The translations under genes were made by a program, and so were the position numbers. Below the pieces are notes generated by a model, which worked only from the letters and a program-made list of their open reading frames with translations, was not told the origin of the DNA and did no database searches. Shown piece after piece: positions 1 through 64,000 of a DNA stretch of 64,000 bases. The stretch is from an uncultured Gammaproteobacteria bacterium. Lineage in GTDB: Bacteria > Pseudomonadota > Gammaproteobacteria > GCA-001735895. Every line of letters begins with the position of its first letter. The first letter of the stretch is position 1. The stretch is taken from the NCBI GenBank assembly GCA_937894085.1, contig CALCSG010000217.1, positions 2,199 to 66,198 on the forward strand, given 5' to 3'.

Positions 1-571
1 CATTATCTTCTAACATTGAAATAAATTTCGTAAAATCCAAGTAACGCCAGATCTTTTGATCGCTGTTCTCTGGCGGTAATAATGCTGGATGACAAGCTTT
101 TATAAAAGCAGCTAAACCCTCCTTTCGAGCTTTTAAAGCTAATTGAAAAGCCTCTTCTTCACCATATTTATTAACAGAAAAAGCTTGGCCTTTATGCTTA
201 CCATTTCCAATAGGCCAATGTGCCTGCCATACTAAACTTTTATATCTTTTGCCTTTTTTTGTGGATGACGAGTAGCTTCTATTTACGCCAGTTGCTCCTG
301 ATACGTTTCTACGATTTGCTTTTCTTTTCCCTGAAAGTGTAAGTTCAGTGTTTGGGTTTTCGTAGTACTGGCTTTTTACTGCATCTCTGAATAATTTTGC
401 AGCCTCAAGAGAGCCATCTTTACCATCATATTTATTATCATTAAAGAAATGATGGAACTTATTTCCGTCTCGCTGAAACCTTACCCACCAACCATGCAGA
501 CCTACTTTGTGAGGCACTTTAGGTTCTTGGTCTATACGAGAAATATTTGAAAGTTCTGGACTTCTTTGCAT
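1..571 (-). CDS. AP2-domain DNA-binding protein, 5' part only (gene runs off window start); start ATG at 571-569
   Basis: Reverse-strand translation from the ATG at 569-571 gives MQRSPELSNISRIDQEPKVPHKVGLHGWWVRFQRDGNKFHHFF...GKRYKSLVWQAHWPIGNGKHKGQAFSVNKYGEEEAFQLALKARKEGL, i.e. two AP2/ERF-like repeats (W..G.F.T.EEA.AYD pattern). The frame continues open to position 1. Not in the ORF track because it is truncated. Low-GC context. Confidence 0.5.
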   Translation of the reverse strand, partial: MQRSPELSNISRIDQEPKVPHKVGLHGWWVRFQRDGNKFHHFFNDNKYDGKDGSLEAAKLFRDAVKSQYYENPNTELTLSGKRKANRRNVSGATGVNRSYSSSTKKGKRYKSLVWQAHWPIGNGKHKGQAFSVNKYGEEEAFQLALKARKEGLAAFIKACHPALLPPENSDQKIWRYLDFTKFISMLEDN

Positions 572-697
572 AGGAAATAATTACCTAGGTATAACGCCCA
601 GCATCAGAGGGAAAGCGAAGTGGAGGGAGGAACGACTGGAACTTTGCTTTTTCCGGCTGCATGCAATTGTTAGCTTTTGTTAAATATAAATACACAA

Positions 698-1567
698 TTA
701 TTTGAAAACCTTATCACCAAACATTTCATAGTCATGCATAAAAGATTCAAATTGTTTCGAATTTGAGGCTTTTTCTGGGTTATCTCTAATGTACTTTTCA
801 ATTTTTTCAGTATTAATTTCTTTTCCCAACTCATTAACATGATTAGCTTTTTCGATTATGTAATCTATGAACCCATCTGGCCACTGGTATTTTCGGGGAC
901 TTATTTTACCTGATCTTAATGCTATTCTGCTTGACCTCATCTTGTTTATGTTACTGCTTTTAATAAAGCCCAAAATGATGAATGAAGGTAATTTTGTATA
1001 AGTGAAAATGTTACTAGAATTTCCTGCAATATCCATCGAAATTGTTCTTAAGAAATACCCATTAATGTTTGATGGTAACCCCTTTCCAGTTACAGACTCT
1101 ATTCTATCAACAGGGAACAAGTGCTGTTCATATTGGAATAAGTTATCGACCTTTCCTAGTATAAATTTTGATATATGGATTTCAGCATCATCAAGTAGTT
1201 GAATGTACTCTGGTGGTTTACCAGCAATATCATTTTTACTTCTAATATAAGTTAGCGTTCTCCATGAAATAGAAGCACAGAATTTAGATAACCAATCTCC
1301 ATAATTGGCATTACTTATACCGTTATTTACAAATGGATAAAATATTTTATTAGCAAATTTTGTTTCCCATTTGGAAAATATATCCTCGCAGTCACCGCAA
1401 AGCCAAAATTCTTTTGCTAAATCTTGGGCGCGTTTATGCACCTCGTTTGATTCTCGTAAAAAACCTGTAATAGAAGTTTTTTTTGACCATTTACCAATGA
1501 ACTTGGGAATAAAGTGGCTAACCTCTAGATCTTTCTTCTTTTTACAAAGTTTACATTTTCCCTGCAT
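698..1567 (-). CDS. Hypothetical Cys-rich protein with HNH-like N-terminus (CxxC...LEVSHFIP...LCGDC)
   Basis: 289-aa ORF. N-terminal CKLCKKKKDLEVSHFIPKF...WLCGDCEDIF resembles the HNH nuclease CxxC-(DH)-CxxC zinc-finger scaffold. AT-rich codon usage unlike the rest of the window. The C-terminal ~200 aa are unrecognised. Confidence 0.45.
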   Translation of the reverse strand: MQGKCKLCKKKKDLEVSHFIPKFIGKWSKKTSITGFLRESNEVHKRAQDLAKEFWLCGDCEDIFSKWETKFANKIFYPFVNNGISNANYGDWLSKFCASISWRTLTYIRSKNDIAGKPPEYIQLLDDAEIHISKFILGKVDNLFQYEQHLFPVDRIESVTGKGLPSNINGYFLRTISMDIAGNSSNIFTYTKLPSFIILGFIKSSNINKMRSSRIALRSGKISPRKYQWPDGFIDYIIEKANHVNELGKEINTEKIEKYIRDNPEKASNSKQFESFMHDYEMFGDKVFK

Positions 1568-2096
1568 TGGTGACTTCCGTATTTAAGCTAACAGTTTATT
1601 GGAAGGAATCCTTTCTATCAGGTTCTAGAAGGCTTCCTTCTATTTCTATAATCCCTGTTTTCATTACAGGATACTAATTGCGCGCCTGGCCATATCAATC
1701 AAATAACCGGGGGCCGTTACACAAAAAATTTGACACCAGTAACGACCGCTCTCATCACTTTCCTACCTAATGCAACGCATGTAAACAATGACCGAAATTA
1801 TGGATACTCATTACTGCCGAATTGCTTTAACTGACTGGCAAAACATCTTAACTAAGTCATTGGTTCGGTTGACGATGGTATCTATGTTGCGTAGCCAGCA
1901 TTACTTTTAAAATGGATTGCATCCCTTGTTTCCGTAAACGGTGCGTCCGTGCACCACTACTCCAGCTAATAACATGCCGGTATGACGGTTTCGTGTTATT
2001 TACTGAATCATCTTGCTAATCACCCTGATTTATCAACGATATCCTGGGCAACCAATCTATCAATAACTAATCGCCATAACATCTGAAACAGATCCG

Positions 2097-2342
2097 CTAA
2101 TGATCACACTTATCCATTTTCTCTTTTGATTTGGGTAACACCGATATGAGGAAGGTCGAGATCAGGATTATCGGTGACAGTAAGAGCAGGATAAAACCGA
2201 AAAACATGATGATATGCTGCAAATTCCAGATGTGGGGCACCACATGCATGGCGACCAGTATCAGCATAATACCGGCTGTAAAGAAGATAAGCGAAGCTGC
2301 CACTCCTTCGCGCATTGTTTGACAACCTAAGGTTAATAACAT
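2097..2342 (-). CDS. Small two-TM membrane protein, last gene of the cytochrome operon
   Basis: 81-aa ORF, strongly hydrophobic (two predicted helices), 30 bp downstream of the NapC/NirT-family gene on the same strand. Confidence 0.4.
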   Translation of the reverse strand: MLLTLGCQTMREGVAASLIFFTAGIMLILVAMHVVPHIWNLQHIIMFFGFILLLLSPIILISTFLISVLPKSKEKMDKCDH

Positions 2343-2372
2343 GCTTTTATCCTCAATCTATTTTTCTGATTT

Positions 2373-3020
2373 TTATTCATTTTCAGCCATTAGCTTTTTC
2401 GCTGTGCCTTTTTCCAGCCCGAACTCGAGCTCGATCATTTCATTCCAGGCAGCTCTTTTGAATGTTTTTTCATGCGGAACCTTGCGGTGTACCAGGTTGT
2501 AATGACATTCGATACAGCTTTTATCTTTAGCGTCTTCCAGGTGAATTTTACGGGTATCCGGACGATCACCGTAAATCGCCTCTTTAACATGACAGCGTTT
2601 ACAGGTTGCCGAGTCTCGATCTTTAAACCATTTCCTGGCTTCAAATGCTGCTTCTGGTAAATGCAGTGCATTCATCACGGGGTCATCATAGTTAGGGCCA
2701 AAAACAGCCCCTTTCACCTGCTTGATAACATCTTTACCTCCAATGAAATGATCCCAGGTTGCCGATATCACTCCTTCAGATACGTGACAGTCTCCACAAC
2801 TCGCCTGTACACCCGAACTGGGTTTGTAATGCTTCGACTCACGGTATGGCTCGGCAACAATTCCCATGGAATGGCAGGTCGTACAAAATTCTTCACTGCT
2901 GGTGTAATGATCAAACTCAATCAGGAAAAGAATGAACACAATACCTGCTATACCTCCAACTAACAGGGCAAACAGAACATGGCGGGTTATAAATGCGGGT
3001 AAAGGTAATTTAATCTTCAT
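2373..3020 (-). CDS. NapC/NirT/NrfH-family membrane-anchored tetraheme cytochrome c (quinol dehydrogenase)
   Basis: 215 aa with an N-terminal TM helix and four CxxCH motifs (CTTCH, CGDCH, CKRCH, CIECH) at NapC/NirT-like spacing. Overlaps the upstream octaheme gene by 11 bp. Confidence 0.85.
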   Translation of the reverse strand: MKIKLPLPAFITRHVLFALLVGGIAGIVFILFLIEFDHYTSSEEFCTTCHSMGIVAEPYRESKHYKPSSGVQASCGDCHVSEGVISATWDHFIGGKDVIKQVKGAVFGPNYDDPVMNALHLPEAAFEARKWFKDRDSATCKRCHVKEAIYGDRPDTRKIHLEDAKDKSCIECHYNLVHRKVPHEKTFKRAAWNEMIELEFGLEKGTAKKLMAENE

Positions 3021-4464
3021 TGCCTTTTCCCTGCCCGAAACCCAGTATAGGATTCGCTTTTTGCGGATGATTTAACCAGTCATGATGCTCTGAACCATTG
3101 ATATGCTTTTTGATCAGCGCATCACCTTTCTCTTTTCCAGCAACTTCACGTATCTGGGCTAGAAATTTTCCGTAAAAATCACTGCCCAGATCACTCATGC
3201 CTTTCCAGGTTGAACTGGGACTGCCCATCGCGGCACCATGCCTGGCCAGCGTTCCATGTGTATGCCACAGATTCCAGTAGGTGACTTCTAATGGTTCATC
3301 GAAAGGAAGAGGGGTCAACAGGCCTGCAGAATATAGATCCTGCATGATTGCCTGTGCAGGCTTGCCATATTTTTCATTATAAAGCTCGACCACATTATCA
3401 AATTGTGACATGGCATTTTCGCTAAACCCCTTACTGTGGCATTCCAGACAGGTTTTTGTCATCGCACCTCTGCGACGTTTAGGCGATGCAACAGCCTTAA
3501 CCTTGCCCATACTACCATCCATTTTTGAAATGCTTTCGCCACGTCCCGGTAAAGGCTCGGAGGTTGATAGTTCGCGTTTATCACCATCTTCAAAAATTAT
3601 TAAATATTGCTGTTCTGACACAGCTGAATTCAGGTTCCACGAGTCACGCATTCCAACATCGTGAGTGGATTTCATTTTTCCTGCAGCGCCCATATGACAG
3701 GTAACACAGGTAGGTGCAGCCGAATAATCCTGTCCTGCTACCCATTGATCACTGTCCATATTCATGTCTTTTTTATGTGCTTCATACATCATGCCATGCT
3801 TTGAAGTTTCATAAACTTCCTTATCGGGTGAATCGGGGCCGGAGTGACAATAAATACAGGCCTGTGGTTCACGCGCCTGTGCTTTGGAAAATGTATGCCG
3901 GCCATGACAGGCAGAACAGGAACCGACAGATCCATCAGGGTTAATTCGTCCAATACCTGAATTAGGCCAGGTGGATGGATCGAGTGAACCGTCACCACGT
4001 ACTTTAACTTCAGATCCATGGCACTTTGCACAACCCGCATCATTGATCGAAGGACTGCCAAAATGTTGAGAAAGTGCAGGCATACGGTTTTTAATAATTG
4101 ATAGAGCTTTGGTATGCACAGAACCTTTCTGTTGTTTTAATTCAGTTTCATGACAACGCCCGCAATCTTTGGGTGACACGATGGTAGCAATAATACTGCC
4201 TTCATGTTCGATAGCATCGATGTCTTCTTCATAAGCCTGATGACAATCCAGACAGTTAACATTAGCTGCCGCATGTGCACTGTTTTTCCATTGATGGGTT
4301 AATCCTGCCGAGGACCTGGCATGACAATCTACACAGGCTTTTCCTTCTTCACTACCCCAGGTACTGGAGTCCAGTGTTACTTTATCAGCCACAGCAGACG
4401 CCGAGAATAACAGGATAAATATGACTGTAAAAGCTGATAAAGGGGTCTGTGTAAAAGGCTTCAC
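3010..4464 (-). CDS. Octaheme c-type cytochrome, hydroxylamine-oxidoreductase (HAO) family-like, periplasmic
   Basis: 484 aa with a signal peptide and eight CxxCH motifs (CVDCH, CLDCH, CGRCH, CAKCH, CSACH, CIYCH, CVTCH, CLECH). No CxxCK. Coupled to a NapC/NirT (CycB-like) gene, as seen for HAO-family octahemes. Confidence 0.65.
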   Translation of the reverse strand: MKPFTQTPLSAFTVIFILLFSASAVADKVTLDSSTWGSEEGKACVDCHARSSAGLTHQWKNSAHAAANVNCLDCHQAYEEDIDAIEHEGSIIATIVSPKDCGRCHETELKQQKGSVHTKALSIIKNRMPALSQHFGSPSINDAGCAKCHGSEVKVRGDGSLDPSTWPNSGIGRINPDGSVGSCSACHGRHTFSKAQAREPQACIYCHSGPDSPDKEVYETSKHGMMYEAHKKDMNMDSDQWVAGQDYSAAPTCVTCHMGAAGKMKSTHDVGMRDSWNLNSAVSEQQYLIIFEDGDKRELSTSEPLPGRGESISKMDGSMGKVKAVASPKRRRGAMTKTCLECHSKGFSENAMSQFDNVVELYNEKYGKPAQAIMQDLYSAGLLTPLPFDEPLEVTYWNLWHTHGTLARHGAAMGSPSSTWKGMSDLGSDFYGKFLAQIREVAGKEKGDALIKKHINGSEHHDWLNHPQKANPILGFGQGKGNED

Positions 4465-4489
4465 TGCATTACTCCACTATTATTATTTT

Positions 4490-4525
4490 TAGTTATATTA
4501 AAACAGCCCCATTTAAGGGGCTAAA
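4490..4525 (-). terminator. Hairpin (agcccc-atttaa-ggggct), terminator/attenuator-like between cytochrome b and the HAO-like gene
   Basis: 6-bp GC stem at 4505-4510/4517-4522, followed on the minus strand by GTTTTAAT. Sits in the 92-bp gap between two minus-strand genes. Confidence 0.3.
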
Positions 4526-4556
4526 TTCAATTGCTGGTATTAATAAATATTTCTAA

Positions 4557-5156
4557 TTATTCTTTCTCAAAACCGAAAATCATTGCTTTGAGGTATCCAA
4601 GAAATTCATCACTGGTGGTCAAAGCCAGATACAGATGAACGATAAGAAATGCTAACAACATAAAAGCCATTGCGGTATGAATCAGCGCAATCACTAACAG
4701 GCTAACATCCCCAAGACCAATCATTGGCCAGTAAGGATAAAAAAAGTAGAGCAGACCACTTAGTACCGCAAATGGAAGCATAAAGATATGCAATGACAGG
4801 TATGCCATGCGCTGCATGGGATTTAGCTTTGAGCGTCTGGTTTTATGGTGAGGATGTTCACTACCACCAATAAATATATCCACCCCGTAATACTTCACCA
4901 TCGCTAACAATTTATTCATATTGGCAGGAATATATTGCTTCCACTCGCCGGTAACCATGTGCCAGAAAATACCCAGAAACCAGATGGCTATCAAAGACCA
5001 GGCAGCTACGATGTGAATATCAACCGCTTTTTCAAAGCCAAAAAAATCAAAAGTATCATGAATCTCAAAACCAGTTACCAGTAAGGTAATTACCAGTAAC
5101 CCCTGAGACCAGTGCCAGATCCGCTCGAAGCGGGTATACATCATGACTTCTTTCAT
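4557..5156 (-). CDS. Dihaem cytochrome b membrane subunit (Ni/Fe-hydrogenase-type cytochrome b / PhsC/CybB family)
   Basis: 199 aa with four TM helices. N-terminal RFERIWHWSQ motif and conserved His positions typical of PF01292-type cytochrome b. Start overlaps the upstream octaheme gene stop (ATGA). Confidence 0.8.
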   Translation of the reverse strand: MKEVMMYTRFERIWHWSQGLLVITLLVTGFEIHDTFDFFGFEKAVDIHIVAAWSLIAIWFLGIFWHMVTGEWKQYIPANMNKLLAMVKYYGVDIFIGGSEHPHHKTRRSKLNPMQRMAYLSLHIFMLPFAVLSGLLYFFYPYWPMIGLGDVSLLVIALIHTAMAFMLLAFLIVHLYLALTTSDEFLGYLKAMIFGFEKE

Positions 5157-6781
5157 TGTTTCTTCCTCCGTCTGGAAAATAACACTCGAACCAGACCATG
5201 CAGGCCGACCCCACCAAAAGTTCCTGCTACTGCCAGCCAGCCGATAGTGTCGAGGATGCTATTGTTATCGCGTCCCGGCATATAAAAATCTGTCAACTTA
5301 TCCAGTCTGCCGCCTTTGCTGTGGCAATCTGCACAACTTAAGGTCTGATCCTTGGGGGCAACCATATGCGCCAATGGCATGTGCATGGTGGTTTCAATGA
5401 AACCATATTCACCACTATAGTCTGCTCCCGCTTCTTTCATGGCCTCACTGATAGCACTGTCCCAGTCGTAAGATTTCCAGTAGGCAGCCTTATCCTTACC
5501 AAACAGATGGATCAGTGCCAGAGTGTTATTACCCTTGTCATAAGGTTGTTTACCGCGCATTACCTTAAAAGGCCAGATACGTGCATTCGGGTCGTCATAG
5601 GATCCGGAAAAATTATTTAACTCGACCACTTCTTGCGGATTGATTTTTTCATCCAGTTGCTTGAAATGAACATTACCGGATAACCAGGCATATTCCGGCT
5701 CAACATTTTCAGCCCATTTAAAATTTCCTTTTTTAGTGACATAGGTGACATAACCATGCTCATCTTTCATGGTGATTTCTTTTCCATCCGCATCTTTTTT
5801 ACCTGCAGTTGTCCAGTCCCACCATAATTTTGAAGGTACACCGCCTCGTGCATAAGCAGGTATGTGACAGGTCGTACAGGCTACTTTATCGGTATGATCA
5901 TTGATTTTATTATTCAAAGTCGATTTGTGTGGCGTCATCCCATGACATGACTCACAGGTAGCTCGACTATTATCATCACGTCCGGGCACATCGATACCGT
6001 GTGTATCTTTGGCAACCGGGTTATAACGACTACCTTTAACATCATGTCCATCAGTAGTATGACATTCACTACATCCAAAATTCAGGCCATCCACACCCAT
6101 GTGAACATCCAGCTCTTTTTTCGGATTGGTCATCGATGAGTCCAGATCACCGTGTTTGACTCCATCTCCGCCGCCGCCATAAAAGTGGCAGACACCGCAA
6201 TTCTCTCGACGTGTTTTACCTACCTTTTGCGCGACATCGCTTAAATCAGCCACTTTCCAGACTTTCTTACTGCCTTTCGGAAAAATCTTCTCCTTGTAGT
6301 TTGGATGACCGGCATCGGTTGGAAATTTCTTGTAGGTATCGGTAGTGTCGTGACAAACCAGACAGTCAACTTTATCTTCTGCAGTAAAATCGAAGCTGTC
6401 ATCTTTCCAGCCATAACCAATATGACAACTTGTGCAGCGTGGTTGATTACTGGTAATGGATAAACAGAAATTATTTATTACGCTTTTTTTACCGACTTCT
6501 TCACCAGTATCGGGATTGGTAAACGTCCAGTTCCAGTGCTTGGTTTTATGTAACTGTTTACTGGCCTCGGTATGACAACTGAGACAGGCTTTAGTGACTT
6601 CAGGACCTGTTTTAAAAGGTTTTTGAAGTTCTTCGAATTTACTGTGATCAGCGGTTGAAGTAGATTTTTTGGTAGTTGCACTTTCCTGCATAGCCAGACT
6701 TACACTGGCAAAACTGCTCAGATAAAGACACAGCGATATCAGAAAAGCAGATGTTTTATAACTGCTATTACGGGAAATCAT
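5153..6781 (-). CDS. Octaheme c-type cytochrome, OTR (octaheme tetrathionate reductase)-like, with C-terminal TM anchor
   Basis: 542 aa with a signal peptide and eight CxxCH motifs (CLSCH, CTSCH, CLVCH, CGVCH, CSECH, CESCH, CTTCH, CADCH). Hydrophobic C-terminal helix followed by RRRKKQ. Translationally coupled to the cytochrome b gene. Confidence 0.6.
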   Translation of the reverse strand: MISRNSSYKTSAFLISLCLYLSSFASVSLAMQESATTKKSTSTADHSKFEELQKPFKTGPEVTKACLSCHTEASKQLHKTKHWNWTFTNPDTGEEVGKKSVINNFCLSITSNQPRCTSCHIGYGWKDDSFDFTAEDKVDCLVCHDTTDTYKKFPTDAGHPNYKEKIFPKGSKKVWKVADLSDVAQKVGKTRRENCGVCHFYGGGGDGVKHGDLDSSMTNPKKELDVHMGVDGLNFGCSECHTTDGHDVKGSRYNPVAKDTHGIDVPGRDDNSRATCESCHGMTPHKSTLNNKINDHTDKVACTTCHIPAYARGGVPSKLWWDWTTAGKKDADGKEITMKDEHGYVTYVTKKGNFKWAENVEPEYAWLSGNVHFKQLDEKINPQEVVELNNFSGSYDDPNARIWPFKVMRGKQPYDKGNNTLALIHLFGKDKAAYWKSYDWDSAISEAMKEAGADYSGEYGFIETTMHMPLAHMVAPKDQTLSCADCHSKGGRLDKLTDFYMPGRDNNSILDTIGWLAVAGTFGGVGLHGLVRVLFSRRRKKQ

Positions 6782-6866
6782 GATACCCCCTCCCTAAAGT
6801 TTATTGCTTATAGTATCTCTGACCAAAGGCTGTAGACATTCATCTACAGCCTTTACCAGAACCCTC

Positions 6867-8156
6867 TTACAAGGAGTTTTCAGCCGAAGCAATCATCTTC
6901 GGAGCAGTTACATCTGTGGGGAGTTTAGTAAACTTTTTAACCAGACCAGGCCATAGCAGGTTGTAATATAACTCTGCACGAACCAGCTCTACACCTTTAG
7001 CAGGTATCGAGTATTCCAGGTCACGTTTTTCAAATGCTTTCAATCGAGTATCTGCACCCTGACCTTTTGCAGTTGGTGGACCTGTTGGCTTTCCATCACC
7101 ATCAACTAGAGTCAAAAACATAAATGCTTGTTTATCTTCTTTAGCGGGGTGGCCTTTAGCATTTTGCCAAACTACATTTCCGCTCTTATCATAAGCTGAA
7201 ATCTTTACATAGATATTTCTAAAGGGAGCGCCTGTAGGCATGGTATGTGGCTGTTTATTCTTAATCGTAACAGTCGACATTATGTTACCGCCATTCTTCT
7301 TACTGTCCATACTGAATAGTACTGAACGCTGTAACATACCCAAATCATGTCCACCGCCCATACTGTGATCGGCTACAGCATCATTAGTCGGCATGTGGCA
7401 TGACAGGCAATCAACCTGTGCATTACTGGCAATGTATTCATCACCCGTTGCACATAGAGGAACACCGTGAGAATTATTGCGCTTATCATGACAACCCATG
7501 CAAGCATCTGAACTTCTCAACTGCGTTGGGTTACTTTCCATAGGCATCGCCTGAATGGTCTTACCATCAATGGTTACCGCCTCGCCCAGATGTGGGTTCG
7601 GTTTTTGATCTGCTTCTCCACCACCAAAACCAAATGCATCACCGGCTGATGCCAGTTTCTGTAATTTAGTATTAGAATGGCGACCGGATCCCTGCAGCAC
7701 GTCAGAAACTTCATATGCCATCATACCGAGCTGCATTTTTCCATTTGCGGCGGTAGTACCTTTAAATTTTTTCAATGTATGACAGGCTACGCAGTTGACG
7801 CCTTCAGCATAGGCAGGTGTCGCGTCAAGTTTGGTCTTTTTATCTTTGGCGGCATTCGGGGCATGGCACTGTATACAAACTGGAAATTTGCCTGCTTTTG
7901 TTTTTACACCCTCCTGACCAGGATCACCAACAACGTTTCTATAAAATGTTCCATGAATGGGATCGTTGAACGCGGTACTGTTCGCATGCATCGAACCTTT
8001 CCATTGTTTATAGATTTCTTTATGGCAGGTTTTACAGGTTTCAGATGAGACCTGGTGAATTGATTTGTCAGCAAACACATTTGTAGCTGAGACTAAACTT
8101 AAACCACAAAATACAATTGCTGAAAATAACATCGAAGTTTTTGTCTTGTTGCGCAT
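6867..8156 (-). CDS. Pentaheme c-type cytochrome with a ~150-aa haem-free C-terminal domain
   Basis: 429 aa with a signal peptide and five CxxCH motifs (CKTCH, CIQCH, CVACH, CMGCH, CLSCH). First gene of the minus-strand cytochrome cluster, with a 494-bp AT-rich upstream region. Confidence 0.7.
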   Translation of the reverse strand: MRNKTKTSMLFSAIVFCGLSLVSATNVFADKSIHQVSSETCKTCHKEIYKQWKGSMHANSTAFNDPIHGTFYRNVVGDPGQEGVKTKAGKFPVCIQCHAPNAAKDKKTKLDATPAYAEGVNCVACHTLKKFKGTTAANGKMQLGMMAYEVSDVLQGSGRHSNTKLQKLASAGDAFGFGGGEADQKPNPHLGEAVTIDGKTIQAMPMESNPTQLRSSDACMGCHDKRNNSHGVPLCATGDEYIASNAQVDCLSCHMPTNDAVADHSMGGGHDLGMLQRSVLFSMDSKKNGGNIMSTVTIKNKQPHTMPTGAPFRNIYVKISAYDKSGNVVWQNAKGHPAKEDKQAFMFLTLVDGDGKPTGPPTAKGQGADTRLKAFEKRDLEYSIPAKGVELVRAELYYNLLWPGLVKKFTKLPTDVTAPKMIASAENSL

Positions 8157-8650
8157 TCCTGTCCTTCCTTATATGTTTTTATAAATTATAAAAAGAGCAA
8201 CATTCAACATAAAAATTTTAGCTTTATGGCTGCTTGAAAGATTAGTTTTGACTGGAGACTTTCACTAATTCAATTCTAAACTTCGCACTTCATCGACTTT
8301 CGTTTGCTAAAGACGAAAAATACGCGACTTATACTGCTCTCAAAGTATTTAAATATTTGGGGGTTTTTATTAAAAATCGAAAACAAAACCTAATTTTCTA
8401 ACTTTCATATTCATCCCTTCTTTATATTTTTTTTAAGGTAGCTAAAATATTAGCTTAAACACGACAACATAAGTTAATAACTCTTACAATTACACCGAAA
8501 ACAGGGGCTATACTGCAAAATAAGTGGCATTTAATTAATGTAAATTAATTTTTTAGCGGATACATACAGGCATCTTTTCTGCTTATCAACTAGCGGGAAG
8601 ATCTACTTAAAGAATAAAATATTCCTTATATAAAGACCGTTTAATCGATC

Positions 8651-11542
8651 TTATATTTGAGCTAAAAGTAGTTTTTTCATTTCAGCAGAGGGCACTGCCG
8701 GACTAAACAAATATCCCTGCATCTGATCACAGCCCTCAGCAAGCAATAGCTCAAATTGCTGAGGAGTTTCCACACCTTCGGCGATCAGATGCAGGTTCAT
8801 GCTTTTACCTAAGGCTATAATAGCCCGGGTAATTGCCAGATCCTCCTGGTCGCCGGGTAGATCACGCACAAATTCACGATCAATTTTCAATTTATCTACC
8901 GGAAACCGCTTTAGATAACTGAGCGATGAATAACCTGTCCCAAAGTCATCAATGGCTAAATCGACTCCCAAAGATTTTAATGCATTGAGTGTATGAATCG
9001 CCTGCTCGGCATTTTCCATTAACATGCTTTCGGTTATTTCCAGCTCAAGATAACCAGCATCAAGCCCGGATATCTGCAATATCTGCTGCACTTGCGAAAC
9101 AATATCAGCTTGAGTGAGCTGACGTGCTGATAAATTGACTGACATTTTTAGCGCAGGTAACCCGGCCCGCTGCCACTCAACGGCCTGACGACAGGCCTCG
9201 AACAGTACCCACTTTCCTATCGGTTCTATCAACCCGCTTTCTTCTGCGAAGGGAATAAACTGGTTTGGAGATACCAGACCTGTTTGCGGATGCTCCCAGC
9301 GTATCAGAGCTTCCATGCCAACTATCTGGTTAGAACTTAATTCGATCTGAGGTTGATAATAAAGACGAAATTCTTCACGATTTAACGCATGCCGCAAATC
9401 AACCTGAAGCTTTTGACGCTCTTTGGCGATGGCTGTCAGAGTATCAGAAAAGTACTGAAATCCATTGCGCCCCAGGTCTTTAGCCCGATACATAGCAGCA
9501 TCCGCATTTTTAATCAGGGTGTCGACATTTTCGCCCTGCTCAGGATAAATCGAGATACCGATACTACTGGAAACAAAAAGCTCATGACCGTCAATAGCAA
9601 ACGGCTTTCTGAATCTTTCCAGTATCTTCTCTGCGACCAGAGCGGCATCCTGTGGTTGATCAATCTGCTCAACCAGAATTAAAAACTCATCGCCACCCTG
9701 ACGTGCAACGGTATCACCCTGACGCACAATTTCCTTTAAAATCGTTGACGCACTCTGTAATAATTTATCGCCTACCGCATGCCCAAGAGAGTCATTGACC
9801 TCCTTAAAATTATCCAGATCTATGAACAATAAAGCCATATTCACTTTGCTTCGACTGGCTCGATGAATGGCATGTTCCAGGCGTAACTGAAATAACATGC
9901 GATTCGGTAAATTCGTCAGCGGATCGTGATGTGATAAATATTCAAGTCGCTGCTGGGTTTCTTTAATTGCACTTATATCACCGAAAACACCTACATAATT
10001 TGTCAGCTTACCGGTTTCATCTTTGAGTGTATTTATAGTCAGCCACTCCGGGTAAAGCTCACCTGATTTGCGCCTATTCCAGATTTCTCCCTGCCAATAA
10101 CCTTTTGCCTTAATAGATGACCACATTTCTATAAAGAAAGGGTTTTTATGTTGCCCGGAATGCAGGAATGAGGGATTCCTGCCGATGACTTCCTGTTCGC
10201 TATAACCAGTAATTTCTGTAAATGCCGGGTTGACACTGACAATATTGACATCAGCATCGGCAATAATCACACCTTCCACGGTTGACTCTACAATCTTGGC
10301 CGCCAGTAACTGCTGCTTTTCAGCCTGCTTTCGGCGCGAAATATTCCTGATGACACCTGAAATAGCCAAAGGTATACCATCATCATCCGCAATGGCTCGA
10401 GAGATAGCCTCTACGTCAACAAAATCACTATTGATACTATTTAGTTTAAACTCTGCAACGCAGTGCTCCTCCCTGGCGATAGCCTGGTCGGAAAATAGCT
10501 TCACACAACGATCATGATCTACAGGGTCAACAAATTCACTCCAGTGACGGGCCAGGGAAGACTCAACTGAATTTCCCGTAAGCTTTTCCCATGCGGGACT
10601 GAGAAACTCCCAGCAGCCATTAATATCGATACGAAAAAGCACATCTTCCATATTATTAATGACGGTTCTATAGGCTTCTCTACTTTCTTTTAATTCAGTT
10701 TCCCGTTTACCGATATTTTCCGCCATAGAATTAAATGCGAGACTTACCTGGTCCATATCCTGATCGGCTTCTCTATTCAGACGTACAGAGTAATCACCAT
10801 TTGAAAGCCTGACGGTGGCCGCATTCATACTTTTCATTCGCTTCAGAAGAATTCGATTCAACATCCAGGATGCGATAATTAAACTGACAAGAAAAATTAA
10901 TGTCTTAAGGATCAGCTCTTTTTTCAGCTCGGACAATAACCTGTCCTGGAAAAGTTGAGCGGGCAATTTTATACTTAAAATTCCCCGTAAATCATCAAGT
11001 TTATAACCATAGGCGGTATCATAATTTTCACTGATACTGGCCGGCGCATTTTTTTGTTCTCCATGGCAGACAAGACATTGGGTAACTATGCGCAGAGGTG
11101 CTGAAAAGTGATAAGCCTGTTCCCCGGTGGGTTTAATAAAAGGTACAAACCTGTCTGTCGCCTGTGGGTTCTGTCTGAAATAATTCATTGCCTCCAGTTC
11201 CACACTATCGGCCTGATTCTGAGGGTTTCTGGGTCTGTCCGAAACACTGTTAAACCATATACCATCATCAGTTAATAAATTATATTCTTTTGCGATTCTA
11301 CTAATTGAGTGAGCCGGCAAAAAACGGATAGTTTTATCATTAACGGAAATATTTTCTTCGATGAATACCCGTTGATAAACTCGCCGCATGGAAACCAGAA
11401 CACCCTGTAATATTTTTGATTCCCGGTAGATGCCGGCTTTAACGGATTCGACACTGAGTAGATAGCCACGATATTCCACCAGCCCAAATGCCAGTAACAT
11501 AATACCGCTTATTGCAAAAAGTGTTTTTGTCTGGAGATTCAT
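8651..11542 (-). CDS. Signalling protein: periplasmic haem-c sensor domain (CxxCH, DUF3365/Tll0287-like) - TM - HAMP - 2xPAS - GGDEF - EAL
   Basis: 963 aa. N-terminal TM, then a periplasmic domain with CLVCHGEQ, then a second TM plus HAMP. PAS domains, GGDEF (RQGGDEFLIL) and EAL (EALIRW...DDFGTGYSS) motifs are intact. Confidence 0.85.
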   Translation of the reverse strand: MNLQTKTLFAISGIMLLAFGLVEYRGYLLSVESVKAGIYRESKILQGVLVSMRRVYQRVFIEENISVNDKTIRFLPAHSISRIAKEYNLLTDDGIWFNSVSDRPRNPQNQADSVELEAMNYFRQNPQATDRFVPFIKPTGEQAYHFSAPLRIVTQCLVCHGEQKNAPASISENYDTAYGYKLDDLRGILSIKLPAQLFQDRLLSELKKELILKTLIFLVSLIIASWMLNRILLKRMKSMNAATVRLSNGDYSVRLNREADQDMDQVSLAFNSMAENIGKRETELKESREAYRTVINNMEDVLFRIDINGCWEFLSPAWEKLTGNSVESSLARHWSEFVDPVDHDRCVKLFSDQAIAREEHCVAEFKLNSINSDFVDVEAISRAIADDDGIPLAISGVIRNISRRKQAEKQQLLAAKIVESTVEGVIIADADVNIVSVNPAFTEITGYSEQEVIGRNPSFLHSGQHKNPFFIEMWSSIKAKGYWQGEIWNRRKSGELYPEWLTINTLKDETGKLTNYVGVFGDISAIKETQQRLEYLSHHDPLTNLPNRMLFQLRLEHAIHRASRSKVNMALLFIDLDNFKEVNDSLGHAVGDKLLQSASTILKEIVRQGDTVARQGGDEFLILVEQIDQPQDAALVAEKILERFRKPFAIDGHELFVSSSIGISIYPEQGENVDTLIKNADAAMYRAKDLGRNGFQYFSDTLTAIAKERQKLQVDLRHALNREEFRLYYQPQIELSSNQIVGMEALIRWEHPQTGLVSPNQFIPFAEESGLIEPIGKWVLFEACRQAVEWQRAGLPALKMSVNLSARQLTQADIVSQVQQILQISGLDAGYLELEITESMLMENAEQAIHTLNALKSLGVDLAIDDFGTGYSSLSYLKRFPVDKLKIDREFVRDLPGDQEDLAITRAIIALGKSMNLHLIAEGVETPQQFELLLAEGCDQMQGYLFSPAVPSAEMKKLLLAQI

Positions 11543-11685
11543 AACATATGACTATAGCTGCTTACAGCTAAAAAAAGTTATGAAATTGAATATTAAAACC
11601 TATAAAACATGATCAGATTTCTGCATTCTATTCAAATCAGTTCATTAAAAAAACTTTTAATCTGAACTTCAGGAAACTACGGCAG

Positions 11686-13122
11686 TTATTTAATAATTGC
11701 TGCAAACTCTTTAACCAGTGCATCAGCAGTAATACCATTAGCAAATTTAGTCACAAAGCTGCCATCCGGGGCCATTAAATAAAGGCTGGCTGTATGGTCC
11801 ATGGTATAAAGGCTCGAATCTGATTTATCTCTCGGGCCTTTTTCATACTTAACCCTGAACTGATCGGCAACCCGTTTTATCATCTGTTCAGAACCGGTAA
11901 GCCCAATCAGGCGTTGATCAAAGTAACTGACATAATTTCGTAACAGTTTTACCGTATCCCGTTCAGGATCAACAGAAATGAAATAAGGTTGAACCTGCTC
12001 TGCCAGTACACCCATCTGTTGCAGTGCCTGAGTCAATACCGTTAAACTGGTTGGACACACATCAGGGCAGGAAGTATAACCAAAAAACACCAGTGAATAT
12101 TTTCCCTTCATATCCTGTTCAGTCACAGTTTGTCCAAGATGATTGGTCAGAAAGAAACGCCCTCCCAACCCATCAATGACGGGACTATCGTCACCATAGG
12201 CCGCCATCCTTGCTTTTGCGGCAGCATCCAGATTAGCATTCAGACATCGCTTGATGACATCTGTATTGTATTCCATCAATTTAAGATAAAGTTCCGGCCC
12301 CGCTTGCAGATCAAGCCCCAGAGTATCCAGTTCACCAATATTTATACTCTGCCCTGCGGTTAACAACTGAAGATTTTTCGCTGGCATACTCTTGTCTATA
12401 AACAAACATGCAGCTTCATGACTGGTTATTCTTGTCCTGACTTTAAGCAAGTCTGTAACCCTTTCTACATCCCACGGAGAACCAGAAACTCGATCCAGTG
12501 TTTGCAGCGCATAGGCCTGCTCAAAATAATTCAGGTTGTCATAATACGAAACGCCGAGACCGGCTTTTAATCCTCGATATCCATATTCGTATTCTTTATC
12601 AATACGACGTAACGGATCCAGCATGGCCATTCGATTTCTAATATAAATATGGGAGCGGGCAGGGTCCAGCTGGACCAGCGCTTCGGTCAACTCATCTAAC
12701 ATGATGATTGCATTACGGTCATCCATCCAGAAAAAGGGATCTCGAAAATCGGGATTCTGTCGTGACGGTAAAATTTTCAGATCGGGGCTGGACAGTAACT
12801 CGATAACTTTGACCGTTTCTGGTAACTGGCTCACTGTTGACTGCAAGGTTTTTTCCAGTTCCTGGCCTACCCAGATAAATAAGCTGGATTCAGCAAGCTG
12901 CTGTTGCTGAGTTTCGCTTAACTCAAAGTTATAGGGTGTGTTTTTTCCATCAATTAACAGCAGGGGCTCGCCTATATCCTGCATCAGGCCGGAGACTATA
13001 GAATGCACCGGTTTAATACTGGTCACCACCCTGAATTTATTTGCTGACCAGGCAGGCAGACTGGTAACCATCAACCCACAACTAACGAGCAGGATAAATA
13101 GCGGAAGAATTTTTTTTATCAT
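11686..13122 (-). CDS. Fusion protein: ZnuA/TroA-like periplasmic metal-binding-fold domain + SCO1/SenC copper chaperone (thioredoxin-like, CxxxCP)
   Basis: 478 aa. The N-terminal half aligns to the ZnuA architecture (VVTSIKPVHSIV...LFIWVGQELE). The C-terminal half carries the SCO1/SenC signature GKYSLVFFGYTSCPDVCP. Signal peptide present. Confidence 0.7.
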   Translation of the reverse strand: MIKKILPLFILLVSCGLMVTSLPAWSANKFRVVTSIKPVHSIVSGLMQDIGEPLLLIDGKNTPYNFELSETQQQQLAESSLFIWVGQELEKTLQSTVSQLPETVKVIELLSSPDLKILPSRQNPDFRDPFFWMDDRNAIIMLDELTEALVQLDPARSHIYIRNRMAMLDPLRRIDKEYEYGYRGLKAGLGVSYYDNLNYFEQAYALQTLDRVSGSPWDVERVTDLLKVRTRITSHEAACLFIDKSMPAKNLQLLTAGQSINIGELDTLGLDLQAGPELYLKLMEYNTDVIKRCLNANLDAAAKARMAAYGDDSPVIDGLGGRFFLTNHLGQTVTEQDMKGKYSLVFFGYTSCPDVCPTSLTVLTQALQQMGVLAEQVQPYFISVDPERDTVKLLRNYVSYFDQRLIGLTGSEQMIKRVADQFRVKYEKGPRDKSDSSLYTMDHTASLYLMAPDGSFVTKFANGITADALVKEFAAIIK

Positions 13123-13457
13123 TGCTTAAAGTTTAATTCAATCTGCTTTATTGCGGCATCAACCTGTTGCGTGAAATCCTGTGAATCAGGACAGGAAGAA
13201 TTGTTACTCATAAAATTCATGAATGAGTCATTGGTTGCTTGTTCAAACCAGTCACCTAATACCCGCTGTTTGGGTAAGTGCACCACTAAAGTCAGCTTGA
13301 TTCGCTGCATTTGATCCATGTAACGACATTGCAGCGCAACTCCATTGAGCTGCCCCATACCGGCTATTGCCGATAATTGATCTGGTGTTGCGGCACCAGC
13401 TGGTGCAAACCACAATAAGCTTGCGATTAACGGGACTATTAACTGACTACTTTTCAT
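13119..13457 (-). CDS. Hypothetical secreted protein (signal peptide, conserved Cys pair)
   Basis: 112-aa ORF. Its stop overlaps the start of the SCO1 fusion (ATGA), so the two genes are coupled. Confidence 0.5.
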   Translation of the reverse strand: MKSSQLIVPLIASLLWFAPAGAATPDQLSAIAGMGQLNGVALQCRYMDQMQRIKLTLVVHLPKQRVLGDWFEQATNDSFMNFMSNNSSCPDSQDFTQQVDAAIKQIELNFKQ

Positions 13458-13477
13458 TTTTTACTCTGTATAATTGC

Positions 13478-14344
13478 TTAATGTTCGATATTTTCATCGT
13501 TTAACATTTTCAATAAATGGTCGGGGATTTCTCTGGCGCGGGAAAAATTTGCACCCGTTAATACGGCGTTGTTAAATCGTGTATTTTGAAGAAGTGATTC
13601 ACTAAAATTTGCGTTATCAAGGCGCGCACCATTTAATAAAGAATTGCTTATATTGGCACCAGTAAAATCAGAATTTTCCAGTGCGCCACCGGTTAACACC
13701 ACGTTATAAAATGTACTGTCTCGCAGTTTGCTGCCAATCAAAACCGCCCGCTGCATAAAACAGCCGACAAATTTACTTCTATTAAAATTACTTTCTTCCA
13801 TCGCAATATCTTTCATGTAGGCGGTTGTGAAATCAGCCTGCTCGGCAAACACTTCATTTAAATTAGCGCCAAACATATTGGCCCTGGTAAATTGACTGTT
13901 GCTCAGGTTGGCACCATCAAATGTGGTGTGAAAAAGATCGGCTTCGGTCATATCCACCTGTTCCATCTGACACTCGGTTAAAATGGCCCATTTCAAATCT
14001 GCCTTACGAAGGCTTGAGCCAGTTAGATTGCATCCGGAAAGCTTCGCATTAGATAGATCCACACCATCCAGTATTGACCCTTGTAAATCAATACCCTCTA
14101 AAGACCTGCCTGCAAAGGAGCAATGTCTCAGATCGGTTGCTGCCTGTGGAGACTCACAATCACCTTTTTCTGCTGCATAAAGTGAAACAGCAGGGAAAAG
14201 AGCCGCAAATATAAATGTAAATAGAACTGTTCTGATCGATCGCACAAATAATTCCCGGTCTGATATTTCTAGCTGCTTGACAAACAGCAGGAATGACCGT
14301 CTATTAAACAAGATAAACGGGTCGTTGACTTTGATATTGATCAA
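13478..14344 (-). CDS. Pentapeptide-repeat protein (secreted)
   Basis: About 200 aa of A(D/N)LxX-type pentapeptide repeats (ANLSNSQFTRANMFGANLNE...). N-terminal hydrophobic segment. The true start may lie downstream of the annotated Met. Confidence 0.75.
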   Translation of the reverse strand: MINIKVNDPFILFNRRSFLLFVKQLEISDRELFVRSIRTVLFTFIFAALFPAVSLYAAEKGDCESPQAATDLRHCSFAGRSLEGIDLQGSILDGVDLSNAKLSGCNLTGSSLRKADLKWAILTECQMEQVDMTEADLFHTTFDGANLSNSQFTRANMFGANLNEVFAEQADFTTAYMKDIAMEESNFNRSKFVGCFMQRAVLIGSKLRDSTFYNVVLTGGALENSDFTGANISNSLLNGARLDNANFSESLLQNTRFNNAVLTGANFSRAREIPDHLLKMLNDENIEH

Positions 14345-14402
14345 GAGTCTACATTCGTTACTGGGGTTATAATATCAAATTCAGCTTATAATATTTCTTT
14401 AC

Positions 14403-15080
14403 ATGCTTTTAAAATTCACTCTAGTTGTTTGTTCTTTATTGTACCTGTCTTCAGCGGTAGCTTCGGAGGTCGATTATGACCCCGATATCGGCAATGAAAT
14501 TAATGAAGTTTGTGCTGGCTGTCATGGCGAATACGGGCAGGGTGGAAAAGAAGGATTATACCCCCGACTGGCAGGTATGCCGGCTGTTTTCATCGCAAAA
14601 CAGCTTGAATTGTTCAGAAGCCACAAACGCCCTAATATGCCGATGCTGCAATATATTGATGAACGTCAAATGCCGGATCAGGACATCTTAAATATTTCCA
14701 TTTATCTTTCTAAAATAAAACTCAATACACGGTTACCCCCTGTCGATGAAACAGCCGCCGATTTTGACGCTTATGCGCGTTTGCTGGAATCTAAAAAATT
14801 AATGCAAATTCCACGCGCAAAAGGCAATGTGGAAAATGGCTTAAAACTTTACAAAAAAGAATGTGCAAGTTGTCACGGTAAAGATGGTTATGGAATAGAT
14901 AAAAAAGGCGTTCCCTTATTAGCCGGGCAATACACCAGTTACCTGTGGAAACAGGTGGATAAATTGCGTAAAAAAATCAGGATTCACGATATAGATGAAC
15001 CCGATACAGAATTACTTAATGATTTTAGTGATCAGGAGCTGACAGATATATTTGCGTGGTTATCTACAGCGGACGATTAA
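14403..15080 (+). CDS. Dihaem cytochrome c4-family protein
   Basis: 225 aa with a signal peptide and two CxxCH motifs (CAGCH, CASCH) in two c-type domains. Confidence 0.8.
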   Translation: MLLKFTLVVCSLLYLSSAVASEVDYDPDIGNEINEVCAGCHGEYGQGGKEGLYPRLAGMPAVFIAKQLELFRSHKRPNMPMLQYIDERQMPDQDILNISIYLSKIKLNTRLPPVDETAADFDAYARLLESKKLMQIPRAKGNVENGLKLYKKECASCHGKDGYGIDKKGVPLLAGQYTSYLWKQVDKLRKKIRIHDIDEPDTELLNDFSDQELTDIFAWLSTADD

Positions 15081-15386
15081 ACCCGAAAACTAATCCTGAC
15101 ATTGACCTGTGTGGCAGGAGTTATTTTTTATTGTCCATTAATGATTATTACTCCTTCAAAAAAGATTAGAGGCTGTTTTCTCAGTATGAGTTGAAAAGCT
15201 GATATTTCCACTGTTTCATTAATAAATATCTTTAATGTACTGCAATTGCAGTATTTACCCACCCCGTTGCAATCCCTAGCATAGTCTTAATTTCGGGCTC
15301 CCCTGATTCGTATCTGTCACAATGAGGGGAAGTACCCATTCTATCAACGGTCATTTTCGCGTGATTTTTCACGGAAAATTACGCAC

Positions 15387-16856
15387 ATGGAGCACAATAT
15401 GCCTAACGGTTTAAGACTATTAAAAACTGAAGCCTATATCGATGGTAAGTGGATATCCGCCGAAAGCGGTAAACGATTCCCTGTTACCAATCCTGCGAAT
15501 GGAGAGTTACTGGCTGAAGTACCTGATTTAGGGCAATCCGAAACTCGCCTGGCAATTGAGCAAGCCAATGCTGCCTGGCCGGCATGGAGAGAGAAAACTG
15601 CAAAAGAGCGGGCGAATATTCTACGCCGCTGGTATGAATTACAGGTTCAGCATCAGGAAGACCTGGCGCAACTGATGACCGCCGAACAGGGTAAACCCCT
15701 CGCCGAGGCACGCGGCGAAGTGATATATGCCGCTTCATTTGTCGAATGGTTTGCGGAAGAAGGCAAACGGATTTACGGTGATGTAATTCCCACAAATGCT
15801 AATGATCGACGAATTCTGGTCATCAAACAACCGATTGGTGTGGTCGCTGCCATCACTCCGTGGAATTTTCCACTTGCCATGATTACCCGCAAGTGCGCAC
15901 CTGCCCTTGCCGCCGGTTGCCCAGTAGTGGTCAAACCTGCGGATCTAACCCCATTATCGGCACTGGCGCTGGCTGCTCTGGCCGAACAGGCAGGTATTCC
16001 TGCCGGTGTGTTTAATGTGGTCACCAGTAAAAGCCCGATTGAAGTCGGCGCTGAACTGACATCAAATCCATTAGTGCGAAAACTGTCCTTCACCGGATCT
16101 ACCGCAGTCGGTAAAAAACTGATTGAGCAGTGCGCTGCAACGGTCAAGAAACTGTCTCTGGAACTGGGCGGTAATGCACCCTTTATCGTATTCGATGATG
16201 CGGATCTGGATGCGGCTGTTGCCGGGGCCATGGCGTCAAAATATCGCAACGCGGGGCAGACCTGCGTATGCGCTAACCGCCTGCTGGTTCAGGACGGAGT
16301 ATACGACGCATTCGCAGAAAAGCTTGCAGTTGCCGTATCAGCCCTGAAGGTAGGGCATGGAATAGATGAAGGCGTCACACAGGGACCGCTGATTAATGAG
16401 GCCGCTATAGCCAAGGTGGAAGACCATATCAGCGATGCCGTGGCACACGGAGCGCGCATCTTATGCGGGGGTCACCGTCACGAAATAGGTGGAACCTTCT
16501 TCCAGCCCACTATCCTCGCAGATGTAACCGAAGTGATGAAGGTTAGCCGCGAAGAGACCTTCGGCCCGGTTGCCCCGCTGTACCGCTTTAAGGATGAGCA
16601 GGAAGCTATCCGTCTGGCGAATGATACAGAATTCGGGCTCGCGTCCTATTTTTACAGCCGTGATATCGGCCGCTGCTGGCGCGTCGCCGAGGCACTCGAA
16701 TACGGCATCGTCGGCATCAACGAAGGCATTATCTCGACCGAAGTTGCTCCATTTGGCGGCGTAAAGGAATCCGGTCTGGGCAGAGAAGGATCGAAATACG
16801 GCCTGGAAGACTTTACCGAAATTAAATACATGTGCATGGGCGGCCTGAATAGTTAG
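15387..16856 (+). CDS. gabD: Succinate-semialdehyde dehydrogenase (NAD(P)+), aldehyde dehydrogenase family
   Basis: 489 aa with strong GabD-like sequence throughout (catalytic Cys region GQTCVCANR, ELGGNAPFIVF). The start may be the internal MPNGL Met. Confidence 0.9.
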   Translation: MEHNMPNGLRLLKTEAYIDGKWISAESGKRFPVTNPANGELLAEVPDLGQSETRLAIEQANAAWPAWREKTAKERANILRRWYELQVQHQEDLAQLMTAEQGKPLAEARGEVIYAASFVEWFAEEGKRIYGDVIPTNANDRRILVIKQPIGVVAAITPWNFPLAMITRKCAPALAAGCPVVVKPADLTPLSALALAALAEQAGIPAGVFNVVTSKSPIEVGAELTSNPLVRKLSFTGSTAVGKKLIEQCAATVKKLSLELGGNAPFIVFDDADLDAAVAGAMASKYRNAGQTCVCANRLLVQDGVYDAFAEKLAVAVSALKVGHGIDEGVTQGPLINEAAIAKVEDHISDAVAHGARILCGGHRHEIGGTFFQPTILADVTEVMKVSREETFGPVAPLYRFKDEQEAIRLANDTEFGLASYFYSRDIGRCWRVAEALEYGIVGINEGIISTEVAPFGGVKESGLGREGSKYGLEDFTEIKYMCMGGLNS

Positions 16857-16909
16857 CCAGCCTCATTCAACATTTCAATTATTGATACTCATTTAGTGGA
16901 GAACCTACT

Positions 16910-18199
16910 GTGAAAACCAATCAACAATTACAGCAACGCAAACAGATGGCCATAGCTCGCGGTCAGGGCAATGTGGCACCTATTTATGTAGATCACGCAC
17001 TAAATGCCGAAATATGGGATGTTGAGGGTCGACGTTATATCGATTTCGGTTCCGGTATAGCGGTGGTCAATACAGGACACAGTCATCCAAAAATCAGGGC
17101 GGCAGTGCATGAACAGCTGGATAAATTCAGTCATACCTGTGTCATGGTGAGCCCTTATGAAAGTGCGGTCGAACTGGCCGAACGTCTGAATGCTATCGCA
17201 CCCATTAAAAATGCCAAATCGATGTTTGTCACTACCGGTGCTGAAGCGGTTGAAAACGCCATCAAGATAGCCAGAGTGCATACCGGTCGCCGCGGCGTTG
17301 TCGCATTCAACGGCGGTTTTCATGGCCGCACCAGCATGGGTATGGCTTTAACCGGTAAGGTAGCACCCTACAAAGCAGGCTTTGGCCCTTTCCCCGGAGA
17401 AATCTATCATGTGCCCTTTCCGATTGAATATCATGGCATCAGTGTGACCGATTCCCTGCGTGCACTGGATACCCTGTTCAAGGTTGATATTGAGCCAGAA
17501 GCTGTTGCTGCCATTATCATTGAACCGGTACAGGGTGAAGGTGGGTTTTATCCAGTTCCGCCCGGCTTTTTGAAAGATTTACGCAGCATCTGTGACCAGC
17601 ACGGTATCGTATTGATATGCGATGAAATCCAGACCGGCTTTGCACGTACCGGGCGTATGTTTGCTGTCGAGCACGATGCTGTCGAACCCGATCTGATGAC
17701 CCTCGCAAAAGGCATGGCGGGCGGATTTCCAATCGCCGCAGTGGTTGGCAAGGCGGAGATCATGGATGCCCCGTCGCCTGGTGGCCTGGGCGGAACCTAT
17801 GGCGGTTCACCCATCAGTTGTGCGGCAGCACTTGCTGTTCTGGATGTCATTGAAGAAGAGTCCCTGTGTGAGCGCGCAACACAGATTGGCGACAATATTT
17901 CATCTCATCTGCTTAAGCTGCAGACCGCTCATACCCGCACCATCGGACAAATCCGGCATACGGGTGCCATGGTCGCTATTGAACTCATCAGGGAAGGCGA
18001 TCCCGAACAACCTGATCCTGACCTGGCCAAACAAATTGTTGCTGAGGCTGCCGAAAGGGGCTTAATCCTGTTGTCCTGCGGTATTCGAGGCAATGTCATT
18101 CGTATACTGGTACCCCTGACCATCAGCGATGCGGTACTACAGGAAGGTCTGGAAATATTATCCGGGATTATCAACAACTCGGTGGCCATGGCGGCCTGA
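16910..18199 (+). CDS. gabT: 4-aminobutyrate aminotransferase (class III PLP aminotransferase)
   Basis: 429 aa, GTG start. Class III aminotransferase motifs (ICDEIQTGFARTG, TLAKGMAGGFP). Confidence 0.9.
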   Translation: MKTNQQLQQRKQMAIARGQGNVAPIYVDHALNAEIWDVEGRRYIDFGSGIAVVNTGHSHPKIRAAVHEQLDKFSHTCVMVSPYESAVELAERLNAIAPIKNAKSMFVTTGAEAVENAIKIARVHTGRRGVVAFNGGFHGRTSMGMALTGKVAPYKAGFGPFPGEIYHVPFPIEYHGISVTDSLRALDTLFKVDIEPEAVAAIIIEPVQGEGGFYPVPPGFLKDLRSICDQHGIVLICDEIQTGFARTGRMFAVEHDAVEPDLMTLAKGMAGGFPIAAVVGKAEIMDAPSPGGLGGTYGGSPISCAAALAVLDVIEEESLCERATQIGDNISSHLLKLQTAHTRTIGQIRHTGAMVAIELIREGDPEQPDPDLAKQIVAEAAERGLILLSCGIRGNVIRILVPLTISDAVLQEGLEILSGIINNSVAMAA

Positions 18200-18231
18200 G
18201 AAATCTGAAACCTTTTAACCTGGATAAATCA

Positions 18232-18267
18232 GGGGCAGTTTATAAAACTGCCCCTTTTTGTTATGGC
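18232..18267 (+). terminator. Rho-independent terminator after gabT
   Basis: GGGGCAGTTTT-AT-AAAACTGCCCC perfect 11-bp inverted repeat followed by TTTTTGTT. Confidence 0.75.
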
Positions 18268-18276
18268 TTCAGCTGT

Positions 18277-19110
18277 CTAAGGATTATCCGTATCTGGAAA
18301 ATCATCTTCATTAGCCAGCGTGTCGAAAAAAAAGGTAAACAGTTCGGCCTGCGAAGATATATTTAATTTTGCATAGATATTTCTGCGGTGTACACGCTCC
18401 GTGGTAGGCGATATGCCTAACTCCCTGGCGCAGGATTTCGAGGAATGTCCACGCAGCATCATTTGTGCGACACGGCGTTCCTGCGGAGTCAGAGTTTGCG
18501 CACCAAAGCTGGAAAAATAATCCGACAGCTGTTTTTTCAATCGTACTTTGGGTGACTCTATTAAAAGGGAGGCGTGCAGTTTGACGCAGCCGTCAATTAT
18601 GGATTTAACGGCATTAAGTTCATGTCGTTCGAGATCAGAATAGACCTCGAAATGCTCTGTTCTGCCCAGTGACGCGAGGACTGCCGAGTCATTGTCGATC
18701 GGTATCAGATAAGCCATTTCATCGCGTAAACCGGAGCGCATGTAGTAATCGGTGTAATAAATACTGTCGAAAAAACCATCTGGCGCAATGTCATGTAAAC
18801 GATATAATTCGGCCTCTGCCTGGTTTTCCAGCCATTGCAGATAAAAAGGACTTAACAGATATGCTCCTTCAAAATATCGTCCATACAGGGCCTGCCGGTC
18901 GAGCGGGGCAAGCTCCTCGTGCAATACTACAGGGGATTGATGGCGGTGATAAACCAGCATAACCATGCTGTCGATATCCGCCCTGTGGCGTAAAAACCCA
19001 CTCAGTTGCTTATAAAAACCGGCTCTTCCGATAAATGAGATTAATAAGCCTGCCTGTTCGGCCAATGGCTGTATATGCCTGACATCAAAGGGTATAGCAG
19101 AATCATCCAC
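18277..19110 (-). CDS. LuxR-family transcriptional regulator (C-terminal HTH, uncharacterised N-terminal ligand domain)
   Basis: 277 aa. C-terminal ERRVAQMMLRGHSSKSCARELGISPTTERVHRRNIYAKL is a LuxR/GerE-type HTH. Confidence 0.8.
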   Translation of the reverse strand: MDDSAIPFDVRHIQPLAEQAGLLISFIGRAGFYKQLSGFLRHRADIDSMVMLVYHRHQSPVVLHEELAPLDRQALYGRYFEGAYLLSPFYLQWLENQAEAELYRLHDIAPDGFFDSIYYTDYYMRSGLRDEMAYLIPIDNDSAVLASLGRTEHFEVYSDLERHELNAVKSIIDGCVKLHASLLIESPKVRLKKQLSDYFSSFGAQTLTPQERRVAQMMLRGHSSKSCARELGISPTTERVHRRNIYAKLNISSQAELFTFFFDTLANEDDFPDTDNP

Positions 19111-19138
19111 ATTATTAACCCGCTAACATCTGTCAGAG

Positions 19139-20059
19139 TTAATGTTTTATCGGCATGATAGCCGGCAGTTCTGCAGCATCTGCCGGGGTAGCCAGTGCCA
19201 CGACTTGCGGACGTTGAAGTTTGGATAGCGGGCCGAGACTGTTCAGGTAGCTATGGTCAAATTCATTCTTTCGATACACAGAGAAATCAACCGGATTATC
19301 GCGAAAACTTTTTAAAGGTTGTCCAAGGCTACGAATACCAACTTCACGATCTCTGCGTACACGTGAAAGATTGATTTCTACAGGAATGACCTCTTCGCCA
19401 CTACCAGCCTGATGAATAACATAACCGGAAGGCCCTACCACAATGGAGTGACCGTTGCCGCATTCACCAGTGCCGTTAATATCGAAAAAATAACACTGAT
19501 TGATCGCTGCCATTGCTCTTGCAATAGGAAGCTCAACATCCCGGTCGATGGTATCCGTCATGGTTGGATGCAGGATCACCTCAGCGCCCATAGATACCAG
19601 GGTGCGTGTAGTTTCTGGAAACCACATATCGTAGCAGATGGATACACCGAATCGCCCTACTTCTGGCACATCAAAAACGAGAAATTCCGTACCCGACTCA
19701 ACGCCGAGTTCATAGGGACGAAATGGAAACATCTTGCGGTATCGACCCACCACATGGCCATACGGATTGATCACGGATGCTGTGTTGTACAATAGTTCAC
19801 CGTAACTTTCAAACATAGAACCCGGCAGTAACCAGAGGCCATAGCGGCTGGCTATTTCACAAAAATGGGCTTCTGCCGGCCCGGGCATGGGTTGCGCGTG
19901 CTCTGGTGACGGGCCGAAGGTTGCAAGCTCGCTAAAAACTATCATCTGTACCCAGGGGAAACGGTTCACTATGGAGACAATGCGTTTTTCCATTGCCTCG
20001 ATATTATTACCTGCCAATGAAACATTCATTTGGACACCTGCAATACAAAAAGGTACCAT
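19139..20059 (-). CDS. Carbon-nitrogen hydrolase family amidase (nitrilase superfamily)
   Basis: 306 aa. Contains a GVSICYDMWFPE-type catalytic Cys block consistent with the E-K-C triad fold. Confidence 0.8.
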   Translation of the reverse strand: MVPFCIAGVQMNVSLAGNNIEAMEKRIVSIVNRFPWVQMIVFSELATFGPSPEHAQPMPGPAEAHFCEIASRYGLWLLPGSMFESYGELLYNTASVINPYGHVVGRYRKMFPFRPYELGVESGTEFLVFDVPEVGRFGVSICYDMWFPETTRTLVSMGAEVILHPTMTDTIDRDVELPIARAMAAINQCYFFDINGTGECGNGHSIVVGPSGYVIHQAGSGEEVIPVEINLSRVRRDREVGIRSLGQPLKSFRDNPVDFSVYRKNEFDHSYLNSLGPLSKLQRPQVVALATPADAAELPAIMPIKH

Positions 20060-20554
20060 TATTTTTTACCCCCGTTAAAAATAAATACAGTAACTCATTG
20101 ACCGCTGAATGCTACCTGCCTAATAAGACCGTAAGAATATATCTTTATTTGAATATGCTAGCTTTTATTGTATATGTTATGGCTATACGATACTTTCACA
20201 GAGTTGAAACTGTATATTCAGTTTACTACATTTAACAGAAACCTGATTCCTCTATCATGAAATGATGCATCAGCTTAGCCAGAATAAATTTCAGCTGATT
20301 AATTATAAAAAATGTATAGTTGGCTTTTTTCATACCTTAACTTTCAACATCCATGCTTTAAGTATGATAATTTTAGTGCAAGCATAATATATACAAAGAA
20401 TCGTAAAAACATTATAAACAACCATAGAAGCATCGATTCATAAAGAATATTATGGATAGTTATTAAAATATCCAGATATAAAAAGGCCGAATTTCTGTGA
20501 AGTCAGACCATTTCAATCGTTTCGGTATTAACCAAAGTCAAGAGGAATAAAATA

Positions 20555-21529
20555 ATGAAAATTAAAAATAAAATTTTTTGTAGTGCGCTGGTATCCGCAG
20601 CGATTTGCTGGGCGGGAAGTGTTACTGCTGCAGACCAGAAATACGTAACGATAGGTACTGGTGGTCAAACAGGTGTGTATTATGTTGTAGGTCAGTCCAT
20701 CTGCAAACTGGTCAACCGTGGCCAGAAACAACATGGTATCAAATGTACAGCACCATCTACCGGTGGTTCTGTGGCGAATCTGAACGCGATCAAGGCTGGT
20801 CAGCAGAATATGGGTGTGGCCCAGTCTGACTGGCAATATCATGCCTACAAAGGCACCAGCAAGTTCGAAGATCAGGGTGCTAACAATAATCTACGTCATG
20901 TTTTCTCGGTCCATCTGGAGCCCTTCACAATTGTTGCCAGAGCTGATTCCGGCATCAAAACTTTTGATGACCTGAAAGGCAAGCGCGTTAACATCGGAAA
21001 CCCCGGTTCAGGTCAACGCGGCACCATGGAAGTTATCATGGAAGCAAAGGGCTGGACCAATGATGTATTCAAGTTCACCTCCGAATTGAAATCAGCAGAA
21101 CAGGCTCAGGCGCTGTGTGATAACAAAATAGATGCAATGGTGTTTGTGGTCGGTCACCCCAGTGGGTCCATCAAGGAAGCAACCACTTCCTGCGATTCTA
21201 TTCTGATACCGGTAACAGGTCCTACAATTGATAAGCTGGTTGCGGATAATTCTTACTATGCGAAAGCGGTTATCCCGGGTGGGATGTATACAGGTACGGA
21301 TGCGGATACCAATACCTTTGGTGTGGCAGCGACTTTTGTATCCTCTACCGATACCGATGAAGATACTATCTACCAGGTGGTAAAAGCTGTTTTTGATAAT
21401 TTCGAAATTTTCAAAAAATTACATCCAGCGTTTGTAAATCTTGATAAAAAGAAGATGATCAATGATGGTCGTACCGCACCTTTGCACGATGGTTCGGTAA
21501 AGTATTTTAAAGAAGCTGGTTTAATGTAA
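20555..21529 (+). CDS. TRAP transporter solute receptor, TAXI family
   Basis: 324 aa with a signal peptide. TAXI-family signature (TIGTGGQTGVYY...GGSVANLNAIKAGQ). Confidence 0.85.
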   Translation: MKIKNKIFCSALVSAAICWAGSVTAADQKYVTIGTGGQTGVYYVVGQSICKLVNRGQKQHGIKCTAPSTGGSVANLNAIKAGQQNMGVAQSDWQYHAYKGTSKFEDQGANNNLRHVFSVHLEPFTIVARADSGIKTFDDLKGKRVNIGNPGSGQRGTMEVIMEAKGWTNDVFKFTSELKSAEQAQALCDNKIDAMVFVVGHPSGSIKEATTSCDSILIPVTGPTIDKLVADNSYYAKAVIPGGMYTGTDADTNTFGVAATFVSSTDTDEDTIYQVVKAVFDNFEIFKKLHPAFVNLDKKKMINDGRTAPLHDGSVKYFKEAGLM

Positions 21530-21584
21530 GTCCGAATGCCGGTAGATTATCCTGGTAACAGGTAAACTGCTAAATTCGTTTTTT

Positions 21585-21620
21585 CTGTCCTGCGACGACT
21601 GTAATGTCTTTGCAGGACAG
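21585..21620 (+). other. Stem-loop (9-bp stem ctgtcctgc/gcaggacag) in the TRAP SBP-permease intergenic region
   Basis: Perfect 9-bp inverted repeat with an 18-nt loop. Could attenuate read-through from the binding-protein gene into the permease gene. Confidence 0.35.
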
Positions 21621-21916
21621 CACAATTAAAAATAAATAATAAGGGGTTTGTCAGAACCCTGTTTTCCGCTACCACCGGCTTTTCTGAATGTGTTTGAAGT
21701 TGTGTTTCACCGCAGGATGTTTAACCAGCGATTACCGATTACGGTCAGTTGCTGTTAATTAAATGCCACGACCATTTTCCGGATCTTAATTTAATACCTG
21801 TTTATACGATTGAGGTAGCAAAAGCTGACACAGTTATAAAAAGCATTGAAAGTTTCAGGAGGAAGGTTTCATTGCATCCTAAAATAAAAATATTCATGAC
21901 TTGAGGGGAATGAACA

Positions 21917-24529
21917 ATGACCGATGAAACGATAAAAACGGCTGCCGAAAAGGAAGCGGAGCTGCAGGATTTAATTGCACAGGTTGATACAGGGCCACGA
22001 AACCCGAGCGGAATGTCCAAAAAAATTATTCTTGGCGTTGCTGCGCTCTGGTCACTATTCCAGTTGTGGATTGCTTCGCCTTTACCTTTTGTGGCCGGTT
22101 TTGCCATTTTTAACGATACCGAAGCACGCTCCATCCACCTGGCGATTGCCATTTTTCTGGCATTCCTTGCCTATCCGGCACTGAAAGGTTCACCGCGCGA
22201 TAGAATTCCTGTGCAGGACTGGGTACTGGCCATAGTTGGTTCATTTTCTGCGGCTTATATTTACATTTTCTATGTTGAACTCTCTGCAAGACCCGGTGCG
22301 CCCATCATGCAGGATATTGTTGTTGGCTGCATCGGTATGGTGCTGTTGCTGGAAGCCACTCGTCGCGCCCTCGGGCCGCCGTTAATGGTGGTGGCCATGA
22401 TCTTCCTGATATATACCTTCGCAGGACCTTACATGCCGGAGATCATCGCTCACCAGGGTCAGGAGCTAAGTTCGGTTGTTAACCATCAGTGGGTAACCAC
22501 GGAAGGTGTGTTTGGTATTGCACTTGGTGTTTCAACCAGTTTCGTTTTCCTGTTTGTATTGTTCGGTGCGATGCTCGATAAGGCGGGTGCCGGTAACTAT
22601 TTTATAAAAGTCGCGTTTTCCATGCTCGGTCACCTGGCTGGCGGCCCTGCCAAAGCAGCCGTGGTGTCATCTGCCATGACCGGACTTATTTCCGGTTCCT
22701 CTATTGCAAACGTGGTAACAACGGGTACTTTCACGATACCGATGATGAAACGAGTCGGATTTTCGGCTGAAAAAGCAGGTGCTGTTGAAGTGGCTTCATC
22801 TGTAAATGGTCAGATCATGCCGCCGGTTATGGGAGCAGCGGCTTTCCTGATGGTTGAGTACGTGGGTATCACCTATTTTGAAGTGGTTACACATGCTTTC
22901 GTACCCGCACTGATTTCCTATATTGCGCTCGTATATATCGTTCATCTTGAAGCAATGAAAGCGGGTATGAAAGGTTTACCCAGGGTGAGTGCGGTTAAAC
23001 CATGGCAACAGAAGTTAATGGGTATGCTACTCGGTTTTATAGGCACTGCGGGGGTAGCTGCGGTGGTCTACTATGGCATGGGCTGGATTAAACCTACATT
23101 TGGCGATGCTGCGATTTATGTTATCTCAATTCTGCTGGCGAGTGTGTATGTCTACCTGATCTGGATCGGTAGTCGTCACCCTGAGCTGGAGCTGGATGAC
23201 CCCAACGCACCCATGGTCAAATTGCCTGAAACAGGACCGACCGTTAAATCGGGCTTACACTTTATTCTTCCGGTAGTTGTGCTGGTCTGGTGCCTGATGG
23301 TTGAAAGACTTTCACCTGGACTATCGGCATTCTGGGCCACTGCTTTTATGATCTTTATCCTGGTTACACAAAAGCCTTTATTTGCGTTTTTTCGTGGCAA
23401 TTCAGATCAGATTGGAGCCAGTGTCAGACAGGGTTTTCAGGACCTTCTGGACGGATTGATTGATGGCGCACGCAACATGATCGGTATCGGTATAGCGACA
23501 GCGACAGCCGGTGTGATTGTGGGTGCTGTATCGCAAACCGGGGTAGGCGCTGTACTCGCTGATCTGGTCGAGATTATGTCTTTTGGCAACCTGCTGTTGA
23601 TGCTGTTACTGACAGCGGTACTCAGCCTGATCCTCGGTATGGGTCTACCGACCACGGCCAACTACATTGTGGTTTCATCTCTGCTGGCTCCGGTTATAGT
23701 CACATTAGGCCAGCAGTCTGGTCTGATCGTGCCGTTGATTGCAGTTCATCTCTTCGTGTTCTATTTTGGTATCATGGCGGATGTAACTCCACCGGTCGGG
23801 CTGGCCTCTTTTGCTGCTGCTGCGATCTCGGGTGGTGATCCCATAAAGACAGGTTTTGTCGCCTTCTTTTACAGCCTGCGTACCGCAGTCCTGCCTTTCC
23901 TGTTTATTTTCAATACCGATATACTGCTAATCAATGTGGGGTGGGCCGAAGGTATCTTTGTGTTCATTGTCTCGACAATTGGTATTCTCATCTTTACTGC
24001 CGCCACGCAGGGCTATTTTATTACCCGTAACCGTTTCTATGAATCACTGGCGATGATACTGATTGCTTTTACCCTGTTTCGTCCGGGTTTCTGGATGGAT
24101 ATTATGGTGCCGCCATTTCATGAACGTGCTGCCACTCAACTGGTTGAAGAAGCAGGAAAAATGAACCCGGGTGATCAATTACGCCTCGAAGTCGATGGAG
24201 TAGATGAAGTGGGAAGCCCACGCAGTTTCATCGCGCTATTGACTATGCCGGAGGGCAAGGATGGTGCTGAACGCCTTGCTAAAGCCGGTCTGGATTTTAG
24301 TGTTGATGGTGACCTTGTGCTGATCAATAATGCGGCCTTTGATAGTGTGGCCGAAAAAGCCGGGCTGGAATTTGATCAGAAAATTACCGGAATGATGGCC
24401 CCGCAATCGCAGCCTTATAAGCAGTTTATGTTTATCCCTGCACTGTTATTACTGGCCTTGATCTGGCGCGTACAGCGAAAACGCCGTGATGAGAATACTG
24501 GAACCGCAACGAAACCAATCGAAGCATAA
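21917..24529 (+). CDS. TRAP transporter fused 4TM/12TM permease (TAXI-associated)
   Basis: 870 aa, polytopic. DctM-like core with a fused small-subunit-like region. Directly follows the TAXI receptor gene. Confidence 0.85.
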   Translation: MTDETIKTAAEKEAELQDLIAQVDTGPRNPSGMSKKIILGVAALWSLFQLWIASPLPFVAGFAIFNDTEARSIHLAIAIFLAFLAYPALKGSPRDRIPVQDWVLAIVGSFSAAYIYIFYVELSARPGAPIMQDIVVGCIGMVLLLEATRRALGPPLMVVAMIFLIYTFAGPYMPEIIAHQGQELSSVVNHQWVTTEGVFGIALGVSTSFVFLFVLFGAMLDKAGAGNYFIKVAFSMLGHLAGGPAKAAVVSSAMTGLISGSSIANVVTTGTFTIPMMKRVGFSAEKAGAVEVASSVNGQIMPPVMGAAAFLMVEYVGITYFEVVTHAFVPALISYIALVYIVHLEAMKAGMKGLPRVSAVKPWQQKLMGMLLGFIGTAGVAAVVYYGMGWIKPTFGDAAIYVISILLASVYVYLIWIGSRHPELELDDPNAPMVKLPETGPTVKSGLHFILPVVVLVWCLMVERLSPGLSAFWATAFMIFILVTQKPLFAFFRGNSDQIGASVRQGFQDLLDGLIDGARNMIGIGIATATAGVIVGAVSQTGVGAVLADLVEIMSFGNLLLMLLLTAVLSLILGMGLPTTANYIVVSSLLAPVIVTLGQQSGLIVPLIAVHLFVFYFGIMADVTPPVGLASFAAAAISGGDPIKTGFVAFFYSLRTAVLPFLFIFNTDILLINVGWAEGIFVFIVSTIGILIFTAATQGYFITRNRFYESLAMILIAFTLFRPGFWMDIMVPPFHERAATQLVEEAGKMNPGDQLRLEVDGVDEVGSPRSFIALLTMPEGKDGAERLAKAGLDFSVDGDLVLINNAAFDSVAEKAGLEFDQKITGMMAPQSQPYKQFMFIPALLLLALIWRVQRKRRDENTGTATKPIEA

Positions 24530-24543
24530 AAGGAGCCTATGAA

Positions 24544-24996
24544 ATGTATAAAGATATCTTGTTACCAATTGATCTTAACCATAAAAGCTCCTGGCGAACA
24601 TCATTGCCGGTAGCGTTGGGTTTTTGTCAATGTTTTAAAGCCCGCCTGCACGTGATGACGGTTATTCCAAATTACGGTATGTCTATGGTCGGTGAGTATT
24701 TCCCCGAAGGGTTTGAAAAGAAGCATGTTGAAAGTGCAAATAAGTTGTTGCATGCCTTTACTCTTGAACATATACCGAAAGAGGTTGAGGTACAGCACAT
24801 CGTGGCTCAAGGAACAACTTATAAGGAGGTTCTGACTACCGCAGAAAAAATAGATGTGGACCTGATCATTATGGGTTCTCACCGACCCGAGTTGAAGGAT
24901 TATCTGCTGGGGCCTAATTCGGAGAGGGTTGTCAGGCATTCTCCTCGCTCGGTACTGGTGGTTCGCGATAATCAGCCCAACGATGAACTTTTATAA
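24544..24996 (+). CDS. Universal stress protein (UspA family)
   Basis: 150 aa. C-terminal DLIIMGSHRPELKDYLLGPNSERVVRHSPRSVLVV matches the UspA ATP-binding motif region. Confidence 0.8.
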   Translation: MYKDILLPIDLNHKSSWRTSLPVALGFCQCFKARLHVMTVIPNYGMSMVGEYFPEGFEKKHVESANKLLHAFTLEHIPKEVEVQHIVAQGTTYKEVLTTAEKIDVDLIIMGSHRPELKDYLLGPNSERVVRHSPRSVLVVRDNQPNDELL

Positions 24997-25360
24997 CAAA
25001 AATTCCTGCTGTTAAAATTCCACTCAGATCGTGTCCAATACGGGCACGACCTGAGCGGTTTATTCAGGCTAATCGTTCTTCCAGTACAACCCGAACATTA
25101 GCCCTTACCCCCCAATTACGAACAAAGTTGAAAGCACTCTCCTGTGCGTTGAATTTTCAGAAAATTCTGATATTACAGGCATCCCGCTCTCACCCTTAAC
25201 TTGTTCGACAAATTGCATATCAGACAATCGCACATATGGACAGAGTGTTTAGCACCCCGGTTCATCGTATGGCTATGGGCTTTCGCAGTGCAGCAGGTTT
25301 GGGCGTGATTAACGGGAAACCGGGTGAGCGAATTGCTCACGTCCGGATCTGTGTGAAGGG

Positions 25361-25386
25361 GATGGGCAGCAATGGCTGCCTTTAAC
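25361..25386 (+). terminator. Terminator-like hairpin (ggcagc-aatg-gctgcc-ttt) at the 3' end of a structured intergenic segment
   Basis: 6-bp GC stem plus a TTT run. Lies between convergent genes. May terminate a small plus-strand transcript (see findings). Confidence 0.3.
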
Positions 25387-25413
25387 TACCTGCTACGTTA
25401 GTGGATAGTTTAT

Positions 25414-26406
25414 TCAGGCCAGTACTTTTAACTTTGATGGATAGCGAATGATTCTTCGGCCTTCTTCAAAATTGTCGAAGCTGTGTTGCCAGGTAGTTCC
25501 CGGCCAGCGAAGCTCCATCTGGCCTTTTGCCGGCCGGTAAACCGAAGTGTAAACGGTGCCGAAACCCCGATCGTACTCTGTCGAATATAATGGTGGGCTA
25601 AGAAAAGATTTTATAAAACCTTTCTCAGTTTCTTCCGTATCCGCCAGTCGACAGGACAGAAATTGCTCCCGTTCCAGTGATGACGTTGCGTTGGCGTGTC
25701 TGACCCACTCGATACGCCCCTGATGGTTGGTGGCGACCGGTATTTTTCGAATCACCGGAGCACGGTCAGGAGATAAAAAAGCTGTCTGGAACTGACCATG
25801 CTTATCCAGCAGGGTGACATTATACGACATGTGCGTCGGTATATGCGTCAACACTTCAACCGCCTGCTCGGTGCTATCGCAAAACTCCAGTACATATCTC
25901 AATATCAGAGGTACGCCAAAGCCATAGCCGACAACCTTGCGCCCGCCAAATGAAAGCGAAACGGATAGCCCATCGTCATTCATTCCATCCAGTACGCCCC
26001 ATAGACAGTCACCCATTGCTATGACCCGTTTATCGTTCCAGCGAGTCATCAAAAGACTGCCTTCGCACAGACGCGGGCTGTAATCATAGTTACGCACCAG
26101 CACCGACTCATGCCGGTCTGGCCACACCGCCTGAGAACAACCAGCGATATAGGGAGGAGGACGGTACAGTGAGAGTAAACGCGCCTGCTGGTCCCCACCA
26201 CCTGCCAGGTTCAACAGGCGTTCATAGGTTGGTACCAGTTCAGGGACATATTGACGCAGCATGCGGCGCGACTCCAGATAACTGGGTCGCGCCGCATCAC
26301 CTTCGGACAAAAACCATTTGTGATAAGCGGGCCAGTGCTTTTCAAAAAAAGCCGACCATTTCTCTCCTGGCTCATCTTCTGCGATGGCGTTAAAGTGTAG
26401 TTGCAT
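25414..26406 (-). CDS. C45-family / Ntn-hydrolase-type acyltransferase-hydrolase (acyl-CoA:6-APA acyltransferase-like)
   Basis: 330 aa. An internal GCS motif (YIAGCSQAVW) matches the autoproteolytic Gly-Cys nucleophile site of C45/Ntn hydrolases. Last gene of a four-gene operon. Confidence 0.5.
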   Translation of the reverse strand: MQLHFNAIAEDEPGEKWSAFFEKHWPAYHKWFLSEGDAARPSYLESRRMLRQYVPELVPTYERLLNLAGGGDQQARLLSLYRPPPYIAGCSQAVWPDRHESVLVRNYDYSPRLCEGSLLMTRWNDKRVIAMGDCLWGVLDGMNDDGLSVSLSFGGRKVVGYGFGVPLILRYVLEFCDSTEQAVEVLTHIPTHMSYNVTLLDKHGQFQTAFLSPDRAPVIRKIPVATNHQGRIEWVRHANATSSLEREQFLSCRLADTEETEKGFIKSFLSPPLYSTEYDRGFGTVYTSVYRPAKGQMELRWPGTTWQHSFDNFEEGRRIIRYPSKLKVLA

Positions 26407-26420
26407 TTTAAAATCTATAC

Positions 26421-27875
26421 TTAAAGAATCTTAAATGCTCCATCGATACTCATCGGTATGTCGGCCTGGTCGACTTTGTCGAGGGACTGCGATGCATACA
26501 TACCGTGCAGATCGCGTATCCAGCGCTGGGCGCGTTCGTTAAGCGTAAAGTCGTCGTTCATCAATCTTTCGCGCGTAATCAGGATACCCAGATCCGCACC
26601 CTTATAGATATAATCTCCAGCACCAATAATACGCAGGTAAAAGCCTTCATTTTCAGAGGTAATACCACGACGGTGATAATCAAAGCGTTCATACATTATG
26701 CGTCCATCGTCCTGCAATTCCCAGATACCTGATTCTGGTGCACTGCTGACCCATTCAACCCGGTCCTCATTGAACTTGAGCACCAGCTGACTCCAGCTAT
26801 CGATATTCTCCGCATCCGCCCAGCGTTCATTCAGTTCACTGACATCGAGATCAAATTCAACATCCGAGAATTCGAGCAGGTGAAATAGAAATAGAGGTGC
26901 ATCGGCATGCGCGAAAGCCGCGCTGTTGGTAAGACTGCTTACGCCGGTGACACGTGGATTTAGTTCTCCCAGGTAGATCTCGCCATTGTCCTGATCAATT
27001 AGGAAGTCCAGCTCGAAGTAACCGCGATAACCTTCTTCACGCAGTACTTCACCAAATTTGAAAGTATATTCCCTGGCCTTGTCGCGCACTTCCTGGGAAA
27101 ATGCATCGGCAAAGATTTCATTACCGCACCAGCCGCCCTTGTAAGGCGTCAGTTCCTTAAAGCCAACCAGTTCAGTCATCAATGGCCCGACGATAGTACC
27201 CTGTTTGGTAGTACAGGCTTCAATAGCGGAGCCACGCACATTGACCCGTTTCATGATCTTGATCTCGGGTTCCTTCTCGATATATTTTGCGTATTTTTTA
27301 TATTCGTCTTCGTTGGAAATGAACCAGGTAGTCTTGCCGGAATCGCCAAACGCCGATTGTAAAACCAGATCATTGCCCAGCTCTGCGGAAACTTCACAAA
27401 GCTCCTTGTAGCTACCTACTTTGGACAGAATATTCGGCACGCTTGGCACCCCTGCGCGGTTTCCCAGACGCACGGTTTCGATCTTGTTGTCCACCCGCTC
27501 GCGTAGTTCGGCGGAAGGAAACCACACATCAAGGCCCAGTTCTGCACACAGCGCCTCTGTCTCTTCATTGAACATCAGAAAGACAGCTTTTCCGCCCGGC
27601 CCTTTGGACTCGATAAAATCGATGACTTCCTTATGTTGTAGCAAATAGTTATTGATATCTTCTATGCTTTCAAACTCCCGGTGAGGCATTTCACTCGGCA
27701 CAAAGACATTCGGATGGCGACCGTCAAAACAGTCGATGTAGTTGATGTAATGAAAATTACGCACCCATTCACTGACACCCAACAGATTGAAGTTGGTCGC
27801 ACTGAAGAAAAATATCGGCGTTTCATTACGATGAAAAAAACGACGTATGTCTGAAATATTTTTTAGTTTTCTCAT
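26421..27875 (-). CDS. ATP-grasp family carboxylate-amine ligase
   Basis: 484 aa. Has the ATP-grasp core (ELNPR block, YFELDFLID, Gly-rich loop) but is not closely similar to any named ligase I can identify. Confidence 0.65.
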   Translation of the reverse strand: MRKLKNISDIRRFFHRNETPIFFFSATNFNLLGVSEWVRNFHYINYIDCFDGRHPNVFVPSEMPHREFESIEDINNYLLQHKEVIDFIESKGPGGKAVFLMFNEETEALCAELGLDVWFPSAELRERVDNKIETVRLGNRAGVPSVPNILSKVGSYKELCEVSAELGNDLVLQSAFGDSGKTTWFISNEDEYKKYAKYIEKEPEIKIMKRVNVRGSAIEACTTKQGTIVGPLMTELVGFKELTPYKGGWCGNEIFADAFSQEVRDKAREYTFKFGEVLREEGYRGYFELDFLIDQDNGEIYLGELNPRVTGVSSLTNSAAFAHADAPLFLFHLLEFSDVEFDLDVSELNERWADAENIDSWSQLVLKFNEDRVEWVSSAPESGIWELQDDGRIMYERFDYHRRGITSENEGFYLRIIGAGDYIYKGADLGILITRERLMNDDFTLNERAQRWIRDLHGMYASQSLDKVDQADIPMSIDGAFKIL

Positions 27876-27909
27876 GTTAATCCTCTTGGTTTAATTTTTT
27901 TAATGTTGA

Positions 27910-30795
27910 TTAATCCTGCTTAACTGATTCATCGGTATGGATTACTGCTGTGATATCTGCCGCTATTTCAGAGACCGAAATTCTCGCTGCCTTTTCAGTT
28001 CCCGTTACCAGGGCTTCTTCACTGAACACACGTAAACCCAGGTCCGGTCGGTAACCATGTATTTCCTTTACGTCCAGTGCGCGCATGAAATTTAGTATCT
28101 CCTGGCTGACCACCTGGCCCGGCACCAGGATCGGAAACCCCGGTGGATAGGGAATTACAAATCCGGCGCTTACCACCTCACGACCTTTCTGCATTTCCAT
28201 ATCAATGCTGTCATCATCTATACGCATGTAGTCGCACAACAAATCGTCATAGGCCAGAAAATAGGCCATGCGGATATCACCTTCATGAGTGCCAGTAGCT
28301 TTTCCCGGACTGAACATGGCATGAAAATGACTGAAATCAGGCAGTGGCGGTAAATCTATGGTCAGTGAATCAATACGATTCTGTATAATTTTACGTTCAC
28401 GCGGGCTGCTGTCCTTCCATTCATGGTCCAGTTCATTGGCGATCTTGACCAGTACACCGATCAGGTATGCGACTGAACTGCGCGTGGTGCCAATATTGGT
28501 CATGAACAATACTGAGTTGCGTGATGTTTTGTTGATTTGTATACCGTATTTGTCCATCAGGTATTTGTTTTTGAAGGTGTCTCCATCAATACCTGTTTTA
28601 CCGACATACAGGGTAATACGGCTGGGATCAATCACGAAATCATCTACCGTCCAGGCTTCTTCCATGTTCAGATTACGCCAACCGGTCTTCACATCATAAT
28701 AGGAACTGATGCCGGAAGGTCGATAATCATCGGGAATCATCTGACCTGCGGAGAGTACGCTGAAGTATTTATTCAATAAGGGGTGGGTAGTCACCCTTTC
28801 GCGTAGCGACATGGCAAGATCGAGCTGCTTCTGTACCAGCTCATAGCCTTCCAGTTCTACCTGGCGACGCCCCACATCAAGAGAGGCCAGAATCTGATAG
28901 TTAGGAGATGTAGAGGTATGCGTCATGAACGCCTCAGAAAAGGATTCTTCCACCTTGTGGCGAAACTCCTGATCATATACATGGATCATAGAGCCCTGGC
29001 GTAACGAGGTCAGCGTTTTATGGGTGGATTGAGTAGCGTAGACGCGCACCTTAACCAGGTCAGGATCAGGCATCAGTGTTGTTTTTAGCCACAGTTCATC
29101 GTCGTCCTTGTCTTTCAGTTTTTTCAGTGTTTTCTGGAAACCTGCATAGGTTTCCCGATACTTGTCACTAAGAAAACGAGCTTCCAGCGTACGTGCGTTA
29201 TACATCGCGGTGCGTTTTCGATAGGTTGGATGAAACCCGGCGAAGGCGAACCACGCTTCATCCCACAGAAAGATCAGGTCAGGCTTGATGGCCAGACATT
29301 CCATCATGATTTTTTCGACGTTGTACACCACACCATCGAAGGTGCAGTTAGTCAGTAGTAACATCTTGACCCGATCCAGCATGCCAGCGCGTCGATACTC
29401 TAACAGGCGGTGTTTTATTTCATGCAGGGGTACTGCGCCGTACATGGAATATTCACTCAGTGGATAGGAATCAAGATACGACACCTGTGCGCCGGATAGC
29501 ACCATGCCATAGTGATGGGACTTATGACAGTCGCGGTCGACCAGCACGATGTCGCCAGGCTTGATCAGCGCCTGCACCACGATTTTGTTCGAAGTCGACG
29601 TCCCATTCGTAGCAAAATAGCTGCGTTTCGCGCCGAAAGCCCGAGCGGCAAGTTCCTGCGCCCGTTTGATCGGACCATGCGGTTGCAGCAGGGAATCCAG
29701 CCCGCCGGATGTAGCTGATGTTTCTGCCAGAAACACATTCATGCCATAAAATTTCAACATATCACCCACCCACTTGGACTTGGTGAGTGATTTACCGCGT
29801 GAGATGGGCATAGCGTGGAAAACACCTGTCGGCTTGCGGCTGTATTCCTTTAACGCGGAAAAGAACGGCGTTTCGTAACGCGAATTGATGCCGCGCAGGA
29901 TAGCCAGATGCAACTCCAGGTAATCTTCCTGCCGATAAAAAACGCGGCGGAATTTTTCTGTTATATTTCCGGCAATCTCTTCTACTGCTACATCGGTAAC
30001 CAGGTACAGATCCAGTTCCGGGCGTAATTCAGAAATCATCGCGCCCAGCATGGGGCCACGATCGGTATCGGGTAATTCCTCAGCCTCTGATTCATTGATG
30101 CCCGCAAGCAACCGTTGCAGTACTTCCAGGTGATTCTTGGAGCGGAAGGGAAAGCCGTAGCGTATGACACAGGCCTGGATATTATAATTGAACAGAATTG
30201 CAATAAGGGCGTCTTCAAAGGTCGGCACCGAAATCACTTCATAATGGAACTGGTCATCATCACGCCGCATCTCAATCAATCCTTTGCGCAAACGCAACTC
30301 TTCAGCATCCGTCATTTCTTCGACGAATAACACCTCAAAGTAGGGTTTTTGCTGGATAGATTCGTCTTCTGTATATTCCTCTTCCTTGTCGCAGGAACTG
30401 TCGCCGGAGCTGAGACGCTTGATGGAAGAAAATGTCCCGCGTTGATAGGTGTGCGTGGTTATCGCTCGAACCAGGCGTTCAACCATACGACTCAGGGTGG
30501 AATAATCCTCACGTTCCAGAAACTTCCAGAGAGTTCTGAAATCTTCTCGTGAGGGAAAAGCGGTGTAGTATTCGATCGTTTCTAGAATCGTCATCGCATC
30601 ATGCGCTGCTTTTTTAAAACGCGCCACATCGGTTTTTCTTGCGGATCGATCACTCAGTTGTTTGGTATAATGTTCCAGACGATGCCAGGTATCAAATCGT
30701 AATTGACTGGCGCTATGGTAAAAGTCCAGAGACTTTCTAAGAATTTCTTTCGGGCTTTCTAACATATTTGCCTCTTTTGTTGATTGATGTTCCAT
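27910..30795 (-). CDS. Orn/Lys/Arg decarboxylase family (fold-I PLP) enzyme, oversized with N- and C-terminal extensions
   Basis: 961 aa. Blocks FATNGTSTSNKIV, DRDCHKSHHYGM, TQSTHKTLTSLRQGSMIHV (PLP-Lys in S-T-H-K) and AFMTHTSTSPNYQILASLDV match LdcI/SpeF-type decarboxylases almost residue for residue. About 150 extra N-terminal residues. Confidence 0.85.
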   Translation of the reverse strand: MEHQSTKEANMLESPKEILRKSLDFYHSASQLRFDTWHRLEHYTKQLSDRSARKTDVARFKKAAHDAMTILETIEYYTAFPSREDFRTLWKFLEREDYSTLSRMVERLVRAITTHTYQRGTFSSIKRLSSGDSSCDKEEEYTEDESIQQKPYFEVLFVEEMTDAEELRLRKGLIEMRRDDDQFHYEVISVPTFEDALIAILFNYNIQACVIRYGFPFRSKNHLEVLQRLLAGINESEAEELPDTDRGPMLGAMISELRPELDLYLVTDVAVEEIAGNITEKFRRVFYRQEDYLELHLAILRGINSRYETPFFSALKEYSRKPTGVFHAMPISRGKSLTKSKWVGDMLKFYGMNVFLAETSATSGGLDSLLQPHGPIKRAQELAARAFGAKRSYFATNGTSTSNKIVVQALIKPGDIVLVDRDCHKSHHYGMVLSGAQVSYLDSYPLSEYSMYGAVPLHEIKHRLLEYRRAGMLDRVKMLLLTNCTFDGVVYNVEKIMMECLAIKPDLIFLWDEAWFAFAGFHPTYRKRTAMYNARTLEARFLSDKYRETYAGFQKTLKKLKDKDDDELWLKTTLMPDPDLVKVRVYATQSTHKTLTSLRQGSMIHVYDQEFRHKVEESFSEAFMTHTSTSPNYQILASLDVGRRQVELEGYELVQKQLDLAMSLRERVTTHPLLNKYFSVLSAGQMIPDDYRPSGISSYYDVKTGWRNLNMEEAWTVDDFVIDPSRITLYVGKTGIDGDTFKNKYLMDKYGIQINKTSRNSVLFMTNIGTTRSSVAYLIGVLVKIANELDHEWKDSSPRERKIIQNRIDSLTIDLPPLPDFSHFHAMFSPGKATGTHEGDIRMAYFLAYDDLLCDYMRIDDDSIDMEMQKGREVVSAGFVIPYPPGFPILVPGQVVSQEILNFMRALDVKEIHGYRPDLGLRVFSEEALVTGTEKAARISVSEIAADITAVIHTDESVKQD

Positions 30796-30816
30796 GGTTG
30801 CATTATCAAGGCTCGA

Positions 30817-33800
30817 TTACAATTGAGCCGGTACAATGGATTCTGTTTGCCGATAATCTGCAAGGGGTGCTGCACTGACTTCAACAAGATCTTTTCTTAC
30901 AAAACCGAAGAGTTCACGTAGAACAACCGATAGTGTGGTGAAATCCGCTGCTGGTACAGCATTCAACTCGGCGATCAGTTGCACACAGTGCTCAATTTGA
31001 AATCCATGCGCAGCTCTCCAGCTTTCCATTTGATTACTCGATTCATCCTGTAGCGGACTATTTAGCACATCGATACAGATAGACTTCTGCAGATATAACA
31101 GATCATCGCGCAGTGACACGCGAGCAATCGCCTGCCAGCGCGTATTACGTGGCAACTCGCCTATCTTTTCTCTCAGCCAGGGAAGTTGCAGTAAATCACC
31201 CAACCCAAAAAATGTTGTCACCACGCTATCCAGCTCGATATGAGTCTGGATGGAGATCTCCACTAATTCCATCGAAGCGGAAAGGGTATCAAAAATCATA
31301 CTGTGTGCAGCAAGCTGTTCGGGAACGCCGGATTCCAGCAAGTGTCTATATTTCTGGTTGACCTGCGCCTGATGATGAATGAAATCTGACTGCAACAGGG
31401 CGGCGACATACTGTATTCGAGCCTGATATCGCTCCACGTTGAGTTTGATGTGTATCGGGCGCGGCGCATTCTGAATCATCCAGCGCACCGAGCGTTCCAG
31501 CAACTTACGCGTCTCAAACATCATGTTCTTCTGTACATCCCTGTCGCTAATATCCAGACTCTCAATCTGCTTCCACACATTATTTAAGCCAAATATCTCC
31601 CGCACAATGATAAATGAGCGTGTGATATCGCCTTCCGTTGCGCCCGTCTCTTCCTGCATTCTATACATAAAGGTAATGCCTGCTCGATTGACTAAACCGT
31701 TAGCAAGTTCGGTGGCGATAATTTCGCGACGTAAACGATGTCCCATCATCGCGTCCGGGTAAGCACTGCGTAACGCAGTGGGAAAGTAATCGATTAGTGT
31801 CTGCTCCAGGTATGGATCATCAGGAAGGTCAGATGCAATCAGGCCTTTCGACAGACCGATTTTTACATACGCAATCAACACCGACAGTTCCGGTGCTGTC
31901 AGGCCTTCTGACGCACTCAGTCGTTCCTGCATAACCTCATCCGTGGGCAGATATTCCAACGCCCTGTTCAACCCGCCCTGATGTTCCAGTTTACGAATCA
32001 AACGACCATGAGCTTCAAGCATCCTGCGCGAATTAAAACTGGACAGGCTCAGGGCCTGGGTCTGATAAAAATTATTTTTCAGCACCAGAAGCGCGACCTC
32101 ATCCGTCATGCTGGCGAGTAATTCACTACGCTGTTGTAAGGTCATTTCTCCGCTAGACATGACGGTATTCAGCAGTATCTTGATATTGACTTCATGATCA
32201 GAACAATCGACGCCGGCGGAGTTATCGATGGCATCGGTGAAGATGCACCCTTTTTGTTGAGCGAACTCGATACGTCCAGACTGGGTCAGTCCCAGATTTC
32301 CACCCTCTGCCACTACCCTGCAACGTAATTGATTGCCGTTGATGCGTAACGCTTCATTGCTGCGGTCGCCCACATCTGCATGTTGCTCATGCGATGCCTT
32401 GACATAGGTGCCAATGCCGCCATTCCACAGCAGATCAACCCTGGCTTTTAACAGCAGCTGTATGAGTTCAACAGGGGTCAGCCGGGTCACGCTGATTTGC
32501 AGTCGATGAGCCATCTCTTCACTGAGCTGTATCGACTTCGAACTGCGCGCAAAGATACCGCCGCCCTGAGAAATAATCGACCTGTTATAATCTTCCCAGC
32601 CTGAGCGAGGCAGATTGAATAGCCGCTCGCGCTCAGCATAAGACTGTTCACAATCTGGGTTGGGATCGAGAAATATATGCTGATGATTGAAGGCGCCAAT
32701 CAGCTCAATGTTGCGCGATAGTAACAGCCCATTGCCGAACACATCACCACTCATATCGCCAATACCGACGACCGTGAAGGGATTATTATCTATATCCATC
32801 GACAGATCTTTGAAATGTCGCTTAACCGACTCCCAGGCGCCGCGTGCAGTAATGCCCATGCCCTTATGATCATAGCCTACAGAACCGCCTGATGCGAAAG
32901 CGTCGCCCAGCCAGAATTGATAGGAAGCAGCGACCTCGTTGGCGATATCAGAAAAAGTTGCAGTGCCTTTATCAGCTGCCACAACCAGGTAAGGGTCATC
33001 TCCATCATGACGAAAAACCCGCTCTGGCGGAACGGGTACACCATCAACCAGGTTGTCAGTAATATCCAGCAATCCGCTGATGAAGGTCCGGTAACAATTG
33101 ATGCCTTCAGCAAGAATCTGATCGCGTGTTCCCTGCACGGGCAACTGTTTTGTCAGGAAGCCGCCCTTGGATCCACCTGGAACAATTACCGAGTTTTTCA
33201 CCATCTGTGCCTTGACCAGCCCCAGCACCTCGGTGCGAAAATCCTCCTGCCGATCAGACCAGCGTAATCCGCCGCGCGCTATTTTGTCGCCGCGTAAATG
33301 CACACCTTCCACACGTGGGGAATAAACAAATATTTCATATTTAGGCCTGGGTTCAGGCATGTCTGGCACGCGAGCAGAATCGAATTTAATCGACAGGTAA
33401 TCATGTTGTCCACCCTCCCTGTTTAACTGGAAATAATTGGTGCGCAGGCTGGCCGAGATTGCGCCCATAAAACGCCGGATAATACGGTCTTCATCAAGAC
33501 TTTCTACCTGCTCCAGAAGTTGAATAATCTGCGCCTCCAGCTGTGCATTACGTTCTTCACGCGAGCCCGTGAAATCCGGGTCAAAGCGCGTCTCAAACTG
33601 CTGAATCAATATTGCAGCAATGTGCGCATTTCCTACCATCGCCTGGATCATATAGTCGTGACTGAAGGTGCCACGCACCTGGCGAAGGTAATGCGAATAG
33701 GCGCGTAAAATATCGACCCGACGCCAGTCAATAATGGCGCGTAGAATAAGCCTGTTGAATCCATCGTTAGAGGATTCACCCTGAAATATACGTTTAAAGG

Positions 33801-35721
33801 CATCCTCAAAAAAACTTTTAACCTGCTCCAGCTGCAACTCCTGTTCGGTATGCTGCAGGCCGAAGTCATGAATCCACACAGTCTCCCCACTTTTCAGCCT
33901 GATCCTGCTGGAATGTTCATCTATGACCTTCAGGCCCATATTCTCCAGCATGGGCAGGGCTTCTGACAACGCCACAGCTACTCCGAAACTGAACAACTTG
34001 AAGCGTAACAAATTGTCAGGAGAGTCTTCCTTACGCAACAGCTCCATCGAAATATCGCCTGGCTTTTGCAGAGCCGCGATATGTTTTATATCCTGCACCG
34101 CTTCCTCAGGCGAATAGGATTCACGGTAATCCGCCCGAAACCCTTCTCCGTAAAGTCGAAACAATTGAATACCCTGTTCTTCTCCATGAGTTCCAATCAG
34201 CGCATTGCGCATCAGGTCTCGCCACGGCTGTGAGACGGCGACAATGTCGGATTCTATGTTTTTTATATCGAATAACTTGATCGCGTCCGATGAGATATGT
34301 ATTAGAAAGTTTACTCTCGCCAGCAGCGCTTCATTGATCTGCACACTAAAGTTTACCGTTTCACCACCCAGCGCCTGTTCGAGAATTCGACCGATACTCT
34401 GCCGCACCTCGGTATTAAAATGGTCGCGCGGTATAAATACCAGGCAATTATAAAAACGGCGATAGGGATCCTTACGAATAAAAATCCTGGTTTCCTGCCT
34501 TTCCTGCAGTTGCATGATGCCAATAGAGGCCTCAAGCAATTCATCCTCGCTGATCTGAAACAACTCATTGCGAGGGTAATTCTCCAGAACACTCAGCAGG
34601 TTGCGTTCTGCATAGCTGTTTTGATGCAGACCGCTGCGTCTTAATACATTTTCCACCTTGCGGCGCAACAGCGGAATATGATGCGTGTCACTGGTATAGG
34701 CCGATGAGGTATATAAGCCCAGAAAGCGGTGCACTCCGGTCACTTCACCCTCGGTATTGAATGTTTTAATGCCAATGTAATCCATATAACCGGGTCGATG
34801 CACCCTGGATGCTGAACCGGACCGGGTTAGCACAAGCAGCTCGGGCACACGCGCCAGACGGCGAATATCAGCTGGCAGGGAAGCAAAACTGCGGCACAGC
34901 TGTTCACCGTCATCACTCTCTTCCTTGCGCAATATGCCAAGTGAAGTTCCCGGAATTATATTTAACTGGTCTTCACCATCTAAATTGACCAGGCTGTGTT
35001 GACGATAACCCAGGAACACGAAATTTCCTTCCAGCAGCCATTGCAGGTAGGCAAAATTTTCATTTAATTCATCATTTTCAAGCGGCAGCGCCTGGCTTTT
35101 TGCCTGCGAGAGAACTTCAGATAATCTGACACGCATAGCTGCAAAATCTGCTACCGCGGTTTTCACATCAAGCAGGGCCTGTTCGATCCGCTTATGGATT
35201 TGGGTAAGCGACTCCTCATCATTTTGTCGATCAATCTGGAAATGCATAAAGGATTCATCAACCAGATGTTTTTTAGCTGACCGCGGTGCACCGGCCGTTT
35301 TGAAATGTCCTTCCTCTCCACGCTGTACATGCATCACGGGATGGATCGATAGATGAATGGATGAACCGTCCTGATTGATCGCCATACGTACGGAATCGAC
35401 CAGAAAAGGCGTATCGTCGGTGATAATGTCAATCACTGTATGCGCCGATTCCCACCCATCCCGCTCCAAAACAGGGTTATAAACACGTATCAGCGCATCG
35501 CTACCGGGTAACCGTTGCTTCGCAATATTCCAGTGCGCCAACAGCAAAGCGTATACATCTTCTATGGTGGCTTCTTCCAGGTAGTCGGCTGAAATGCCCG
35601 CAAGATAAAGTCTGACAAAGGACTCCAGATCGTTTGCCTGACCCGGTAAACGATCATGCAAAAGCTTAGACATTTTAGTTATATAGCCATCCAGGGAAAC
35701 GGGCATCTGCATCATCCTCAT
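30817..35721 (-). CDS. gdhB: NAD-specific glutamate dehydrogenase, large (~180 kDa) GdhB type
   Basis: 1634 aa. Length and sequence are characteristic of the bacterial giant NAD-GDH family (Bac_GDH). Confidence 0.9.
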   Translation of the reverse strand: MRMMQMPVSLDGYITKMSKLLHDRLPGQANDLESFVRLYLAGISADYLEEATIEDVYALLLAHWNIAKQRLPGSDALIRVYNPVLERDGWESAHTVIDIITDDTPFLVDSVRMAINQDGSSIHLSIHPVMHVQRGEEGHFKTAGAPRSAKKHLVDESFMHFQIDRQNDEESLTQIHKRIEQALLDVKTAVADFAAMRVRLSEVLSQAKSQALPLENDELNENFAYLQWLLEGNFVFLGYRQHSLVNLDGEDQLNIIPGTSLGILRKEESDDGEQLCRSFASLPADIRRLARVPELLVLTRSGSASRVHRPGYMDYIGIKTFNTEGEVTGVHRFLGLYTSSAYTSDTHHIPLLRRKVENVLRRSGLHQNSYAERNLLSVLENYPRNELFQISEDELLEASIGIMQLQERQETRIFIRKDPYRRFYNCLVFIPRDHFNTEVRQSIGRILEQALGGETVNFSVQINEALLARVNFLIHISSDAIKLFDIKNIESDIVAVSQPWRDLMRNALIGTHGEEQGIQLFRLYGEGFRADYRESYSPEEAVQDIKHIAALQKPGDISMELLRKEDSPDNLLRFKLFSFGVAVALSEALPMLENMGLKVIDEHSSRIRLKSGETVWIHDFGLQHTEQELQLEQVKSFFEDAFKRIFQGESSNDGFNRLILRAIIDWRRVDILRAYSHYLRQVRGTFSHDYMIQAMVGNAHIAAILIQQFETRFDPDFTGSREERNAQLEAQIIQLLEQVESLDEDRIIRRFMGAISASLRTNYFQLNREGGQHDYLSIKFDSARVPDMPEPRPKYEIFVYSPRVEGVHLRGDKIARGGLRWSDRQEDFRTEVLGLVKAQMVKNSVIVPGGSKGGFLTKQLPVQGTRDQILAEGINCYRTFISGLLDITDNLVDGVPVPPERVFRHDGDDPYLVVAADKGTATFSDIANEVAASYQFWLGDAFASGGSVGYDHKGMGITARGAWESVKRHFKDLSMDIDNNPFTVVGIGDMSGDVFGNGLLLSRNIELIGAFNHQHIFLDPNPDCEQSYAERERLFNLPRSGWEDYNRSIISQGGGIFARSSKSIQLSEEMAHRLQISVTRLTPVELIQLLLKARVDLLWNGGIGTYVKASHEQHADVGDRSNEALRINGNQLRCRVVAEGGNLGLTQSGRIEFAQQKGCIFTDAIDNSAGVDCSDHEVNIKILLNTVMSSGEMTLQQRSELLASMTDEVALLVLKNNFYQTQALSLSSFNSRRMLEAHGRLIRKLEHQGGLNRALEYLPTDEVMQERLSASEGLTAPELSVLIAYVKIGLSKGLIASDLPDDPYLEQTLIDYFPTALRSAYPDAMMGHRLRREIIATELANGLVNRAGITFMYRMQEETGATEGDITRSFIIVREIFGLNNVWKQIESLDISDRDVQKNMMFETRKLLERSVRWMIQNAPRPIHIKLNVERYQARIQYVAALLQSDFIHHQAQVNQKYRHLLESGVPEQLAAHSMIFDTLSASMELVEISIQTHIELDSVVTTFFGLGDLLQLPWLREKIGELPRNTRWQAIARVSLRDDLLYLQKSICIDVLNSPLQDESSNQMESWRAAHGFQIEHCVQLIAELNAVPAADFTTLSVVLRELFGFVRKDLVEVSAAPLADYRQTESIVPAQL

Positions 35722-36128
35722 ATTTTCATTTTGTCCCTTTTCAGGGAGTGTGACTCAATTTTTTATAATGTAGAATCCACAACGGGACTGGAGTTCTGCG
35801 TACTGTAAGCAGGTTCATGTCCAGGCAATTAGACGACTGCCTGTTAAACACCTTTTAGTACTGAGTGTTCCCATGACTTAATCTAAATAGTTTTACCGGA
35901 ATTCTCTGTTCCAGTTTAAATTACATCTAATACTTGCGGTAACGCTTAGATATGTAAATACTATGTTTTGAATGCTTGCTTGACGAAAACCGCAAGTAAT
36001 GAGATTTTCAGTAAATACTGAATTAATAAATCTGCCTGCCTGGCCATGATCCTTGATGACCCGCTCAGGACGAAAATCATCAGACCCTGGATTTGATTTC
36101 CGGGAGAACTGAAAAAAGAGAATAAGCA

Positions 36129-37037
36129 ATGATACTCGGTCAACTCAACGATATAGATGTGAAGTTATTACGCGTGTTTCGCCAGATTGTGGAATGCGGC
36201 GGCATGACTGCTGCGGAGCTGGAATTAAATATTAGTCGCTCTGTCATCAGCAGGCAGTTAAAAGACCTGGAGATACGACTGGGAGGGCTTCGTCTGTGTC
36301 AACGAGGTCGCGCCGGATTTGCACTGACCGATGAAGGGCAGCATGTGTATGATTCGATCATCAAGTTACAGACCGCGATGGACTCGTTCCGCGCCGAGGT
36401 CAACGACCTGCATCAAAAAATGACCGGTAACCTGGTGATTGCTCTGGGTGATCTCACCATGACAAATCCGCATGCGCGTATCTCACAGGCAATACAGAAA
36501 TTCAATCAAATTGCACCTGATGTCTCGCTGGAATTACATGCCCAGTCACTGAATGCCATTGAGTCGAGTATCATCGATGGAGCTTATCACATAGGGATCG
36601 TACCTCTGCACCGAAATTCCAGTAGCCTGGATTATCACCCCTTATTTAGTGAAAAGATGCATATATACTGCGCCCGCTCTCATCCACTGTTTGATGCTGA
36701 CCACAGCAAGCTGGACTGGGATGATATAAAACATTACCCATTTGCCGGGCTGGGCTATCATTCGCCCAATATGGAATTAACGCACGAAAAGGGGCTAAAG
36801 CGCAGTGCAACAGCATATGATCAGGAGTCCATCGCCACCCTGATTAGCTCGGGAATTTATATCGGTTTTTTACCCGATCATTATGCGGATATTTTTGTCG
36901 CGGATAGTCACATGCAGCGCATTGAGAATGAAACTTTTGAATACGACGTACAGTATTCCGCCATTATCCGGCGCGCACCTGTTTCATCGCGTAGCGTACA
37001 TGTACTGATGCAATGTCTGGTGGAAGCTCACCAATAA
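36129..37037 (+). CDS. LysR-family transcriptional regulator, divergent from the gdhB operon
   Basis: 302 aa. N-terminal wHTH (LLRVFRQIVECGGMTAAELELNISRSVISRQLKDLE) plus a LysR substrate-binding domain. Confidence 0.85.
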   Translation: MILGQLNDIDVKLLRVFRQIVECGGMTAAELELNISRSVISRQLKDLEIRLGGLRLCQRGRAGFALTDEGQHVYDSIIKLQTAMDSFRAEVNDLHQKMTGNLVIALGDLTMTNPHARISQAIQKFNQIAPDVSLELHAQSLNAIESSIIDGAYHIGIVPLHRNSSSLDYHPLFSEKMHIYCARSHPLFDADHSKLDWDDIKHYPFAGLGYHSPNMELTHEKGLKRSATAYDQESIATLISSGIYIGFLPDHYADIFVADSHMQRIENETFEYDVQYSAIIRRAPVSSRSVHVLMQCLVEAHQ

Positions 37038-37314
37038 ATATTTATCCGCACAAATCGAATCAATTCGTTTCAATGCATGAACAGTTTATCTATTCCAGGT
37101 ATTCTACTGCCGAAGCGATTACGGACTCTGCTACTGACAGCTGTTAGCTAACATTTATATTCCTGTTAAATTTGGATCAATTAACCGCTAATGCGGGGAA
37201 GCCCGAACAGGAATCCTGATATTTCCTGTCTTCCCGGACAATCCCGCCATCCAGCGGCGGGATATAAATCCACTTAACTAACAGCCCTGTTCCAGACAAT
37301 CTCCAGTGTCAAGT

Positions 37315-37566
37315 TCACTTCATGTGTTTTAGCAATTTCAGTCCTTTTCTACGCTGAGCCACAATGACTTCAATTTCTTTCTTATCACTTTTGTTTGTCC
37401 CTTTTTCCTTTGCAGCTTCCAGCTTTTTACAAAGTTCCTTCTGCTTGGCCTTGAGTAATTTCAGCACCTTCTTAAGGTACTTTTTTTTCCCTTGCTGCTT
37501 TTTTTTAGATTCATCAAAAAAATCATTGATGGCCGTCAATAGCTTATTGGTCTTTATTTTTTTCAT
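37315..37566 (-). CDS. Small lysine-rich basic protein (hypothetical)
   Basis: 83-aa ORF, about 35% Lys with a coiled-coil-like repeat pattern. Sits 14 bp downstream of the Na/Pi cotransporter gene on the same strand. Confidence 0.35.
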   Translation of the reverse strand: MKKIKTNKLLTAINDFFDESKKKQQGKKKYLKKVLKLLKAKQKELCKKLEAAKEKGTNKSDKKEIEVIVAQRRKGLKLLKHMK

Positions 37567-37580
37567 CTAAGAGTTATCCT

Positions 37581-39452
37581 TTAATGCTGTAAGTTGACGA
37601 TTTCATCAGCATCATCTTCATCAAGCTGCACACTACGTAAGGCGGCTTTAAAATCACTATCACCTTTCGTAAACAGTACTTCTCCCATTTGCACGAGATT
37701 TCTTGCCACGTCATAGGCATAAGCAGAGTCGTTCATCAGTGAGGTTGCCATTCTGGCAGTGATCCGGCCTTCCCGGATTAGACGTTCGATGGTGTCATTA
37801 ACCATGCGGTCATGTTCTTCCATTTCAAGTTTAATCACATCCATCAACAGCATTTCTCCCATATCATCTTCATCTTTTCTGATATTCTCCAGTCTGCGCA
37901 TAACCGAACCAAGTCCAGCTCGTATCTTGTTATATTCCTCGCGGATATACTGGTTATCGGAGGCTATGTACTGAACAAGATTACCATGCATATGTTTGGT
38001 ATCTTTGATGGCTTCTACTATGTCCCGGCCTGCCGCCCTTAGCATGAATAACTCGTCGGCCTGTTGCTCCGACATGTTCAGGGAAGACTTACTGATAAAA
38101 CTGACAATCTCACTATATAAATCCTTGATCTTGTTATCATATTCATCATCCATATCGATACTCATCGGCTTACCAGGTTTATCGGCTATATCTTCCAGAC
38201 TATCTTCTGACAAAATATCATGGCGATGCAGGCTCAGCCCGTGGGCAATAATTGCGAAAGCATTTTCATACAGGTGTACGGTTTCTTTACGCACGGATTC
38301 CAGCGCGGTATCCGGCAACTCAAAGGCAGACTCGTTCAGATACATTGGCTCCGCTTCGGCAATTGTTTTATCAGGCATCAAGCGGGTAACCAGACGCACC
38401 AGTGGATTAACCAGCGGTATCATGATGATGACGCCCGCAACATTGAATATGGTGTGGAATACGGCAAGTTTAAGCGTGTAGTCAGTTGGTGCGAGACCAA
38501 TAATGTCTGAGATGACATCAACCAGCCAGGTAATTTGATTGATCATCAGTATAAATACAATCCCGGCCGACACCTTAAACAAAACATCTGACAGGGCCAG
38601 TCGCTTGCCATCTGTATTGGATGTCAGAGAACCCAGTATGGCAGTGATAGTGGTACCTACGTTGGCACCTATAACCAGTGCCAGCGCGTTATCATAGGTC
38701 AGTTGCTGCACCGACAGTGCGGTTATGACCAGTACCAGTGTGGCGTGGCTTGACTGCATGATAATGGTGGCCAGTATTCCAATCAGGGTAAATACCAGCA
38801 ACCCGGCAAAACCTTCCATTGCGTAGTCAGTCAGGTTGATTTGAGTCTGGAATGTCTCAAAACCTTCTTTCATGTGGTGAATACCCAGAAAAAGGAACCC
38901 CAGTCCAGCCAGGATGTAACCAAACCCTTTTAACGATTTAGATTTCTGGAACACCAGCACCACGCCAAACACCAGCATCGGCATTGCGTAGGCAGAGATT
39001 TTTACCTTTAAACCAAAACCCGCAATGAGCCAGGCGCCGGTCGTGGTACCAACATTGGCACCAAAGATAATACCCATACCCTGTACCAGCCCAATAAGAC
39101 CTGCACTTAGAAAAGAGATAGTAATAACGGATACAAGAGAGCTGGACTGCATGATGGTCGCAGCAGTAAAACCAAAGGACAGGCTTTTCCACATTTTGTT
39201 AGTGCTTTTACGCAATACTTTTTCCAGCGTGCCGCCGGTAAATGCCCGGAATCCCTCTTCCAGTGAAAACATTCCAAATAGAAAGATAGCGACACCCGCT
39301 GCTATTTCCTTGAAATTAGGACTAATCCAGAACCCATAGGCGAGGATGACAAGCATTGTCGGCAAGATTATTTTTTTTAGCATATTCCAGTATTTCTCAT
39401 AATTAAAGATGTAATTAAACGCAGATAATAAACGAAGGTTGGTAGACTTCAA
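37581..39452 (-). CDS. Na+/phosphate cotransporter family protein (NptA/YjbB-like) with C-terminal PhoU-like domain
   Basis: 623 aa. Duplicated GANVGTT motifs in the TM region and a C-terminal soluble PhoU-like helical domain. Confidence 0.85.
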   Translation of the reverse strand: MKSTNLRLLSAFNYIFNYEKYWNMLKKIILPTMLVILAYGFWISPNFKEIAAGVAIFLFGMFSLEEGFRAFTGGTLEKVLRKSTNKMWKSLSFGFTAATIMQSSSLVSVITISFLSAGLIGLVQGMGIIFGANVGTTTGAWLIAGFGLKVKISAYAMPMLVFGVVLVFQKSKSLKGFGYILAGLGFLFLGIHHMKEGFETFQTQINLTDYAMEGFAGLLVFTLIGILATIIMQSSHATLVLVITALSVQQLTYDNALALVIGANVGTTITAILGSLTSNTDGKRLALSDVLFKVSAGIVFILMINQITWLVDVISDIIGLAPTDYTLKLAVFHTIFNVAGVIIMIPLVNPLVRLVTRLMPDKTIAEAEPMYLNESAFELPDTALESVRKETVHLYENAFAIIAHGLSLHRHDILSEDSLEDIADKPGKPMSIDMDDEYDNKIKDLYSEIVSFISKSSLNMSEQQADELFMLRAAGRDIVEAIKDTKHMHGNLVQYIASDNQYIREEYNKIRAGLGSVMRRLENIRKDEDDMGEMLLMDVIKLEMEEHDRMVNDTIERLIREGRITARMATSLMNDSAYAYDVARNLVQMGEVLFTKGDSDFKAALRSVQLDEDDADEIVNLQH

Positions 39453-39722
39453 TATTAGAAAGCATTAAAAAGCAATAACTGGGCCAATAATTGGACTTAA
39501 CAATTAATTCCTTAAATAACAATAACTTATCTTAATACTTTAAGTAAAAAGAAAGGAGTAAGGGGGTGTAACCAAATGAATAAGTTCTTAACACATATTC
39601 AATGAATAAACTGATCAAAAAAGGTTACCTAAGAGCTTAAGACCTTTATCAGATCTATAAAGGCCAAAAACTGTGACAGCAGAAAAAGGGGTAATAAGAT
39701 AACGAGCTAAACTATCATTTGG

Positions 39723-40052
39723 TTACAGTGACCGATCTTTACAAAATCTGTAATACAGATGCAGAGCATTAATCACTAAATAGTTTTGGCTCTTTCGCCT
39801 TTGTTGCTGGATATTCGAAACCACAGGAGGTCTTTCAGGGGCACCATCAGTAACAGAAACGAGAGCCATAATAATCAACAGCAGCAAAATAAAAATTGTT
39901 TTTTTAAGATTTTGAATCTCTTTATTTTCTCGTTTTTCACGGTTAGACCGGTCACTCATTGTTTTACTAATTGGATTACTTATTGGTTTACTTATTGGTT
40001 TACTTATTGGTTTACTTATTGGTTTACTTAAATCACTAGTTGTATTCATCAT
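39723..40052 (-). CDS. Small membrane protein with N-terminal (KPIS)n tandem repeats, sigma-54-dependent
   Basis: 109 aa. KPISKPISKPISKPISNPISK encoded by a 12-bp DNA tandem repeat, then a basic segment and one TM helix. A sigma-54 promoter lies 28 nt upstream. Confidence 0.5.
   Translation of the reverse strand: MMNTTSDLSKPISKPISKPISKPISNPISKTMSDRSNREKRENKEIQNLKKTIFILLLLIIMALVSVTDGAPERPPVVSNIQQQRRKSQNYLVINALHLYYRFCKDRSL
39959..40030. repeat. 12-bp tandem repeat (TTGGTTTACTTA) x ~6, in-frame within the small ORF
   Basis: Four perfect and two degenerate copies. Encodes (S/K)PIS repeats on the minus strand. Confidence 0.8.
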
Positions 40053-40089
40053 TTAATCTCTCTCAAATATAGATTGGATATAATGACTT

Positions 40090-40106
40090 AAGCAATAATT
40101 GCTCCA
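40090..40106 (-). promoter_or_regulatory. Sigma-54 (RpoN) -24/-12 promoter: TGGAGC-N5-TTGCT
   Basis: Minus-strand sequence TGGAGCAATTATTGCTT matches TGGCAC-N5-TTGCW with GG and GC at the canonical spacing. It sits about 40 nt upstream of the ATG of the repeat-protein gene and directly downstream of an NtrC-family activator gene. Confidence 0.6.
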
Positions 40107-40228
40107 ATTATACTAATAGATGACAAATACCTGTATATTCAAAGAGTTATAAATTTTTTTGGTGGTATAGAGAGACTAATAGAGGGTGTAATGAAATACT
40201 GGTTTTATAACCCATCGAGCAGGAGAAA

Positions 40229-40246
40229 CAGCTTTTCGAACAGCTG
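40229..40246. promoter_or_regulatory. Near-perfect 18-bp palindrome (CAGCTTTTCGAACAGCTG), candidate enhancer/UAS for the NtrC-type activator
   Basis: 16 of 18 positions are palindromic. Located about 130 bp upstream of the sigma-54 promoter. Confidence 0.3.
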
Positions 40247-40369
40247 GGTTAAGCGCGGAAAGGTCTCGGCGAGGCAACCTGAATCATCATTAAGTTACAC
40301 CCCCTTTACGATCAATAAACACCATTAAGCGTGCGGAACAAACTGTAACATGAAGATTTTGCTTTATAG

Positions 40370-41803
40370 CTATTCTTCATTATTATGCAAACGTGCCAGC
40401 CGACGATTCAAAGCTGGACGGGAAATCCCGAGCAACGTGGCTGCCACCCCCTGATTACCATTGGCTCGCTGCATCGCTTCACGTACCAGGCAGGTATCTG
40501 CCTGGTTGAGCGTAGGGAATTGTCCCGGTATCTGTAGCAGGTTGTTGTTTTCAAGCTTGCTCGTTTCGGTTTTCCGGGCGGGCATAATCTGCTGCTGTTT
40601 TTCAACCGCATTTCTGAATCGATCGAGAGAAAGTATCGAGCCGGATCGATGGGTAGCGACGGCATCAAAAACCAACGCCCTGAGCTCCCGAATATTACCA
40701 GCAAAGTGATATATTCCCAGCAAGTCATACAGTTCCGGAGGGGCGACCAGGTCATCTTTTCCCATAGATTTTGCTGCATCTACCACAAACCGTTTAACCA
40801 GTAAGGGTAAATCTTCCCGTCTATCACGCAATGGCAAAAGTTCAATCTGATGTACTGACAGGCGAAAATATAGATCAGAACGAAAATCATCGTCCAGCAT
40901 ACGTTGATGGAGATTTCTATTAGTTGCACAGATAATGCGTACATCACTGTTAATGCTAATATCCGAACCCAGTGGGTTATACCTTTTTTCCTGTAGCAGG
41001 CGTAACAATTTAATCTGTGATGCGTGAGATAACTCTCCAATCTCATCCAGAAAAAGGGTACCGCCCACTGCTGCTGAAATCAGTCCTTTGCGGGTATCTG
41101 TAGCCCCGGTAAAGGCACCTTTCTTATGCCCGAAAAGGGTATCTGAAAACAGCGCGTCATCCAGCCCGGCGACATTAACGGGTATTAACTCACCAGTGAG
41201 ACCACTTAACTGATGGATTGTTCTGGCCAACAATTCCTTACCTACTCCGGTTTCGCCGGTGATTAACACGGGCTCATTTGAATTAGCGATAGCCTCTGCA
41301 TACTGGAAAACCGAGTGCATTTTTTTACTAACCGTATCGAAACAGCTGAATACCTGAGCATGCTCAAGCTTATTGGTTAACAGATAATCCTTCAGCACGT
41401 TAACCTGTCGTCGCAGAGAACGCATTTCTACAGCTCGCTTAACACTGGATATCAGTCGACTTTCCTCGACAGGTTTGACCAGATAGTCAAACGCACCCTG
41501 TTTCATACTTGATACAGCTGTTTCCACATCCTGCGCTGCCGTCATCACAATGACCGGAACCTCAGGATAACTTTTTATCAGAGCAGGCAATAAGTCGATT
41601 CCAGATATTTCAGGCATATACAGATCAAGCAAAATAACCGCGACTTCCTGCTGCTGAAGAAGCGGAAGCAAATCACGGCTATCCTGCAAGGTAATAACCG
41701 GTTTTAACCCGGCACCCGATAACAGCAATTTTGAACTATGCAGTACCGTGGATTCATCATCCACCAGTACCAGAGGAAGCTCGGTGGAAGCTTGATAACT
41801 CAT
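40370..41803 (-). CDS. Sigma-54-dependent response regulator (NtrC family: REC - AAA+ - Fis-type HTH)
   Basis: 477 aa. Receiver domain with a D-containing acidic pocket, GETGVGKELLARTIH Walker A, a GAFTGA-like sigma-54 interaction region, and a C-terminal HTH. Confidence 0.9.
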   Translation of the reverse strand: MSYQASTELPLVLVDDESTVLHSSKLLLSGAGLKPVITLQDSRDLLPLLQQQEVAVILLDLYMPEISGIDLLPALIKSYPEVPVIVMTAAQDVETAVSSMKQGAFDYLVKPVEESRLISSVKRAVEMRSLRRQVNVLKDYLLTNKLEHAQVFSCFDTVSKKMHSVFQYAEAIANSNEPVLITGETGVGKELLARTIHQLSGLTGELIPVNVAGLDDALFSDTLFGHKKGAFTGATDTRKGLISAAVGGTLFLDEIGELSHASQIKLLRLLQEKRYNPLGSDISINSDVRIICATNRNLHQRMLDDDFRSDLYFRLSVHQIELLPLRDRREDLPLLVKRFVVDAAKSMGKDDLVAPPELYDLLGIYHFAGNIRELRALVFDAVATHRSGSILSLDRFRNAVEKQQQIMPARKTETSKLENNNLLQIPGQFPTLNQADTCLVREAMQRANGNQGVAATLLGISRPALNRRLARLHNNEE

Positions 41804-42217
41804 CTATTTTGACTCCTGATAAACAGGTAAACGGATACTGACCACGGTTCCTGAGTCACTGGATGACTCAAAGTTTAAAGAGCCATGATGATTCTCTATG
41901 ATCGTACTGGATATGGATAATCCGAGGCCAGTACCACCGGATTCAAGACGGGTGGTGAAGAAAGGTTCTGTCACCCTTGCAATATCTTTATCGTCGATAC
42001 CGCTACCCTGATCCACTATACGGATCAATAAGAACTTACTTTCTGAATCAATCATTGACTCTACTCTGACAGCCTGATTTTTATTGGTCAGGGATTGTAG
42101 CGCATTCAGCATGACATTGATAAATACCTGCTCCAGTTGCTGAAAGTTACCTTTAATTATGGGAATATCCGCTGCAAGTTGAGTTACCCAATGATGAGTG
42201 TATTTGTGAACCTGATT
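41804..42217 (-). pseudogene. 3' portion of the sensor histidine kinase (N-box/G1/G2 HATPase_c domain), separated from the upstream portion only by an in-frame TGA
   Basis: The same reading frame as the upstream ORF continues through the TGA at 42218-42220: ...SASAIL*NQVHKYTHHWVTQLAADIPIIKGNFQQLEQVFINVMLNALQS...DQGSGI...GGTGLGLSI. Confidence 0.6.
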
Positions 42218-44383
42218 TCATAATATTGCAGATGCCGATCTGATTACCATATTAATATCAACATTTTCATTCAAATCACCTGGGTCATTTTTGCCGAGGC
42301 GCTTCAGGTTTTCTACGATCGCTTTGATGCGTCTGGAATTATCCTTGATTTCAGATATCAACTCTCCCAGCGCATCTCCTTCTTCGGCAAACGACAGGCC
42401 ACCCACAGAGAAGTCACCCTGCAGCTGATAATATTCTCTGAGCACCGGCATGGCGTCTTCCCACACATGACTGAACAGTGCCGCACCGGTCTGAATCGCA
42501 TTATTCGGATTATTGATTTCGTGCGCTACACCGGTGGCAAGCACCCCGATAGTAGCAAGACGGGCATTGCGGATGGCATGAGCCTGGAAATTTCTTTTTT
42601 CGGTAATATCCGTGGCAATCACCATGGCCGTTTGAACCTCATGTTTTTCCAGAATGGGGACTATCCTGATTTCCAGCCAGCTCGACTCATCATTGGTCGG
42701 GTACTGAAAATAACCCACTTCACCTTTTTGAAAAGCCTGTGCCAGTAACTGCCTGTAATCTTGCTGATAGTTAGCAGGCACTAAATCAGCAGATTGTATT
42801 TCCTCTCCACGAATACCGGAAAATTCCAGCGCGGCTCCACGGTTCATCATGAGTATTTTTCCTGCCCCGTTCACCGACATTATTCTGTCTGGCGACTGAT
42901 TGAAAATAACGCGTAATTTTTCTTCTGAATCTCGCAGGTCATCATCAGCCTGTTTTTTCTCGGTAATGTCTTCAGCGACTCCAACCAGTCTGTAGATGCT
43001 GCCGTTTTCATCACGTACCGGAAAAGCATTATCTCTAATCCAGCGTTGACTACCATCCGCTCGTCTAACCCGGTAAATTGCTTCCATTGAACCCGATCCT
43101 TTAACAGCATTATTCAACGCCTCTAACCATTGCCCCCGGTCATCAGCATGAATTGCACTGGAAAACAGTGCAGGATCTGCATACAGTTCTTCGCACTGAA
43201 TACCCCATAGCTTTTCGATAGCGGGACTGACATACAGAAAGTGACTTCTATCAACCGGCATTGCCCAGTAAACATCATCAACCGTTTCGCTCATTTGCCA
43301 TAACAGTTGCTCCCGGTCTTTTAGTAACTGGTCTATTTTCTGGCGTTCCTGCAGGCCAAGTTTCATCCTGAGCAGAAAAGTGGATAAAAGCAGGGTAAGC
43401 AGGATACCGGTAAAAAGCACAGCAACCGGTGCTTTTTCAAAAGCCTCAGCACTGCGAAAATGTTCATTTGCCGCAGCCGTAATCGTCCATTTCCTGTCGC
43501 CCATTAAAACGACTTCAGAAAGAAAATTTTTACGATGCATCAGCCATTCCTGTATCTGGGGTTCCCCAAACTCTCTGGCCGAATTCAGCCGACTGGAATA
43601 ATATTCCAGAAAACGGGAGTCGATATCAGCATTATCATCCTGGATCAGCACATCAACCCCGCGCGGTTCCAGGTAACTGATCGCCGCATGAGCCAGCTCA
43701 TCCAGCTTCAACACTGCCACAACAAACCCGCTTAAGCTGGCAGATTCCTGCTCAAATCCTGGCGTAAATGTTGATTTTTCGGAAATGCCGGAATACAGCG
43801 GATGACAGGCGATGATTACATATTTATCATCGTTCGCACTGGATAGTTTTAACCGTCCACTGACTGTCATCTCGCCAGTTTGCATTGCTTTGAATATCGT
43901 TTCACTGAGAATTGAGCCCGGTATAATCCTGTATCCTGGTTGAAACCGGTTACTCCCCCGATTCTCTGCAAAAGTCAGACTGGAAAATGCCCCCGGTAAG
44001 CTGTTAGCCTGCAGCTGAACAGAGCCCTTGTAGCTGCTATCATCAGCAACGACCAGGCCAATCATTTCTATACCTGGATTTCGCTCAAGCAATGGCATTA
44101 CAACCCGATGAAATTGATCAGCAGTGATCGATTCAATAGACTGTACATAATCTCCAGTCATCCTGACCGGTTCCAGCGCACTTTCAAAACCCAGTTTTAA
44201 CAGACGGTTACGATTATGAGCAACCCAGCTAAATTCATTATCTCTTTGTATGCCGAACTGTTTGTTGACAACCCAGAAAGCAGCCGCGGTAAACGAAAAC
44301 CCCAATAAAGCAATCAGCCATATCACCAGATGCTCACTCACAAGATGCTGAATAAATTTTACAATCTGGCCGAAATTTTTCAT
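42218..44383 (-). CDS. Sensor histidine kinase, 5' portion: TM - periplasmic CHASE-like domain - TM - 2xPAS - HisKA (H-box VAHEINNP); truncated by an in-frame stop
   Basis: 721-aa ORF ending 40 codons after the H-box, with no ATP-binding domain in this ORF. Confidence 0.75.
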   Translation of the reverse strand: MKNFGQIVKFIQHLVSEHLVIWLIALLGFSFTAAAFWVVNKQFGIQRDNEFSWVAHNRNRLLKLGFESALEPVRMTGDYVQSIESITADQFHRVVMPLLERNPGIEMIGLVVADDSSYKGSVQLQANSLPGAFSSLTFAENRGSNRFQPGYRIIPGSILSETIFKAMQTGEMTVSGRLKLSSANDDKYVIIACHPLYSGISEKSTFTPGFEQESASLSGFVVAVLKLDELAHAAISYLEPRGVDVLIQDDNADIDSRFLEYYSSRLNSAREFGEPQIQEWLMHRKNFLSEVVLMGDRKWTITAAANEHFRSAEAFEKAPVAVLFTGILLTLLLSTFLLRMKLGLQERQKIDQLLKDREQLLWQMSETVDDVYWAMPVDRSHFLYVSPAIEKLWGIQCEELYADPALFSSAIHADDRGQWLEALNNAVKGSGSMEAIYRVRRADGSQRWIRDNAFPVRDENGSIYRLVGVAEDITEKKQADDDLRDSEEKLRVIFNQSPDRIMSVNGAGKILMMNRGAALEFSGIRGEEIQSADLVPANYQQDYRQLLAQAFQKGEVGYFQYPTNDESSWLEIRIVPILEKHEVQTAMVIATDITEKRNFQAHAIRNARLATIGVLATGVAHEINNPNNAIQTGAALFSHVWEDAMPVLREYYQLQGDFSVGGLSFAEEGDALGELISEIKDNSRRIKAIVENLKRLGKNDPGDLNENVDINMVIRSASAIL

Positions 44384-44983
44384 GATGACACCTGGATAAC
44401 GGTCCGCATCTAAACAACTTTCTGGATGATGGCAGGCAAATTTAGAGGAAATAAAATATTTTAATTCCAGGAATCTTATACTGGTTACATACAGCCACCC
44501 TAATAATATTTCATCAGTGAAAAGCTTTTTAAAGAATTAACCTGGAAATATAAAGTATCTCTTTAACTTTGCCCACATGAGCAAGGACATGAATAACCGA
44601 TTAAGAAAACTAAAACTCAACTTTCATAATTACGATAATTAAGAAGCTAAATCAGCCATAGTTTCCAGCAGTAACATACGTCCCTCTTCAATATCTGCAC
44701 TTTCAGGCATACTATTTCTGCGTCTGGATATTTCATCAATTGTCATTAAATGGAGCTGAATAATATCTTTTGGCATTGCATTCAATATTTCCTCTTACAA
44801 GGGTAAAGCAGATTGCCTGATGCAACGCACTGAGTACCTTCACGAAGCTTCCTATCACTATTCGTTACTGCTCATTTAAAAAAAGTGCAGATTTTTGATA
44901 CTTTTTAGAGGCATACTAGTGAGGGCCTGTGCCTGCAATCAATACGACATTACGGCTTAGGCTGTTAATGAGGATAATTAGCT

Positions 44984-45958
44984 ATGTATAAAAAGAGTAA
45001 TGATACCCTGGCAGTTTTTATCGTAATTTTACTCGCCCTGTCAGCATGCAACAAACAGGAGCCCTTGAGCGCAATGGGCCTGCTGGAATGGGACCGCCTT
45101 GAACTGATTGCGGAGACTAATGAACCCATTCTAGAAAGAGTTGCACAGGAAGGCGATATGCTGGAGGCCGGTGCTATTATTCTGCGCCAGGATGCGCGCC
45201 GTATTCAGGCACAGCTGGATGAAGCAAAAGCCGCCAGGGACCAGTCACAGGCGCGCCTTGCCGAACTCAGGCGAGGTCCGCGTGCAGAACGCATTGACGA
45301 AGCTAAGGCAAAACTACAGGCCGCGCAGAGTGGGGAAGACAACGACCGTACTGAATTATTACGCCTGCAATCTTTACTGGATAAAAATCTGATCAGCAAG
45401 GAATCGGTCGATTCGGCACGTAACAGGCTCAAAGTCAGTACCGCCAATAAAAGTGCAGCAAGAGCAGCCGTGGAAGAATTATTAAATGGCACCACGATTG
45501 AAGAATTAAACCAGGCTGATGCGGCGCTAGCACAGGCAGAAGCGGTTGTGAGGGTGCTTAGCATTACAATGGATAATCTGACCCTGCGTACTCCGCGTGC
45601 GGGCCGTCTGGATAATTTACCCTACCAGGCTGGTGAACGCCCTGCTGCGGGAGCGGTAATCGCCGTGATACTGATTAACAGTGTTCCCTATGCACGTATC
45701 TATGTGCCGGAGCCATTACGAGCCGGGGTAAATCAGGGGTCACAGGCCACTATTTATATTGATGGTATCGATCAGCCCTTTTCCGGCAAGGTGCGTATGA
45801 TCAGTAGTGAAGCGGTGTTTACGCCCTATTATTCACTGACAGAAAGAGACCGATCACGCCTCAGTTATCTTGCCGAAGTAGAGTTGGACAAGAGCAGGAT
45901 ACAACAACTGCCGTCCGGCATACCGGTACGTGTTGAATTTCAGGCGGCCTTAAATTAA
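44984..45958 (+). CDS. HlyD-family membrane fusion / secretion protein
   Basis: 324 aa. N-terminal anchor, long coiled-coil and beta-barrel domains. First gene of the ABC-2 efflux operon. Confidence 0.8.
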   Translation: MYKKSNDTLAVFIVILLALSACNKQEPLSAMGLLEWDRLELIAETNEPILERVAQEGDMLEAGAIILRQDARRIQAQLDEAKAARDQSQARLAELRRGPRAERIDEAKAKLQAAQSGEDNDRTELLRLQSLLDKNLISKESVDSARNRLKVSTANKSAARAAVEELLNGTTIEELNQADAALAQAEAVVRVLSITMDNLTLRTPRAGRLDNLPYQAGERPAAGAVIAVILINSVPYARIYVPEPLRAGVNQGSQATIYIDGIDQPFSGKVRMISSEAVFTPYYSLTERDRSRLSYLAEVELDKSRIQQLPSGIPVRVEFQAALN

Positions 45959-45967
45959 ATCCATACA

Positions 45968-46912
45968 ATGAATCCTGAAAATGCCATCGAATCGATAGAC
46001 CTGACCAAACGTTTTGGTGAGCTGGTCGCCGTCGATCATGTCAACCTGGTGATACCTCGTAAACGTATATTCGGCTTTCTGGGGCCGAATGGTTCCGGTA
46101 AATCGACCACTATTCGCTTATTGTGCGGCTTATTGACGCCTACCTCGGGCAGTGTCAGCGTATTAAATTACCGGGTGCCGGAACAGGCAGAAATCCTGAA
46201 ACAGAAAATTGGTTATATGACACAACGTTTTTCTCTGTACGAAGACCTTACCGTGTTCGAAAATCTCAATTTTATGGCACGAATTTACAGTATGCCGGCT
46301 GCGCAGAGGCGTACACGTACTGCAGAAGTGATGGAAACTTTCCGTCTCGATAAGCTGGCAAAACAGTTTGCCGGCACGCTCAGCGGCGGGCAGCGCCAGC
46401 GCCTGTCACTGGCCGCTGCGACCCTGCATCGCCCGGAACTACTGCTTCTGGATGAACCGACCAGCGCGGTCGATCCACAAACCCGTCGTGACTTCTGGGA
46501 TAATCTGTTCCAGCTGGTGGATGACGGCACCACTATCCTGGTTTCTACGCACTACATGGACGAGGCAGAACGCTGTCACAATCTCGCCATTCTCGATCAT
46601 GGACGCATGGTTGCGAACGGTGAACCGGAAACGCTGATGCAGGAAATAAATAGTGATGTGGTAGAAGTAGAGTCAAAACAACCGCGCCAGGTTGCGCACA
46701 CCCTGAAGGATAAAATCCATATTATCAGCGTAACCCAGCTGGGTGCTCGTCAGCGCGTACTGGTCAGTAAACAGCAGGGTGAAGCGCAATCCTATGTTCA
46801 GCAGTTACTGGATTCTGCACAATTAACTGCAGAGTGTCATGCCACCCACCCCAGCCTGGAAGATGTATTCGTTACCGTCACCTGCAAACAGCCGCGGACA
46901 GGTGATATATGA
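45968..46912 (+). CDS. ABC transporter ATP-binding protein
   Basis: Walker A GPNGSGKST, signature LSGGQRQRL, Walker B LLLLDEP. Confidence 0.9.
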   Translation: MNPENAIESIDLTKRFGELVAVDHVNLVIPRKRIFGFLGPNGSGKSTTIRLLCGLLTPTSGSVSVLNYRVPEQAEILKQKIGYMTQRFSLYEDLTVFENLNFMARIYSMPAAQRRTRTAEVMETFRLDKLAKQFAGTLSGGQRQRLSLAAATLHRPELLLLDEPTSAVDPQTRRDFWDNLFQLVDDGTTILVSTHYMDEAERCHNLAILDHGRMVANGEPETLMQEINSDVVEVESKQPRQVAHTLKDKIHIISVTQLGARQRVLVSKQQGEAQSYVQQLLDSAQLTAECHATHPSLEDVFVTVTCKQPRTGDI

Positions 46913-48012
46913 AACTCAGTTTAACCCGCCTGTTTGCGATTCTGCAGAAAGAGGTACAGCAACTGCGCAGGGACCGCCTGACGTTTGGCATGATTGTAGG
47001 TATTCCACTCATGCAAATCATATTGTTTGGTTTCGCGATTAATACGGATGTGAGAAATTTATCGGCCGCTGTCGCTGACCAGTCCAACACCCAGTTATCA
47101 CGTCAGCTGGTGGCAGATATGCTGGCTACCCAGGTGATAGACCGGGTTCAACATGTGAACACGGGGGCGCAACTTAAAACCCTGCTGGATCAAGGCGATA
47201 TCAAGATCGGTATTCTGATCCCTGCGGATTTTGAGCGCCGTCTACAGCAATCCAGCAGACCCGCTGCGCAACTGATGATTGATGGCAGTGACCCCATTAT
47301 CCTGTCCACCGCCCAGTCACTCACAAAAATGAGCTTTAATCAGCGTAACGCGGCAAAATCGATTAAACCTCCTGAACTGTTTGAAGTGAGAAATTACTAT
47401 AATCCCGAGCGTCGCTCAGCGGTGTTCGTGGTGCCGGGTCTGATCGGAGCGATCCTCACCATGACCATGGTGCTGTTTACCGCGGTCGCTATTGTCAGAG
47501 AGCGTGAACGCGGTAACCTGGAACTGTTAATCAATACCCCGGTCAGCACCACTGAACTGATGATCGGGAAGATTATTCCCTATATTATTATCGGCCTGAT
47601 ACAGGTTGCCATCATCATGCTGCTCGGCATGTTTCTGTTCCACGTTCCGGTAAATGGTCGGGTACTGGACGTGTACCTGGCCTCGGGTATTTTTATCGCG
47701 GCCAACCTGAGCCTTGGGCTGGTGATTTCGACGGTTGCAAAAAACCAGTTCCAGGCCATGCAACTTACCTTTTTCTTTTTCCTGCCTTCGTTATTGCTAT
47801 CCGGGTTTATGTTTCCGTTTGAAGGTATGCCGAGGGCTGCGCAAATTATTGCCGAAATTTTGCCAATGACTCACTTCATGCGTTTGATTCGTGGCATCAT
47901 GTTACGTGGCGCAGAATTATCCCAGCTATCGATGGAGGTTTATGCACTGGTTATTTTCACCATCATCACCATGAGCTTTGCCATTTTACGGTTTAAAAAG
48001 CGCCTCGATTAA
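46909..48012 (+). CDS. ABC-2 type transporter permease
   Basis: 367 aa, six-TM ABC-2 fold. Overlaps the ATPase gene by 4 bp. Confidence 0.85.
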   Translation: MKLSLTRLFAILQKEVQQLRRDRLTFGMIVGIPLMQIILFGFAINTDVRNLSAAVADQSNTQLSRQLVADMLATQVIDRVQHVNTGAQLKTLLDQGDIKIGILIPADFERRLQQSSRPAAQLMIDGSDPIILSTAQSLTKMSFNQRNAAKSIKPPELFEVRNYYNPERRSAVFVVPGLIGAILTMTMVLFTAVAIVRERERGNLELLINTPVSTTELMIGKIIPYIIIGLIQVAIIMLLGMFLFHVPVNGRVLDVYLASGIFIAANLSLGLVISTVAKNQFQAMQLTFFFFLPSLLLSGFMFPFEGMPRAAQIIAEILPMTHFMRLIRGIMLRGAELSQLSMEVYALVIFTIITMSFAILRFKKRLD

Positions 48013-48036
48013 GTGACCACTTTTTAGGAGCAATCA

Positions 48037-49125
48037 ATGTCTTTTTTAATGAAACGCTACCATTCACCCGGTACCTCGCCCGGCACCCTGCACAAGGCGC
48101 ATAAAATTCAGGGTGCCCCGCTCAAAATCACCCTGATTGATTACACTGATAGTGAATTTTTAGAGAAGACAATAGACCAGCCTGAAGAGTGCAGGGACTA
48201 CCTGGATCGCGCTACGATTACCTGGATACATGTACAGGGCGATGCAGAACCCGACACCATGCACCAGCTGGGCAACCTGTTTAACCTGCATCAGCTGGCG
48301 CTGGAAGATGTGATCAATACCGGGCAACGACCGAAGGTGGATGACTACAAGGATCAGTTGTTTGTCGTGATGTCACATCCGTTGATTGAAAATGTCGATG
48401 GCGGAAACGCTAAAATAAGCGTTGCCCAGTTAAGCCTGTTTGTGGGTAAAAACTTTGTCATCAGTTTTCATCCCGGTGCTAATGACCCGTTTAATCCGGT
48501 GCGCCTGCGCCTGCGTGATGCGGTAGGACGTATCCGTCAGCGTGGTTCCGACTACTTGCTCTACGCGTTACTGGACCTGGTGATTGATGAAGGTTTTCCG
48601 GTGCTTGAGAATCTGGGCGATGAAATTGAACAGCTGGAAGAAGAATTGCTTGATGTGCCTACTCGTAACTCCCTGCGCCAGTTGCACCATCTCAAACGCA
48701 CCCTGCTCATTGTACGGCGCATGTTATGGCCTCAGCGCGAAGTGCTGAATAGCCTGGTACGGGATGACAGTGGTCTGATCGAGGAACAGAATCAGATTTA
48801 TTACCGGGATTGTTACGATCACACAATACAGATCATGGACCTCATCGAAACCTACCGGGATATGGTCACGGGCCTGCTGGATATCTATCATTCCAGCGTA
48901 AGTTATCGTCTGAATGAAGTGATGCGGGTGTTAACTATTATCGCCACTATCTTTATTCCGCTTACCTTTATTGTTGGTGTGTACGGAATGAATTTCAGCA
49001 ATGAAAGCAGCCCCTGGTCGATGCCGGAATTACGCTGGTATTATGGTTACCCGCTGGTATGGGTGCTGATGATAGTGATCGTCGGCTTTATGCTGTATTA
49101 TTTCCGGCGCAAAAAATGGTTTTAA
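48037..49125 (+). CDS. corA: CorA-family Mg2+/Co2+ transporter
   Basis: 362 aa. YGMNF motif (VGVYGMNFSNE) before the last TM pair. Confidence 0.9.
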   Translation: MSFLMKRYHSPGTSPGTLHKAHKIQGAPLKITLIDYTDSEFLEKTIDQPEECRDYLDRATITWIHVQGDAEPDTMHQLGNLFNLHQLALEDVINTGQRPKVDDYKDQLFVVMSHPLIENVDGGNAKISVAQLSLFVGKNFVISFHPGANDPFNPVRLRLRDAVGRIRQRGSDYLLYALLDLVIDEGFPVLENLGDEIEQLEEELLDVPTRNSLRQLHHLKRTLLIVRRMLWPQREVLNSLVRDDSGLIEEQNQIYYRDCYDHTIQIMDLIETYRDMVTGLLDIYHSSVSYRLNEVMRVLTIIATIFIPLTFIVGVYGMNFSNESSPWSMPELRWYYGYPLVWVLMIVIVGFMLYYFRRKKWF

Positions 49126-49679
49126 GGTGATTGTCTTCGACGGTAAAAATGGCGCGCCCAGAACAGTGCAGCTACAGCGGCAATGACTGCCATAACTTCA
49201 ATTTCATATTTTTTAATATCACCGAGAAACAGTTCCACGGCATGCCCGAAGTAGTAACCGGCGAGAGCAATACAAACGGCCCAGATTGCGGCACCGGTCA
49301 GATTGAGTAAGGTAAAGCGCATATAGGAAACTTCGCTCATGCCGATCACAAAAGGAGTTACAGTGCGTATGCCGTACAGAAAGCGGAAGCCCAGGATAAG
49401 CAGGTTCTGATGCCGCTCCAGGATCTTCAACACACGGGTTGCCGGGGTCTGCCAGGCAGGGTGTTTTGCGAGGGTGGTTTTACCATGCCGCCGGCCCAGA
49501 AAGAAATACAGCTGATCGCCGATCACGGTACCGAAAAATCCGCAGATAATAACCCACTCAAGTTCAAGATAACCCAGGTGTGCGGCGACACCTGCAAGAA
49601 TCATTATGGTTTCACCTTCCAAAAAAGTGCCAATGATAAGCGCAGGGTAGCCGTAGGTTGAGAGTATTGATTCAAGCAT
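49122..49679 (-). CDS. DedA/TVP38-family membrane protein
   Basis: 185 aa. DedA core motif region (FLEGETIMILAG...GDQLYFFLGRRHG). Confidence 0.85.
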   Translation of the reverse strand: MLESILSTYGYPALIIGTFLEGETIMILAGVAAHLGYLELEWVIICGFFGTVIGDQLYFFLGRRHGKTTLAKHPAWQTPATRVLKILERHQNLLILGFRFLYGIRTVTPFVIGMSEVSYMRFTLLNLTGAAIWAVCIALAGYYFGHAVELFLGDIKKYEIEVMAVIAAVAALFWARHFYRRRQSP

Positions 49680-49828
49680 GGTTTATTGCGGGCATGATTT
49701 TAAATTGTAAAGAAACTTGTAATGAGCTCATACTGTCGAAGGAAGCTGTACCGTTTCAACTTCAGCCGCCAATACAATTGCAGGATTGCGCAGAAAGTAA
49801 ATATTAATTCATCACTCACGGACAAACC

Positions 49829-50947
49829 ATGCCTAAAAATAACCTGGAACTTCTTAACCAGCTCGGCCAGAGCATCTGGCTGGATTTTATCGATCGTAGC
49901 ATACTCACCGATGGTACGCTGGCGGGACTGATTCAACAGGATAATCTCGCCGGTCTGACATCGAACCCGGCCATTTTCGAAAAAGCGATCTCCCAGGATA
50001 AAGCCTATACAGATGACATTCAGCGCACGAAGCATAGTGATGTCAGCTCCCAGACACTTTATAGCACCCTGGTGTTAGAAGATATAGCTCGTGCAGCAGA
50101 TTTGTTTCTACCGGTTTATAAAGCAAGTGCGGGCAGGGATGGTTATGTGAGCATCGAGGTTTCACCCCTGCTGGCACGCGATAGCGAGGCTTCCATAGTG
50201 GAAGCACGCGAACTCTGGGCGAGCTTAAATCGACCCAATATCATGATCAAGATACCCGGTACAGAACAGGGCCTGAAAGCCATAGCAATATTGCTCGCTG
50301 AAGGGATTAACGTGAATGTAACCCTGCTGTTTTCGATTGAACGTTATGTCGCGGTGCTGGAAAACTATGTACAGGCACTGGAAGTAAGACAGGCAAAGGG
50401 ACTGCCACTCAACAATGTGGCATCAGTGGCAAGTTTCTTTTTGAGCCGGATTGATGTCAAAATCGACGCAATACTGGATGCGATGCCAACCGGCAGTGAT
50501 GCATCTACAGCCACGCATGAGTTACGCGGACGTACCGCTATTGCCAGCGCAGCACTCGCCTATCAGCAATATCAGAATATGGTGCAAAGTACGCGATGGC
50601 AGGCACTCGTGAAAAACGGTGCGAAGGTGCAGCGTTTATTATGGGCAAGTACCGGAACCAAGGATCCTGCGTATAGCAACATCAAATACGTGGAGGCGTT
50701 GATTGCACTCGATACGGTGAATACCCTGCCGCGCGATACCCTCGATGCTTACAGGGCACATGGTGAACCGGTGCTGCGGATCGCGCAATCGATGGCCGAT
50801 GCGCAGCAGGTAATGCTGCAACTTGACGCGATGGGGATTGATATACCGACCCTGATGCAGGCGCTGGAAGAGGAAGGTATCCGTAAATTCGTCGAGCCGT
50901 ATAACAAAATACTAACCACTCTCGATAGCCTGCGCACCGGGGTTTAA
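49829..50947 (+). CDS. tal: Transaldolase
   Basis: 372 aa. [30 protein letters not shown] and IKIPGT (Schiff-base Lys) blocks. Confidence 0.9.
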
Positions 50948-50976
50948 CCACATGCAACACACGGAGGGCTTTAAGC

Positions 50977-51290
50977 ATGCCGCAAAATGCCAGCCTGGTG
51001 CTGTTTGGTGCCCTCGGTGACCTGGCCTGGCGCCTGGTCGGACCTGCCATCTATGACCTGCATTGTAAAAACCAGTTACCCTCAAGTTTTCGTTTGAATG
51101 GGGTGGATCGCGCCATCGATACCGAAAAATTGATCGATCGACTACGTGACGGCGCGAGCCGGTTTACCTGCGTACCGGTAAGCGCATGAGCCCGGCGCGT
51201 ATGAAACCCTGTTGCATGATGTACTGCCGGGGGATGCTACACTATTCATGCAGCGACCAGCTCGAATACCGGGTAAACATCGCCGATCCA
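50977..51290 (+). pseudogene. zwf: Glucose-6-phosphate dehydrogenase (zwf) remnant: N-terminal ~68 aa plus a short out-of-frame C-terminal piece, with most of the gene deleted
   Basis: 70-aa ORF LVLFGALGDLAWRLVGPAIYDL...GVDR matches the Zwf NADP-binding N-terminus. About 10 bp downstream, a different frame reads AYETLLHDVLPGDATLFMQR, matching the Zwf C-terminal AYERLLLD..GD.TLF.R block. Confidence 0.6.
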
Positions 51291-51309
51291 GACACAACAG
51301 GAGATTAAG

Positions 51310-51828
51310 ATGGATTTGTATAACACTGAAAATATTATCCGGCTGATACCCGGCATTGTCGTACTGTTTGCCGGGAGAAATATTTTCTGGTTGTTCATAG
51401 CCCTGATTGGTTTCCTGGCAGGCATCCAGTTCGCCAGTTTATGGCTGGCAGATCAGCAGACCTGGATGATCCTCATGGCTGGCGTGTTTGCCGGAATAAT
51501 TGGCGCGCTACTGGCCGTAGTCTTCGAGCGGGTGGCTTTTGCGCTGGCCGGATTCTACGCGGCGGCGTTGTTAGCGAGCTTGTCAGCCGCCAGATTCGGG
51601 GTAATGGATATTCACCTGGTTATGATCGTCGCCGGCATAGCTGGCGCGCTCATTGCATTTGTGCTGACCGACTGGGCCATCATTATTCTATCCGCACTGG
51701 CGGGGGCTGCGACGATCGTTTCAGTGTTTGCACTAGAACCGCCGATCGAAAGCAGTCTCTTTATCGTACTCGCCATAATTGGCGTGCTGGTACAGAGCGC
51801 CATGCTGAAACGGCATAAAACAGGCTGA
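51310..51828 (+). CDS. Hypothetical integral membrane protein (5-6 TM)
   Basis: 172 aa, Ala/Gly/Leu-rich hydrophobic ORF with an RBS-like GGAGA upstream. Confidence 0.55.
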   Translation: MDLYNTENIIRLIPGIVVLFAGRNIFWLFIALIGFLAGIQFASLWLADQQTWMILMAGVFAGIIGALLAVVFERVAFALAGFYAAALLASLSAARFGVMDIHLVMIVAGIAGALIAFVLTDWAIIILSALAGAATIVSVFALEPPIESSLFIVLAIIGVLVQSAMLKRHKTG

Positions 51829-52157
51829 TAGTTTTATCATCCAGGAGTCGGTCAGTTTAACTTATCGTATCGAGAAAAATGCATTTTCCTCAGTAGCTTC
51901 ATCCTAAGTTCGACAGGCTCATGGAATCTAATAACAGAAGTATCAGGCTTCGCTAGAGTAATGCCTGATTACTATTCTACCCTTCATGATTTTCCTTATT
52001 TCGTATATATTTCTTGACTCTAATCATGATGGTCATAGCTAATTTGATATAGAGTTTGCCAGAAAAATAATTTTTCATAAATTTCTGATGGACTGTGCGA
52101 TTGAGTAATTTTTTCCCGCCACAATGATTTCAATAAGGCAAATAGGTAGGTATAAAA

Positions 52158-53789
52158 ATGTTTAGATTTTTCCAGGAAATGGAGGATGCCGCAGAAACCT
52201 CCAGTAAGGCTAATTTTATCAAATATGGTATTGTCATTATCTTCATGATAGCGGTACTTATCCTGAGCTTTAACTCTATGGGTGAGTTACCGACGAATGT
52301 ATTCCTTGTTATAGCAGCACTGTTTGGTGCCTATATGGCAATGAATATCGGCGCAAATGATGTCGCTAATAATGTCGGCCCGGCAGTGGGTTCAAAAGCC
52401 CTTACACTCGTAGGTGCCATCATTATCGCGGCTATATTTGAAGCTGGTGGAGCTTTTATCGCCGGTGGCGATGTCGTGGGTACCATTAAAAATGGCATTA
52501 TTGATATAAAGGCTTTCCATGGCGATGTGAATAGCTTTATCTGGGCCATGATGGCGGCACTTCTCGCGGCAGGTTTATGGTTAAACCTGGCAACTAAATT
52601 TAAAGCACCTGTTTCTACCACTCATGCAATTGTGGGTGGCGTGATGGGAGCGGGTATTGCGGCAGGCGGGTTTTCCATCGTTTCCTGGGGAACCATGGGA
52701 GAAATTGCAGCTTCATGGGTTATCTCACCAGTACTGGGTGGCATCATAGCGGCAGCATTTTTATTTTCTATTAAGAAATCCATGGTTTTTAAAGAAGATA
52801 AAGTAAACGCAGGTAAGTTTTGGGTTCCAGTTTATGTCGCTATTATGACATGGGCATTTGCCACTTATCTCACCTTAAAAGGTCTTAAGCAAATATGGCC
52901 CAAAATTGTCGATATCCTGCCATTTCTGCCAGATGAGAAGAAGCCCAGTTTTATGATTGCATCTATTATTGGCCTGATTCTCGCGGTAATTGTTTTCTTC
53001 GTTGTTAGAAGGAGCGTATCACTGAAACAAAACCTGAAAAACGATAGAGCCAGTATCAATACTTTATTTACCGTTCCGCTCATCTTTGCAGCTGCATTGT
53101 TGAGTTTTGCACATGGAGCGAATGATGTCGCGAATGCGATTGGACCACTGGCTGCGATTAGTGATGCGGTCAATACGGGAGGCATTGCTTCGAAGGCGAG
53201 CATTCCATTCTGGGTGATGGCCGTTGGCGCACTCGGTATTGTTGTTGGCCTGGCATTATATGGTCCTAAGTTGATTAAAACGGTCGGTTCAGAAATAACA
53301 GAACTGGATCAGATGAGGGCTTTTTCGGTCGCTATGGCCGCTGCGGTCACGGTCATTGTGGCCAGTCAGCTTGGGCTGCCGGTAAGTTCTACACATATTG
53401 CCATTGGTGGTATCTTCGGTGTGGGTTTCTTACGGGAATATTTACAGGGCCATAAGGAAGTCATTAAACTGGATGAAGAAGAAAGAAGACTGGTGAAAGA
53501 AGAAAACAAGCTGGAGCAATTCCGCGAAAATCTTCAGGAATTATTAGATCTGCCTGATGACAAGAAAGATAAAAAAGTTTACAAGCAAATCGGTAAACTT
53601 TACGAGATGGTAGAGCATGAAGAAAGAATTCTAGAAGAAGAACAGCGTATTGTTAGTACTTTACAAAGGAAAAAATATGTAAAAAGAGATGCCTTTAAAA
53701 AGATTATTATGGCATGGATTATTACAGTTCCTGTTGCCGCAGTTCTTTCCGCGTGTATTTACTACATGATTAGAGGCATGATGCTTTAA
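52158..53789 (+). CDS. Inorganic phosphate transporter, PiT family, with a long charged cytoplasmic loop
   Basis: 543 aa. Duplicated GANDVAN signatures (GANDVANNVGPAVGS; GANDVANAIGPLAA). Confidence 0.9.
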   Translation: MFRFFQEMEDAAETSSKANFIKYGIVIIFMIAVLILSFNSMGELPTNVFLVIAALFGAYMAMNIGANDVANNVGPAVGSKALTLVGAIIIAAIFEAGGAFIAGGDVVGTIKNGIIDIKAFHGDVNSFIWAMMAALLAAGLWLNLATKFKAPVSTTHAIVGGVMGAGIAAGGFSIVSWGTMGEIAASWVISPVLGGIIAAAFLFSIKKSMVFKEDKVNAGKFWVPVYVAIMTWAFATYLTLKGLKQIWPKIVDILPFLPDEKKPSFMIASIIGLILAVIVFFVVRRSVSLKQNLKNDRASINTLFTVPLIFAAALLSFAHGANDVANAIGPLAAISDAVNTGGIASKASIPFWVMAVGALGIVVGLALYGPKLIKTVGSEITELDQMRAFSVAMAAAVTVIVASQLGLPVSSTHIAIGGIFGVGFLREYLQGHKEVIKLDEEERRLVKEENKLEQFRENLQELLDLPDDKKDKKVYKQIGKLYEMVEHEERILEEEQRIVSTLQRKKYVKRDAFKKIIMAWIITVPVAAVLSACIYYMIRGMML

Positions 53790-53834
53790 TCTGGAATTTT
53801 TTTCAGCTTTTTTGATACGACCATTTGAATGGAA

Positions 53835-53864
53835 CAGTGTTACCTGTTTTAACAGGTAACACTC
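53835..53864. repeat. Strong 13-bp-stem inverted repeat downstream of the PiT gene (terminator-like hairpin without a T-tract)
   Basis: AGTGTTACCTGTT-TTAA-AACAGGTAACACT. Confidence 0.5.
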
Positions 53865-53981
53865 CGCTATCCAAATCAAAAGCTTGCACATCATTTTCGT
53901 ACTCAACCAACTTTTCCGGGTTGAACATTACCGGCTAAAACCGTTTGTTGTTTCGGTTGAATACCATTTTAAAACTCCCTG

Positions 53982-54263
53982 TCATGCTTCTGATGATGAC
54001 GGCGGATCCATACTGGAACCTCCGGTCATACGAATTACCCGGCCCACCGTCAAGCCCTGCACAGGGATCGAGAACACTACTACACAGTAGGTCAGCTTCA
54101 GTATCAGGCTGCGCGAATAGTCTTCCGACAGCGCCATGGCTACTGAGATACCACCGCGTAAACCATCCCAGGTTAGAACCGAGATGGCACCTTTGGCCTG
54201 CGTCTTCACCCGTCCAGGCGAACCGATAATATCCTCGACACTCAGCCGGCGCGTCGACAGCAC
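53982..54263 (-). pseudogene. Remnant of a CPA1-family Na+/H+ antiporter (C-terminal TM segment only)
   Basis: 93-aa ORF with LTWDGLRGGISVAMALSL...VVVFSIPVQGLTVGRVIR, matching the conserved TM-XI/XII region of NhaP-type exchangers. No upstream remainder of the gene is present. Confidence 0.45.
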
Positions 54264-54320
54264 GATCAGTTGTGATCCCCAAATACGTTGTTCGTTTTTT
54301 CTGCAACAGTTCGCGCTAAA

Positions 54321-56684
54321 TTAATCATTTTGAGCGGAGTTTAATTCCGCACCTGGAAAACCCGGAATTGCCGCCGCAAAAACAGTTTCGATATGCTCAG
54401 CAAATATAAACTCAATATCTTTAAAAACCTGTTCCGGCAACTCGGTAAGATCCTGTTCATTTTCTTTAGGCAGTATTATGTGCTTGAAACCGGCACGGTG
54501 AGCCGCCAGCATTTTTTCTTTGATACCGCCAACCGGCAACACCAGGCCACTGAGAGTAATCTCACCGGTCATTGCAGTATCACTTCTAACCGGTAACCCG
54601 GTATAAGCTGAAGCCAGCGCCGTTGCCATAGTAACCCCTGCCGATGGACCATCCTTCGGGGTCGCGCCGGCCGGCACATGAATATGCGCGCCGGATTTAC
54701 GAATTTGTTCCTTAACAATTCCCAGCGCATCGGCCTGCGACCACAGATAACTCTGTGCAGCTTTGGCTGATTCCTGCATGACGCTGCCGAGCTGCCCGGT
54801 AAGTACCAGATCCTTGCCTTCGGGTAATAAAACGGCCTCTACATAGAGTACATCGCCGCCCATTTCAGTCCATGCTAATCCGGCCACAACGCCGGCCGGC
54901 ATCGATTCACGTCTCGCTTCACGGGTCATATGCGCCGGCCCGAGAAACTCGATGATCATCTCTCTGTTCAGGGTCAGCGATTCCAGCCTGCCATCGGCAA
55001 CCCGGTTGGCTACCTTACGCGAAATGCGCCCGAGAGCGCGTTCCAGCGAACGTACCCCGGCTTCTCGCGTATAACTCTGAATGATAAAATCGAGCTCGGC
55101 ATCACCGATCACCAGCTGTTCAGGTTTCAGGCCAGCCTCGCCTAGTCGGCGTCCGATAATGTAACGTTTTGCGATCTCGCGTTTTTCTTCGGCACTATAA
55201 CCCGACAGTCGCAATACTTCGATGCGGTCCAGCAATGGTGCGGGAATGCTATCCAGCGTATTCGCTGTGGCGACAAAGAATACGCTGGACAGGTCATACG
55301 GCAGATCAAGATAGTTATCATTGAACTGATCATTTTGAGATGGGTCGAGGATTTCCATTAATGCAGCTGCCGGATCACCACGATAATCGTGTCCCAGCTT
55401 GTCAATTTCATCTAGCATGAGCAGTGGGTTTTTAACACCGGCGCGACGTATGGCACGAATGATGCGCCCCGGCATGGCGCCTACATAGGTGCGACGGTGC
55501 CCCCTGAGCTCGGCCTCATCATGCGGCCCGCCAAGGCTCATACGTTCAAAAATCCGACCCAGCGCCCGGGCGATAGACTGGCCGAGTGAAGTCTTACCAA
55601 CACCTGGAGGACCAACGAAACACAGAATCGGCGCCTTCGCCTGTGGATTGAGCTTCATCACGGCCAGATGTTCGATGATACGTTCCTTGATTTCCTGCAA
55701 ATCAAAATGATCCTCATCGAGAATATCACGCGCACGCTTAAGGTCGAGGTTGTCTTCCGTCACTTTCTGCCACGGCATGTCCAGCACAAGGTCGACATAA
55801 CTACGACTGGTCTGGTAATCAGAAGCGTTGGCTGACATGCGCTCCAGCCGTGACAGTTCTTTTTCAACTTCCTTCTTAACCAGTTCGGGTAATGTGACCT
55901 CTGCCATGCGGCGGCGCAATTCAGCAACTTCTTCCTGCTCCGGACTGGATTCGCCAAGTTGCGCCTGGATTTCACGTAGTTGTTGACGCAGCATCATCTC
56001 GTGCTGCTCAACAGTCATCTTGGATTCCACTGCTTTGGAGATCTGCTTTTGCACCTCTAAAACCTGTACCTCATGCGTGAGAAAGTCCACAACCAGACTT
56101 AAGCCTTCCAGTTGTGTATTGGCTGCCAGTAAGTGATTTTGTTTATCGACATCAATAGAGGTCATTGTCGACAACACATAAGCCTGTTGTAATGGCATTT
56201 CCAGGTCCGATACCATTTGTTCGAGATCAATCTGCATCTGCGGTGGACCCAGCGACATCATGTGTGCCGCAAGGTCGAGCATGGTGCGGTGCATTGCTTC
56301 AACTTCAGTCCCGGTATCAGTAGGCTGCGTCAGGTATTTAACGCGGAACTGAGGGTAAGGTGATGTTTGTACCACTTCAACCCGCTCAATGCGTCGACTA
56401 CCCTGCAGCATCAAATGTATGGCACCTTCATGCCGTTTCATGTGGCGGATTACGCACAGCGTACCGACTGAATAAAAATCACCCGTCCCGGGTTCATCGA
56501 CCTCGGTATTACGCTGGGTAAATACAGCAATCTGTTTATCTTCGGTTGCCAGTGCGGCTTCAACGGCTGCCTGTGATGCGGGGCGTCCAGCGGTGATCGG
56601 CAACATGATATTGGGAAATGCCACACCATTTTTTAACGGAAAAACAGGAACTGTTAATAACTCTGTATCTGTGGAAACGTTCAT
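54321..56684 (-). CDS. lon: ATP-dependent Lon protease
   Basis: 787 aa. Lon N domain, AAA+ GPPGVGKTS, and protease Ser motif [17 protein letters not shown]. Confidence 0.95.
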
Positions 56685-57022
56685 CGTGCGTTATCCTTAT
56701 CTGTAGTTAAATACACCAGTAGCATTCCATTATGGTATTCAGTGCGTACCACACTCATTTCAATAGCTTCGGGTAAAGGGATAATGCGCTTGAACCAGTC
56801 ATAGGTTATCTCCATCGACAAAAGTGTTTCATTATCTGAAATACACCAGTCACGCCTTTTCCCTTCCACAATCAATTTATCTTTTTGAGTTGAAATTTTC
56901 ACATCGTGTTCAGCTATGCCGGCCAGCTCAAGTTTCACCAGCAAACCATCAGCACAGCGATAAACATCGACCCTCGGTTGCCAGCCACCGGGCCGATAAA
57001 AATCAGATGACTGTTGTTTCAT
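56681..57022 (-). CDS. Hsp20/alpha-crystallin family small heat-shock protein
   Basis: 113 aa with an alpha-crystallin domain. Its stop overlaps the lon start (4 bp). Confidence 0.8.
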   Translation of the reverse strand: MKQQSSDFYRPGGWQPRVDVYRCADGLLVKLELAGIAEHDVKISTQKDKLIVEGKRRDWCISDNETLLSMEITYDWFKRIIPLPEAIEMSVVRTEYHNGMLLVYLTTDKDNAR

Positions 57023-57415
57023 ACTCGCCTCGCCTGCAAAGAATTGTCAATAAGTGTTCGAATCACAATCAATCACCTTCATCGTTCGATGTTATTGAAT
57101 CTGTCACAATTTTAATTGCACAGCTACCGAACTTTCTGCCGTCATAAACAGGCGACCGCGCGAGTTTAGTAAACCCATTCCTGAAGTATGCAGTCGGTGA
57201 CTACTCAGCGTAATTAAAAAAGTCAAAAGTTATTCACCACTTAGTCACGAAGAAAAACAAATGACCTTAAAAAGGTAACCAGATAAATCTGCTATTATCA
57301 AAATTTTGAAAAAACTTATCACTCGATCACCAGCTCCCGGCTCAACAGCTCGCTGACGAGCTTAACCGTCAGCCCGTTATGCTAGATTTATAAAAATGTG
57401 CAAATAGCGTGCAAA

Positions 57416-58114
57416 TCATTGAACGCTATAACCCTTGCCTTCCATACAAGCTCGTAAAGCACGATTATAAGACGCACGCTTATCACTCAACTCGATGCTC
57501 GAAACATTTGCAGGTGGCTGACTTGGATCATAATTAGTCTGACTAACACCCCACGAATGACAGGCAAAACGATCATCTGCCTGTTGCTGCTCGCTTTGTT
57601 TCATTTTAGGATAGAAAAACAGTTTATCAGCCACTACAGATACCGGCTTTTGGTCGATGTCAGCCGGTGGTTCGGTAACAACATAGCCTTTACGATCCGG
57701 TTGCCAGACATAATACACATCGTTCGCATAATAGTAGGGAGTACCGCTAATCCATAAGGTCGAATACACGGTCGGCAGTGTTGAAACCACTATGCCGGCA
57801 GGTGGTGTTACGATAATATAACGGCTGCCAGACGGTCGATACCAGATACCACCAGAAAAATAGAAATCGTCGTCACGATAATGTATCCGGTGACGGCTGA
57901 CAGGCAACCTGTCTACCTGATAACCCCGGCGTGGATAACTCTGATTGTGCCGAAAGCGATTGTCTACCTTACAGTGTTCGGCGTTACGGTTTCCCGGCTG
58001 ATTACATTTACCCCGGTCCGCGTAAACCGCAACAGAGAAAATACCCGATAACAAGGTCACAGTTATGCTGAATTTAAACAATCGATTTAGTCGCATAGTT
58101 TTTACTCCAATCAC
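57416..58114 (-). CDS. Hypothetical secreted protein, paralog of the adjacent gene (shared C-terminal CHxW...AC(M/L)EG(K/R)GY motif)
   Basis: 232 aa with a signal peptide and an aromatic-rich (Y/W) middle region. Confidence 0.55.
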   Translation of the reverse strand: MIGVKTMRLNRLFKFSITVTLLSGIFSVAVYADRGKCNQPGNRNAEHCKVDNRFRHNQSYPRRGYQVDRLPVSRHRIHYRDDDFYFSGGIWYRPSGSRYIIVTPPAGIVVSTLPTVYSTLWISGTPYYYANDVYYVWQPDRKGYVVTEPPADIDQKPVSVVADKLFFYPKMKQSEQQQADDRFACHSWGVSQTNYDPSQPPANVSSIELSDKRASYNRALRACMEGKGYSVQ

Positions 58115-58137
58115 GGTTAATCAAGTTAAGGGAGGGT

Positions 58138-58794
58138 TTAGCGTACTTTGTAACCACGACCTTCAAGGCAGGCAGTCATAGCTCGTGTGTAATCGTGTGA
58201 CTGACGCTCAACTTGCGCATATTGCCTGGCATAACTATCATCATTCTGATTTTCAATTTGCTGTGCCTGCTTCTTTTGAGAGGAGTCGGCTGCAGAACCA
58301 ATTAACGCACCGGTTATCGCACCCAGTACCATCCCCCTGCCAGCTTGTCGAGGACCAGAGAGCATAGATCCGATTACTGCTCCGCCAAACGCCCCTACCG
58401 CAGTATTTGCTCCAGATGGCTGCTCGGATACAACATTAACCTGCTGATGTGGCGCAATCGCTGCCTGCCCTGGATCATAGCCGGTTTTTTGAACTGCCCA
58501 GATATGACATTCATAACGGTCTCTATCCTGCTGCGTCTGACTTTGGCCATTAAGAGGGTAATAAAAAAGCTGGGTTTGCGGAGGAGGTGTGACTGTACGG
58601 GACTCAACGCGATATGCAGGTTGAACACAAGCCGTTACTACCATTCCCGATAGGGCTATAATGATTAAATTTATTGCCCGTGTCAGGTGCAAACTAAATT
58701 TTGCGGTGAATAATTCAAACACTGGTCCCTCCGGTTTCAAATAACAGATACAAGTTAGATCAATTATCATCTCATTCGTTAACCAGTAAAGCAA
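58138..58794 (-). CDS. Hypothetical protein with glycine-zipper segment, paralog of the adjacent gene
   Basis: 218 aa. GAFGGAVIGSMLSG...GAITGALIGSA glycine zipper. C-terminal motif shared with the 57416-58114 gene. Confidence 0.55.
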   Translation of the reverse strand: MLYWLTNEMIIDLTCICYLKPEGPVFELFTAKFSLHLTRAINLIIIALSGMVVTACVQPAYRVESRTVTPPPQTQLFYYPLNGQSQTQQDRDRYECHIWAVQKTGYDPGQAAIAPHQQVNVVSEQPSGANTAVGAFGGAVIGSMLSGPRQAGRGMVLGAITGALIGSAADSSQKKQAQQIENQNDDSYARQYAQVERQSHDYTRAMTACLEGRGYKVR

Positions 58795-58981
58795 TGTGTT
58801 AAGTCAACGGCTTTAAAAATAAAATATTTATATTTTCTTTGTGGAATTCTCTAAATAAATTACGGCGTAATTAAGCAATTAGCAGTCAGTCAAACTTAGC
58901 ATAAATCTACTCGGCAATTAGCGCGCGGTGTAACTACCTGTTGTGATCATCATGCAGGGTGCGCCGTGCGCACCAGAAGCC

Positions 58982-60670
58982 TCACTTTTTATGCCGATAC
59001 GCGTCCAGCACCTCTTCCAGCGTATTGAAGTAGGCATGTTTGCCAAATGCCTTGCGCAACGCATGGTGATTCTCCTGCCTGACGTCTTGCGGAATTTGCG
59101 CAATCACCAGGCGTATATCCTTTTCTTGCAATATTTGATGAATCGAACGCAGCGTTTTAGTCGCAGTATAATCGATATCATCCACCGCTGAGGCATCCAG
59201 ACAAAACCAGTGTAACGGGGGTTTTGAGTCATTCACGAGGGCAGTTATTTCCTCCGACAACTGTTGGGCGTTAGCATAGTAGATGCTGTGGGTGAAGCGG
59301 TAGATGACTAACCCGGGTAGCGCCTGGGCTTTGTCAGCAACTGGGCGTGCACGTAGAATACCCGACTTGCCTGGCACCAGCAGGGCGTTCTTCGGCTGAT
59401 AACCACGCCGAGTATGATCGATCAGCGACAGTACGATGGCGAGTATGATGCCGTCTTCCACACCCACGAACACAACCATCAGCAAGGTGATCATCGCCAC
59501 CCAGAACTCCGATGGACGCTGCTTGAGGATACTGTGCATGCCTTTCAGATCGACCAGTTCGATACCGATTAGAAATACCACTGCCGATAAAACCGCTTCA
59601 GGCATAAAAGCCAGTGGTGCTGTAAGAAAAAGCAGAACCAGTAACACAATAAGCGCAGTGAAAATCAGCGATAGCTGGCTACGCCCACCGGCGCTGTCGA
59701 CCATCTGGGTCTTGGTCGGGCTACCGTTGACGACAAAGGTACCGGACAGGCCGGCGCCTATATTTGCCAGCCCCAGACCGGTGAGATCGATGTTAGCGCT
59801 GAAGCGTTCGTTATAGCGTGCGGCATAAGCTCGCGAGGTTGCCGCACTCTGCGCCAGGATGACAACGAACATGGCAAATGCAGTGGGCACCAGTTTTTGC
59901 AGAAGTTCCCAGCTCCACTTGACCTCCGGCAGCCCGATATGAGGCAGGCCGCTCGGGACGGCTCCCAGTACATGCATGTGTTTACTGAAATCGAGCGCCC
60001 AGCTTAGAATAATTGCACCCACTACTGCAATCAGTGCGCCCGGTATCCTGTGTGAAATTTTTCTCGACGTGACAATAATCAGCAGCACACTGAGCGCAAC
60101 GGCAAGTGCATAGAAGTTGACCTGCCCGATGCTCTGAACATCTTCCCAGATCTTTGACAGTGTGCCATGACCGCCACCTTTCAGGCCAAGCATGCCGGAC
60201 ACTTCTCCCAGTGCGACCTGGATTCCGACCCCCGACAGGAAACCGATCAGTACCGTTCGCGACATGAAATCCGCCATGAAGCCCAGCCCGATAAAACGCG
60301 CCAGAAACAGGAATCCTGCCGCCATCAGGGCAAGAACCCCGGCCAGTGCCAGGTATTCGTCTGAACCGGTAGCAGCAATCCCCACCAGCCCGGCGGCCAG
60401 GATGGTTGCGGTAGCTGAATCGGCACCAACCACAAGATGGCGCGATGAACAGAAAATAGCGAACAGAAACATCGGAATGAGCATGGTATACAAGCCGGTA
60501 ATCACCGGTGTTCCGGCGATCTTGGTGTAACCCATCACCTCGGGTATAGCCAGCGCGGCCAACGTGATGCCGGCAATAATTTCCGCCGGGATCTGACTGC
60601 TGTTGATGGGCAGCACTCCCTGGAGGAAAGGAATTCTGAAAAACTCAAACTTGCTTTTTATAGTTGTCAT
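58982..60670 (-). CDS. SulP-family anion transporter with C-terminal STAS domain
   Basis: 562 aa. SulP TM core plus a STAS domain. Confidence 0.9.
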   Translation of the reverse strand: MTTIKSKFEFFRIPFLQGVLPINSSQIPAEIIAGITLAALAIPEVMGYTKIAGTPVITGLYTMLIPMFLFAIFCSSRHLVVGADSATATILAAGLVGIAATGSDEYLALAGVLALMAAGFLFLARFIGLGFMADFMSRTVLIGFLSGVGIQVALGEVSGMLGLKGGGHGTLSKIWEDVQSIGQVNFYALAVALSVLLIIVTSRKISHRIPGALIAVVGAIILSWALDFSKHMHVLGAVPSGLPHIGLPEVKWSWELLQKLVPTAFAMFVVILAQSAATSRAYAARYNERFSANIDLTGLGLANIGAGLSGTFVVNGSPTKTQMVDSAGGRSQLSLIFTALIVLLVLLFLTAPLAFMPEAVLSAVVFLIGIELVDLKGMHSILKQRPSEFWVAMITLLMVVFVGVEDGIILAIVLSLIDHTRRGYQPKNALLVPGKSGILRARPVADKAQALPGLVIYRFTHSIYYANAQQLSEEITALVNDSKPPLHWFCLDASAVDDIDYTATKTLRSIHQILQEKDIRLVIAQIPQDVRQENHHALRKAFGKHAYFNTLEEVLDAYRHKK

Positions 60671-60965
60671 TTTACAGCTCCTCTGAAGCCGGGAAGTCCG
60701 ATTGCCTCAGTGCTAGCCGAAAGGAACAGGCCAAACACCAGATGATGTCGTCTATCAGGTAAAATCGAACGTCAAACTCCTACTTTGTAAACCATAACTA
60801 ACTCCAGGCAGCCTTTCTTTAAGTCCTGGCAAGAGTAAAGCATTTCTTTCTATTGAAAATATTTATTTGCTGAATCTCAGGGATATGCAGCTAAAACTTT
60901 GATCATACCGAAGGCTGAATGATTCCCTTGATCATATTTGAGTCACAGCCGAGGCTTGCTTGAAG

Positions 60966-61463
60966 CTAATACGTCTGTTTGCTCGTAATAAATCGATAAG
61001 GTATTTTTATTAGTTTATTGCCTGTATCCAGATGCACCACCGATTCCCACTCCATAGTACTTCTGGTGCAAAATGTTAGTGCGCTCTTAGCGCTGTAATG
61101 GCCGTTTCCAGTATGCTTTAAATTAACGAAATTAGGTGGCATTTTCATATCGGTGCCATTGATATCAACTGAAACATTATCGACAGTCATACCAGAAATA
61201 ATTACTTCGAGTGTTAACTGATCACTGATCGGAATCGAACGTGGTTGTATGGCAAAACTTACACTACTCCCATCTGCTAAAATCGTCTCGCAGGGACCTG
61301 CACGTAAATCACAGGAAGGATCAAAGGCTAAGCTGACTGGTATTAGGGAATGATTCAGATTCATAAACCATTGCTGATAAATAACCCAGCTTAGGACTAG
61401 AAAAAACAGTAGCATAGCTACAATCCAGTTAAGTTTACTGATTTCTTCAAAAGCTTTTTTCAT
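60966..61463 (-). CDS. Hypothetical membrane-anchored periplasmic protein (last gene of the NosL/ABC module)
   Basis: 165 aa. One N-terminal TM helix, two Cys and a beta-rich periplasmic domain. 20 bp downstream of the NosY-like gene. Confidence 0.45.
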   Translation of the reverse strand: MKKAFEEISKLNWIVAMLLFFLVLSWVIYQQWFMNLNHSLIPVSLAFDPSCDLRAGPCETILADGSSVSFAIQPRSIPISDQLTLEVIISGMTVDNVSVDINGTDMKMPPNFVNLKHTGNGHYSAKSALTFCTRSTMEWESVVHLDTGNKLIKIPYRFITSKQTY

Positions 61464-61483
61464 GGCTAATTAACTAACCAGAG

Positions 61484-62311
61484 CTAAGGTAAATCGCTAC
61501 GTTGAAAAAAGAAATATCCTGTACCGGCACAGATACTTCCAAAAACTACCGGATATATGACCGCATAGGCAATATAACCAGCCTGCGAGAAGTTATCAAG
61601 AATGATATAGGCCGTCGGTCCTAACAGCACCAGTTGCGGGTCAAATAACATCATGGTCGCGGTGCGAAACACCTGCATCGGGTTTGCCAGTGCGATTGCC
61701 ACTGCTGTTTGCGGAGGCAGGTTCTCCTGGATCATAATTCCCAGCAGGATTAAATCGAGGAACAATAGCAATGTTAACCAGGTAATAAATGCCGCACCCT
61801 GAGCAACATCTGATGAACGTGCCAGGGTTGATATCAACATACCAATACCTAAAAAGCACCATGCCAGCGCCATTAATAAAGCAGTATAGTAAATAAAAAG
61901 GTTCCAGGGTATTTCCGAATCCTTGATTACACCCCAGATTACCGCACCGAGCATAGCAAGAAAAACAGGCAGAAAGACCACAAAAAAGCGCCCGAAGAAA
62001 CGCCCCCAGAACCAGGCAGCTAATGATACCGGTAATGACAGCATGTATTCAAAGACGCCGGCCTCTCGATCTCCTGCTACCGAACGCACTGTTGTTATTA
62101 ATACAAAAATGGGCAGTATGGCCATCGACAGTTGTATGTAGGTCACCAGTAAACGCGATAAACCGGTAAATCCCATAATACGTGATTCGGACAGGCCAAA
62201 GGCGAACAACAGCACCACTATGCCCCCAAATACCAGCGAATAAACCATAAACCAGCGTGCGCGCAGAGATTCAATTATGTCAGTATATGCCGTTAACCAG
62301 AGATGTTTCAT
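61484..62311 (-). CDS. ABC-2 family permease, NosY-like
   Basis: 275 aa, six TM. Overlaps the NosL-like gene by 4 bp. Confidence 0.7.
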   Translation of the reverse strand: MKHLWLTAYTDIIESLRARWFMVYSLVFGGIVVLLFAFGLSESRIMGFTGLSRLLVTYIQLSMAILPIFVLITTVRSVAGDREAGVFEYMLSLPVSLAAWFWGRFFGRFFVVFLPVFLAMLGAVIWGVIKDSEIPWNLFIYYTALLMALAWCFLGIGMLISTLARSSDVAQGAAFITWLTLLLFLDLILLGIMIQENLPPQTAVAIALANPMQVFRTATMMLFDPQLVLLGPTAYIILDNFSQAGYIAYAVIYPVVFGSICAGTGYFFFQRSDLP

Positions 62312-62814
62312 TGTGTGTTTTCCCGTTGTTTTGCCTGCTCTCTGAGACGTTGCTCTAATTGTAATCCATGCACATTGAATCGCTGTTCAACTTCACTGAT
62401 ATGAACTTTTGCACGATCAAAACTCATGCTGCCACTAACAGCTTCAAGTTGAGCCCCCAGACCGTATTCCATTGGTGTGGTTTTCTTCAGTACGTAAGTT
62501 GCTGTGGTGGCATCGATCCATTCTTTACTACGATGATCAGCTACCCAGAACTCCGTCCTTCCATCATCTTTCCACGGTTTATCTTCAAGCCACAGGGCTG
62601 CACATCCGAAGTCATCAAATTTTTCTACCACAGAACGTTTTTTCCCAGCAGGATAGTAACGAATCTGAGCTGCAAAATGCGGATCGCTCAACACCATGCG
62701 ACAACGCTCACAGGCATCTCTGTCCCATTTAATCTCTAGCGGACCTGTGTCCGGTTCACCGGAGCAGGCTGTCAGTAAGGTTATAAATATTAGCGATAGT
62801 AATCTAGCCAACAT
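62308..62814 (-). CDS. NosL-family copper-binding lipoprotein
   Basis: 168 aa. Lipobox LLTAC, a DACERCRM metal-binding motif (CxxCxM as in NosL), and conserved KFDDFGC...DATTATYV blocks. Confidence 0.7.
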   Translation of the reverse strand: MLARLLSLIFITLLTACSGEPDTGPLEIKWDRDACERCRMVLSDPHFAAQIRYYPAGKKRSVVEKFDDFGCAALWLEDKPWKDDGRTEFWVADHRSKEWIDATTATYVLKKTTPMEYGLGAQLEAVSGSMSFDRAKVHISEVEQRFNVHGLQLEQRLREQAKQRENTQ

Positions 62815-63694
62815 TTTCTACACCAGTTTGTTGCTGTTCGCCTGCTTCCTTCATCTGTATGCCGGCCAACAGGGCCGCATAACGTGATAACATACCGAGA
62901 AATCGTAACCGATCCGGCCCGGCAACTATGCCTTTCCATGTTGTGCGGTGATCGTCTTCCGTTTTAAAACCCCATTCGGTGAGTGCCCTGGCAAAAGCAT
63001 CTTCATGGCGAATCATCGAGATACTGCACAGCAACATGCTGGACATATCGACCAGGTCGGCCACTTCGTCATCCAGCACAATTTTCCCCTGATCCATTTC
63101 AACAACCCGGTTCACCAGCGATGCTACTTCATCCAGCCGGTGGCTGGAAATCAACATGGCAGAAGTTTTCTGTTTTTCGGCTAATAGTTTAAACAGAATA
63201 TGCCTGGCTTCCGGATCGAGATTAGCAGCAGGTTCATCCATCACCAGTAATTCACTATCACGCCCGAGAGCGATGGAAATTAACAGTTTCTGTTTCTGCC
63301 CACCGGATAATTTGACGAAAGGTTGATGCTTAAATTGAAGCGCATCAAAACCCAGTTGTTTTGCTACATCTATCATGCGTTGCGGATCAGCATTACACAG
63401 GCTTGACGCAAACCGGATCAACTGACCCACAGGCATTCTCAGCGGGGGAGGCAATTGCGGTACAAAACCCACTTTGGATAAAACCTGCTGACGAAATTCA
63501 CGCGGGTTCATGTCATCGATAGTGACACTGCCAGTACAGTTATACTCGCCTAACAGGCAACGAATTAAGGTCGTTTTACCCGCACCGTTTGAACCGACCA
63601 GAGCAACACGATGACCACGCTGGATAGTTAAATCTATACCCTTCAGCACTTCATTGCGGCGAAATTTTTTAGTGACGTTTGAAAATTGAATCAT
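62804..63694 (-). CDS. ABC transporter ATP-binding protein, NosF-like (start taken at internal Met MIQFSNV; the track ORF extends further 5')
   Basis: Walker A GSNGAGKTT, signature LSGGQKQKL, Walker B LLVMDEP. An upstream ferredoxin ORF occupies the region that the longer ORF would overlap. Confidence 0.75.
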   Translation of the reverse strand: MIQFSNVTKKFRRNEVLKGIDLTIQRGHRVALVGSNGAGKTTLIRCLLGEYNCTGSVTIDDMNPREFRQQVLSKVGFVPQLPPPLRMPVGQLIRFASSLCNADPQRMIDVAKQLGFDALQFKHQPFVKLSGGQKQKLLISIALGRDSELLVMDEPAANLDPEARHILFKLLAEKQKTSAMLISSHRLDEVASLVNRVVEMDQGKIVLDDEVADLVDMSSMLLCSISMIRHEDAFARALTEWGFKTEDDHRTTWKGIVAGPDRLRFLGMLSRYAALLAGIQMKEAGEQQQTGVENVG

Positions 63695-63731
63695 GGCGCG
63701 GCTAATATAATATCTAATATAGATGCCAACA

Positions 63732-64000
63732 CTAAAGGAATTTATCCAGACCCTTAATCTTGAAATTGAGTGAATCGGTTGGGCAAACATCGACACACAT
63801 ACCACAACGGGTACAGTCTGACGTAATATCCTGATTAACTTCATGAGCACGACCGCGAATAGTTAAATCAAGCACATGCGGTACCAGGCATATTTTCCGA
63901 CAATCCCCTTCATGATGACAGGCTTCGGCGTTATACACGACACGCACCGGTGAAAACGTACCTACGACAGCATAGGTAACACCAATAGGGCAGACATAAC
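63732..64000 (-). CDS. 4Fe-4S ferredoxin-domain protein, 3' portion (gene continues beyond the window end)
   Basis: CTRCGMCVDVCP and an upstream CPIGV cluster motif. The minus-strand frame is open to position 64000. Confidence 0.55.
   Translation of the reverse strand, partial: YVCPIGVTYAVVGTFSPVRVVYNAEACHHEGDCRKICLVPHVLDLTIRGRAHEVNQDITSDCTRCGMCVDVCPTDSLNFKIKGLDKFL

What the first reader, a model, noticed from the sequence alone, without database searches (positions are those of the whole stretch)
4557..6781. OTR-like octaheme with its own C-terminal membrane anchor, translationally coupled to a hydrogenase-type cytochrome b
The 542-aa octaheme ends in a hydrophobic helix plus RRRKKQ. This is unusual, because OTR homologues are generally soluble periplasmic proteins. 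Its stop overlaps the start of a PhsC/CybB-like dihaem cytochrome b (ATGA), implying a stoichiometric quinol:octaheme oxidoreductase complex. A terminator-like hairpin follows at 4505-4522.
Basis: partly seen in the sequence, partly recalled or inferred. Interest (0 to 1): 0.6.

Follow-up and report, generated by a model that had tools for sequence, protein, structure and literature searches.

The report
Membrane-anchored octaheme reductase with cytochrome b
An eight-haem periplasmic enzyme of the tetrathionate-reductase (OTR) family carries its own membrane-spanning tail and is encoded back-to-back with a two-haem membrane cytochrome b; the pair is real, is conserved in many mostly sulfur-cycling bacteria, is built like the membrane module of hydrogenase and formate dehydrogenase, and I found no experimental study of it.

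Summary
Window 5153-6781(-) encodes a 542-aa OTR-family octahaem cytochrome: TIGR04315 643 bits, eight CxxCH, the Lys haem ligand conserved, and an AF2 model matching 1SP3. It ends in a confidently predicted helix (residues 508-541) followed by RRRKKQ. Its stop overlaps (ATGA) the start of a 199-aa PF01292 cytochrome b, which has all four FdnI/HyaC-type haem histidines. A hairpin with a T-run follows the cytochrome b gene.

The tail is not rare. It is one of two alternative C-terminal endings in the OTR family, and every relative I examined at 46-90% identity has it. His528 and Arg532 in the helix are as invariant as the haem cysteines. In 79 of 79 related genomes where the downstream DNA is present, the cytochrome b gene follows directly. 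More than 20 natural single-chain fusions (OTR-tail-cytochrome b) exist. Tail-less OTRs lack the cytochrome b.

The best reading is a Hya/Fdn-style membrane complex in which a tail-anchored multihaem c subunit replaces the FeS subunit and links the quinone pool to a periplasmic active site. Direction of electron flow and substrate are undetermined. The gene adjacency is already noted in genome papers; the anchor itself I did not find described. It is a new variant of a known kind and of moderate interest.

The parts
5153..6781 (-). Gene for the 542-aa OTR-family octahaem cytochrome c, with eight CxxCH at residues 66, 116, 140, 195, 237, 276, 302 and 483.
   Evidence: ORF list. TIGR04315 643 bits against a cut-off of 375, covering residues 44-500. 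PF11783. phmmer to 1SP3, E = 1e-120. AF2 model pLDDT 85.3. Foldseek to 1SP3, E = 7e-46, TM 0.85.
6692..6781 (-). Predicted Sec signal peptide, about residues 1-30 (MISRNSSYKTSAFLISLCLYLSSFASVSLA|MQ).
   Evidence: Hydrophobic segment with KD 1.89 at residues 10-32. AF2 helix 8-33 followed by a low-confidence linker. The cleavage site is inferred by eye; no signal-peptide predictor was run.
6488..6490 (-). Codon of Lys98, the counterpart of the distal Lys that ligates the active-site haem in S. oneidensis OTR.
   Evidence: In the 1SP3 alignment, query G97-K98-K99 matches chain G55-K56-K57. K98 is invariant in 16 and in 80 homologues. Lys ligation outside a CxxCK motif in OTR is stated in PMC12285233. 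The residue number 56 is from my memory of Mowat et al. 2004.
5267..5287 (-). Conserved juxtamembrane motif FYMPGRD (residues 499-505), which marks the anchored (type A) ending of the family.
   Evidence: Y500 100%, P502 99%, G503 97%, R504 95% and D505 90% in 79 genome-derived sequences. The motif is absent from the soluble (type B) ending...GRLDW.ALGY.GDP.
5159..5260 (-). C-terminal anchor helix (residues 508-541) with invariant His528 (5198-5200) and Arg532 (5186-5188), then RRRKKQ on the inferred cytoplasmic side.
   Evidence: AF2 helix 508-541, pLDDT 83-96. H528 and R532 invariant in 80 sequences at 46-90% identity. Conserved helical face: moment 0.38 against 0.159±0.08 in shuffles, p = 0.006. 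KD hydropathy only 1.47.
5153..5169 (-). Translational-coupling junction: a GGAGGA Shine-Dalgarno-like site (5169-5164) and the ATGA stop/start overlap (5156-5153).
   Evidence: Read directly from the sequence. In relatives, 46/78 junctions overlap by 1-11 nt and 31/78 are 3-18 nt apart, with GGAG-like sites inside the 3' end of the octahaem gene.
4557..5156 (-). Gene for the 199-aa four-helix dihaem cytochrome b (PF01292). Predicted haem ligands are H15 and H174 (cytoplasmic-side haem) and H48 and H160 (periplasmic-side haem). Further conserved residues: H33, H66, and K110-x-N112-x2-Q115.
   Evidence: PF01292 76.4 bits against a cut-off of 30.1. Alignment with E. coli FdnI and HyaC places the four His on FdnI H18, H57, H155 and H169. 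Conservation in 79 sequences. The cytochrome b part of a fused homologue matches HyaC (6G94_A, 4GD3_A; probability 1.00) and FdnI (1KQF_C; 0.99).
4494..4523 (-). Terminator-like hairpin (7-bp stem, 5 G-C pairs, 6-nt loop) followed by GTTTTAATATA, lying between the cytochrome b gene and the next gene.
   Evidence: Terminator scan. RNA fold -15.8 kcal/mol, z = -3.06. The T-run is short (4 T), so it may act as a partial terminator or stabiliser. Function was not tested.
6867..8156 (-). Associated gene: a 429-aa cytochrome c554-like pentahaem protein, 85 nt upstream of the octahaem gene.
   Evidence: PF13435 E = 2.5e-17. A homologue is present in 33 of 80 related loci, next to either the OTR or the HAO-like gene.
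2097..4464 (-). Associated module downstream: a 484-aa HAO/IhOCC-like octahaem (3010-4464), a NapC/NirT-type tetrahaem quinol dehydrogenase (2373-3020, overlapping the previous gene by 11 nt) and an 81-aa membrane protein (2097-2342).
   Evidence: Best solved relative is 4QO5_A, E = 2e-42. The module co-occurs with the OTR-cytochrome b pair in about 30 of 80 related loci, in three different gene orders.

Best explanation
The two genes encode a two-subunit membrane-bound oxidoreductase.

The octahaem is exported by Sec, loaded with eight c-haems in the periplasm, and stays tethered by its C-terminal helix (N-terminus outside, RRRKKQ inside).

That helix packs through one conserved face (L510, D511, G514, V518, T521, V525, H528, G529, R532) against a four-helix dihaem cytochrome b of the FdnI/HyaC type. 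The architecture is that of hydrogenase-1 (HyaA tail plus HyaC) and formate dehydrogenase-N (FdnH tail plus FdnI), with a multihaem c subunit in place of the FeS subunit.

Electrons pass in this order: a quinone/quinol site near the cytoplasmic-side haem b, haem b (H15/H174), haem b (H48/H160), the OTR haem chain, and the Lys98-ligated active-site haem. Electron transfer is therefore transmembrane.

My committed reading of direction is quinol to a periplasmic acceptor (nitrite, hydroxylamine or tetrathionate), i.e. a quinol-dependent reductase. I put this at about 0.5, with the reverse direction at about 0.3.

Shown: family membership of both proteins, the helix prediction, the gene coupling, the co-occurrence, the fusions and the residue conservation.

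Inferred: membrane insertion, helix-helix contact, position of the quinone site, direction and substrate.
For: 1. Octahaem identity. TIGR04315 643 bits against a cut-off of 375; 1SP3 E = 1e-120; fold TM 0.85; Lys98 invariant.

2. Cytochrome b identity. PF01292; the four canonical His align to FdnI H18, H57, H155 and H169; K-x-N-x2-Q before TM3 aligns with FdnI K-Y-N-A-G-Q; the fold of a homologous cytochrome b domain matches HyaC and FdnI.

3. Anchor. AF2 helix 508-541 at pLDDT 83-96; positive residues after it, acidic residues before it; H528 and R532 invariant in 80 sequences; one conserved helical face, p = 0.006.

4. Coupling.
- ATGA overlap with an internal Shine-Dalgarno-like site.
- Cytochrome b directly downstream in 79/79 informative loci from Gamma- and Alphaproteobacteria, 77/78 within -11 to +18 nt.
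- Distant anchored OTRs are again followed by PF01292 genes.
- Five tail-less OTRs with informative flanks have none.
- In L098 a tail-less OTR is followed by a different multihaem protein that carries the same anchor motif, and then by the cytochrome b.

5. Rosetta-stone fusions. More than 20 clusters encode OTR-anchor-cytochrome b as one chain with 15-25-residue linkers. One of them has 61 member sequences, from Ca. Thiodiazotropha. AF2 of that fusion gives pLDDT 85 and pTM 0.80, with the anchor helix followed by four TM helices.

6. Resemblance to the hydrogenase anchor. A profile of OTR tails scores the E. coli HyaA tail at 10.4 bits. None of 2000 shuffles reaches this (maximum 7.0). The match is ungapped over 35 residues, with D, G, V..H and RRR in register. 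FdnH scores 2.6 bits, reached by 0.85% of shuffles.

7. Direction. [quoted passage not shown]
Against: - Plain hydropathy of this protein's tail is marginal (KD 1.47). By my hand sum of the Hessa scale it would not insert on its own. No dedicated TM predictor could be run.
- Covariation between tail and cytochrome b was uninterpretable.
- The tail profile finds nothing in a PDB-wide search at E <= 10, so similarity to HyaA rests on a targeted test only.
- A cytoplasmic-side quinol site would make a reductase consume proton-motive force. That is thermodynamically awkward for tetrathionate with ubiquinol.
- Genomic contexts disagree about substrate. HAO-like and NapC genes are here; rhodanese, SoxYZ and a sulfur-transporter gene are at other members.
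- The in vitro activities were measured with methyl viologen and say nothing about the physiological direction.
- Deletion of the soluble OTR in Shewanella has no tetrathionate phenotype (PMC12949373).
Confidence: 0.75

Rival explanations
1. Same complex, opposite direction. It is a periplasmic donor:quinone oxidoreductase working as a proton-motive redox-loop half, like Fdn-N and Hyd-1. It would oxidise a reduced sulfur or nitrogen compound (for example sulfide, sulfite, a SoxY-bound sulfane, or hydroxylamine) and reduce quinone at the cytoplasmic side.
For: - The membrane module is that of the two classical quinone-reducing redox loops.
- The residues before TM3 that align with the FdnI loop are conserved.
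- Carriers are overwhelmingly sulfur oxidisers: Thiodiazotropha, Sedimenticola, tubeworm symbionts, Beggiatoaceae, Chromatiaceae and Prosthecochloris.
- A fused member sits between rhodanese and soxYZ. Other members lie near SoxZ, rhodaneses and a Sulf_transp gene.
Against: - Thiosulfate/tetrathionate is too oxidising a couple to reduce quinone, let alone electrogenically (established redox potentials).
- Every activity measured for OTR enzymes is reductive (PMC6449678; PMC12949373).
- Sulfate reducers and other anaerobes also carry the anchored form.
- No sox, dsr or other sulfur genes lie in this 64-kb window.
Confidence: 0.28
2. The tail is only a passive tether that keeps the enzyme at the membrane. 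The cytochrome b works with it loosely or serves the neighbouring HAO-like enzyme, and there is no specific helix-cytochrome b complex.
For: - Single-helix tethers are common on periplasmic redox proteins.
- No contact was measured here, and the covariation analysis failed.
Against: - A passive tether would not keep an invariant His and Arg and one conserved face across 46-90% identity.
- Anchor and cytochrome b co-occur strictly and are repeatedly fused.
- The motif moves with the cytochrome b onto a different multihaem protein.
- The HAO-like enzyme has its own NapC-type partner.
Confidence: 0.05
3. The C-terminus is a cleavable sorting signal (GlyGly-CTERM/rhombosortase, PEP-CTERM or similar: Gly-rich motif, hydrophobic helix, basic cluster), not a permanent anchor.
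For: The tail superficially has the tripartite look of such signals. There is a weak sub-threshold hit to PVV-CTERM: 14-15 bits against a cut-off of 27, E = 0.02-0.03.
Against: - No hit to the GlyGly-CTERM or PEP-CTERM models at E <= 10.
- In the fusions the helix is internal and continues into the cytochrome b.
- It occurs in many phyla, always with the cytochrome b.
Confidence: 0.02
4. The module is primarily a transmembrane redox sensor that reports periplasmic redox state or substrate to the cytoplasm, not a respiratory enzyme.
For: - In some lineages the cytochrome b is extended by PAS domains (L092) or a response-regulator receiver domain (P0289, P0297).
- A haem-c sensor GGDEF/EAL protein lies upstream in the window.
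Against: - The window's cytochrome b has no output domain: it is 199 aa and ends right after TM4.
- The catalytic Lys ligand and the full OTR fold are kept.
- Most members lack signalling domains.
Confidence: 0.05

Closest known systems
Octahaem tetrathionate reductase OTR of Shewanella oneidensis MR-1 (PDB 1SP3; NCBIfam TIGR04315)
   Same: - Same family and fold: E = 1e-120, 45% identity over the model, TM 0.85.
- Eight CxxCH.
- The same distal Lys haem ligand position.
   Different: - The Shewanella enzyme is soluble. It ends ...RLDW... shortly after haem 8, and the 1SP3 alignment stops at query residue 495.
- The literature proposes that it draws electrons from CymA (PMC12949373).
- The window protein adds FYMPGRD, an anchor helix with invariant His and Arg, and a basic tail. 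It is coupled to its own cytochrome b.
E. coli hydrogenase-1 HyaA/HyaB/HyaC (PDB 4GD3, 6G94) and formate dehydrogenase-N FdnG/FdnH/FdnI (PDB 1KQF)
   Same: - The same membrane module: an electron-transfer subunit held by one C-terminal TM helix that contains a His near the cytoplasmic end and is followed by basic residues, plus a four-helix dihaem PF01292 cytochrome b with the same four His ligands.
- The HyaA tail scores 10.4 bits against the OTR tail profile.
   Different: - The anchored subunit there is an FeS protein exported folded by Tat. Here it is a Sec/Ccm-matured multihaem cytochrome c that is itself the catalytic subunit.
- The cytochrome b falls below the HyaC and FdnI equivalog cut-offs and has two extra conserved His (H33, H66).
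- Hya and Fdn reduce quinone. The direction here is unknown.
Thiosulfate reductase PhsABC (PhsC cytochrome b; NCBIfam NF011582)
   Same: - PhsC is the best-scoring named cytochrome b family (89.6 bits).
- It offers a precedent for quinol oxidation at such a cytochrome b driving a periplasmic reductase (my recollection of Stoffels et al. 2012).
   Different: - The score is far below the cut-off of 204, so this is not a PhsC equivalog.
- The partner there is a molybdoenzyme plus an FeS subunit, not a multihaem cytochrome c.
NrfH-NrfA and CymA/NapC-type quinol dehydrogenase modules for multihaem reductases
   Same: The same logic: a membrane quinol dehydrogenase dedicated to a periplasmic multihaem enzyme with a Lys-ligated active-site haem.
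   Different: - Those use an N-terminally anchored tetrahaem cytochrome c with a periplasmic-side quinol site, so there is no transmembrane electron transfer.
- Such a module (NapC/NirT type) sits next door in the window, paired with the HAO-like octahaem.
Ohc-type clusters: OTR-family octahaem with a Tat tail-anchored FeS protein and a HybB/NrfD-like subunit (bioRxiv 10.1101/2023.11.02.564894; OhcBAC of Desulfovibrio, PMC4641369)
   Same: Another way of wiring an OTR-family or other octahaem cytochrome to the membrane and the quinone pool.
   Different: - There the anchor is on a separate FeS protein, and the membrane subunit is cofactor-less NrfD-like, or an unrelated cytochrome b.
- Here the octahaem carries the anchor and binds a PF01292 cytochrome b directly.
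BOGUAY_2386 of orange Guaymas Beggiatoaceae and TDIS_1882/1883 of Thermosulfurimonas dismutans
   Same: - OTR genes with an adjacent cytochrome b gene, already noted in print (PMC6449678, PMC4911364).
- BOGUAY_2386 reduced tetrathionate and nitrite in vitro.
- Beggiatoaceae relatives in my set carry the anchor (P0086, L045).
   Different: [quoted passage not shown]
- In the passages my term searches of these papers returned, the C-terminal anchor, its invariant His and Arg, and the fusions are not mentioned.
- I did not verify that these two specific proteins carry the anchor.

Membership tests
OTR family octahaem cytochrome c (NCBIfam TIGR04315 / Pfam PF11783) | Score above the curated family cut-off over the full model | tested here: met
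   643.2 bits against a cut-off of 375, model positions 1-440 of 440 on residues 44-500. PF11783 233.6 bits.
OTR family octahaem cytochrome c (NCBIfam TIGR04315 / Pfam PF11783) | Eight CxxCH haem-binding motifs | tested here: met
   Eight motifs, at residues 66, 116, 140, 195, 237, 276, 302 and 483. All are invariant in 80 homologues.
OTR family octahaem cytochrome c (NCBIfam TIGR04315 / Pfam PF11783) | Active-site haem ligated by a Lys remote from any CxxCK motif | tested here: met
   K98 aligns with K56 of chain 1SP3_A and is invariant. Actual ligation cannot be shown by sequence.
OTR family octahaem cytochrome c (NCBIfam TIGR04315 / Pfam PF11783) | OTR three-dimensional fold | tested here: met
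   AF2 model pLDDT 85.3. Foldseek to 1SP3: E = 7.3e-46, TM 0.85, rmsd 3.3 Å.
OTR family octahaem cytochrome c (NCBIfam TIGR04315 / Pfam PF11783) | Soluble periplasmic protein, as described for the characterised member | tested here: not met
   A C-terminal anchor helix lies outside the family model. This is a property of the characterised enzyme, not of the curated family definition.
OTR family octahaem cytochrome c (NCBIfam TIGR04315 / Pfam PF11783) | Tetrathionate, nitrite or hydroxylamine reductase activity | not testable with these tools
   Only literature on relatives is available (PMC6449678; PMC12949373).
Prokaryotic dihaem cytochrome b, Ni_hydr_CYTB superfamily (Pfam PF01292; FdnI/HyaC type) | Score above the Pfam gathering threshold | tested here: met
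   76.4 bits against 30.1, residues 7-194 on model positions 2-178 of 179.
Prokaryotic dihaem cytochrome b, Ni_hydr_CYTB superfamily (Pfam PF01292; FdnI/HyaC type) | Four TM helices with four His haem ligands: one on TM1, one on TM2, and two on TM4 spaced 14 residues apart | tested here: met
   H15, H48, H160 and H174 align with FdnI H18, H57, H155 and H169 and are 100% conserved. Hydrophobic segments are listed. A homologous domain is modelled as four helices and matches HyaC and FdnI.
Thiosulfate reductase cytochrome b PhsC (NF011582, equivalog) | Score above the curated equivalog cut-off | tested here: not met
   89.6 bits against a cut-off of 204.
Ni/Fe-hydrogenase b-type cytochrome (TIGR02125) and formate dehydrogenase gamma subunit (TIGR01583), equivalogs | Score above the curated equivalog cut-offs | tested here: not met
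   45.5 bits against 121.5, and 39.3 bits against 115.85.
Hya/Fdn-type membrane module (tail-anchored electron-transfer subunit plus PF01292 cytochrome b) | The partner subunit ends in a single TM helix with basic residues on the cytoplasmic side | tested here: met
   Helix 508-541 followed by RRRKKQ. The HyaA and FdnH tails were read from E. coli K-12 for comparison.
Hya/Fdn-type membrane module (tail-anchored electron-transfer subunit plus PF01292 cytochrome b) | Sequence homology of the anchor to the HyaA or FdnH anchors | tested here: inconclusive
   In a targeted test HyaA scores 10.4 bits, above all 2000 shuffles, and FdnH scores 2.6 bits. The PDB-wide profile search finds nothing at E <= 10.
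Hya/Fdn-type membrane module (tail-anchored electron-transfer subunit plus PF01292 cytochrome b) | Physical contact of the anchor helix with the cytochrome b | not testable with these tools
   No multimer prediction was available and no model coordinates were accessible. Indirect support comes from the fusions, the fusion model with pTM 0.80 and the conserved face.
Hya/Fdn-type membrane module (tail-anchored electron-transfer subunit plus PF01292 cytochrome b) | The anchored subunit is a Tat-exported FeS protein | tested here: not met
   The anchored subunit is a multihaem cytochrome c with a Sec-type signal peptide and no twin-arginine motif in MISRNSSYKTSAF....
C-terminal protein-sorting signals (GlyGly-CTERM, PEP-CTERM, PVV-CTERM) | Match to a curated sorting-signal model above its cut-off | tested here: not met
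   Only PVV-CTERM appears, at 14-15 bits against a cut-off of 27. No other CTERM model hits at E <= 10.

The most novel reading that the evidence does not exclude
The anchor helix is a functional part of the membrane redox site rather than a tether. Its invariant His528 and Arg532, together with the cytochrome-b-specific His66 on the same (cytoplasmic) side, would either build the quinone pocket or bind an additional haem. The OTR-cytochrome b complex would then be an electrogenic, proton-motive redox loop. In sulfur-oxidising bacteria it would run 'backwards' as a reduced-sulfur (or hydroxylamine):quinone oxidoreductase. That would be a so far unrecognised, energy-conserving entry point of sulfur or nitrogen electrons into the quinone pool, and the long-sought physiological role of the OTR family.
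Probability: 0.15. Interest if true: 0.75.

Novelty: new variant of a known kind. Interest (0 to 1): 0.45.

Why it matters
- The physiological role and electron donor of OTR are still called unresolved in a 2026 paper, which describes the enzyme as soluble (PMC12949373).
- This locus belongs to a large, taxonomically broad branch of the family that carries its own dedicated, translationally coupled or even fused cytochrome b. The branch includes chemosynthetic symbionts, Beggiatoaceae, purple and green sulfur bacteria, and sulfate reducers.
- That gives a concrete, testable electron route to the quinone pool.
- It extends the Hya/Fdn membrane-module design from FeS subunits to a multihaem c-type catalytic subunit.
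- It singles out two invariant membrane residues (His528, Arg532) for mutagenesis.

Tried and rejected
1. Covariation (MI with APC) between tail and cytochrome b on 79 non-redundant pairs. The top pairs were dominated by one variable tail position and were inconsistent with membrane depth, so I discarded the analysis.
2. PDB-wide search with a profile of the tail: no hit at E <= 10. Pfam on the tail alone: nothing.
3. The sorting-signal hypothesis: only a sub-threshold PVV-CTERM hit, so I rejected it.
4. A complex model. No multimer option exists and concatenated sequences are not accepted, so I used a natural fusion (P0274) as a proxy. Coordinates are not exposed, so no distances or contacts could be measured.
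5. Literature.
   - The search for 'OhcA' was swamped by cardiology papers.
   - A search for the Ohc complex found nothing.
   - PMC3119410 is not held.
   - I could not find support in the library for my recollection that His305 in the C-terminal helix of Wolinella HydA is needed for quinone reactivity. It remains a recollection.
6. Rfam on the whole window: no hits.
7. The rest of the window gave no sulfur or nitrogen respiration genes to help with the substrate.
The statement that tail-less OTRs lack a cytochrome b therefore rests on five informative metagenomic or MAG loci.
9. A regex for the tail motif was too strict twice. The classification was completed by eye from the printed tails.

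Full report
**1. What is at the coordinates**

All genes from 2097 to 11542 lie on the minus strand:
- a haem-c/PAS/GGDEF/EAL sensor (8651-11542);
- a c554-like pentahaem protein (6867-8156);
- the 542-aa octahaem (5153-6781);
- a 199-aa cytochrome b (4557-5156);
- a 484-aa HAO/IhOCC-like octahaem (3010-4464);
- a NapC/NirT-type tetrahaem protein (2373-3020);
- an 81-aa membrane protein (2097-2342).

The octahaem has eight CxxCH motifs and ends ...FYMPGRDNNSILDTIGWLAVAGTFGGVGLHGLVRVLFSRRRKKQ.

Its TGA stop overlaps the ATG of the cytochrome b as ATGA. A GGAGGA site lies 7 nt upstream of that ATG, inside the codons of the basic tail.

A 7-bp hairpin with five G-C pairs, followed by GTTTTAATATA, lies 34 nt downstream of the cytochrome b stop. 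It folds at -15.8 kcal/mol, z = -3.06.

**2. Identity of the two proteins**

*The octahaem.*
- It scores 643 bits on NCBIfam TIGR04315 (OTR family; cut-off 375). The match covers residues 44-500, so the curated model ends before the tail.
- phmmer finds only the Shewanella oneidensis OTR structure 1SP3 (E = 1e-120). That alignment stops at residue 495.
- Gly97-Lys98-Lys99 align with Gly55-Lys56-Lys57 of the 1SP3 chain. Lys98 is invariant in 80 homologues. OTR is known to ligate its active-site haem with a Lys outside any CxxCK motif (PMC12285233). The number Lys56 is from my memory of Mowat et al. 2004.
- An AlphaFold2 model (pLDDT 85.3, pTM 0.80) superposes on 1SP3 with TM 0.85.

*The cytochrome b.*
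- It is a PF01292 protein (76 bits against a cut-off of 30).
- Its best named relatives are PhsC, HyaC-type and FdnI-type cytochromes b, all far below their equivalog cut-offs.
- Aligned with E. coli FdnI and HyaC (sequences read from K-12), His15, His48, His160 and His174 fall on FdnI His18, His57, His155 and His169. That is the classical ligand set for a periplasmic-side and a cytoplasmic-side haem.
- K110-x-N112-x2-Q115 before TM3 aligns with FdnI K-Y-N-A-G-Q. I recall this loop as part of the cytoplasmic-side menaquinone/HQNO site of Fdn-N.
- These residues, plus two further His (His33, His66), are at least 95% conserved in 79 orthologues.

**3. Is the tail a membrane helix?**

No dedicated TM predictor was available.

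Kyte-Doolittle hydropathy of the window's own tail is marginal: 1.47 over 19 residues. The helix is Gly-rich and contains His and Arg. Homologous tails range from 1.3 to 2.7.

Four observations argue that it is nevertheless a real anchor:
- AlphaFold2 predicts a single uninterrupted helix over residues 508-541, with pLDDT 83-96.
- Acidic residues (D505, D511) precede the helix and six Arg/Lys follow it, which fits an out-to-in topology.
- The tails of E. coli HyaA (...TVGLTALGVVAAAVGVHAVASAVDQRRRHNQ...) and FdnH (...AAAGFIATFAGLIFHYIGIGPNKE...) are similarly Gly/Ala-rich and His-containing. I take these to be the membrane anchors of those two enzymes, from my knowledge of the 4GD3 and 1KQF complexes.
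- In natural fusion proteins the same helix is followed, after 15-25 residues, by TM1 of the cytochrome b. This is topologically possible only if the helix crosses the membrane.

**4. How common is it?**

- Of the 120 closest 90%-identity clusters (58-90% identity), all but two carry the same tail. Those two are P0039, whose tail diverges midway as after a frameshift, and P0086, which is cut off within the helix.
- Of 112 further clusters retrieved with a fusion protein as query, 111 carry it. They include proteins named from Prosthecochloris, Desulfonema, Desulfacinum, Acidobacteria, Zixibacteria and Anaerolineae.
- A scan of one genome per species found at least 581 genomes with OTR relatives. 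The best 80 (55-86% identity) all align through residue ~540, except two cut short by contig ends. They come from Ca. Thiodiazotropha, Sedimenticola, tubeworm and clam symbionts, Beggiatoaceae, Chromatiaceae, Rhodospirillales, Caenispirillum and Roseospira.

Across 50%-identity representatives of the whole family (1712 hits; 387 at E <= 1e-30), two alternative endings follow haem 8:
- Type A: GRL..L.GFYMPGRD...LD.IGWL.VLGTLGGV.LHG..R...RRR. It is present in 16 of 61 complete representatives, down to 40% identity.
- Type B: GRLDW.ALGY.GDP, followed soon by the stop. This is the 1SP3 type.

The literature I could search still calls OTR soluble (PMC12949373, 2026). Term searches within the papers retrieved returned no passage mentioning a C-terminal anchor.

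**5. Is the anchor tied to the cytochrome b?**

*Gene adjacency.*
- In 79 of the 80 related loci a cytochrome b orthologue (44-82% identity) lies directly downstream on the same strand. The 80th locus ends inside the octahaem gene.
- Stop-to-start distances are -11 to +18 nt in 77 of 78 cases. Forty-six overlap by 1-11 nt, and GGAG-like sites are embedded in the 3' end of the octahaem gene.
- Two distant type A proteins are again followed by PF01292 genes. In one of them the cytochrome b is extended by PAS domains. A third is followed by an unannotated 168-aa ORF.
- Five type B proteins with informative flanks have no PF01292 neighbour.
- The most telling case is L098. A type B OTR is followed by a different 658-aa multihaem protein that ends ...YVLGHDRAGWVDALGALAVLGALLAAGAHGGLRWLRRRGG, and only then by the cytochrome b. 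The anchor motif travels with the cytochrome b, not with the OTR domain.

*Fusions.*
- More than 20 clusters encode octahaem, anchor and cytochrome b in one polypeptide. Examples are P0126, P0150, P0157, P0272-P0283, P0295 and P0298.
- P0274 has 61 member sequences and lies on a 1.3-Mb Ca. Thiodiazotropha contig.
- In P0160 and P0168 extra haem domains precede the anchor. P0289 and P0297 carry an added receiver domain.
- Linker lengths and sequences differ between clusters, so these are not one assembly artefact.

*Fusion model.*
- AlphaFold2 of P0274 gives pLDDT 85 and pTM 0.80. The anchor helix (487-514) is followed by four TM helices.
- Foldseek matches the two halves to 1SP3 and to HyaC and FdnI.

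**6. The anchor is under specific constraint**

- His528 and Arg532 are invariant in 80 sequences spanning 46-90% identity, on a par with the haem-binding Cys and His. G514, G524 and V525 are at least 90% conserved.
- Conservation has helical periodicity: the moment at 100° is 0.38 against 0.159±0.08 in shuffles (p = 0.006). It defines one face: L510, D511, G514, V518, T521, V525, H528, G529, R532. This is what a helix-helix or helix-cofactor interface running through the membrane should look like.
- A profile of 33 tails scores the HyaA tail at 10.4 bits, above all 2000 composition-matched shuffles (maximum 7.0). The match is a 35-residue ungapped alignment with D, G, V..H and RRR in register. 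FdnH scores 2.6 bits, in the top 0.85%.
- A PDB-wide search with the same profile finds nothing at E <= 10. I therefore treat the similarity to HyaA as a resemblance, due to common origin or to the same partner constraint, and not as demonstrated homology.
- Covariation between tail and cytochrome b was uninformative.

**7. Mechanism**

The best-supported picture is a Hya/Fdn-style membrane module in which the tail-anchored subunit is a Sec/Ccm-matured multihaem cytochrome c that is also the catalytic subunit.

The electron path would run from a quinone site near the cytoplasmic-side haem b, to that haem b (His15/His174), to the periplasmic-side haem b (His48/His160), through the OTR haem chain, to the Lys98-ligated haem. 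All steps after the protein identifications are inferred.

Two b haems spanning the membrane imply transmembrane, electrogenic electron transfer. There are two possible directions:
- *Quinol-driven reductase.* Such an enzyme would spend proton-motive force, as I recall was proposed for PhsABC. That is affordable for nitrite or hydroxylamine, and for tetrathionate only with a low-potential quinol.
- *Donor:quinone oxidoreductase.* This would conserve energy as a redox loop, as Fdn-N and Hyd-1 do.

I commit to the reductase direction at about 0.5. The reasons are that every measured OTR activity is reductive, including that of a Beggiatoaceae enzyme with a cytochrome b gene downstream (PMC6449678), and that anaerobes also carry the module.

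I give the oxidative direction about 0.3. The reasons are the sulfur-oxidiser bias of carriers and the rhodanese, SoxYZ and sulfur-transporter neighbours of some members.

In this window the conserved companions are different: the c554-like pentahaem, the HAO/IhOCC-like octahaem with its own NapC-type partner, and the 81-aa protein. These occur in about 30-35 of 80 related loci, in three gene orders. That context points to nitrogen-oxide or hydroxylamine chemistry, but it does not settle the substrate.

**8. Rivals**

- *Passive tether.* Contradicted by the invariant His and Arg, the conserved face, the strict co-occurrence and the fusions.
- *Cleavable sorting signal.* Contradicted by the absence of any CTERM model hit above cut-off and by the internal position of the helix in the fusions.
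- *Sensor role.* Suggested by the PAS- and receiver-extended variants, but the window's cytochrome b has no output domain.

**9. Comparison and novelty**

- Both proteins are members of known families, and public annotation already names them.
- The adjacency of OTR and cytochrome b genes has been noted in at least two genome papers (PMC4911364; PMC6449678).
- Other ways of wiring OTR-family cytochromes to the membrane are also on record: a Tat tail-anchored FeS protein plus an NrfD-like subunit (bioRxiv 10.1101/2023.11.02.564894), and the Ohc complex.
- I did not find the following described: that the octahaem itself carries a conserved, His/Arg-bearing anchor resembling the hydrogenase small-subunit anchor; that this ending defines a large branch of the family; that the anchor-plus-cytochrome b unit is portable; and that it is repeatedly fused.
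- I rate this a new variant of a known kind.
- Interest is moderate. The design is what a bioenergeticist would half expect. It does, however, bear directly on the unresolved physiological role of OTR, and it is immediately testable.

Noticed in passing
L098:1753-4271 (and fused proteins P0160, P0168): The anchor motif (…D..G…G….H…R…RRR) followed by the PF01292 cytochrome b also occurs at the end of a different 658-aa multihaem protein, encoded just after a tail-less OTR. In P0160 and P0168 it follows extra haem domains. The anchor-plus-cytochrome b unit therefore behaves as a portable module.
   Followed up: partly
P0289, P0297 (OTR-anchor-cytochrome b-receiver domain); L092:4698-6158 (cytochrome b-PAS): In some lineages the cytochrome b partner of an anchored OTR is extended on the cytoplasmic side by a response-regulator receiver domain or by PAS domains. 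This hints at a transmembrane redox-sensing variant of the module.
   Followed up: partly
P0159, P0174, P0183: Proteins of about 1090 aa combine an N-terminal NrfD-type polytopic membrane domain, a c7-like domain and a C-terminal tail-less OTR domain in one chain. This is a third way of wiring the family to the membrane.
   Followed up: partly
window 2097-8156 (-): Six genes travel together in about 30-35 of 80 related genomes, in at least three different gene orders: the c554-like pentahaem, OTR, cytochrome b, an HAO-type octahaem (best solved relative 4QO5_A, deposited as a hypothetical multihaem protein, E = 2e-42), a NapC/NirT tetrahaem protein and an 81-aa membrane protein. They amount to two quinone-linked octahaem modules plus a c554-like carrier, reminiscent of HAO-c554-cM552. 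The function is unknown.
   Followed up: partly
window 8651-11542 (-): A 963-aa signalling protein with a periplasmic Tll0287-like domain containing a CxxCH, then HAMP, two PAS, GGDEF and EAL domains. It lies immediately upstream of the cytochrome cluster. Homologues of its C-terminal part occur near the cluster in several related loci.
   Followed up: partly
window ~6822-6851 (-): A near-perfect 12-13-bp inverted repeat (AAGGCTGTAGA-TGAATG-TCTACAGCCTT) without a T-run sits in the 85-nt gap between the pentahaem gene stop and the octahaem start. It could be a processing, stabilising or attenuating hairpin.
   Followed up: no
L081:3789-8020: In a Ca. Thiodiazotropha genome the fused OTR-cytochrome b gene (P0274) lies between a rhodanese gene and soxY-soxZ. 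Another member lies near SoxZ (L094). A third is preceded by two rhodaneses and a Sulf_transp (YeeE-like) gene. Some paralogues therefore sit in a sulfur context.
   Followed up: partly
window cytochrome b residues 33 and 66 (4557-5156, -): Two His beyond the four canonical haem ligands are at least 95% conserved in OTR-associated cytochromes b. His66 is absent at the aligned position of E. coli HyaC and FdnI (His33 falls in a gapped, unaligned region, so its counterpart could not be assessed). His66 lies on the cytoplasmic side, like the anchor's His528. Its role is unknown.
   Followed up: no
window 14000-64000: The rest of the window encodes ordinary heterotroph functions: GABA catabolism (succinate-semialdehyde dehydrogenase, GABA transaminase), a fused TRAP transporter, Lon protease and a sigma-54 two-component pair. 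It has no sox, dsr or nap genes. There are no Rfam hits in the 64 kb. An identical cytochrome b occurs on 16 marine or aquatic metagenome contigs.
   Followed up: partly
window 11686-13122 (-): A 478-aa ORF looks like a fusion of a periplasmic metal-binding (ZnuA/TroA-like) domain with a C-terminal SCO1/SenC-like thioredoxin-fold domain (CPDVCP motif). I judged this by eye from the translation only.
   Followed up: no

What the first reader, a model, noticed from the sequence alone, without database searches (positions are those of the whole stretch)
8651..11542. c-di-GMP turnover protein (GGDEF-EAL) whose periplasmic sensor carries a covalent haem-c motif, encoded beside the multihaem cluster
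The periplasmic domain between the two TM helices contains CLVCH, matching the DUF3365/Tll0287-like haem-c PAS-type sensor fold found on some chemoreceptors and kinases. Together with intact GGDEF and EAL motifs and two cytoplasmic PAS domains, this suggests redox or ligand (NO, nitrite, sulfide?) sensing at a c-type haem, controlling c-di-GMP. Its position immediately upstream of the cytochrome operon suggests a functional link between respiration and a biofilm or motility decision.
Basis: partly seen in the sequence, partly recalled or inferred. Interest (0 to 1): 0.7.

Follow-up and report, generated by a model that had tools for sequence, protein, structure and literature searches.

The report
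Periplasmic haem-c sensor controlling c-di-GMP
This gene encodes a membrane protein whose outward-facing domain almost certainly carries a covalently bound haem and whose inner part makes and breaks the bacterial signal c-di-GMP; this design is already described, and its position beside a respiratory cytochrome cluster is not conserved in related genomes.

Summary

A 2026 preprint renamed this family sCache_heme. It lists GGDEF/EAL fusions as a frequent architecture and shows slow NO release from a signalling-type member that lacks the distal Cys. The window protein also has no distal Cys. It is a new member of a known kind.

The proposed link to the cytochrome cluster (c554-like, Otr, cytochrome b, HAO-like, NapC/NirT) is weak:
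- Two full-length orthologues (68% identity) lie in other neighbourhoods.
- None of 80 loci with sensor relatives has an adjacent multihaem gene.
- One sister genome lacks the gene at this site, and another keeps only a decayed remnant there.
- No c-di-GMP riboswitch was found.

The ligand (NO or redox state) and the direction of c-di-GMP control remain inferred.

The parts
8651..11542 (-). Whole gene: 963-aa TM1 / sCache_heme / TM2 / HAMP / PAS / PAS / GGDEF / EAL protein
   Evidence: ORF and translation. Pfam domains. 68% identical, gap-free orthologues P0010 and L098.
11474..11524 (-). TM1 / signal anchor (aa 7-23)
   Evidence: Mean Kyte-Doolittle hydropathy 1.98. No transmembrane predictor was available.
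10916..11473 (-). Periplasmic sCache_heme (Tll0287-like, DUF3365) sensor domain, aa 24-209
11063..11077 (-). CLVCH haem-c attachment motif (aa 156-160); H160 is the presumed proximal ligand
   Evidence: Only CxxCH in the protein. C156, C159 and H160 are invariant in 160/160 relatives. Chance expectation about 9e-4.
11309..11311 (-). His78 in the conserved FLPAH motif, a candidate distal haem ligand (unresolved)
   Evidence: His in 136/159 relatives, otherwise Tyr or Phe. It lies 1-3 residues from the positions that alignments assign to the distal Cys of Tll0287-type proteins, but those alignments are not reliable N-terminal of aa 91.
10847..10915 (-). TM2 (aa 210-232)
   Evidence: Mean hydropathy 1.94, followed by the basic NRILLKRMK stretch.
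10712..10861 (-). HAMP domain (aa 228-277)
   Evidence: PF00672 E=4.4e-6, 27.4 bits, cut-off 25.
9971..10663 (-). Two cytoplasmic PAS domains (about aa 294-400 and 416-524)
   Evidence: PAS, PAS_3 and PAS_9 each match in two stretches, the best at 416-524. TIGR00229 matches in two stretches.
9464..9934 (-). GGDEF domain (aa 537-693) with GGDEF at 616 and I-site RQGD at 607
   Evidence: PF00990 E=6.2e-53. Motifs.
8699..9400 (-). EAL domain (aa 715-948) with EAL, YQP, DDFGTG, KID and EGVE signatures
   Evidence: PF00563 E=1.6e-78. Motifs.
8157..8650 (-). AT-rich 494-bp spacer between the sensor gene and the cytochrome operon. Its promoter-proximal ~320 bp are conserved in relatives that lack an intact sensor gene.
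   Evidence: Sequence. blastn to L093 and L094. Alignment. No terminator-like site and no Rfam match.
2097..8156 (-). Neighbouring cluster, not shown to be functionally linked: c554-like pentahaem (6867-8156), Otr-family octahaem (5153-6781), cytochrome b (4557-5156), HAO-family octahaem (3010-4464), NapC/NirT tetrahaem (2373-3020), 81-aa membrane ORF (2097-2342)
   Evidence: Pfam and NCBIfam (TIGR04315 643 bits, cut-off 375). CxxCH counts. Conserved as a unit in L093-L096 and L177-L179.

Best explanation
The gene encodes an inner-membrane signalling enzyme, probably a dimer. Its periplasmic single-Cache domain carries one covalently attached c-type haem at C156/C159, with H160 as proximal ligand.

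Proposed mechanism: binding of a small haem ligand, most likely nitric oxide, or a change in haem redox or coordination state, alters the domain. The change passes through TM2 and the HAMP domain to two cytoplasmic PAS domains. It then shifts the balance between the GGDEF cyclase and the EAL phosphodiesterase, and so resets cellular c-di-GMP.

Shown here: the domain identities, the fold, invariance of the haem motif, absence of a distal Cys, and intact catalytic motifs.

Inferred: haem occupancy, NO as the ligand (by analogy with the P. azotoformans Cache_heme-HAMP receptor), and the sign of the output. My guess is that ligand binding favours the phosphodiesterase, as in other NO-to-dispersal systems, because the output module resembles phosphodiesterases such as DibA.

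The position next to the Otr/HAO-type cytochrome cluster is best read as a lineage-specific arrangement, not an obligate functional unit.
For: Domain calls: PF11845, HAMP, PAS x2, GGDEF and EAL.

Haem motif: CxxCH invariant in 160/160 relatives, alongside other invariant or near-invariant positions (N106, A111, P76, R105, Y174, Y180, R186-G187).

Topology: two hydrophobic segments and the positive-inside pattern place the domain in the periplasm, where haem c is attached.

Distal ligand: no Cys other than the CxxCH pair in aa 24-209. Tll0287-type stand-alone proteins have an invariant VCKPVG Cys.

Literature: 10.64898/2026.02.01.703092 reports the CXXCH conserved in 99% of the family. It reports that the signalling-type member tested lacks the distal Cys, and that this member (P. 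azotoformans) releases NO slowly (koff 6e-4 s-1) without forming a stable O2 complex. 10.64898/2026.05.25.727664 shows that NO binding is transmitted across the membrane to the HAMP domain in that receptor.

Output: GGDEF, I-site and EAL signatures are intact. The best named match for the output module is phosphodiesterase DibA (756 bits, below the 980 cut-off).

Selection: two orthologues are 68% identical over 959 aa without a single gap, so the whole architecture is under constraint.
Against: - No biochemical data exist for this protein or, in the searched literature, for any Cache_heme-GGDEF-EAL protein.
- NO sensing rests on one characterised relative whose sequence I could not compare directly.
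- The related Geobacter haem-c sensors and Tll0287 have been described as redox-related or of unknown ligand.
- The distal ligand is unresolved. If His78 gives a tight bis-His haem, redox sensing becomes more likely than gas binding.
- The direction of the c-di-GMP change cannot be read from sequence.
- The two PAS domains may bring in additional, dominant signals.
Confidence: 0.6

Rival explanations
1. Redox sensor rather than gas sensor. The haem c is six-coordinate, for example His160/His78. It reports the redox poise of the periplasm (O2, quinol-linked carriers, sulfide) through its Fe2+/Fe3+ state, as proposed for the Geobacter GSU0582/GSU0935 chemoreceptor domains and for His/Cys Tll0287. 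c-di-GMP would then follow electron-acceptor availability.
For: - His78 is conserved in 136/159 relatives.
- The P. azotoformans relative is low-spin six-coordinate in both redox states and autoxidises quickly (10.64898/2026.02.01.703092).
- Family members Tll0287 and P. putida are assigned redox-related roles in that paper.
- The organism lives in oxygen-stratified lakes (ENA samples). Orthologue L098 sits among fumarate-reductase-like and 2-oxoacid:ferredoxin oxidoreductase genes.
Against: - The characterised signalling-type member binds NO tightly.
- There is no distal Cys here.
- The equivalence of His78 to a haem ligand is not established.
Confidence: 0.25
2. Dedicated feedback sensor of the adjacent cytochrome module. 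The protein detects NO or hydroxylamine leaking from nitrite reduction by the neighbouring Otr and HAO-type octahaem enzymes. It then couples that respiration to a motility or biofilm decision, or to expression of the cluster.
For: - The gene is on the same strand, 494 bp upstream of the cluster.
- A remnant of the same gene at the same site in L094 shows the adjacency is ancestral in this clade.
- Otr homologues reduce nitrite, hydroxylamine and tetrathionate (PMC6449678; Atkinson et al. 2007 as cited in PMC11237559).
- Other c-di-GMP genes lie within 5-8 kb of the cluster in Sedimenticola, Ca. Venteria and a Taylorina symbiont.
Against: - Both full-length orthologues are in unrelated neighbourhoods.
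- 0 of 80 loci with sensor relatives have an adjacent multihaem gene; 2 of 80 have one about 9 kb away.
- L093, L095, L177 and L178 keep the cluster with no such gene in the fetched flanks, L179 has only a sensor-less PAS-GGDEF-EAL nearby, and L094 has let the sensor gene decay.
- The operon's upstream region is conserved independently of the sensor.
- No c-di-GMP riboswitch or other Rfam element lies in the spacer.
- GGDEF/EAL genes are common, so proximity within several kb is expected fairly often by chance.
Confidence: 0.12
3. The CxxCH is not used. The periplasmic domain would be an ordinary ligand-binding Cache domain and the motif a relic.
For: None found. It is considered only because haem occupancy was not measured.
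Against: C156, C159 and H160 are invariant in 160/160 relatives spanning 39-68% identity. The literature reports 99% conservation across more than 5,000 family members, and three members were shown to bind haem c. The host clearly matures c-type cytochromes, with 27 CxxCH motifs in the neighbouring genes.
Confidence: 0.03

Closest known systems
sCache_heme / Cache_heme family (Pfam PF11845, DUF3365, Tll0287-like; Deshpande et al. 2026, bioRxiv 10.64898/2026.02.01.703092)
   Same: HMM match well above cut-off. Same fold with the CxxCH on a short helix inserted before the last beta-strand. Periplasmic location between two TM helices. Fused to signalling modules; GGDEF/EAL fusions are listed there as a frequent architecture.
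   Different: Nothing categorical. This protein and its GGDEF-EAL class have not been studied experimentally. It adds two PAS domains between the HAMP and the output.
Pseudomonas azotoformans CHH receptor (Cache_heme-TM-HAMP; bioRxiv 10.64898/2026.05.25.727664)
   Same: Periplasmic Cache_heme without a distal Cys, two TM helices and a HAMP domain. NO binding there is transmitted across the membrane.
   Different: CHH has no enzymatic output and signals through a bound Ser/Thr kinase. The window protein carries its own PAS-PAS-GGDEF-EAL output and has no such kinase nearby. I could not compare the sequences directly.
Tll0287 of Thermosynechococcus elongatus (PDB 5b82)
   Different: Tll0287 is a soluble stand-alone protein with His/Cys ligation (VCKPVG Cys). 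The window protein has no such Cys, its N-terminal half is not alignable by sequence, and it is a membrane-bound signalling enzyme.
Geobacter sulfurreducens GSU0582/GSU0935 periplasmic haem-c chemoreceptor domains
   Same: Periplasmic haem-c sensor domains on transmembrane signal transducers. The 2026 preprint counts them in the same family.
   Different: Their output is an MCP. They were not recovered by my sequence profile at E<=1 or among the top fold hits, so they are distant relatives at best.
PAS-GGDEF-EAL c-di-GMP phosphodiesterases such as DibA (P. putida), PdeR and DosP, and cytoplasmic NO-to-c-di-GMP circuits (H-NOX or NosP partnered enzymes)
   Same: The output module aligns over aa 401-956 to the DibA model (756 bits). 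The logic 'haem ligand controls c-di-GMP' is the same.
   Different: The score is below the equivalog cut-off (980), so it is not DibA. The sensor is periplasmic, covalent haem c on the same polypeptide. It is neither a cytoplasmic haem b domain nor a separate H-NOX/NosP partner.

Membership tests
sCache_heme (PF11845, Tll0287-like/DUF3365) | Match to the family HMM above the curated cut-off | tested here: met
   93.9 bits against cut-off 24.1, E=1.6e-26, aa 47-194.
sCache_heme (PF11845, Tll0287-like/DUF3365) | Canonical CXXCH conserved at the family position | tested here: met
   CLVCH at 156-160 aligns with CLACH 141-145 of 5b82. It is invariant in 160/160 relatives.
sCache_heme (PF11845, Tll0287-like/DUF3365) | Single-Cache fold with the haem motif on a short helix inserted between beta3 and beta4 | tested here: met
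sCache_heme (PF11845, Tll0287-like/DUF3365) | Extracytoplasmic location, needed for haem c attachment | tested here: met
   The domain is flanked by hydrophobic segments aa 7-23 and 210-232, with basic residues after TM2. This is a hydropathy argument only; no dedicated topology predictor was run.
sCache_heme (PF11845, Tll0287-like/DUF3365) | Covalently bound haem c actually present | not testable with these tools
   Needs haem staining, pyridine haemochrome or mass spectrometry of the expressed domain.
Signalling-type ('Cluster 2') sCache_heme NO sensors | Fused to TM helices and signal-transduction modules | tested here: met
   TM-HAMP-PAS-PAS-GGDEF-EAL.
Signalling-type ('Cluster 2') sCache_heme NO sensors | Lacks the distal axial Cys of Tll0287-type proteins | tested here: met
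   No Cys in aa 24-209 apart from C156 and C159. Tll0287-type proteins have an invariant Cys in VCKPVG. No Cys occurs at or near that region in 159 relatives.
Signalling-type ('Cluster 2') sCache_heme NO sensors | Slow NO dissociation and no stable O2 complex | not testable with these tools
   Known for only one member (10.64898/2026.02.01.703092). Requires spectroscopy.
Active diguanylate cyclase (GGDEF) | GG(D/E)EF active-site motif and RxxD I-site five residues upstream | tested here: met
   RQGDTVARQGGDEF at 607-620. PF00990 E=6e-53. Activity itself was not tested.
Active c-di-GMP phosphodiesterase (EAL) | EAL, (Y)QP, N, E-x-E, DDFGTG, KxD, EGVE and QG signature residues | tested here: met
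   EAL 744, YQP 729, SVNLS, ELEITE, DDFGTG 865, KID 886, EGVE 922 and QMQG 940. PF00563 E=1.6e-78. Activity was not tested.
DibA phosphodiesterase equivalog (NF045675) | Whole-protein score at or above the curated cut-off | tested here: not met
   756.5 bits against cut-off 980. The match covers only aa 401-956.
   Orthologues L092/L097 and L098 have no cytochromes nearby. Clusters in L093, L095, L177 and L178 have no sensor gene in the fetched flanks; L179 has only a sensor-less PAS-GGDEF-EAL nearby. L094 has only a pseudogene remnant. 0 of 80 family loci have an adjacent multihaem ORF.

The most novel reading that the evidence does not exclude
In this lake gammaproteobacterium the haem-c Cache sensor specifically monitors reactive nitrogen intermediates (NO, hydroxylamine) released in the periplasm by the adjacent Otr/HAO-type nitrite- or tetrathionate-reducing module. 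It converts this into a c-di-GMP change that governs attachment or motility along the redox gradient. This would be a periplasmic, single-polypeptide counterpart of H-NOX/NosP circuits, wired to a particular respiratory pathway. The remnant in L094 and the recurrent PAS-GGDEF-EAL or MCP genes next to the same cluster in Sedimenticola and Ca. Venteria would then be traces of a repeatedly rebuilt link between respiration and behaviour.
Probability: 0.12. Interest if true: 0.55.

Novelty: new member of a known kind. Interest (0 to 1): 0.3.

Why it matters
If the haem domain senses NO or periplasmic redox state, this protein would be a direct, one-protein route from the periplasm to c-di-GMP. Periplasmic NO sensors are rare, and no Cache_heme-GGDEF-EAL enzyme has been characterised in the searched literature. 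It would therefore be a reasonable candidate for testing how a covalent haem c signal crosses the membrane to control cyclase and phosphodiesterase activity.

The design itself is already catalogued, and the suggested coupling to the cytochrome cluster is not supported by synteny. The finding confirms and extends known biology; it does not open a new question.

Tried and rejected
1. A genome-contig scan with the full protein returned only PAS-GGDEF-EAL relatives (query residues 217 onward). Re-mining those 80 loci showed only L004 (Sedimenticola) carries the cytochrome cluster, and its GGDEF-EAL protein is no closer to the window protein than many others (600-672 bit plateau). I do not claim orthology.

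2. The word-indexed homologue search with the sensor domain gave only 9 hits at 43% identity or less. The exhaustive representative search was needed to find the orthologue P0010.

3. I tried to identify the distal haem ligand by homology to Cys68 of Tll0287. Local phmmer, hmmsearch and hhalign alignments all start at aa 91. A forced global alignment places the Cys opposite L75/P76, and gapless extension places it opposite S79. This is unresolved, and model coordinates are not returned by the tool.

4. I looked for a c-di-GMP riboswitch or any Rfam element in window 1-16000, including the 494-bp spacer, and found none at E<=1.

5. The promoter/terminator scan found fewer promoter-like sites than in shuffles and no terminator in the spacer, so it is uninformative. 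Alignment of the operon upstream regions showed conserved blocks but no recognisable regulator box.

Taxonomy is inferred only from named relatives of the neighbouring cytochrome: gammaproteobacterial sulfur oxidisers.

7. The reading 'chance CxxCH' was considered and rejected.
Full report
**1. Observation.**
The ORF at 8651-11542 on the - strand is intact and encodes 963 aa. Pfam finds these domains:
- Tll0287-like (PF11845, formerly DUF3365) at aa 47-194: E=1.6e-26, 93.9 bits against a cut-off of 24.1.
- HAMP at 228-277.
- PAS families, each with two matching stretches, the strongest at 416-524.
- GGDEF at 537-693 (E=6e-53).
- EAL at 715-948 (E=2e-78).

The single CxxCH motif, CLVCH, is at aa 156-160. 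C156 and C159 are the only Cys residues between the two hydrophobic segments. Those segments are aa 7-23 and 210-232, with mean hydropathy 1.98 and 1.94. The second is followed by NRILLKRMK, so residues 24-209 should face the periplasm. A CxxCH appears in only 173 of 200,000 shuffles of the protein.

**2. What the sensor domain is.**
- Sequence search of the PDB finds only Tll0287 (5b82): E=7.7e-10 with the single sequence and 5.5e-16 with a family profile. CLVCH aligns to CLACH 141-145.
- An AlphaFold2 model of aa 25-209 is confident (pLDDT 90.1, pTM 0.84).
- Foldseek puts 5b82 first (E=6.8e-10, TM 0.71), followed by Cache domains.
- In the model the CxxCH sits on a short helix just before the last beta-strand.

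**3. Conservation.**
An exhaustive HMMER search of 1.84 billion cluster representatives found 1,792 relatives at E<=1e-3 and 217 at E<=1e-30. I aligned the top 150 plus the nine word-search hits:
- C156, C159 and H160 are invariant (160/160).
- N106, A111 and P76 are also invariant.
- R105, S101-D102, E115, Y174, Y180, R186-G187, S190 and P194 exceed 95%.

The top hit, P0010, is a full-length orthologue: 968 aa, 68% identical over 959 aa with no gaps. A second orthologue is in L098 (68.5% identity). Of the 150 representatives, 34 carry a GGDEF domain and 29 carry GGDEF plus EAL, most with both motifs intact.

**4. What is known.**
The literature search found two 2026 preprints from the Crane and Zhulin groups.
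- The first (10.64898/2026.02.01.703092) shows CXXCH is 99% conserved in DUF3365/Tll0287 and reclassifies the fold from PAS to Cache ('sCache_heme').
  - It lists fusions to histidine kinases, MCPs and GGDEF/EAL enzymes as the frequent signalling architectures.
  - It distinguishes stand-alone His/Cys proteins (redox-like, weak NO binding) from a signalling-type protein without the distal Cys.
  - The signalling member tested, P. azotoformans Cache_heme-TM-HAMP, releases NO slowly (koff 6e-4 s-1), forms no stable O2 complex and autoxidises fast.
- The second (10.64898/2026.05.25.727664) shows that NO binding is transmitted across the membrane to the HAMP domain in that receptor.

The window protein fits the signalling type. 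It has TM helices, a HAMP domain and no periplasmic Cys other than the CxxCH pair. Tll0287-type proteins carry an invariant Cys in VCKPVG.

I could not establish the sixth ligand. His78 (FLPAH) is conserved in 136/159 relatives. It lies within 1-3 residues of the positions to which gapless or forced-global alignments assign the Tll0287 Cys. However, all reliable alignments begin at aa 91.

**5. Output.**
GGDEF (616), the I-site RQGD (607) and the full set of EAL signature residues are intact. NCBIfam's best match for aa 401-956 is phosphodiesterase DibA, at 756 bits against a cut-off of 980. The protein is therefore not an equivalog of DibA. Sequence cannot tell whether the net activity is synthesis or breakdown.

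**6. Neighbourhood.**
Downstream on the same strand, after a 494-bp AT-rich spacer, lies the cytochrome cluster:

| Gene | Coordinates | CxxCH motifs |
|---|---|---|
| c554-like cytochrome | 6867-8156 | 5 |
| Otr-family octahaem cytochrome (TIGR04315, 643 bits, cut-off 375) | 5153-6781 | 8 |
| Cytochrome b | 4557-5156 | 0 |
| HAO-family octahaem cytochrome (PF13447) | 3010-4464 | 8 |
| NapC/NirT tetrahaem quinol dehydrogenase | 2373-3020 | 4 |
| 81-aa membrane ORF | 2097-2342 | not counted |

Relatives of Otr reduce tetrathionate, nitrite and hydroxylamine (PMC6449678, PMC11237559). A thematic link to an NO or redox sensor is therefore reasonable. Upstream lie a ZnuA-like/SCO1 fusion, a 112-aa ORF, a pentapeptide-repeat protein and a dihaem cytochrome c.

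**7. Test of the link.**
The exact protein occurs with the same cluster in several stratified-lake metagenome assemblies, which are one population. Beyond that population the evidence is as follows.

- (a) Orthologue P0010 (L092/L097) is flanked by non-coding DNA and a lipoprotein-like gene.
- (b) Orthologue L098 (118-kb contig) is flanked upstream by fumarate-reductase-like flavoprotein and Fe-S genes. A 2-oxoacid:ferredoxin oxidoreductase lies downstream, and there is no multihaem ORF within 10 kb.
- (c) Of 80 metagenomic loci encoding relatives of the sensor domain, none has an adjacent ORF with three or more CxxCH motifs. Two have one about 9 kb away.
- (d) The c554-like gene has many 60-84% identical homologues in gammaproteobacterial sulfur oxidisers (Thiodiazotropha, Sedimenticola, Ca. 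Venteria), and the cluster travels as a unit. Its contexts are:
  - L093 (80% identity): the order is dihaem cytochrome c, 112-aa ORF, ZnuA-SCO1, then directly the cluster, with no trace of the sensor.
  - L094 (79% identity): the 970 bp upstream of the cluster hold a decayed remnant. TM2 (aa 206-228) and the HAMP start (230-250) are joined to aa 889-913 and 924-961, with stop codons and frameshifts.
  - L095/L096: a divergent CRP/FNR-type regulator occupies the upstream position.
  - L177 and L178 have no Cache_heme gene in the flanks, and L179 has only a sensor-less PAS-GGDEF-EAL.
- (e) The roughly 320 bp proximal to the operon are conserved in L094 and partly in L093 regardless of the sensor.
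- (f) No terminator-like site and no Rfam element, in particular no c-di-GMP riboswitch, lies in the spacer.

The adjacency is therefore ancestral within a narrow clade. It was dispensable (lost or decayed twice), and it is not a property of the orthologue group or the family.

**8. A weak counter-hint.**
Other c-di-GMP or chemotaxis genes with cytoplasmic PAS sensors lie within 5-8 kb of the same cluster in three lineages:
- Sedimenticola: a PAS-MCP plus a 741-aa PAS-PAS-GGDEF-EAL that is 48% identical to aa 294-959.
- Ca. Venteria: a REC-PAS-GGDEF-EAL.
- The Taylorina symbiont: a DGCcoil-GGDEF.

I take one GGDEF/EAL gene per 60-80 kb as a rough baseline. My own rough binomial estimate then gives p of about 0.06 for three of five loci, which is not significant. 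The Sedimenticola protein is also no closer to the window protein than dozens of unlinked homologues.

**9. Verdict.**
The molecular interpretation is right and now has a published framework. The protein is a new, uncharacterised member of the sCache_heme signalling class with a PAS-PAS-GGDEF-EAL output.
- The most likely mechanism is ligand- or redox-dependent switching of a periplasmic haem c, relayed by TM2 and HAMP to c-di-GMP turnover.
- NO is the leading candidate ligand by analogy.
- The functional coupling to the cytochrome cluster remains possible in this lineage but is not supported by comparative evidence.
- Interest is modest.

Noticed in passing
L094:1-480 (GCA_024449705.1, JAANSU011742439.1): A pseudogene remnant of the sensor gene lies directly upstream of the orthologous cytochrome cluster. 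TM2 and the HAMP start are fused to the last ~75 residues of the EAL domain, with stop codons and frameshifts. It sits at a contig start, so an assembly artefact is not excluded.
   Followed up: yes
L093:9500-14316 (GCA_024449465.1): A sister genome has ZnuA-SCO1 followed directly by the cytochrome cluster. It has no sensor gene, no Otr gene and a shortened cytochrome b (155 aa). nosD/nosF/nosY-like and Fer4_5 genes lie just upstream, so the locus is part of an N-oxide respiration region there.
   Followed up: partly
window 11686-13457 (-): A 478-aa fusion of a ZnuA-like periplasmic metal-binding domain with an SCO1/SenC copper-chaperone domain overlaps by 4 bp with a 112-aa ORF that has no family match. 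The pair is conserved in L093. It may act in metal (copper) delivery; its function is unknown.
   Followed up: partly
window 13478-14344 (-): A pentapeptide-repeat protein (288 aa, TTG start) is present here but absent from the corresponding spot in L093.
   Followed up: no
window 2097-2342 (-): An 81-aa hydrophobic ORF directly after the NapC/NirT gene is conserved at the same position in most related clusters (81-83 aa in L093, L094, L095, L177, L178 and L179). It is probably an unannotated membrane subunit of the module.
   Followed up: partly
L004 / L179 (Sedimenticola sp., JBEVVY010000001.1), L177 (Ca. Venteria), L095: The same cytochrome cluster is flanked by other signalling genes. These are a PAS-MCP plus PAS-PAS-GGDEF-EAL (48% identical to aa 294-959 of the window protein), a REC-PAS-GGDEF-EAL, a DGCcoil-GGDEF and a divergent CRP/FNR regulator. 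The pattern recurs but is not statistically secured.
   Followed up: partly
L098:4323-6044 and 2916-3728: Near the second orthologue of the sensor lie a PP2C phosphatase/Ser-Thr kinase fusion and a formate/nitrite transporter. This is notable because a Cache_heme-HAMP receptor was recently shown to work with a Ser/Thr kinase.
   Followed up: no
L086:10001-15928: A Cache_heme histidine kinase (P0007, split by a frameshift or called as two genes) is followed by hemerythrin, FIST and hemerythrin-kinase genes. This cluster of putative gas or redox sensors has no cytochromes.
   Followed up: no
window 698-1567 (-), within the low-GC stretch 1-2000: A 289-aa Cys-rich ORF (starts MQGKCKLCKKKK) has no NCBIfam match (it was not scanned against Pfam). 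It lies in a 36% GC segment, against about 44% GC in the adjoining cytochrome-cluster region, and may be foreign DNA at the end of the cytochrome cluster.
   Followed up: no
window 42218-44383 (-) and 40370-41803 (-): Another sensory protein (CHASE plus two PAS domains, 721 aa) lies near a sigma-54-dependent response regulator. They appear unrelated to the finding.
   Followed up: no

Follow-up and report, generated by a model that had tools for sequence, protein, structure and literature searches.

A conserved ZnuA-fold/Sco1 fusion protein as a candidate copper-centre maturation factor of clade II N2O reductase in sulfur-oxidising Gammaproteobacteria

N2O reductase is a greenhouse-gas-consuming enzyme, and the loading of its CuA centre with copper is poorly understood—especially for clade II enzymes, which are exported by Sec. 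Sco proteins are among the described systems closest to the protein analysed here. They classically serve cytochrome oxidase (PMC7558416) and, according to the same review, are tethered to the membrane by an N-terminal transmembrane helix or a lipid anchor. In P. denitrificans, mutants of senC2 and pcuC lose N2O reduction at low Cu (reviewed in PMC7558416), and a senC paralogue is found within the nos cluster of Bacillus azotoformans (PMC3475470). The present locus encodes a Sco domain of a different architecture, fused to a ZnuA-like domain and accompanied by a small secreted protein, hereafter u112. Literature searches turned up only general Sco and NosZ precedents and no paper describing the fusion and its partner.

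The window analysed here—64,000 nucleotides of a contig from an uncultured gammaproteobacterium, whose positions are used throughout—carries the fusion gene at 11686..13122 on the minus strand, where all features lie unless stated otherwise. The gene encodes 478 amino acids from an ATG start, arranged as signal peptide, ZnuA-like domain, linker, and Sco1/SenC domain. The predicted Sec signal peptide (residues 1–27, MIKKILPLFILLVSCGLMVTSLPAWSA; 13042..13122) was read off the sequence, and its cleavage is presumed. Residues 32–293 (12244..13029) form a ZnuA-fold domain of the cluster A-I SBP type with a replaced metal triad, matching PF01297 over its full length (profile positions 1–263 of 263, E 4.9e-33, 115 bits against a cutoff of 29), and residues 320–456 (11755..12165) form a Sco1/SenC thioredoxin-fold Cu-binding domain, matching PF02630 likewise in full (profile positions 1–134 of 134, E 3.2e-49, 166.8 bits against a cutoff of 22.8). 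The original prediction of a ZnuA/SCO1 fusion is thereby borne out within a single open reading frame. The AF2 model has a mean pLDDT of 85; its ZnuA-like part superimposes on E. coli ZnuA (2osv) with a TM score of 0.88 at 2.6 Å and its Sco part on B. japonicum ScoI (4wbj) and human SCO1 (1wp0) with TM scores of 0.89 and 0.92, respectively. In between, the linker (residues 294–319, 12166..12243) is variable, and pLDDT drops below 50 at residues 310–321.

Both domains occur together in proteins of 470–500 amino acids in at least 120 protein clusters from independent assemblies (58–100% identity), and the fusion is encoded in at least 129 species-level reference genomes of sulfur-oxidising Gammaproteobacteria, among them SUP05/Thioglobus, Thiodiazotropha, tubeworm symbionts, and Sedimenticola. 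The identical protein is present on nine independent contigs. That an assembly error, a frameshift, or a faulty gene call has merged two separate genes can practically be discarded: the reading frame is unbroken, the architecture and length recur throughout these clusters and genomes, and no relative compared shows a break in the linker region. The fusion is a real, widely conserved periplasmic protein. Across 81 species-level sequences, the mean pairwise identity amounts to 0.54 for the N-terminal domain, 0.60 for the Sco domain, and 0.32 for the linker; by this measure, the N-terminal domain appears to be under purifying selection and conserved to a degree similar to that of the Sco domain. 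Public annotations disagree on the protein, naming it either ‘zinc ABC transporter solute-binding protein’ or ‘SCO family protein’, and the former label amounts to a systematic mis-annotation of the family. An N-terminal membrane anchor, which is typical but not strictly defining of SCO1/SenC, appears to be missing here, and the N termini of the family resemble cleavable signal peptides. A lipoprotein reading of the lipobox-like LVSC within LLVSC was rejected, as Cys15 varies across the family and no more than 14 of the 209 members show a motif resembling a lipobox.

The fusion gene is preceded by u112 (13119..13457), which encodes a secreted four-helix-bundle protein of 112 amino acids belonging to no known family, with invariant C44 and C89 and the signature LNGxALxC...LPKxR...CP. 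Its stop codon overlaps the start codon of the fusion gene by 4 nt (ATGA), which suggests that the two are translationally coupled, and it precedes the fusion gene in 74 of 75 loci. After a gap of 20 bp follows, further upstream, a gene for a secreted pentapeptide-repeat protein (13478..14245; Pfam Pentapeptide, E 7e-41), which starts at GTG 14245 and measures 255 amino acids both here and in database gene calls. This is probably the first gene of the operon. It recurs in 24 of 80 loci, 16 of which have it immediately upstream of u112. Beyond it, the divergent promoter region holds a perfect palindrome of the FNR/CRP family, TTGATATTGATCAA (14331..14344), the only perfect TTGAT-N4-ATCAA in the 64 kb (0.09 expected); among 70 relatives, 24 likewise have FNR-type boxes ahead of u112, where 0.07 would be expected per region. 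A general scan for promoters and terminators yielded fewer sites than in shuffled sequences. On the other side of the palindrome, a di-haem, c4-like cytochrome c with two Cytochrom_C stretches in Pfam is transcribed divergently (14403..15080, plus strand). It is 82% identical to a homologue that adjoins nosY-u165 in a related locus (L008) and is found repeatedly as a neighbour within the SUP05-like clade. The overlapping 112-residue protein and the two next neighbours were thus correctly recognised in the original prediction, as the list of reading frames and Pfam confirm; cytochrome and pentapeptide neighbours do recur, within nos-cluster contexts.

It is this context that points to a client. 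Any nos gene is found within 52 of 80 loci, and within 34 of the 49 loci of at least 15 kb. A nosZ of the Sec type (clade II) shares the cluster in 41 of the 80: in 32 loci, u112, the fusion gene, and nosZ follow each other on one strand with a gap of 75–320 bp before nosZ, and in nine more nosZ lies elsewhere in the cluster. In five loci (L005–L009), the pair of u112 and fusion gene adjoins a nosB-D-G-H-F-L-Y cluster. The neighbouring NosZ was identified by TIGR04246 (877 bits against a cutoff of 625) and bears the CuA cysteine pair, CTEFCSALHLEM, and a Sec-type leader; it has neither a twin-arginine nor a haem motif. Even a distant member, whose N-terminal domain is only 37% identical, again closes a nos cluster. 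Linkage to Sec-type nosZ and nosBDGHFLY is conserved through the depth of the family, and the fusion gene is probably co-regulated with the nos cluster. A gene of 401 amino acids upstream of nosD was considered as a propeller-only NosZ (clade III, lactonase-type) and turned out to encode a polytopic, NosB-like membrane protein with no Pfam match.

The window genome itself carries the tail of a clade II nos cluster (60966..64000), located by tblastn with the annotated genes of L008: a partial NosH (63735–64000), NosF (62804–63694, 86% identical), NosL (62308–62814, 68%), NosY (61484–62311, 96%), and u165 (60966–61463, 58%). Here, the pair lies ~48 kb away from the nos genes, with nosZ presumably beyond the window edge. 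In relatives of 75% identity, the same tail directly adjoins the cytochrome c, u112, and fusion genes (synteny in L008, L013, and L014; L010), and the separation in the window appears from this synteny to follow a rearrangement.

This distance, together with the absence of nearby nos genes from ~30% of the long loci, counts against a tie to N2O reductase. For 15 of the 49 long loci, mostly from Sedimenticola, no nos gene lies within 10 kb; S. selenatireducens carries two paralogues away from nos, and a standalone ZnuA-like/u112 pair, in a locus lacking nos genes, adjoins PPIases and sulfite reductase. Long loci without nos would fit a Sco factor that assembles haem-copper oxidases in general—acting on the CuA of aa3-type enzymes or in cbb3 biogenesis—for which adjacency to nos would reflect nothing but a shared respiratory island. 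Cytochrome oxidase is, after all, the classical Sco client (PMC7558416), and a PCuAC gene directly downstream of one fused member fits the assembly of an oxidase CuA equally well. We consider this unlikely, as no oxidase subunit gene stands beside the pair in any annotated locus, clustering of the neighbours in the 28 loci without nos genes, followed by Pfam, returned only housekeeping families, and in 32 loci the fusion gene lies closely upstream of nosZ on the same strand. A recurrent UbiA-family neighbour that might have been a haem O synthase is MenA-like instead (TIGR00751, 170 bits against a cutoff of 102); in one such locus (L019), the three genes downstream are MenA-like, SBF, and UbiE. 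The original prediction had suggested a role in cytochrome oxidase or Cu-centre maturation: the latter part is well supported, and the former is not supported. The comparative context points to clade II N2O reductase instead, and where nos genes are absent, the pair has no oxidase gene as a recurrent neighbour.

The C-terminal domain carries the equipment for such a role. It contains the SCO motif FFGYTSCPDVCP with the CxxxC copper-binding and redox motif C352-P-D-V-C356 (12055..12069) and the third copper ligand His443 (11794..11796). All three residues align to the ligands of ScoI and SCO1 and are kept in 209, 209, and 208 of 209 family members, respectively. Judged by these residues and the full-length profile match, this is a canonical Sco1/SenC domain, in line with the claim of a bona fide SCO1 made at the outset.

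The reading that we prefer, at a probability of roughly 60%, is that the fusion acts as a soluble periplasmic Sco-type copper-centre maturation factor of the Sec-dependent (clade II) N2O reductase system in sulfur-oxidising Gammaproteobacteria; copper loading of N2O reductase rather than of cytochrome oxidase is its most likely role. In this scheme, apo-NosZ would be exported unfolded by Sec, upon which the Sco domain would keep the two CuA cysteines reduced and/or deliver Cu to CuA—an action that would parallel that of Sco on cytochrome oxidase subunit II. CuZ would be served by NosL and NosDFY. The usual membrane anchor of Sco would be replaced by the N-terminal ZnuA-fold domain, which together with u112 might serve as a docking or scaffold module that binds no metal itself and either positions the flexibly tethered Sco domain or regulates it. 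The copper and thiol genes beside other family members (PCuAC downstream of a fused one, DsbA-like and DsbD_TM with a standalone one) are in keeping with this reading, as are the precedents from P. denitrificans and Bacillus azotoformans. Copper binding by the fusion, its client, and the contact between its N-terminal domain and u112 are what we infer from sequence and gene context. As a donor to CuA, Sco has a competitor in the model of the Einsle group, in which NosL supplies all twelve Cu ions, CuA included (PMC8457098); this counts against a Sco-dependent copper delivery.

The Sco domain could also work mainly as a periplasmic thiol-disulfide reductase—for the cysteines of NosZ CuA or those of u112—with Cu coming from NosL or a PCuAC-type protein. 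In Thermus, Sco is the reductase and PCuAC the Cu donor, a division of labour that speaks for this option, as do the thioredoxin fold with its weak AhpC-TSA similarity in Pfam and the company that family members keep: DsbA-like and DsbD_TM genes beside a standalone member, in addition to the PCuAC gene mentioned above. Conservation of His443 in all but one of the 209 members, by contrast, suggests selection for metal binding, which makes a predominantly reductive function a possible though clearly less favoured choice. It is a mechanistic variant of the preferred reading, and both functions can coexist.

The N-terminal domain has kept the ZnuA fold and, in most members, lost its metal site. 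In 118 canonical ZnuA representatives, the ligand columns hold H/H/H/D in 118, 118, 117, and 117 sequences, respectively. In the window protein, the His residues of this three-His (plus acidic) site in the cleft between the lobes are replaced by Tyr64 (12931..12933), Phe130 (12733..12735), and Tyr194 (12541..12543); family counts are Y144, F40, H9, L7, Q3, and W2 at the first position, F183, Y18, H6, and V2 at the second, and F125, Y66, and H17 at the third. The acidic position is retained as Asp266 of the LDxLG motif (12325..12327; D188, N21). When aligned by HMMER with the ZnuAs of Salmonella and E. coli, the fusion has Pro63-Tyr64 at the first ligand in place of Glu-His, so that the earlier remark on PYNFE in place of an expected EHDY was correct and even understated, given that all three histidines are replaced. 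In 188 of the 209 members, among them the window protein, His is missing from all three positions. Phe is common at all three and the commonest residue at two, and the first position varies among Y/F/L/Q/W. A Thiodiazotropha subclade bears the full H,H,H triad and other members keep one His, so that ‘non-metal-binding’ does not describe the family as a whole.

The His-rich (acidic) loop of ZnuA is absent as well: HMMER splits or gaps this region against ZnuAs that bear the loop, and the best single-stretch match of the N-terminal domain is a Salmonella ZnuA mutant lacking loop 119–141 (2xh8). A short conserved segment, LKILPSR, lies in the stretch that would correspond to the His-rich loop of E. 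coli ZnuA. Within this segment (K116-I-L-P-S-R121, 12760..12777), K116 and S120 alone set the family apart; canonical ZnuAs conserve L118 and R121 as well. More distinctive is E179-Y-G-Y-R-G184 (12571..12588), an invariant motif with 96–100% conservation in the family and at most 12% in canonical ZnuAs, to which R127 adds a further family-specific residue. Because the His3 site is lost (Y64, F130, Y194) and yet the domain is conserved with motifs of its own, a docking or scaffold role seems the better fit than metal feeding.

Metal binding by this domain—of Cu, Zn, or another metal that would be passed on to the Sco domain, to NosL, or to an importer in the manner of AdcA—nevertheless has points in its favour. 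The ZnuA fold is fully intact, Asp266 and the scaffold motifs are retained, the H,H,H subclade and the members with a single His exist, and AdcA (7jj9) sets a precedent for fusing a ZnuA-like domain to a metallochaperone. NosL, in turn, is reported to form a heterometal site (PMC8457098). We regard such a function as very unlikely for the family at large, considering the lack of any His at the three positions in nine-tenths of its members, the dominance of the non-ligating Phe at two of them, the variability of the first, and the missing His-rich loop. The domain also scores only 84 bits against the NCBIfam equivalogs for ZnuA (PRK09545) and AztC (NF040870), whose cutoffs of 268 and 350 bits are missed by a factor of at least three. 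A cognate transporter is equally lacking: no ZnuBC-type permease or ATPase gene is adjacent in the window or in the loci with Pfam-annotated gene calls, and a reference-based screen of the 80 loci found NosFY ABC-2 as the only ABC system. With the ligands aromatic and no such genes at hand, the original idea of a binding-protein fold that feeds a copper chaperone found no support.

A bolder version of the docking proposal is speculative and rather doubtful. Herein, the ligand-less ZnuA-fold domain and its obligate partner u112 would constitute an unrecognised periplasmic module that docks Sco onto the apparatus by which NosZ matures (apo-NosZ, NosB, or NosDFY-NosL) or captures scarce copper in sulfidic water. 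It would represent the missing dedicated route by which SUP05, the symbionts of lucinids and tubeworms, and Sedimenticola assemble the CuA of their Sec-type N2O reductase, and His/aromatic toggling at the old metal site—up to H,H,H in some Thiodiazotropha—might tune its function.

The family offers a concrete, cluster-encoded candidate for CuA loading in bacteria that matter ecologically for N2O cycling, namely SUP05 of oxygen-minimum zones, chemosynthetic symbionts, and Sedimenticola; cultured carriers exist. Its architecture—a pseudo-binding-protein domain and a new small partner—is unusual, and the gradation from H,H,H to aromatic triads provides a natural series for the repurposing of a metal-binding fold.

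Compared with ZnuA/TroA proteins of cluster A-I (E. coli ZnuA 2osv, TM 0.88), the N-terminal domain shares the two α/β lobes with a long connecting helix, the scaffold motifs KPxHS, WVGxxLE, DPxxWxDxxN, YFExxY, and LDxLG, and two conserved cysteines (C239 and C293). It differs in the replacement of all three His ligands and the Glu, in the absence of the His-rich loop, in EYGYRG, K116, and R127, in the lack of adjacent ZnuBC partner genes, and in falling short of the equivalog cutoffs. Of the solved proteins in the fold-search list, only AdcA of S. pneumoniae has the same layout, an N-terminal ZnuA-like domain joined to a C-terminal metallochaperone-type (ZinT-like) domain. Both domains of AdcA bind Zn and feed an ABC importer, whereas the fusion bears a Cu/thiol Sco domain at its C terminus, a degenerate N-terminal site, and no linked importer; hence, the likeness is architectural only. 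With the nos accessory factors NosL, NosDFY, NosB, and NosGH, the fusion shares the co-localisation with nosZ-nosB-D-G-H-F-L-Y, although it is not among the named nos genes. The senC in the nos cluster of Bacillus azotoformans, on the other hand, encodes a plain membrane-bound SenC. ScoI and SenC proteins such as B. japonicum ScoI, to which the Sco domain is 46% identical, and P. denitrificans SenC2 are likewise periplasmic with a thioredoxin fold and a CxxxC + His copper site. In contrast to these classical Sco proteins, the fusion carries a cleavable-looking signal peptide and a 260-residue ZnuA-fold domain in place of an anchor, and its gene sits inside clade II nos clusters, paired with the gene of a novel four-helix protein.

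The open reading frame lies, as predicted, at 11686..13122, runs on the minus strand, and encodes a protein of 478 aa with an ATG start; two Pfam profiles match it along their full length: ZnuA at residues 32–293 (E 4.9e-33) and SCO1-SenC at residues 320–456 (E 3.2e-49). An AlphaFold2 model calculated from 116 family sequences reaches a mean pLDDT of 85. Linker residues 310–321 fall below a pLDDT of 50 and the whole-model pTM is 0.60—hence, a rigid packing of the two domains is unsupported by this model. In Foldseek comparisons with the PDB, the N-terminal half resembles Escherichia coli ZnuA (TM 0.88, 2.6 Å) and the C-terminal half Bradyrhizobium japonicum ScoI and human SCO1 (TM 0.89–0.92), and no solved chain with both folds was found. 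The C-terminal half belongs to the Sco family by the membership tests of that family: it shares 46% identity with B. japonicum ScoI, and its CPDVC motif and the His of its DH motif align with the known copper ligands. The expectation of a bona fide SCO1 domain was borne out across the family, with C352 and C356 present in 209/209 members and H443 in 208/209. Judged by its sequence, the protein carries a secretion signal and two domains, the Sco one with a canonical copper site.

The fusion is conserved in relatives: when each species was represented by a single genome, 129 genomes were found to encode one. An artefact is ruled out by this spread, by the identical protein on nine independent contigs, and by at least 120 protein clusters of 58–100% identity that bear both domains within 470–500 aa. 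Carriers include Ca. Thioglobus/SUP05 and Piscirickettsiaceae MAGs, the lucinid symbionts Ca. Thiodiazotropha, endosymbionts of the tubeworms Escarpia and Lamellibrachia, Chromatiales, Thiohalophilus, and cultured Sedimenticola strains. In an exhaustive HMMER search of 1.84 billion representatives with the N-domain alone, the scores break sharply: about 21 clusters lie at 174–311 bits—mostly of 463–526 aa, which fits fused proteins, with a few standalone proteins of 293–314 aa—and ordinary ZnuAs of about 30% identity lie beneath. Public databases name the fusion protein inconsistently.

The ZnuA half belongs to its family by fold and profile and departs from it in the defining metal ligands, the equivalog score, and the transporter linkage. 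HMMER alignment to solved ZnuAs confirmed that the first canonical His is absent, with Pro63-Tyr64 at the Glu-His position; Phe130 occupies the second His position and Tyr194 the third, and the Asp of LDxLG is kept. In 118 canonical ZnuA representatives, aligned jointly with the family as a control, the same columns read H/H/H/D in 118, 118, 117, and 117 sequences. Over 209 fused sequences, the first position holds Y144, F40, H9, L7, Q3, and W2, the second F183, Y18, H6, and V2, and the third F125, Y66, and H17; 188 of the 209 have His at none of the three. Since Phe is unable to ligate metal and the first position is variable, these residues do not form a substitute metal site. With the ZnuA and AztC equivalog models of NCBIfam the score is just 84 bits, where the cutoffs are 268 and 350, and in the loci examined no adjacent gene encodes a permease or ATPase of the ZnuBC type. 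The label of zinc-binding protein is unsuitable for the fusion. Nevertheless, the ZnuA-like domain is not decaying despite its ligand loss: mean pairwise identity over 81 species-level sequences is 0.54 for this domain, 0.60 for Sco, and 0.32 for the linker. Residues near-invariant in the family and rare among canonical ZnuAs include E179-Y-G-Y-R-G184, K116, and R127; in the R127 column, 77% of canonical ZnuAs have His.

The original prediction of a binding protein feeding metal to the chaperone is, for the window protein, contradicted by this ligand analysis. It is possible for a subclade of five Ca. Thiodiazotropha genomes (loci L056, L058, L064, L065, and L067) that have a complete H,H,H triad, in genes at about 10001–11434 of the full-length loci; their motifs are LPHQF, DPHFWLD, and QYHDT, and the fourth position is Asn. 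A rough NJ tree nests these sequences amid relatives whose triad is partial or lacks His altogether, implying that His was either regained or lost many times in parallel; the basal clade retains the third His alone, and the pocket positions are hence evolutionarily labile.

The probable client of the fusion is indicated by genomic context—clade II nos clusters, of which it is a member. In relatives at 59–75% identity, the gene for the 112-aa secreted protein u112 and the fusion directly follow a nos cluster ordered cytochrome c, cytochrome c, a 400-aa polytopic membrane protein (NosB-like), NosD, NapG-like and NapH-like Fe-S proteins, NosF, NosL, and NosY. A nos gene occurs in 52 of 80 retained genome loci, and in 34 of the 49 that span at least 15 kb. 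The order u112, fusion, nosZ on a single strand is found in 32 loci with a fusion–nosZ gap of 75–320 bp; seven further loci run nosZ to nosY and then u112 and fusion, and two have a divergent nosZ. Even a fused member with just 37% N-domain identity is the last gene of a clade II nos cluster, with a u112 homologue ahead. The neighbouring protein, 768 aa long, is identified by TIGR04246 (877 bits, cutoff 625) as a Sec-dependent NosZ, with the CuA motif CTEFCSALHLEM and neither a twin-arginine leader nor a haem motif. In fusion-adjacent clade II NosZ, the CuA domain is also followed by a conserved, helical-looking extension of about 130 aa at the C-terminus that has no haem motif (L036, about 13490–13882; also L062 and L080).

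A general oxidase Sco, as the suggested role in cytochrome oxidase would have it, is favoured by the 15/49 long loci without nearby nos genes, which also limit the nos assignment. This reading is weakened, as no oxidase genes were seen near the u112/fusion pair in any annotated locus and the neighbours in 28 nos-less loci cluster into housekeeping families alone. A recurrent UbiA-family neighbour was considered as haem O synthase and rejected, being MenA-like. Genes for such MenA-like prenyltransferases and for UbiE/MenG-type methyltransferases are repeated neighbours of the pair (L019 11415–13848; L084 7832–9100; L083 3235–3978; L008 16805–17437), a possible connection between menaquinone synthesis and the quinol dehydrogenase module, of NosGH type, in nos clusters.

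In the window itself, nosH (partial), nosF, nosL, nosY, and u165 lie at 60966–64000 (-), on the strand of the fusion. They are 58–96% identical to their counterparts in L008, L013, and L014, relatives at 75% identity, where they directly abut the cytochrome c, u112, and fusion genes. Here, a housekeeping block of about 46 kb inserted in between (15100–60900) places the fusion about 48 kb from nosY, and includes TRAP DctM, Orn/Lys decarboxylase, a NAD-GDH of 1634 aa, the phosphate transporters Na/Pi and PHO4, the sulfate transporter SulP, a sigma-54 regulator, a CHASE-PAS sensor, and Lon; its absence from these relatives points to a lineage-specific rearrangement. The 165-aa u165, which comes after nosY in the SUP05-like clade (60966–61463 (-); L008 6200–6697), has an N-terminal hydrophobic helix, a CxxxxxxC motif in the L008 homologue, and no match in Pfam or NCBIfam, and may be another uncharacterised nos accessory gene. 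Downstream of the fusion, a five-gene cluster of multi-haem cytochromes and cytochrome b at 2373–8156 (-)—C554-like, cytochrome_cB, Ni_hydr_CYTB, multi-haem, and NapC/NrfH-like—recurs in the same three relatives at 82–89% identity. Between the two lies a 963-aa protein, PAS-GGDEF-EAL-like by eye (8651–11542 (-)), with a CxxCH haem motif (QCLVCHG) in its N-terminal region; it is missing at that position in L008.

The u112 frame (13119..13457) overlaps the fusion start by four bases, ATGA, and the pentapeptide-repeat frame lies 20 bp upstream of it; the neighbouring cytochrome is a divergently transcribed di-haem cytochrome c. The overlap and both neighbours had been anticipated. Coupling of u112 to the fusion is tight: it lies directly upstream in 74 of 75 loci with sufficient upstream DNA. 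A u112 homologue likewise stands ahead of a distant fused member (E 7e-15) and of one ZnuA-like gene that is standalone (E 3e-19); the partnership is hence with the ZnuA-like domain rather than Sco. At 14331–14344, between the pentapeptide–u112–fusion operon and the cytochrome c gene, lies a perfect TTGAT-N4-ATCAA palindrome, the only one in the 64-kb window against an expected 0.09. Of 70 relatives, 24 have similar boxes no more than 300 bp upstream of u112, where 0.07 would be expected per region; 17 of these boxes are perfect. They fit anaerobic control of the FNR/Dnr/Nnr type, the usual regime of denitrification genes. The start of the pentapeptide frame as listed (288 aa), a TTG, falls inside the window palindrome; the true start is probably GTG 14245, which yields the 255 aa of database gene calls and precedes a signal peptide. 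Read from this start, the pentapeptide-repeat protein would be secreted, which is unusual for the family.

Other family contexts likewise relate to copper or thiols: one fused member is directly followed by a PCuAC gene (PF04314, 113 bits), one Sedimenticola paralogue has a DsbA-like gene upstream, and one standalone ligand-poor ZnuA-like gene (L096 1868–4333) shares its operon with genes for a DsbA-like thioredoxin and a DsbD_TM protein, without u112. A second (L093 3179–5159) has a u112 homologue, then two PpiC-type rotamases and a DUF6901 gene. The cultured Sedimenticola selenatireducens BK-1 (L088, L090) bears two u112/fusion paralogue pairs, neither close to nos genes, and a Thiohalophilus MAG (L089) a separate plain SCO gene (12498–13127) 1.1 kb downstream of its fusion.

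The neighbouring NosZ carries, by its sequence, the CuA Cys pair and a Sec export route; we propose that the Sco domain would reduce and/or metallate these cysteines after Sec export; action as a reductase alone is compatible with this model. More tentatively, the ligand-less ZnuA-fold domain and u112 might form a docking or scaffold module in place of the usual membrane anchor, of which the periplasmic pentapeptide protein is possibly a part.

The proposed step parallels the action of Sco on oxidase subunit II and the phenotype reported for Paracoccus denitrificans senC2 (PMC7558416). Sco was hence already tied to NosZ (PMC7558416), and a senC paralogue inside a nos cluster had been noted (PMC3475470); no publication was found that describes the ZnuA-like fusion, its degenerate site, or u112 as its partner. 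The closest architectural precedent is AdcA of Streptococcus pneumoniae, in which a ZnuA-like domain is fused to a ZinT-like domain.
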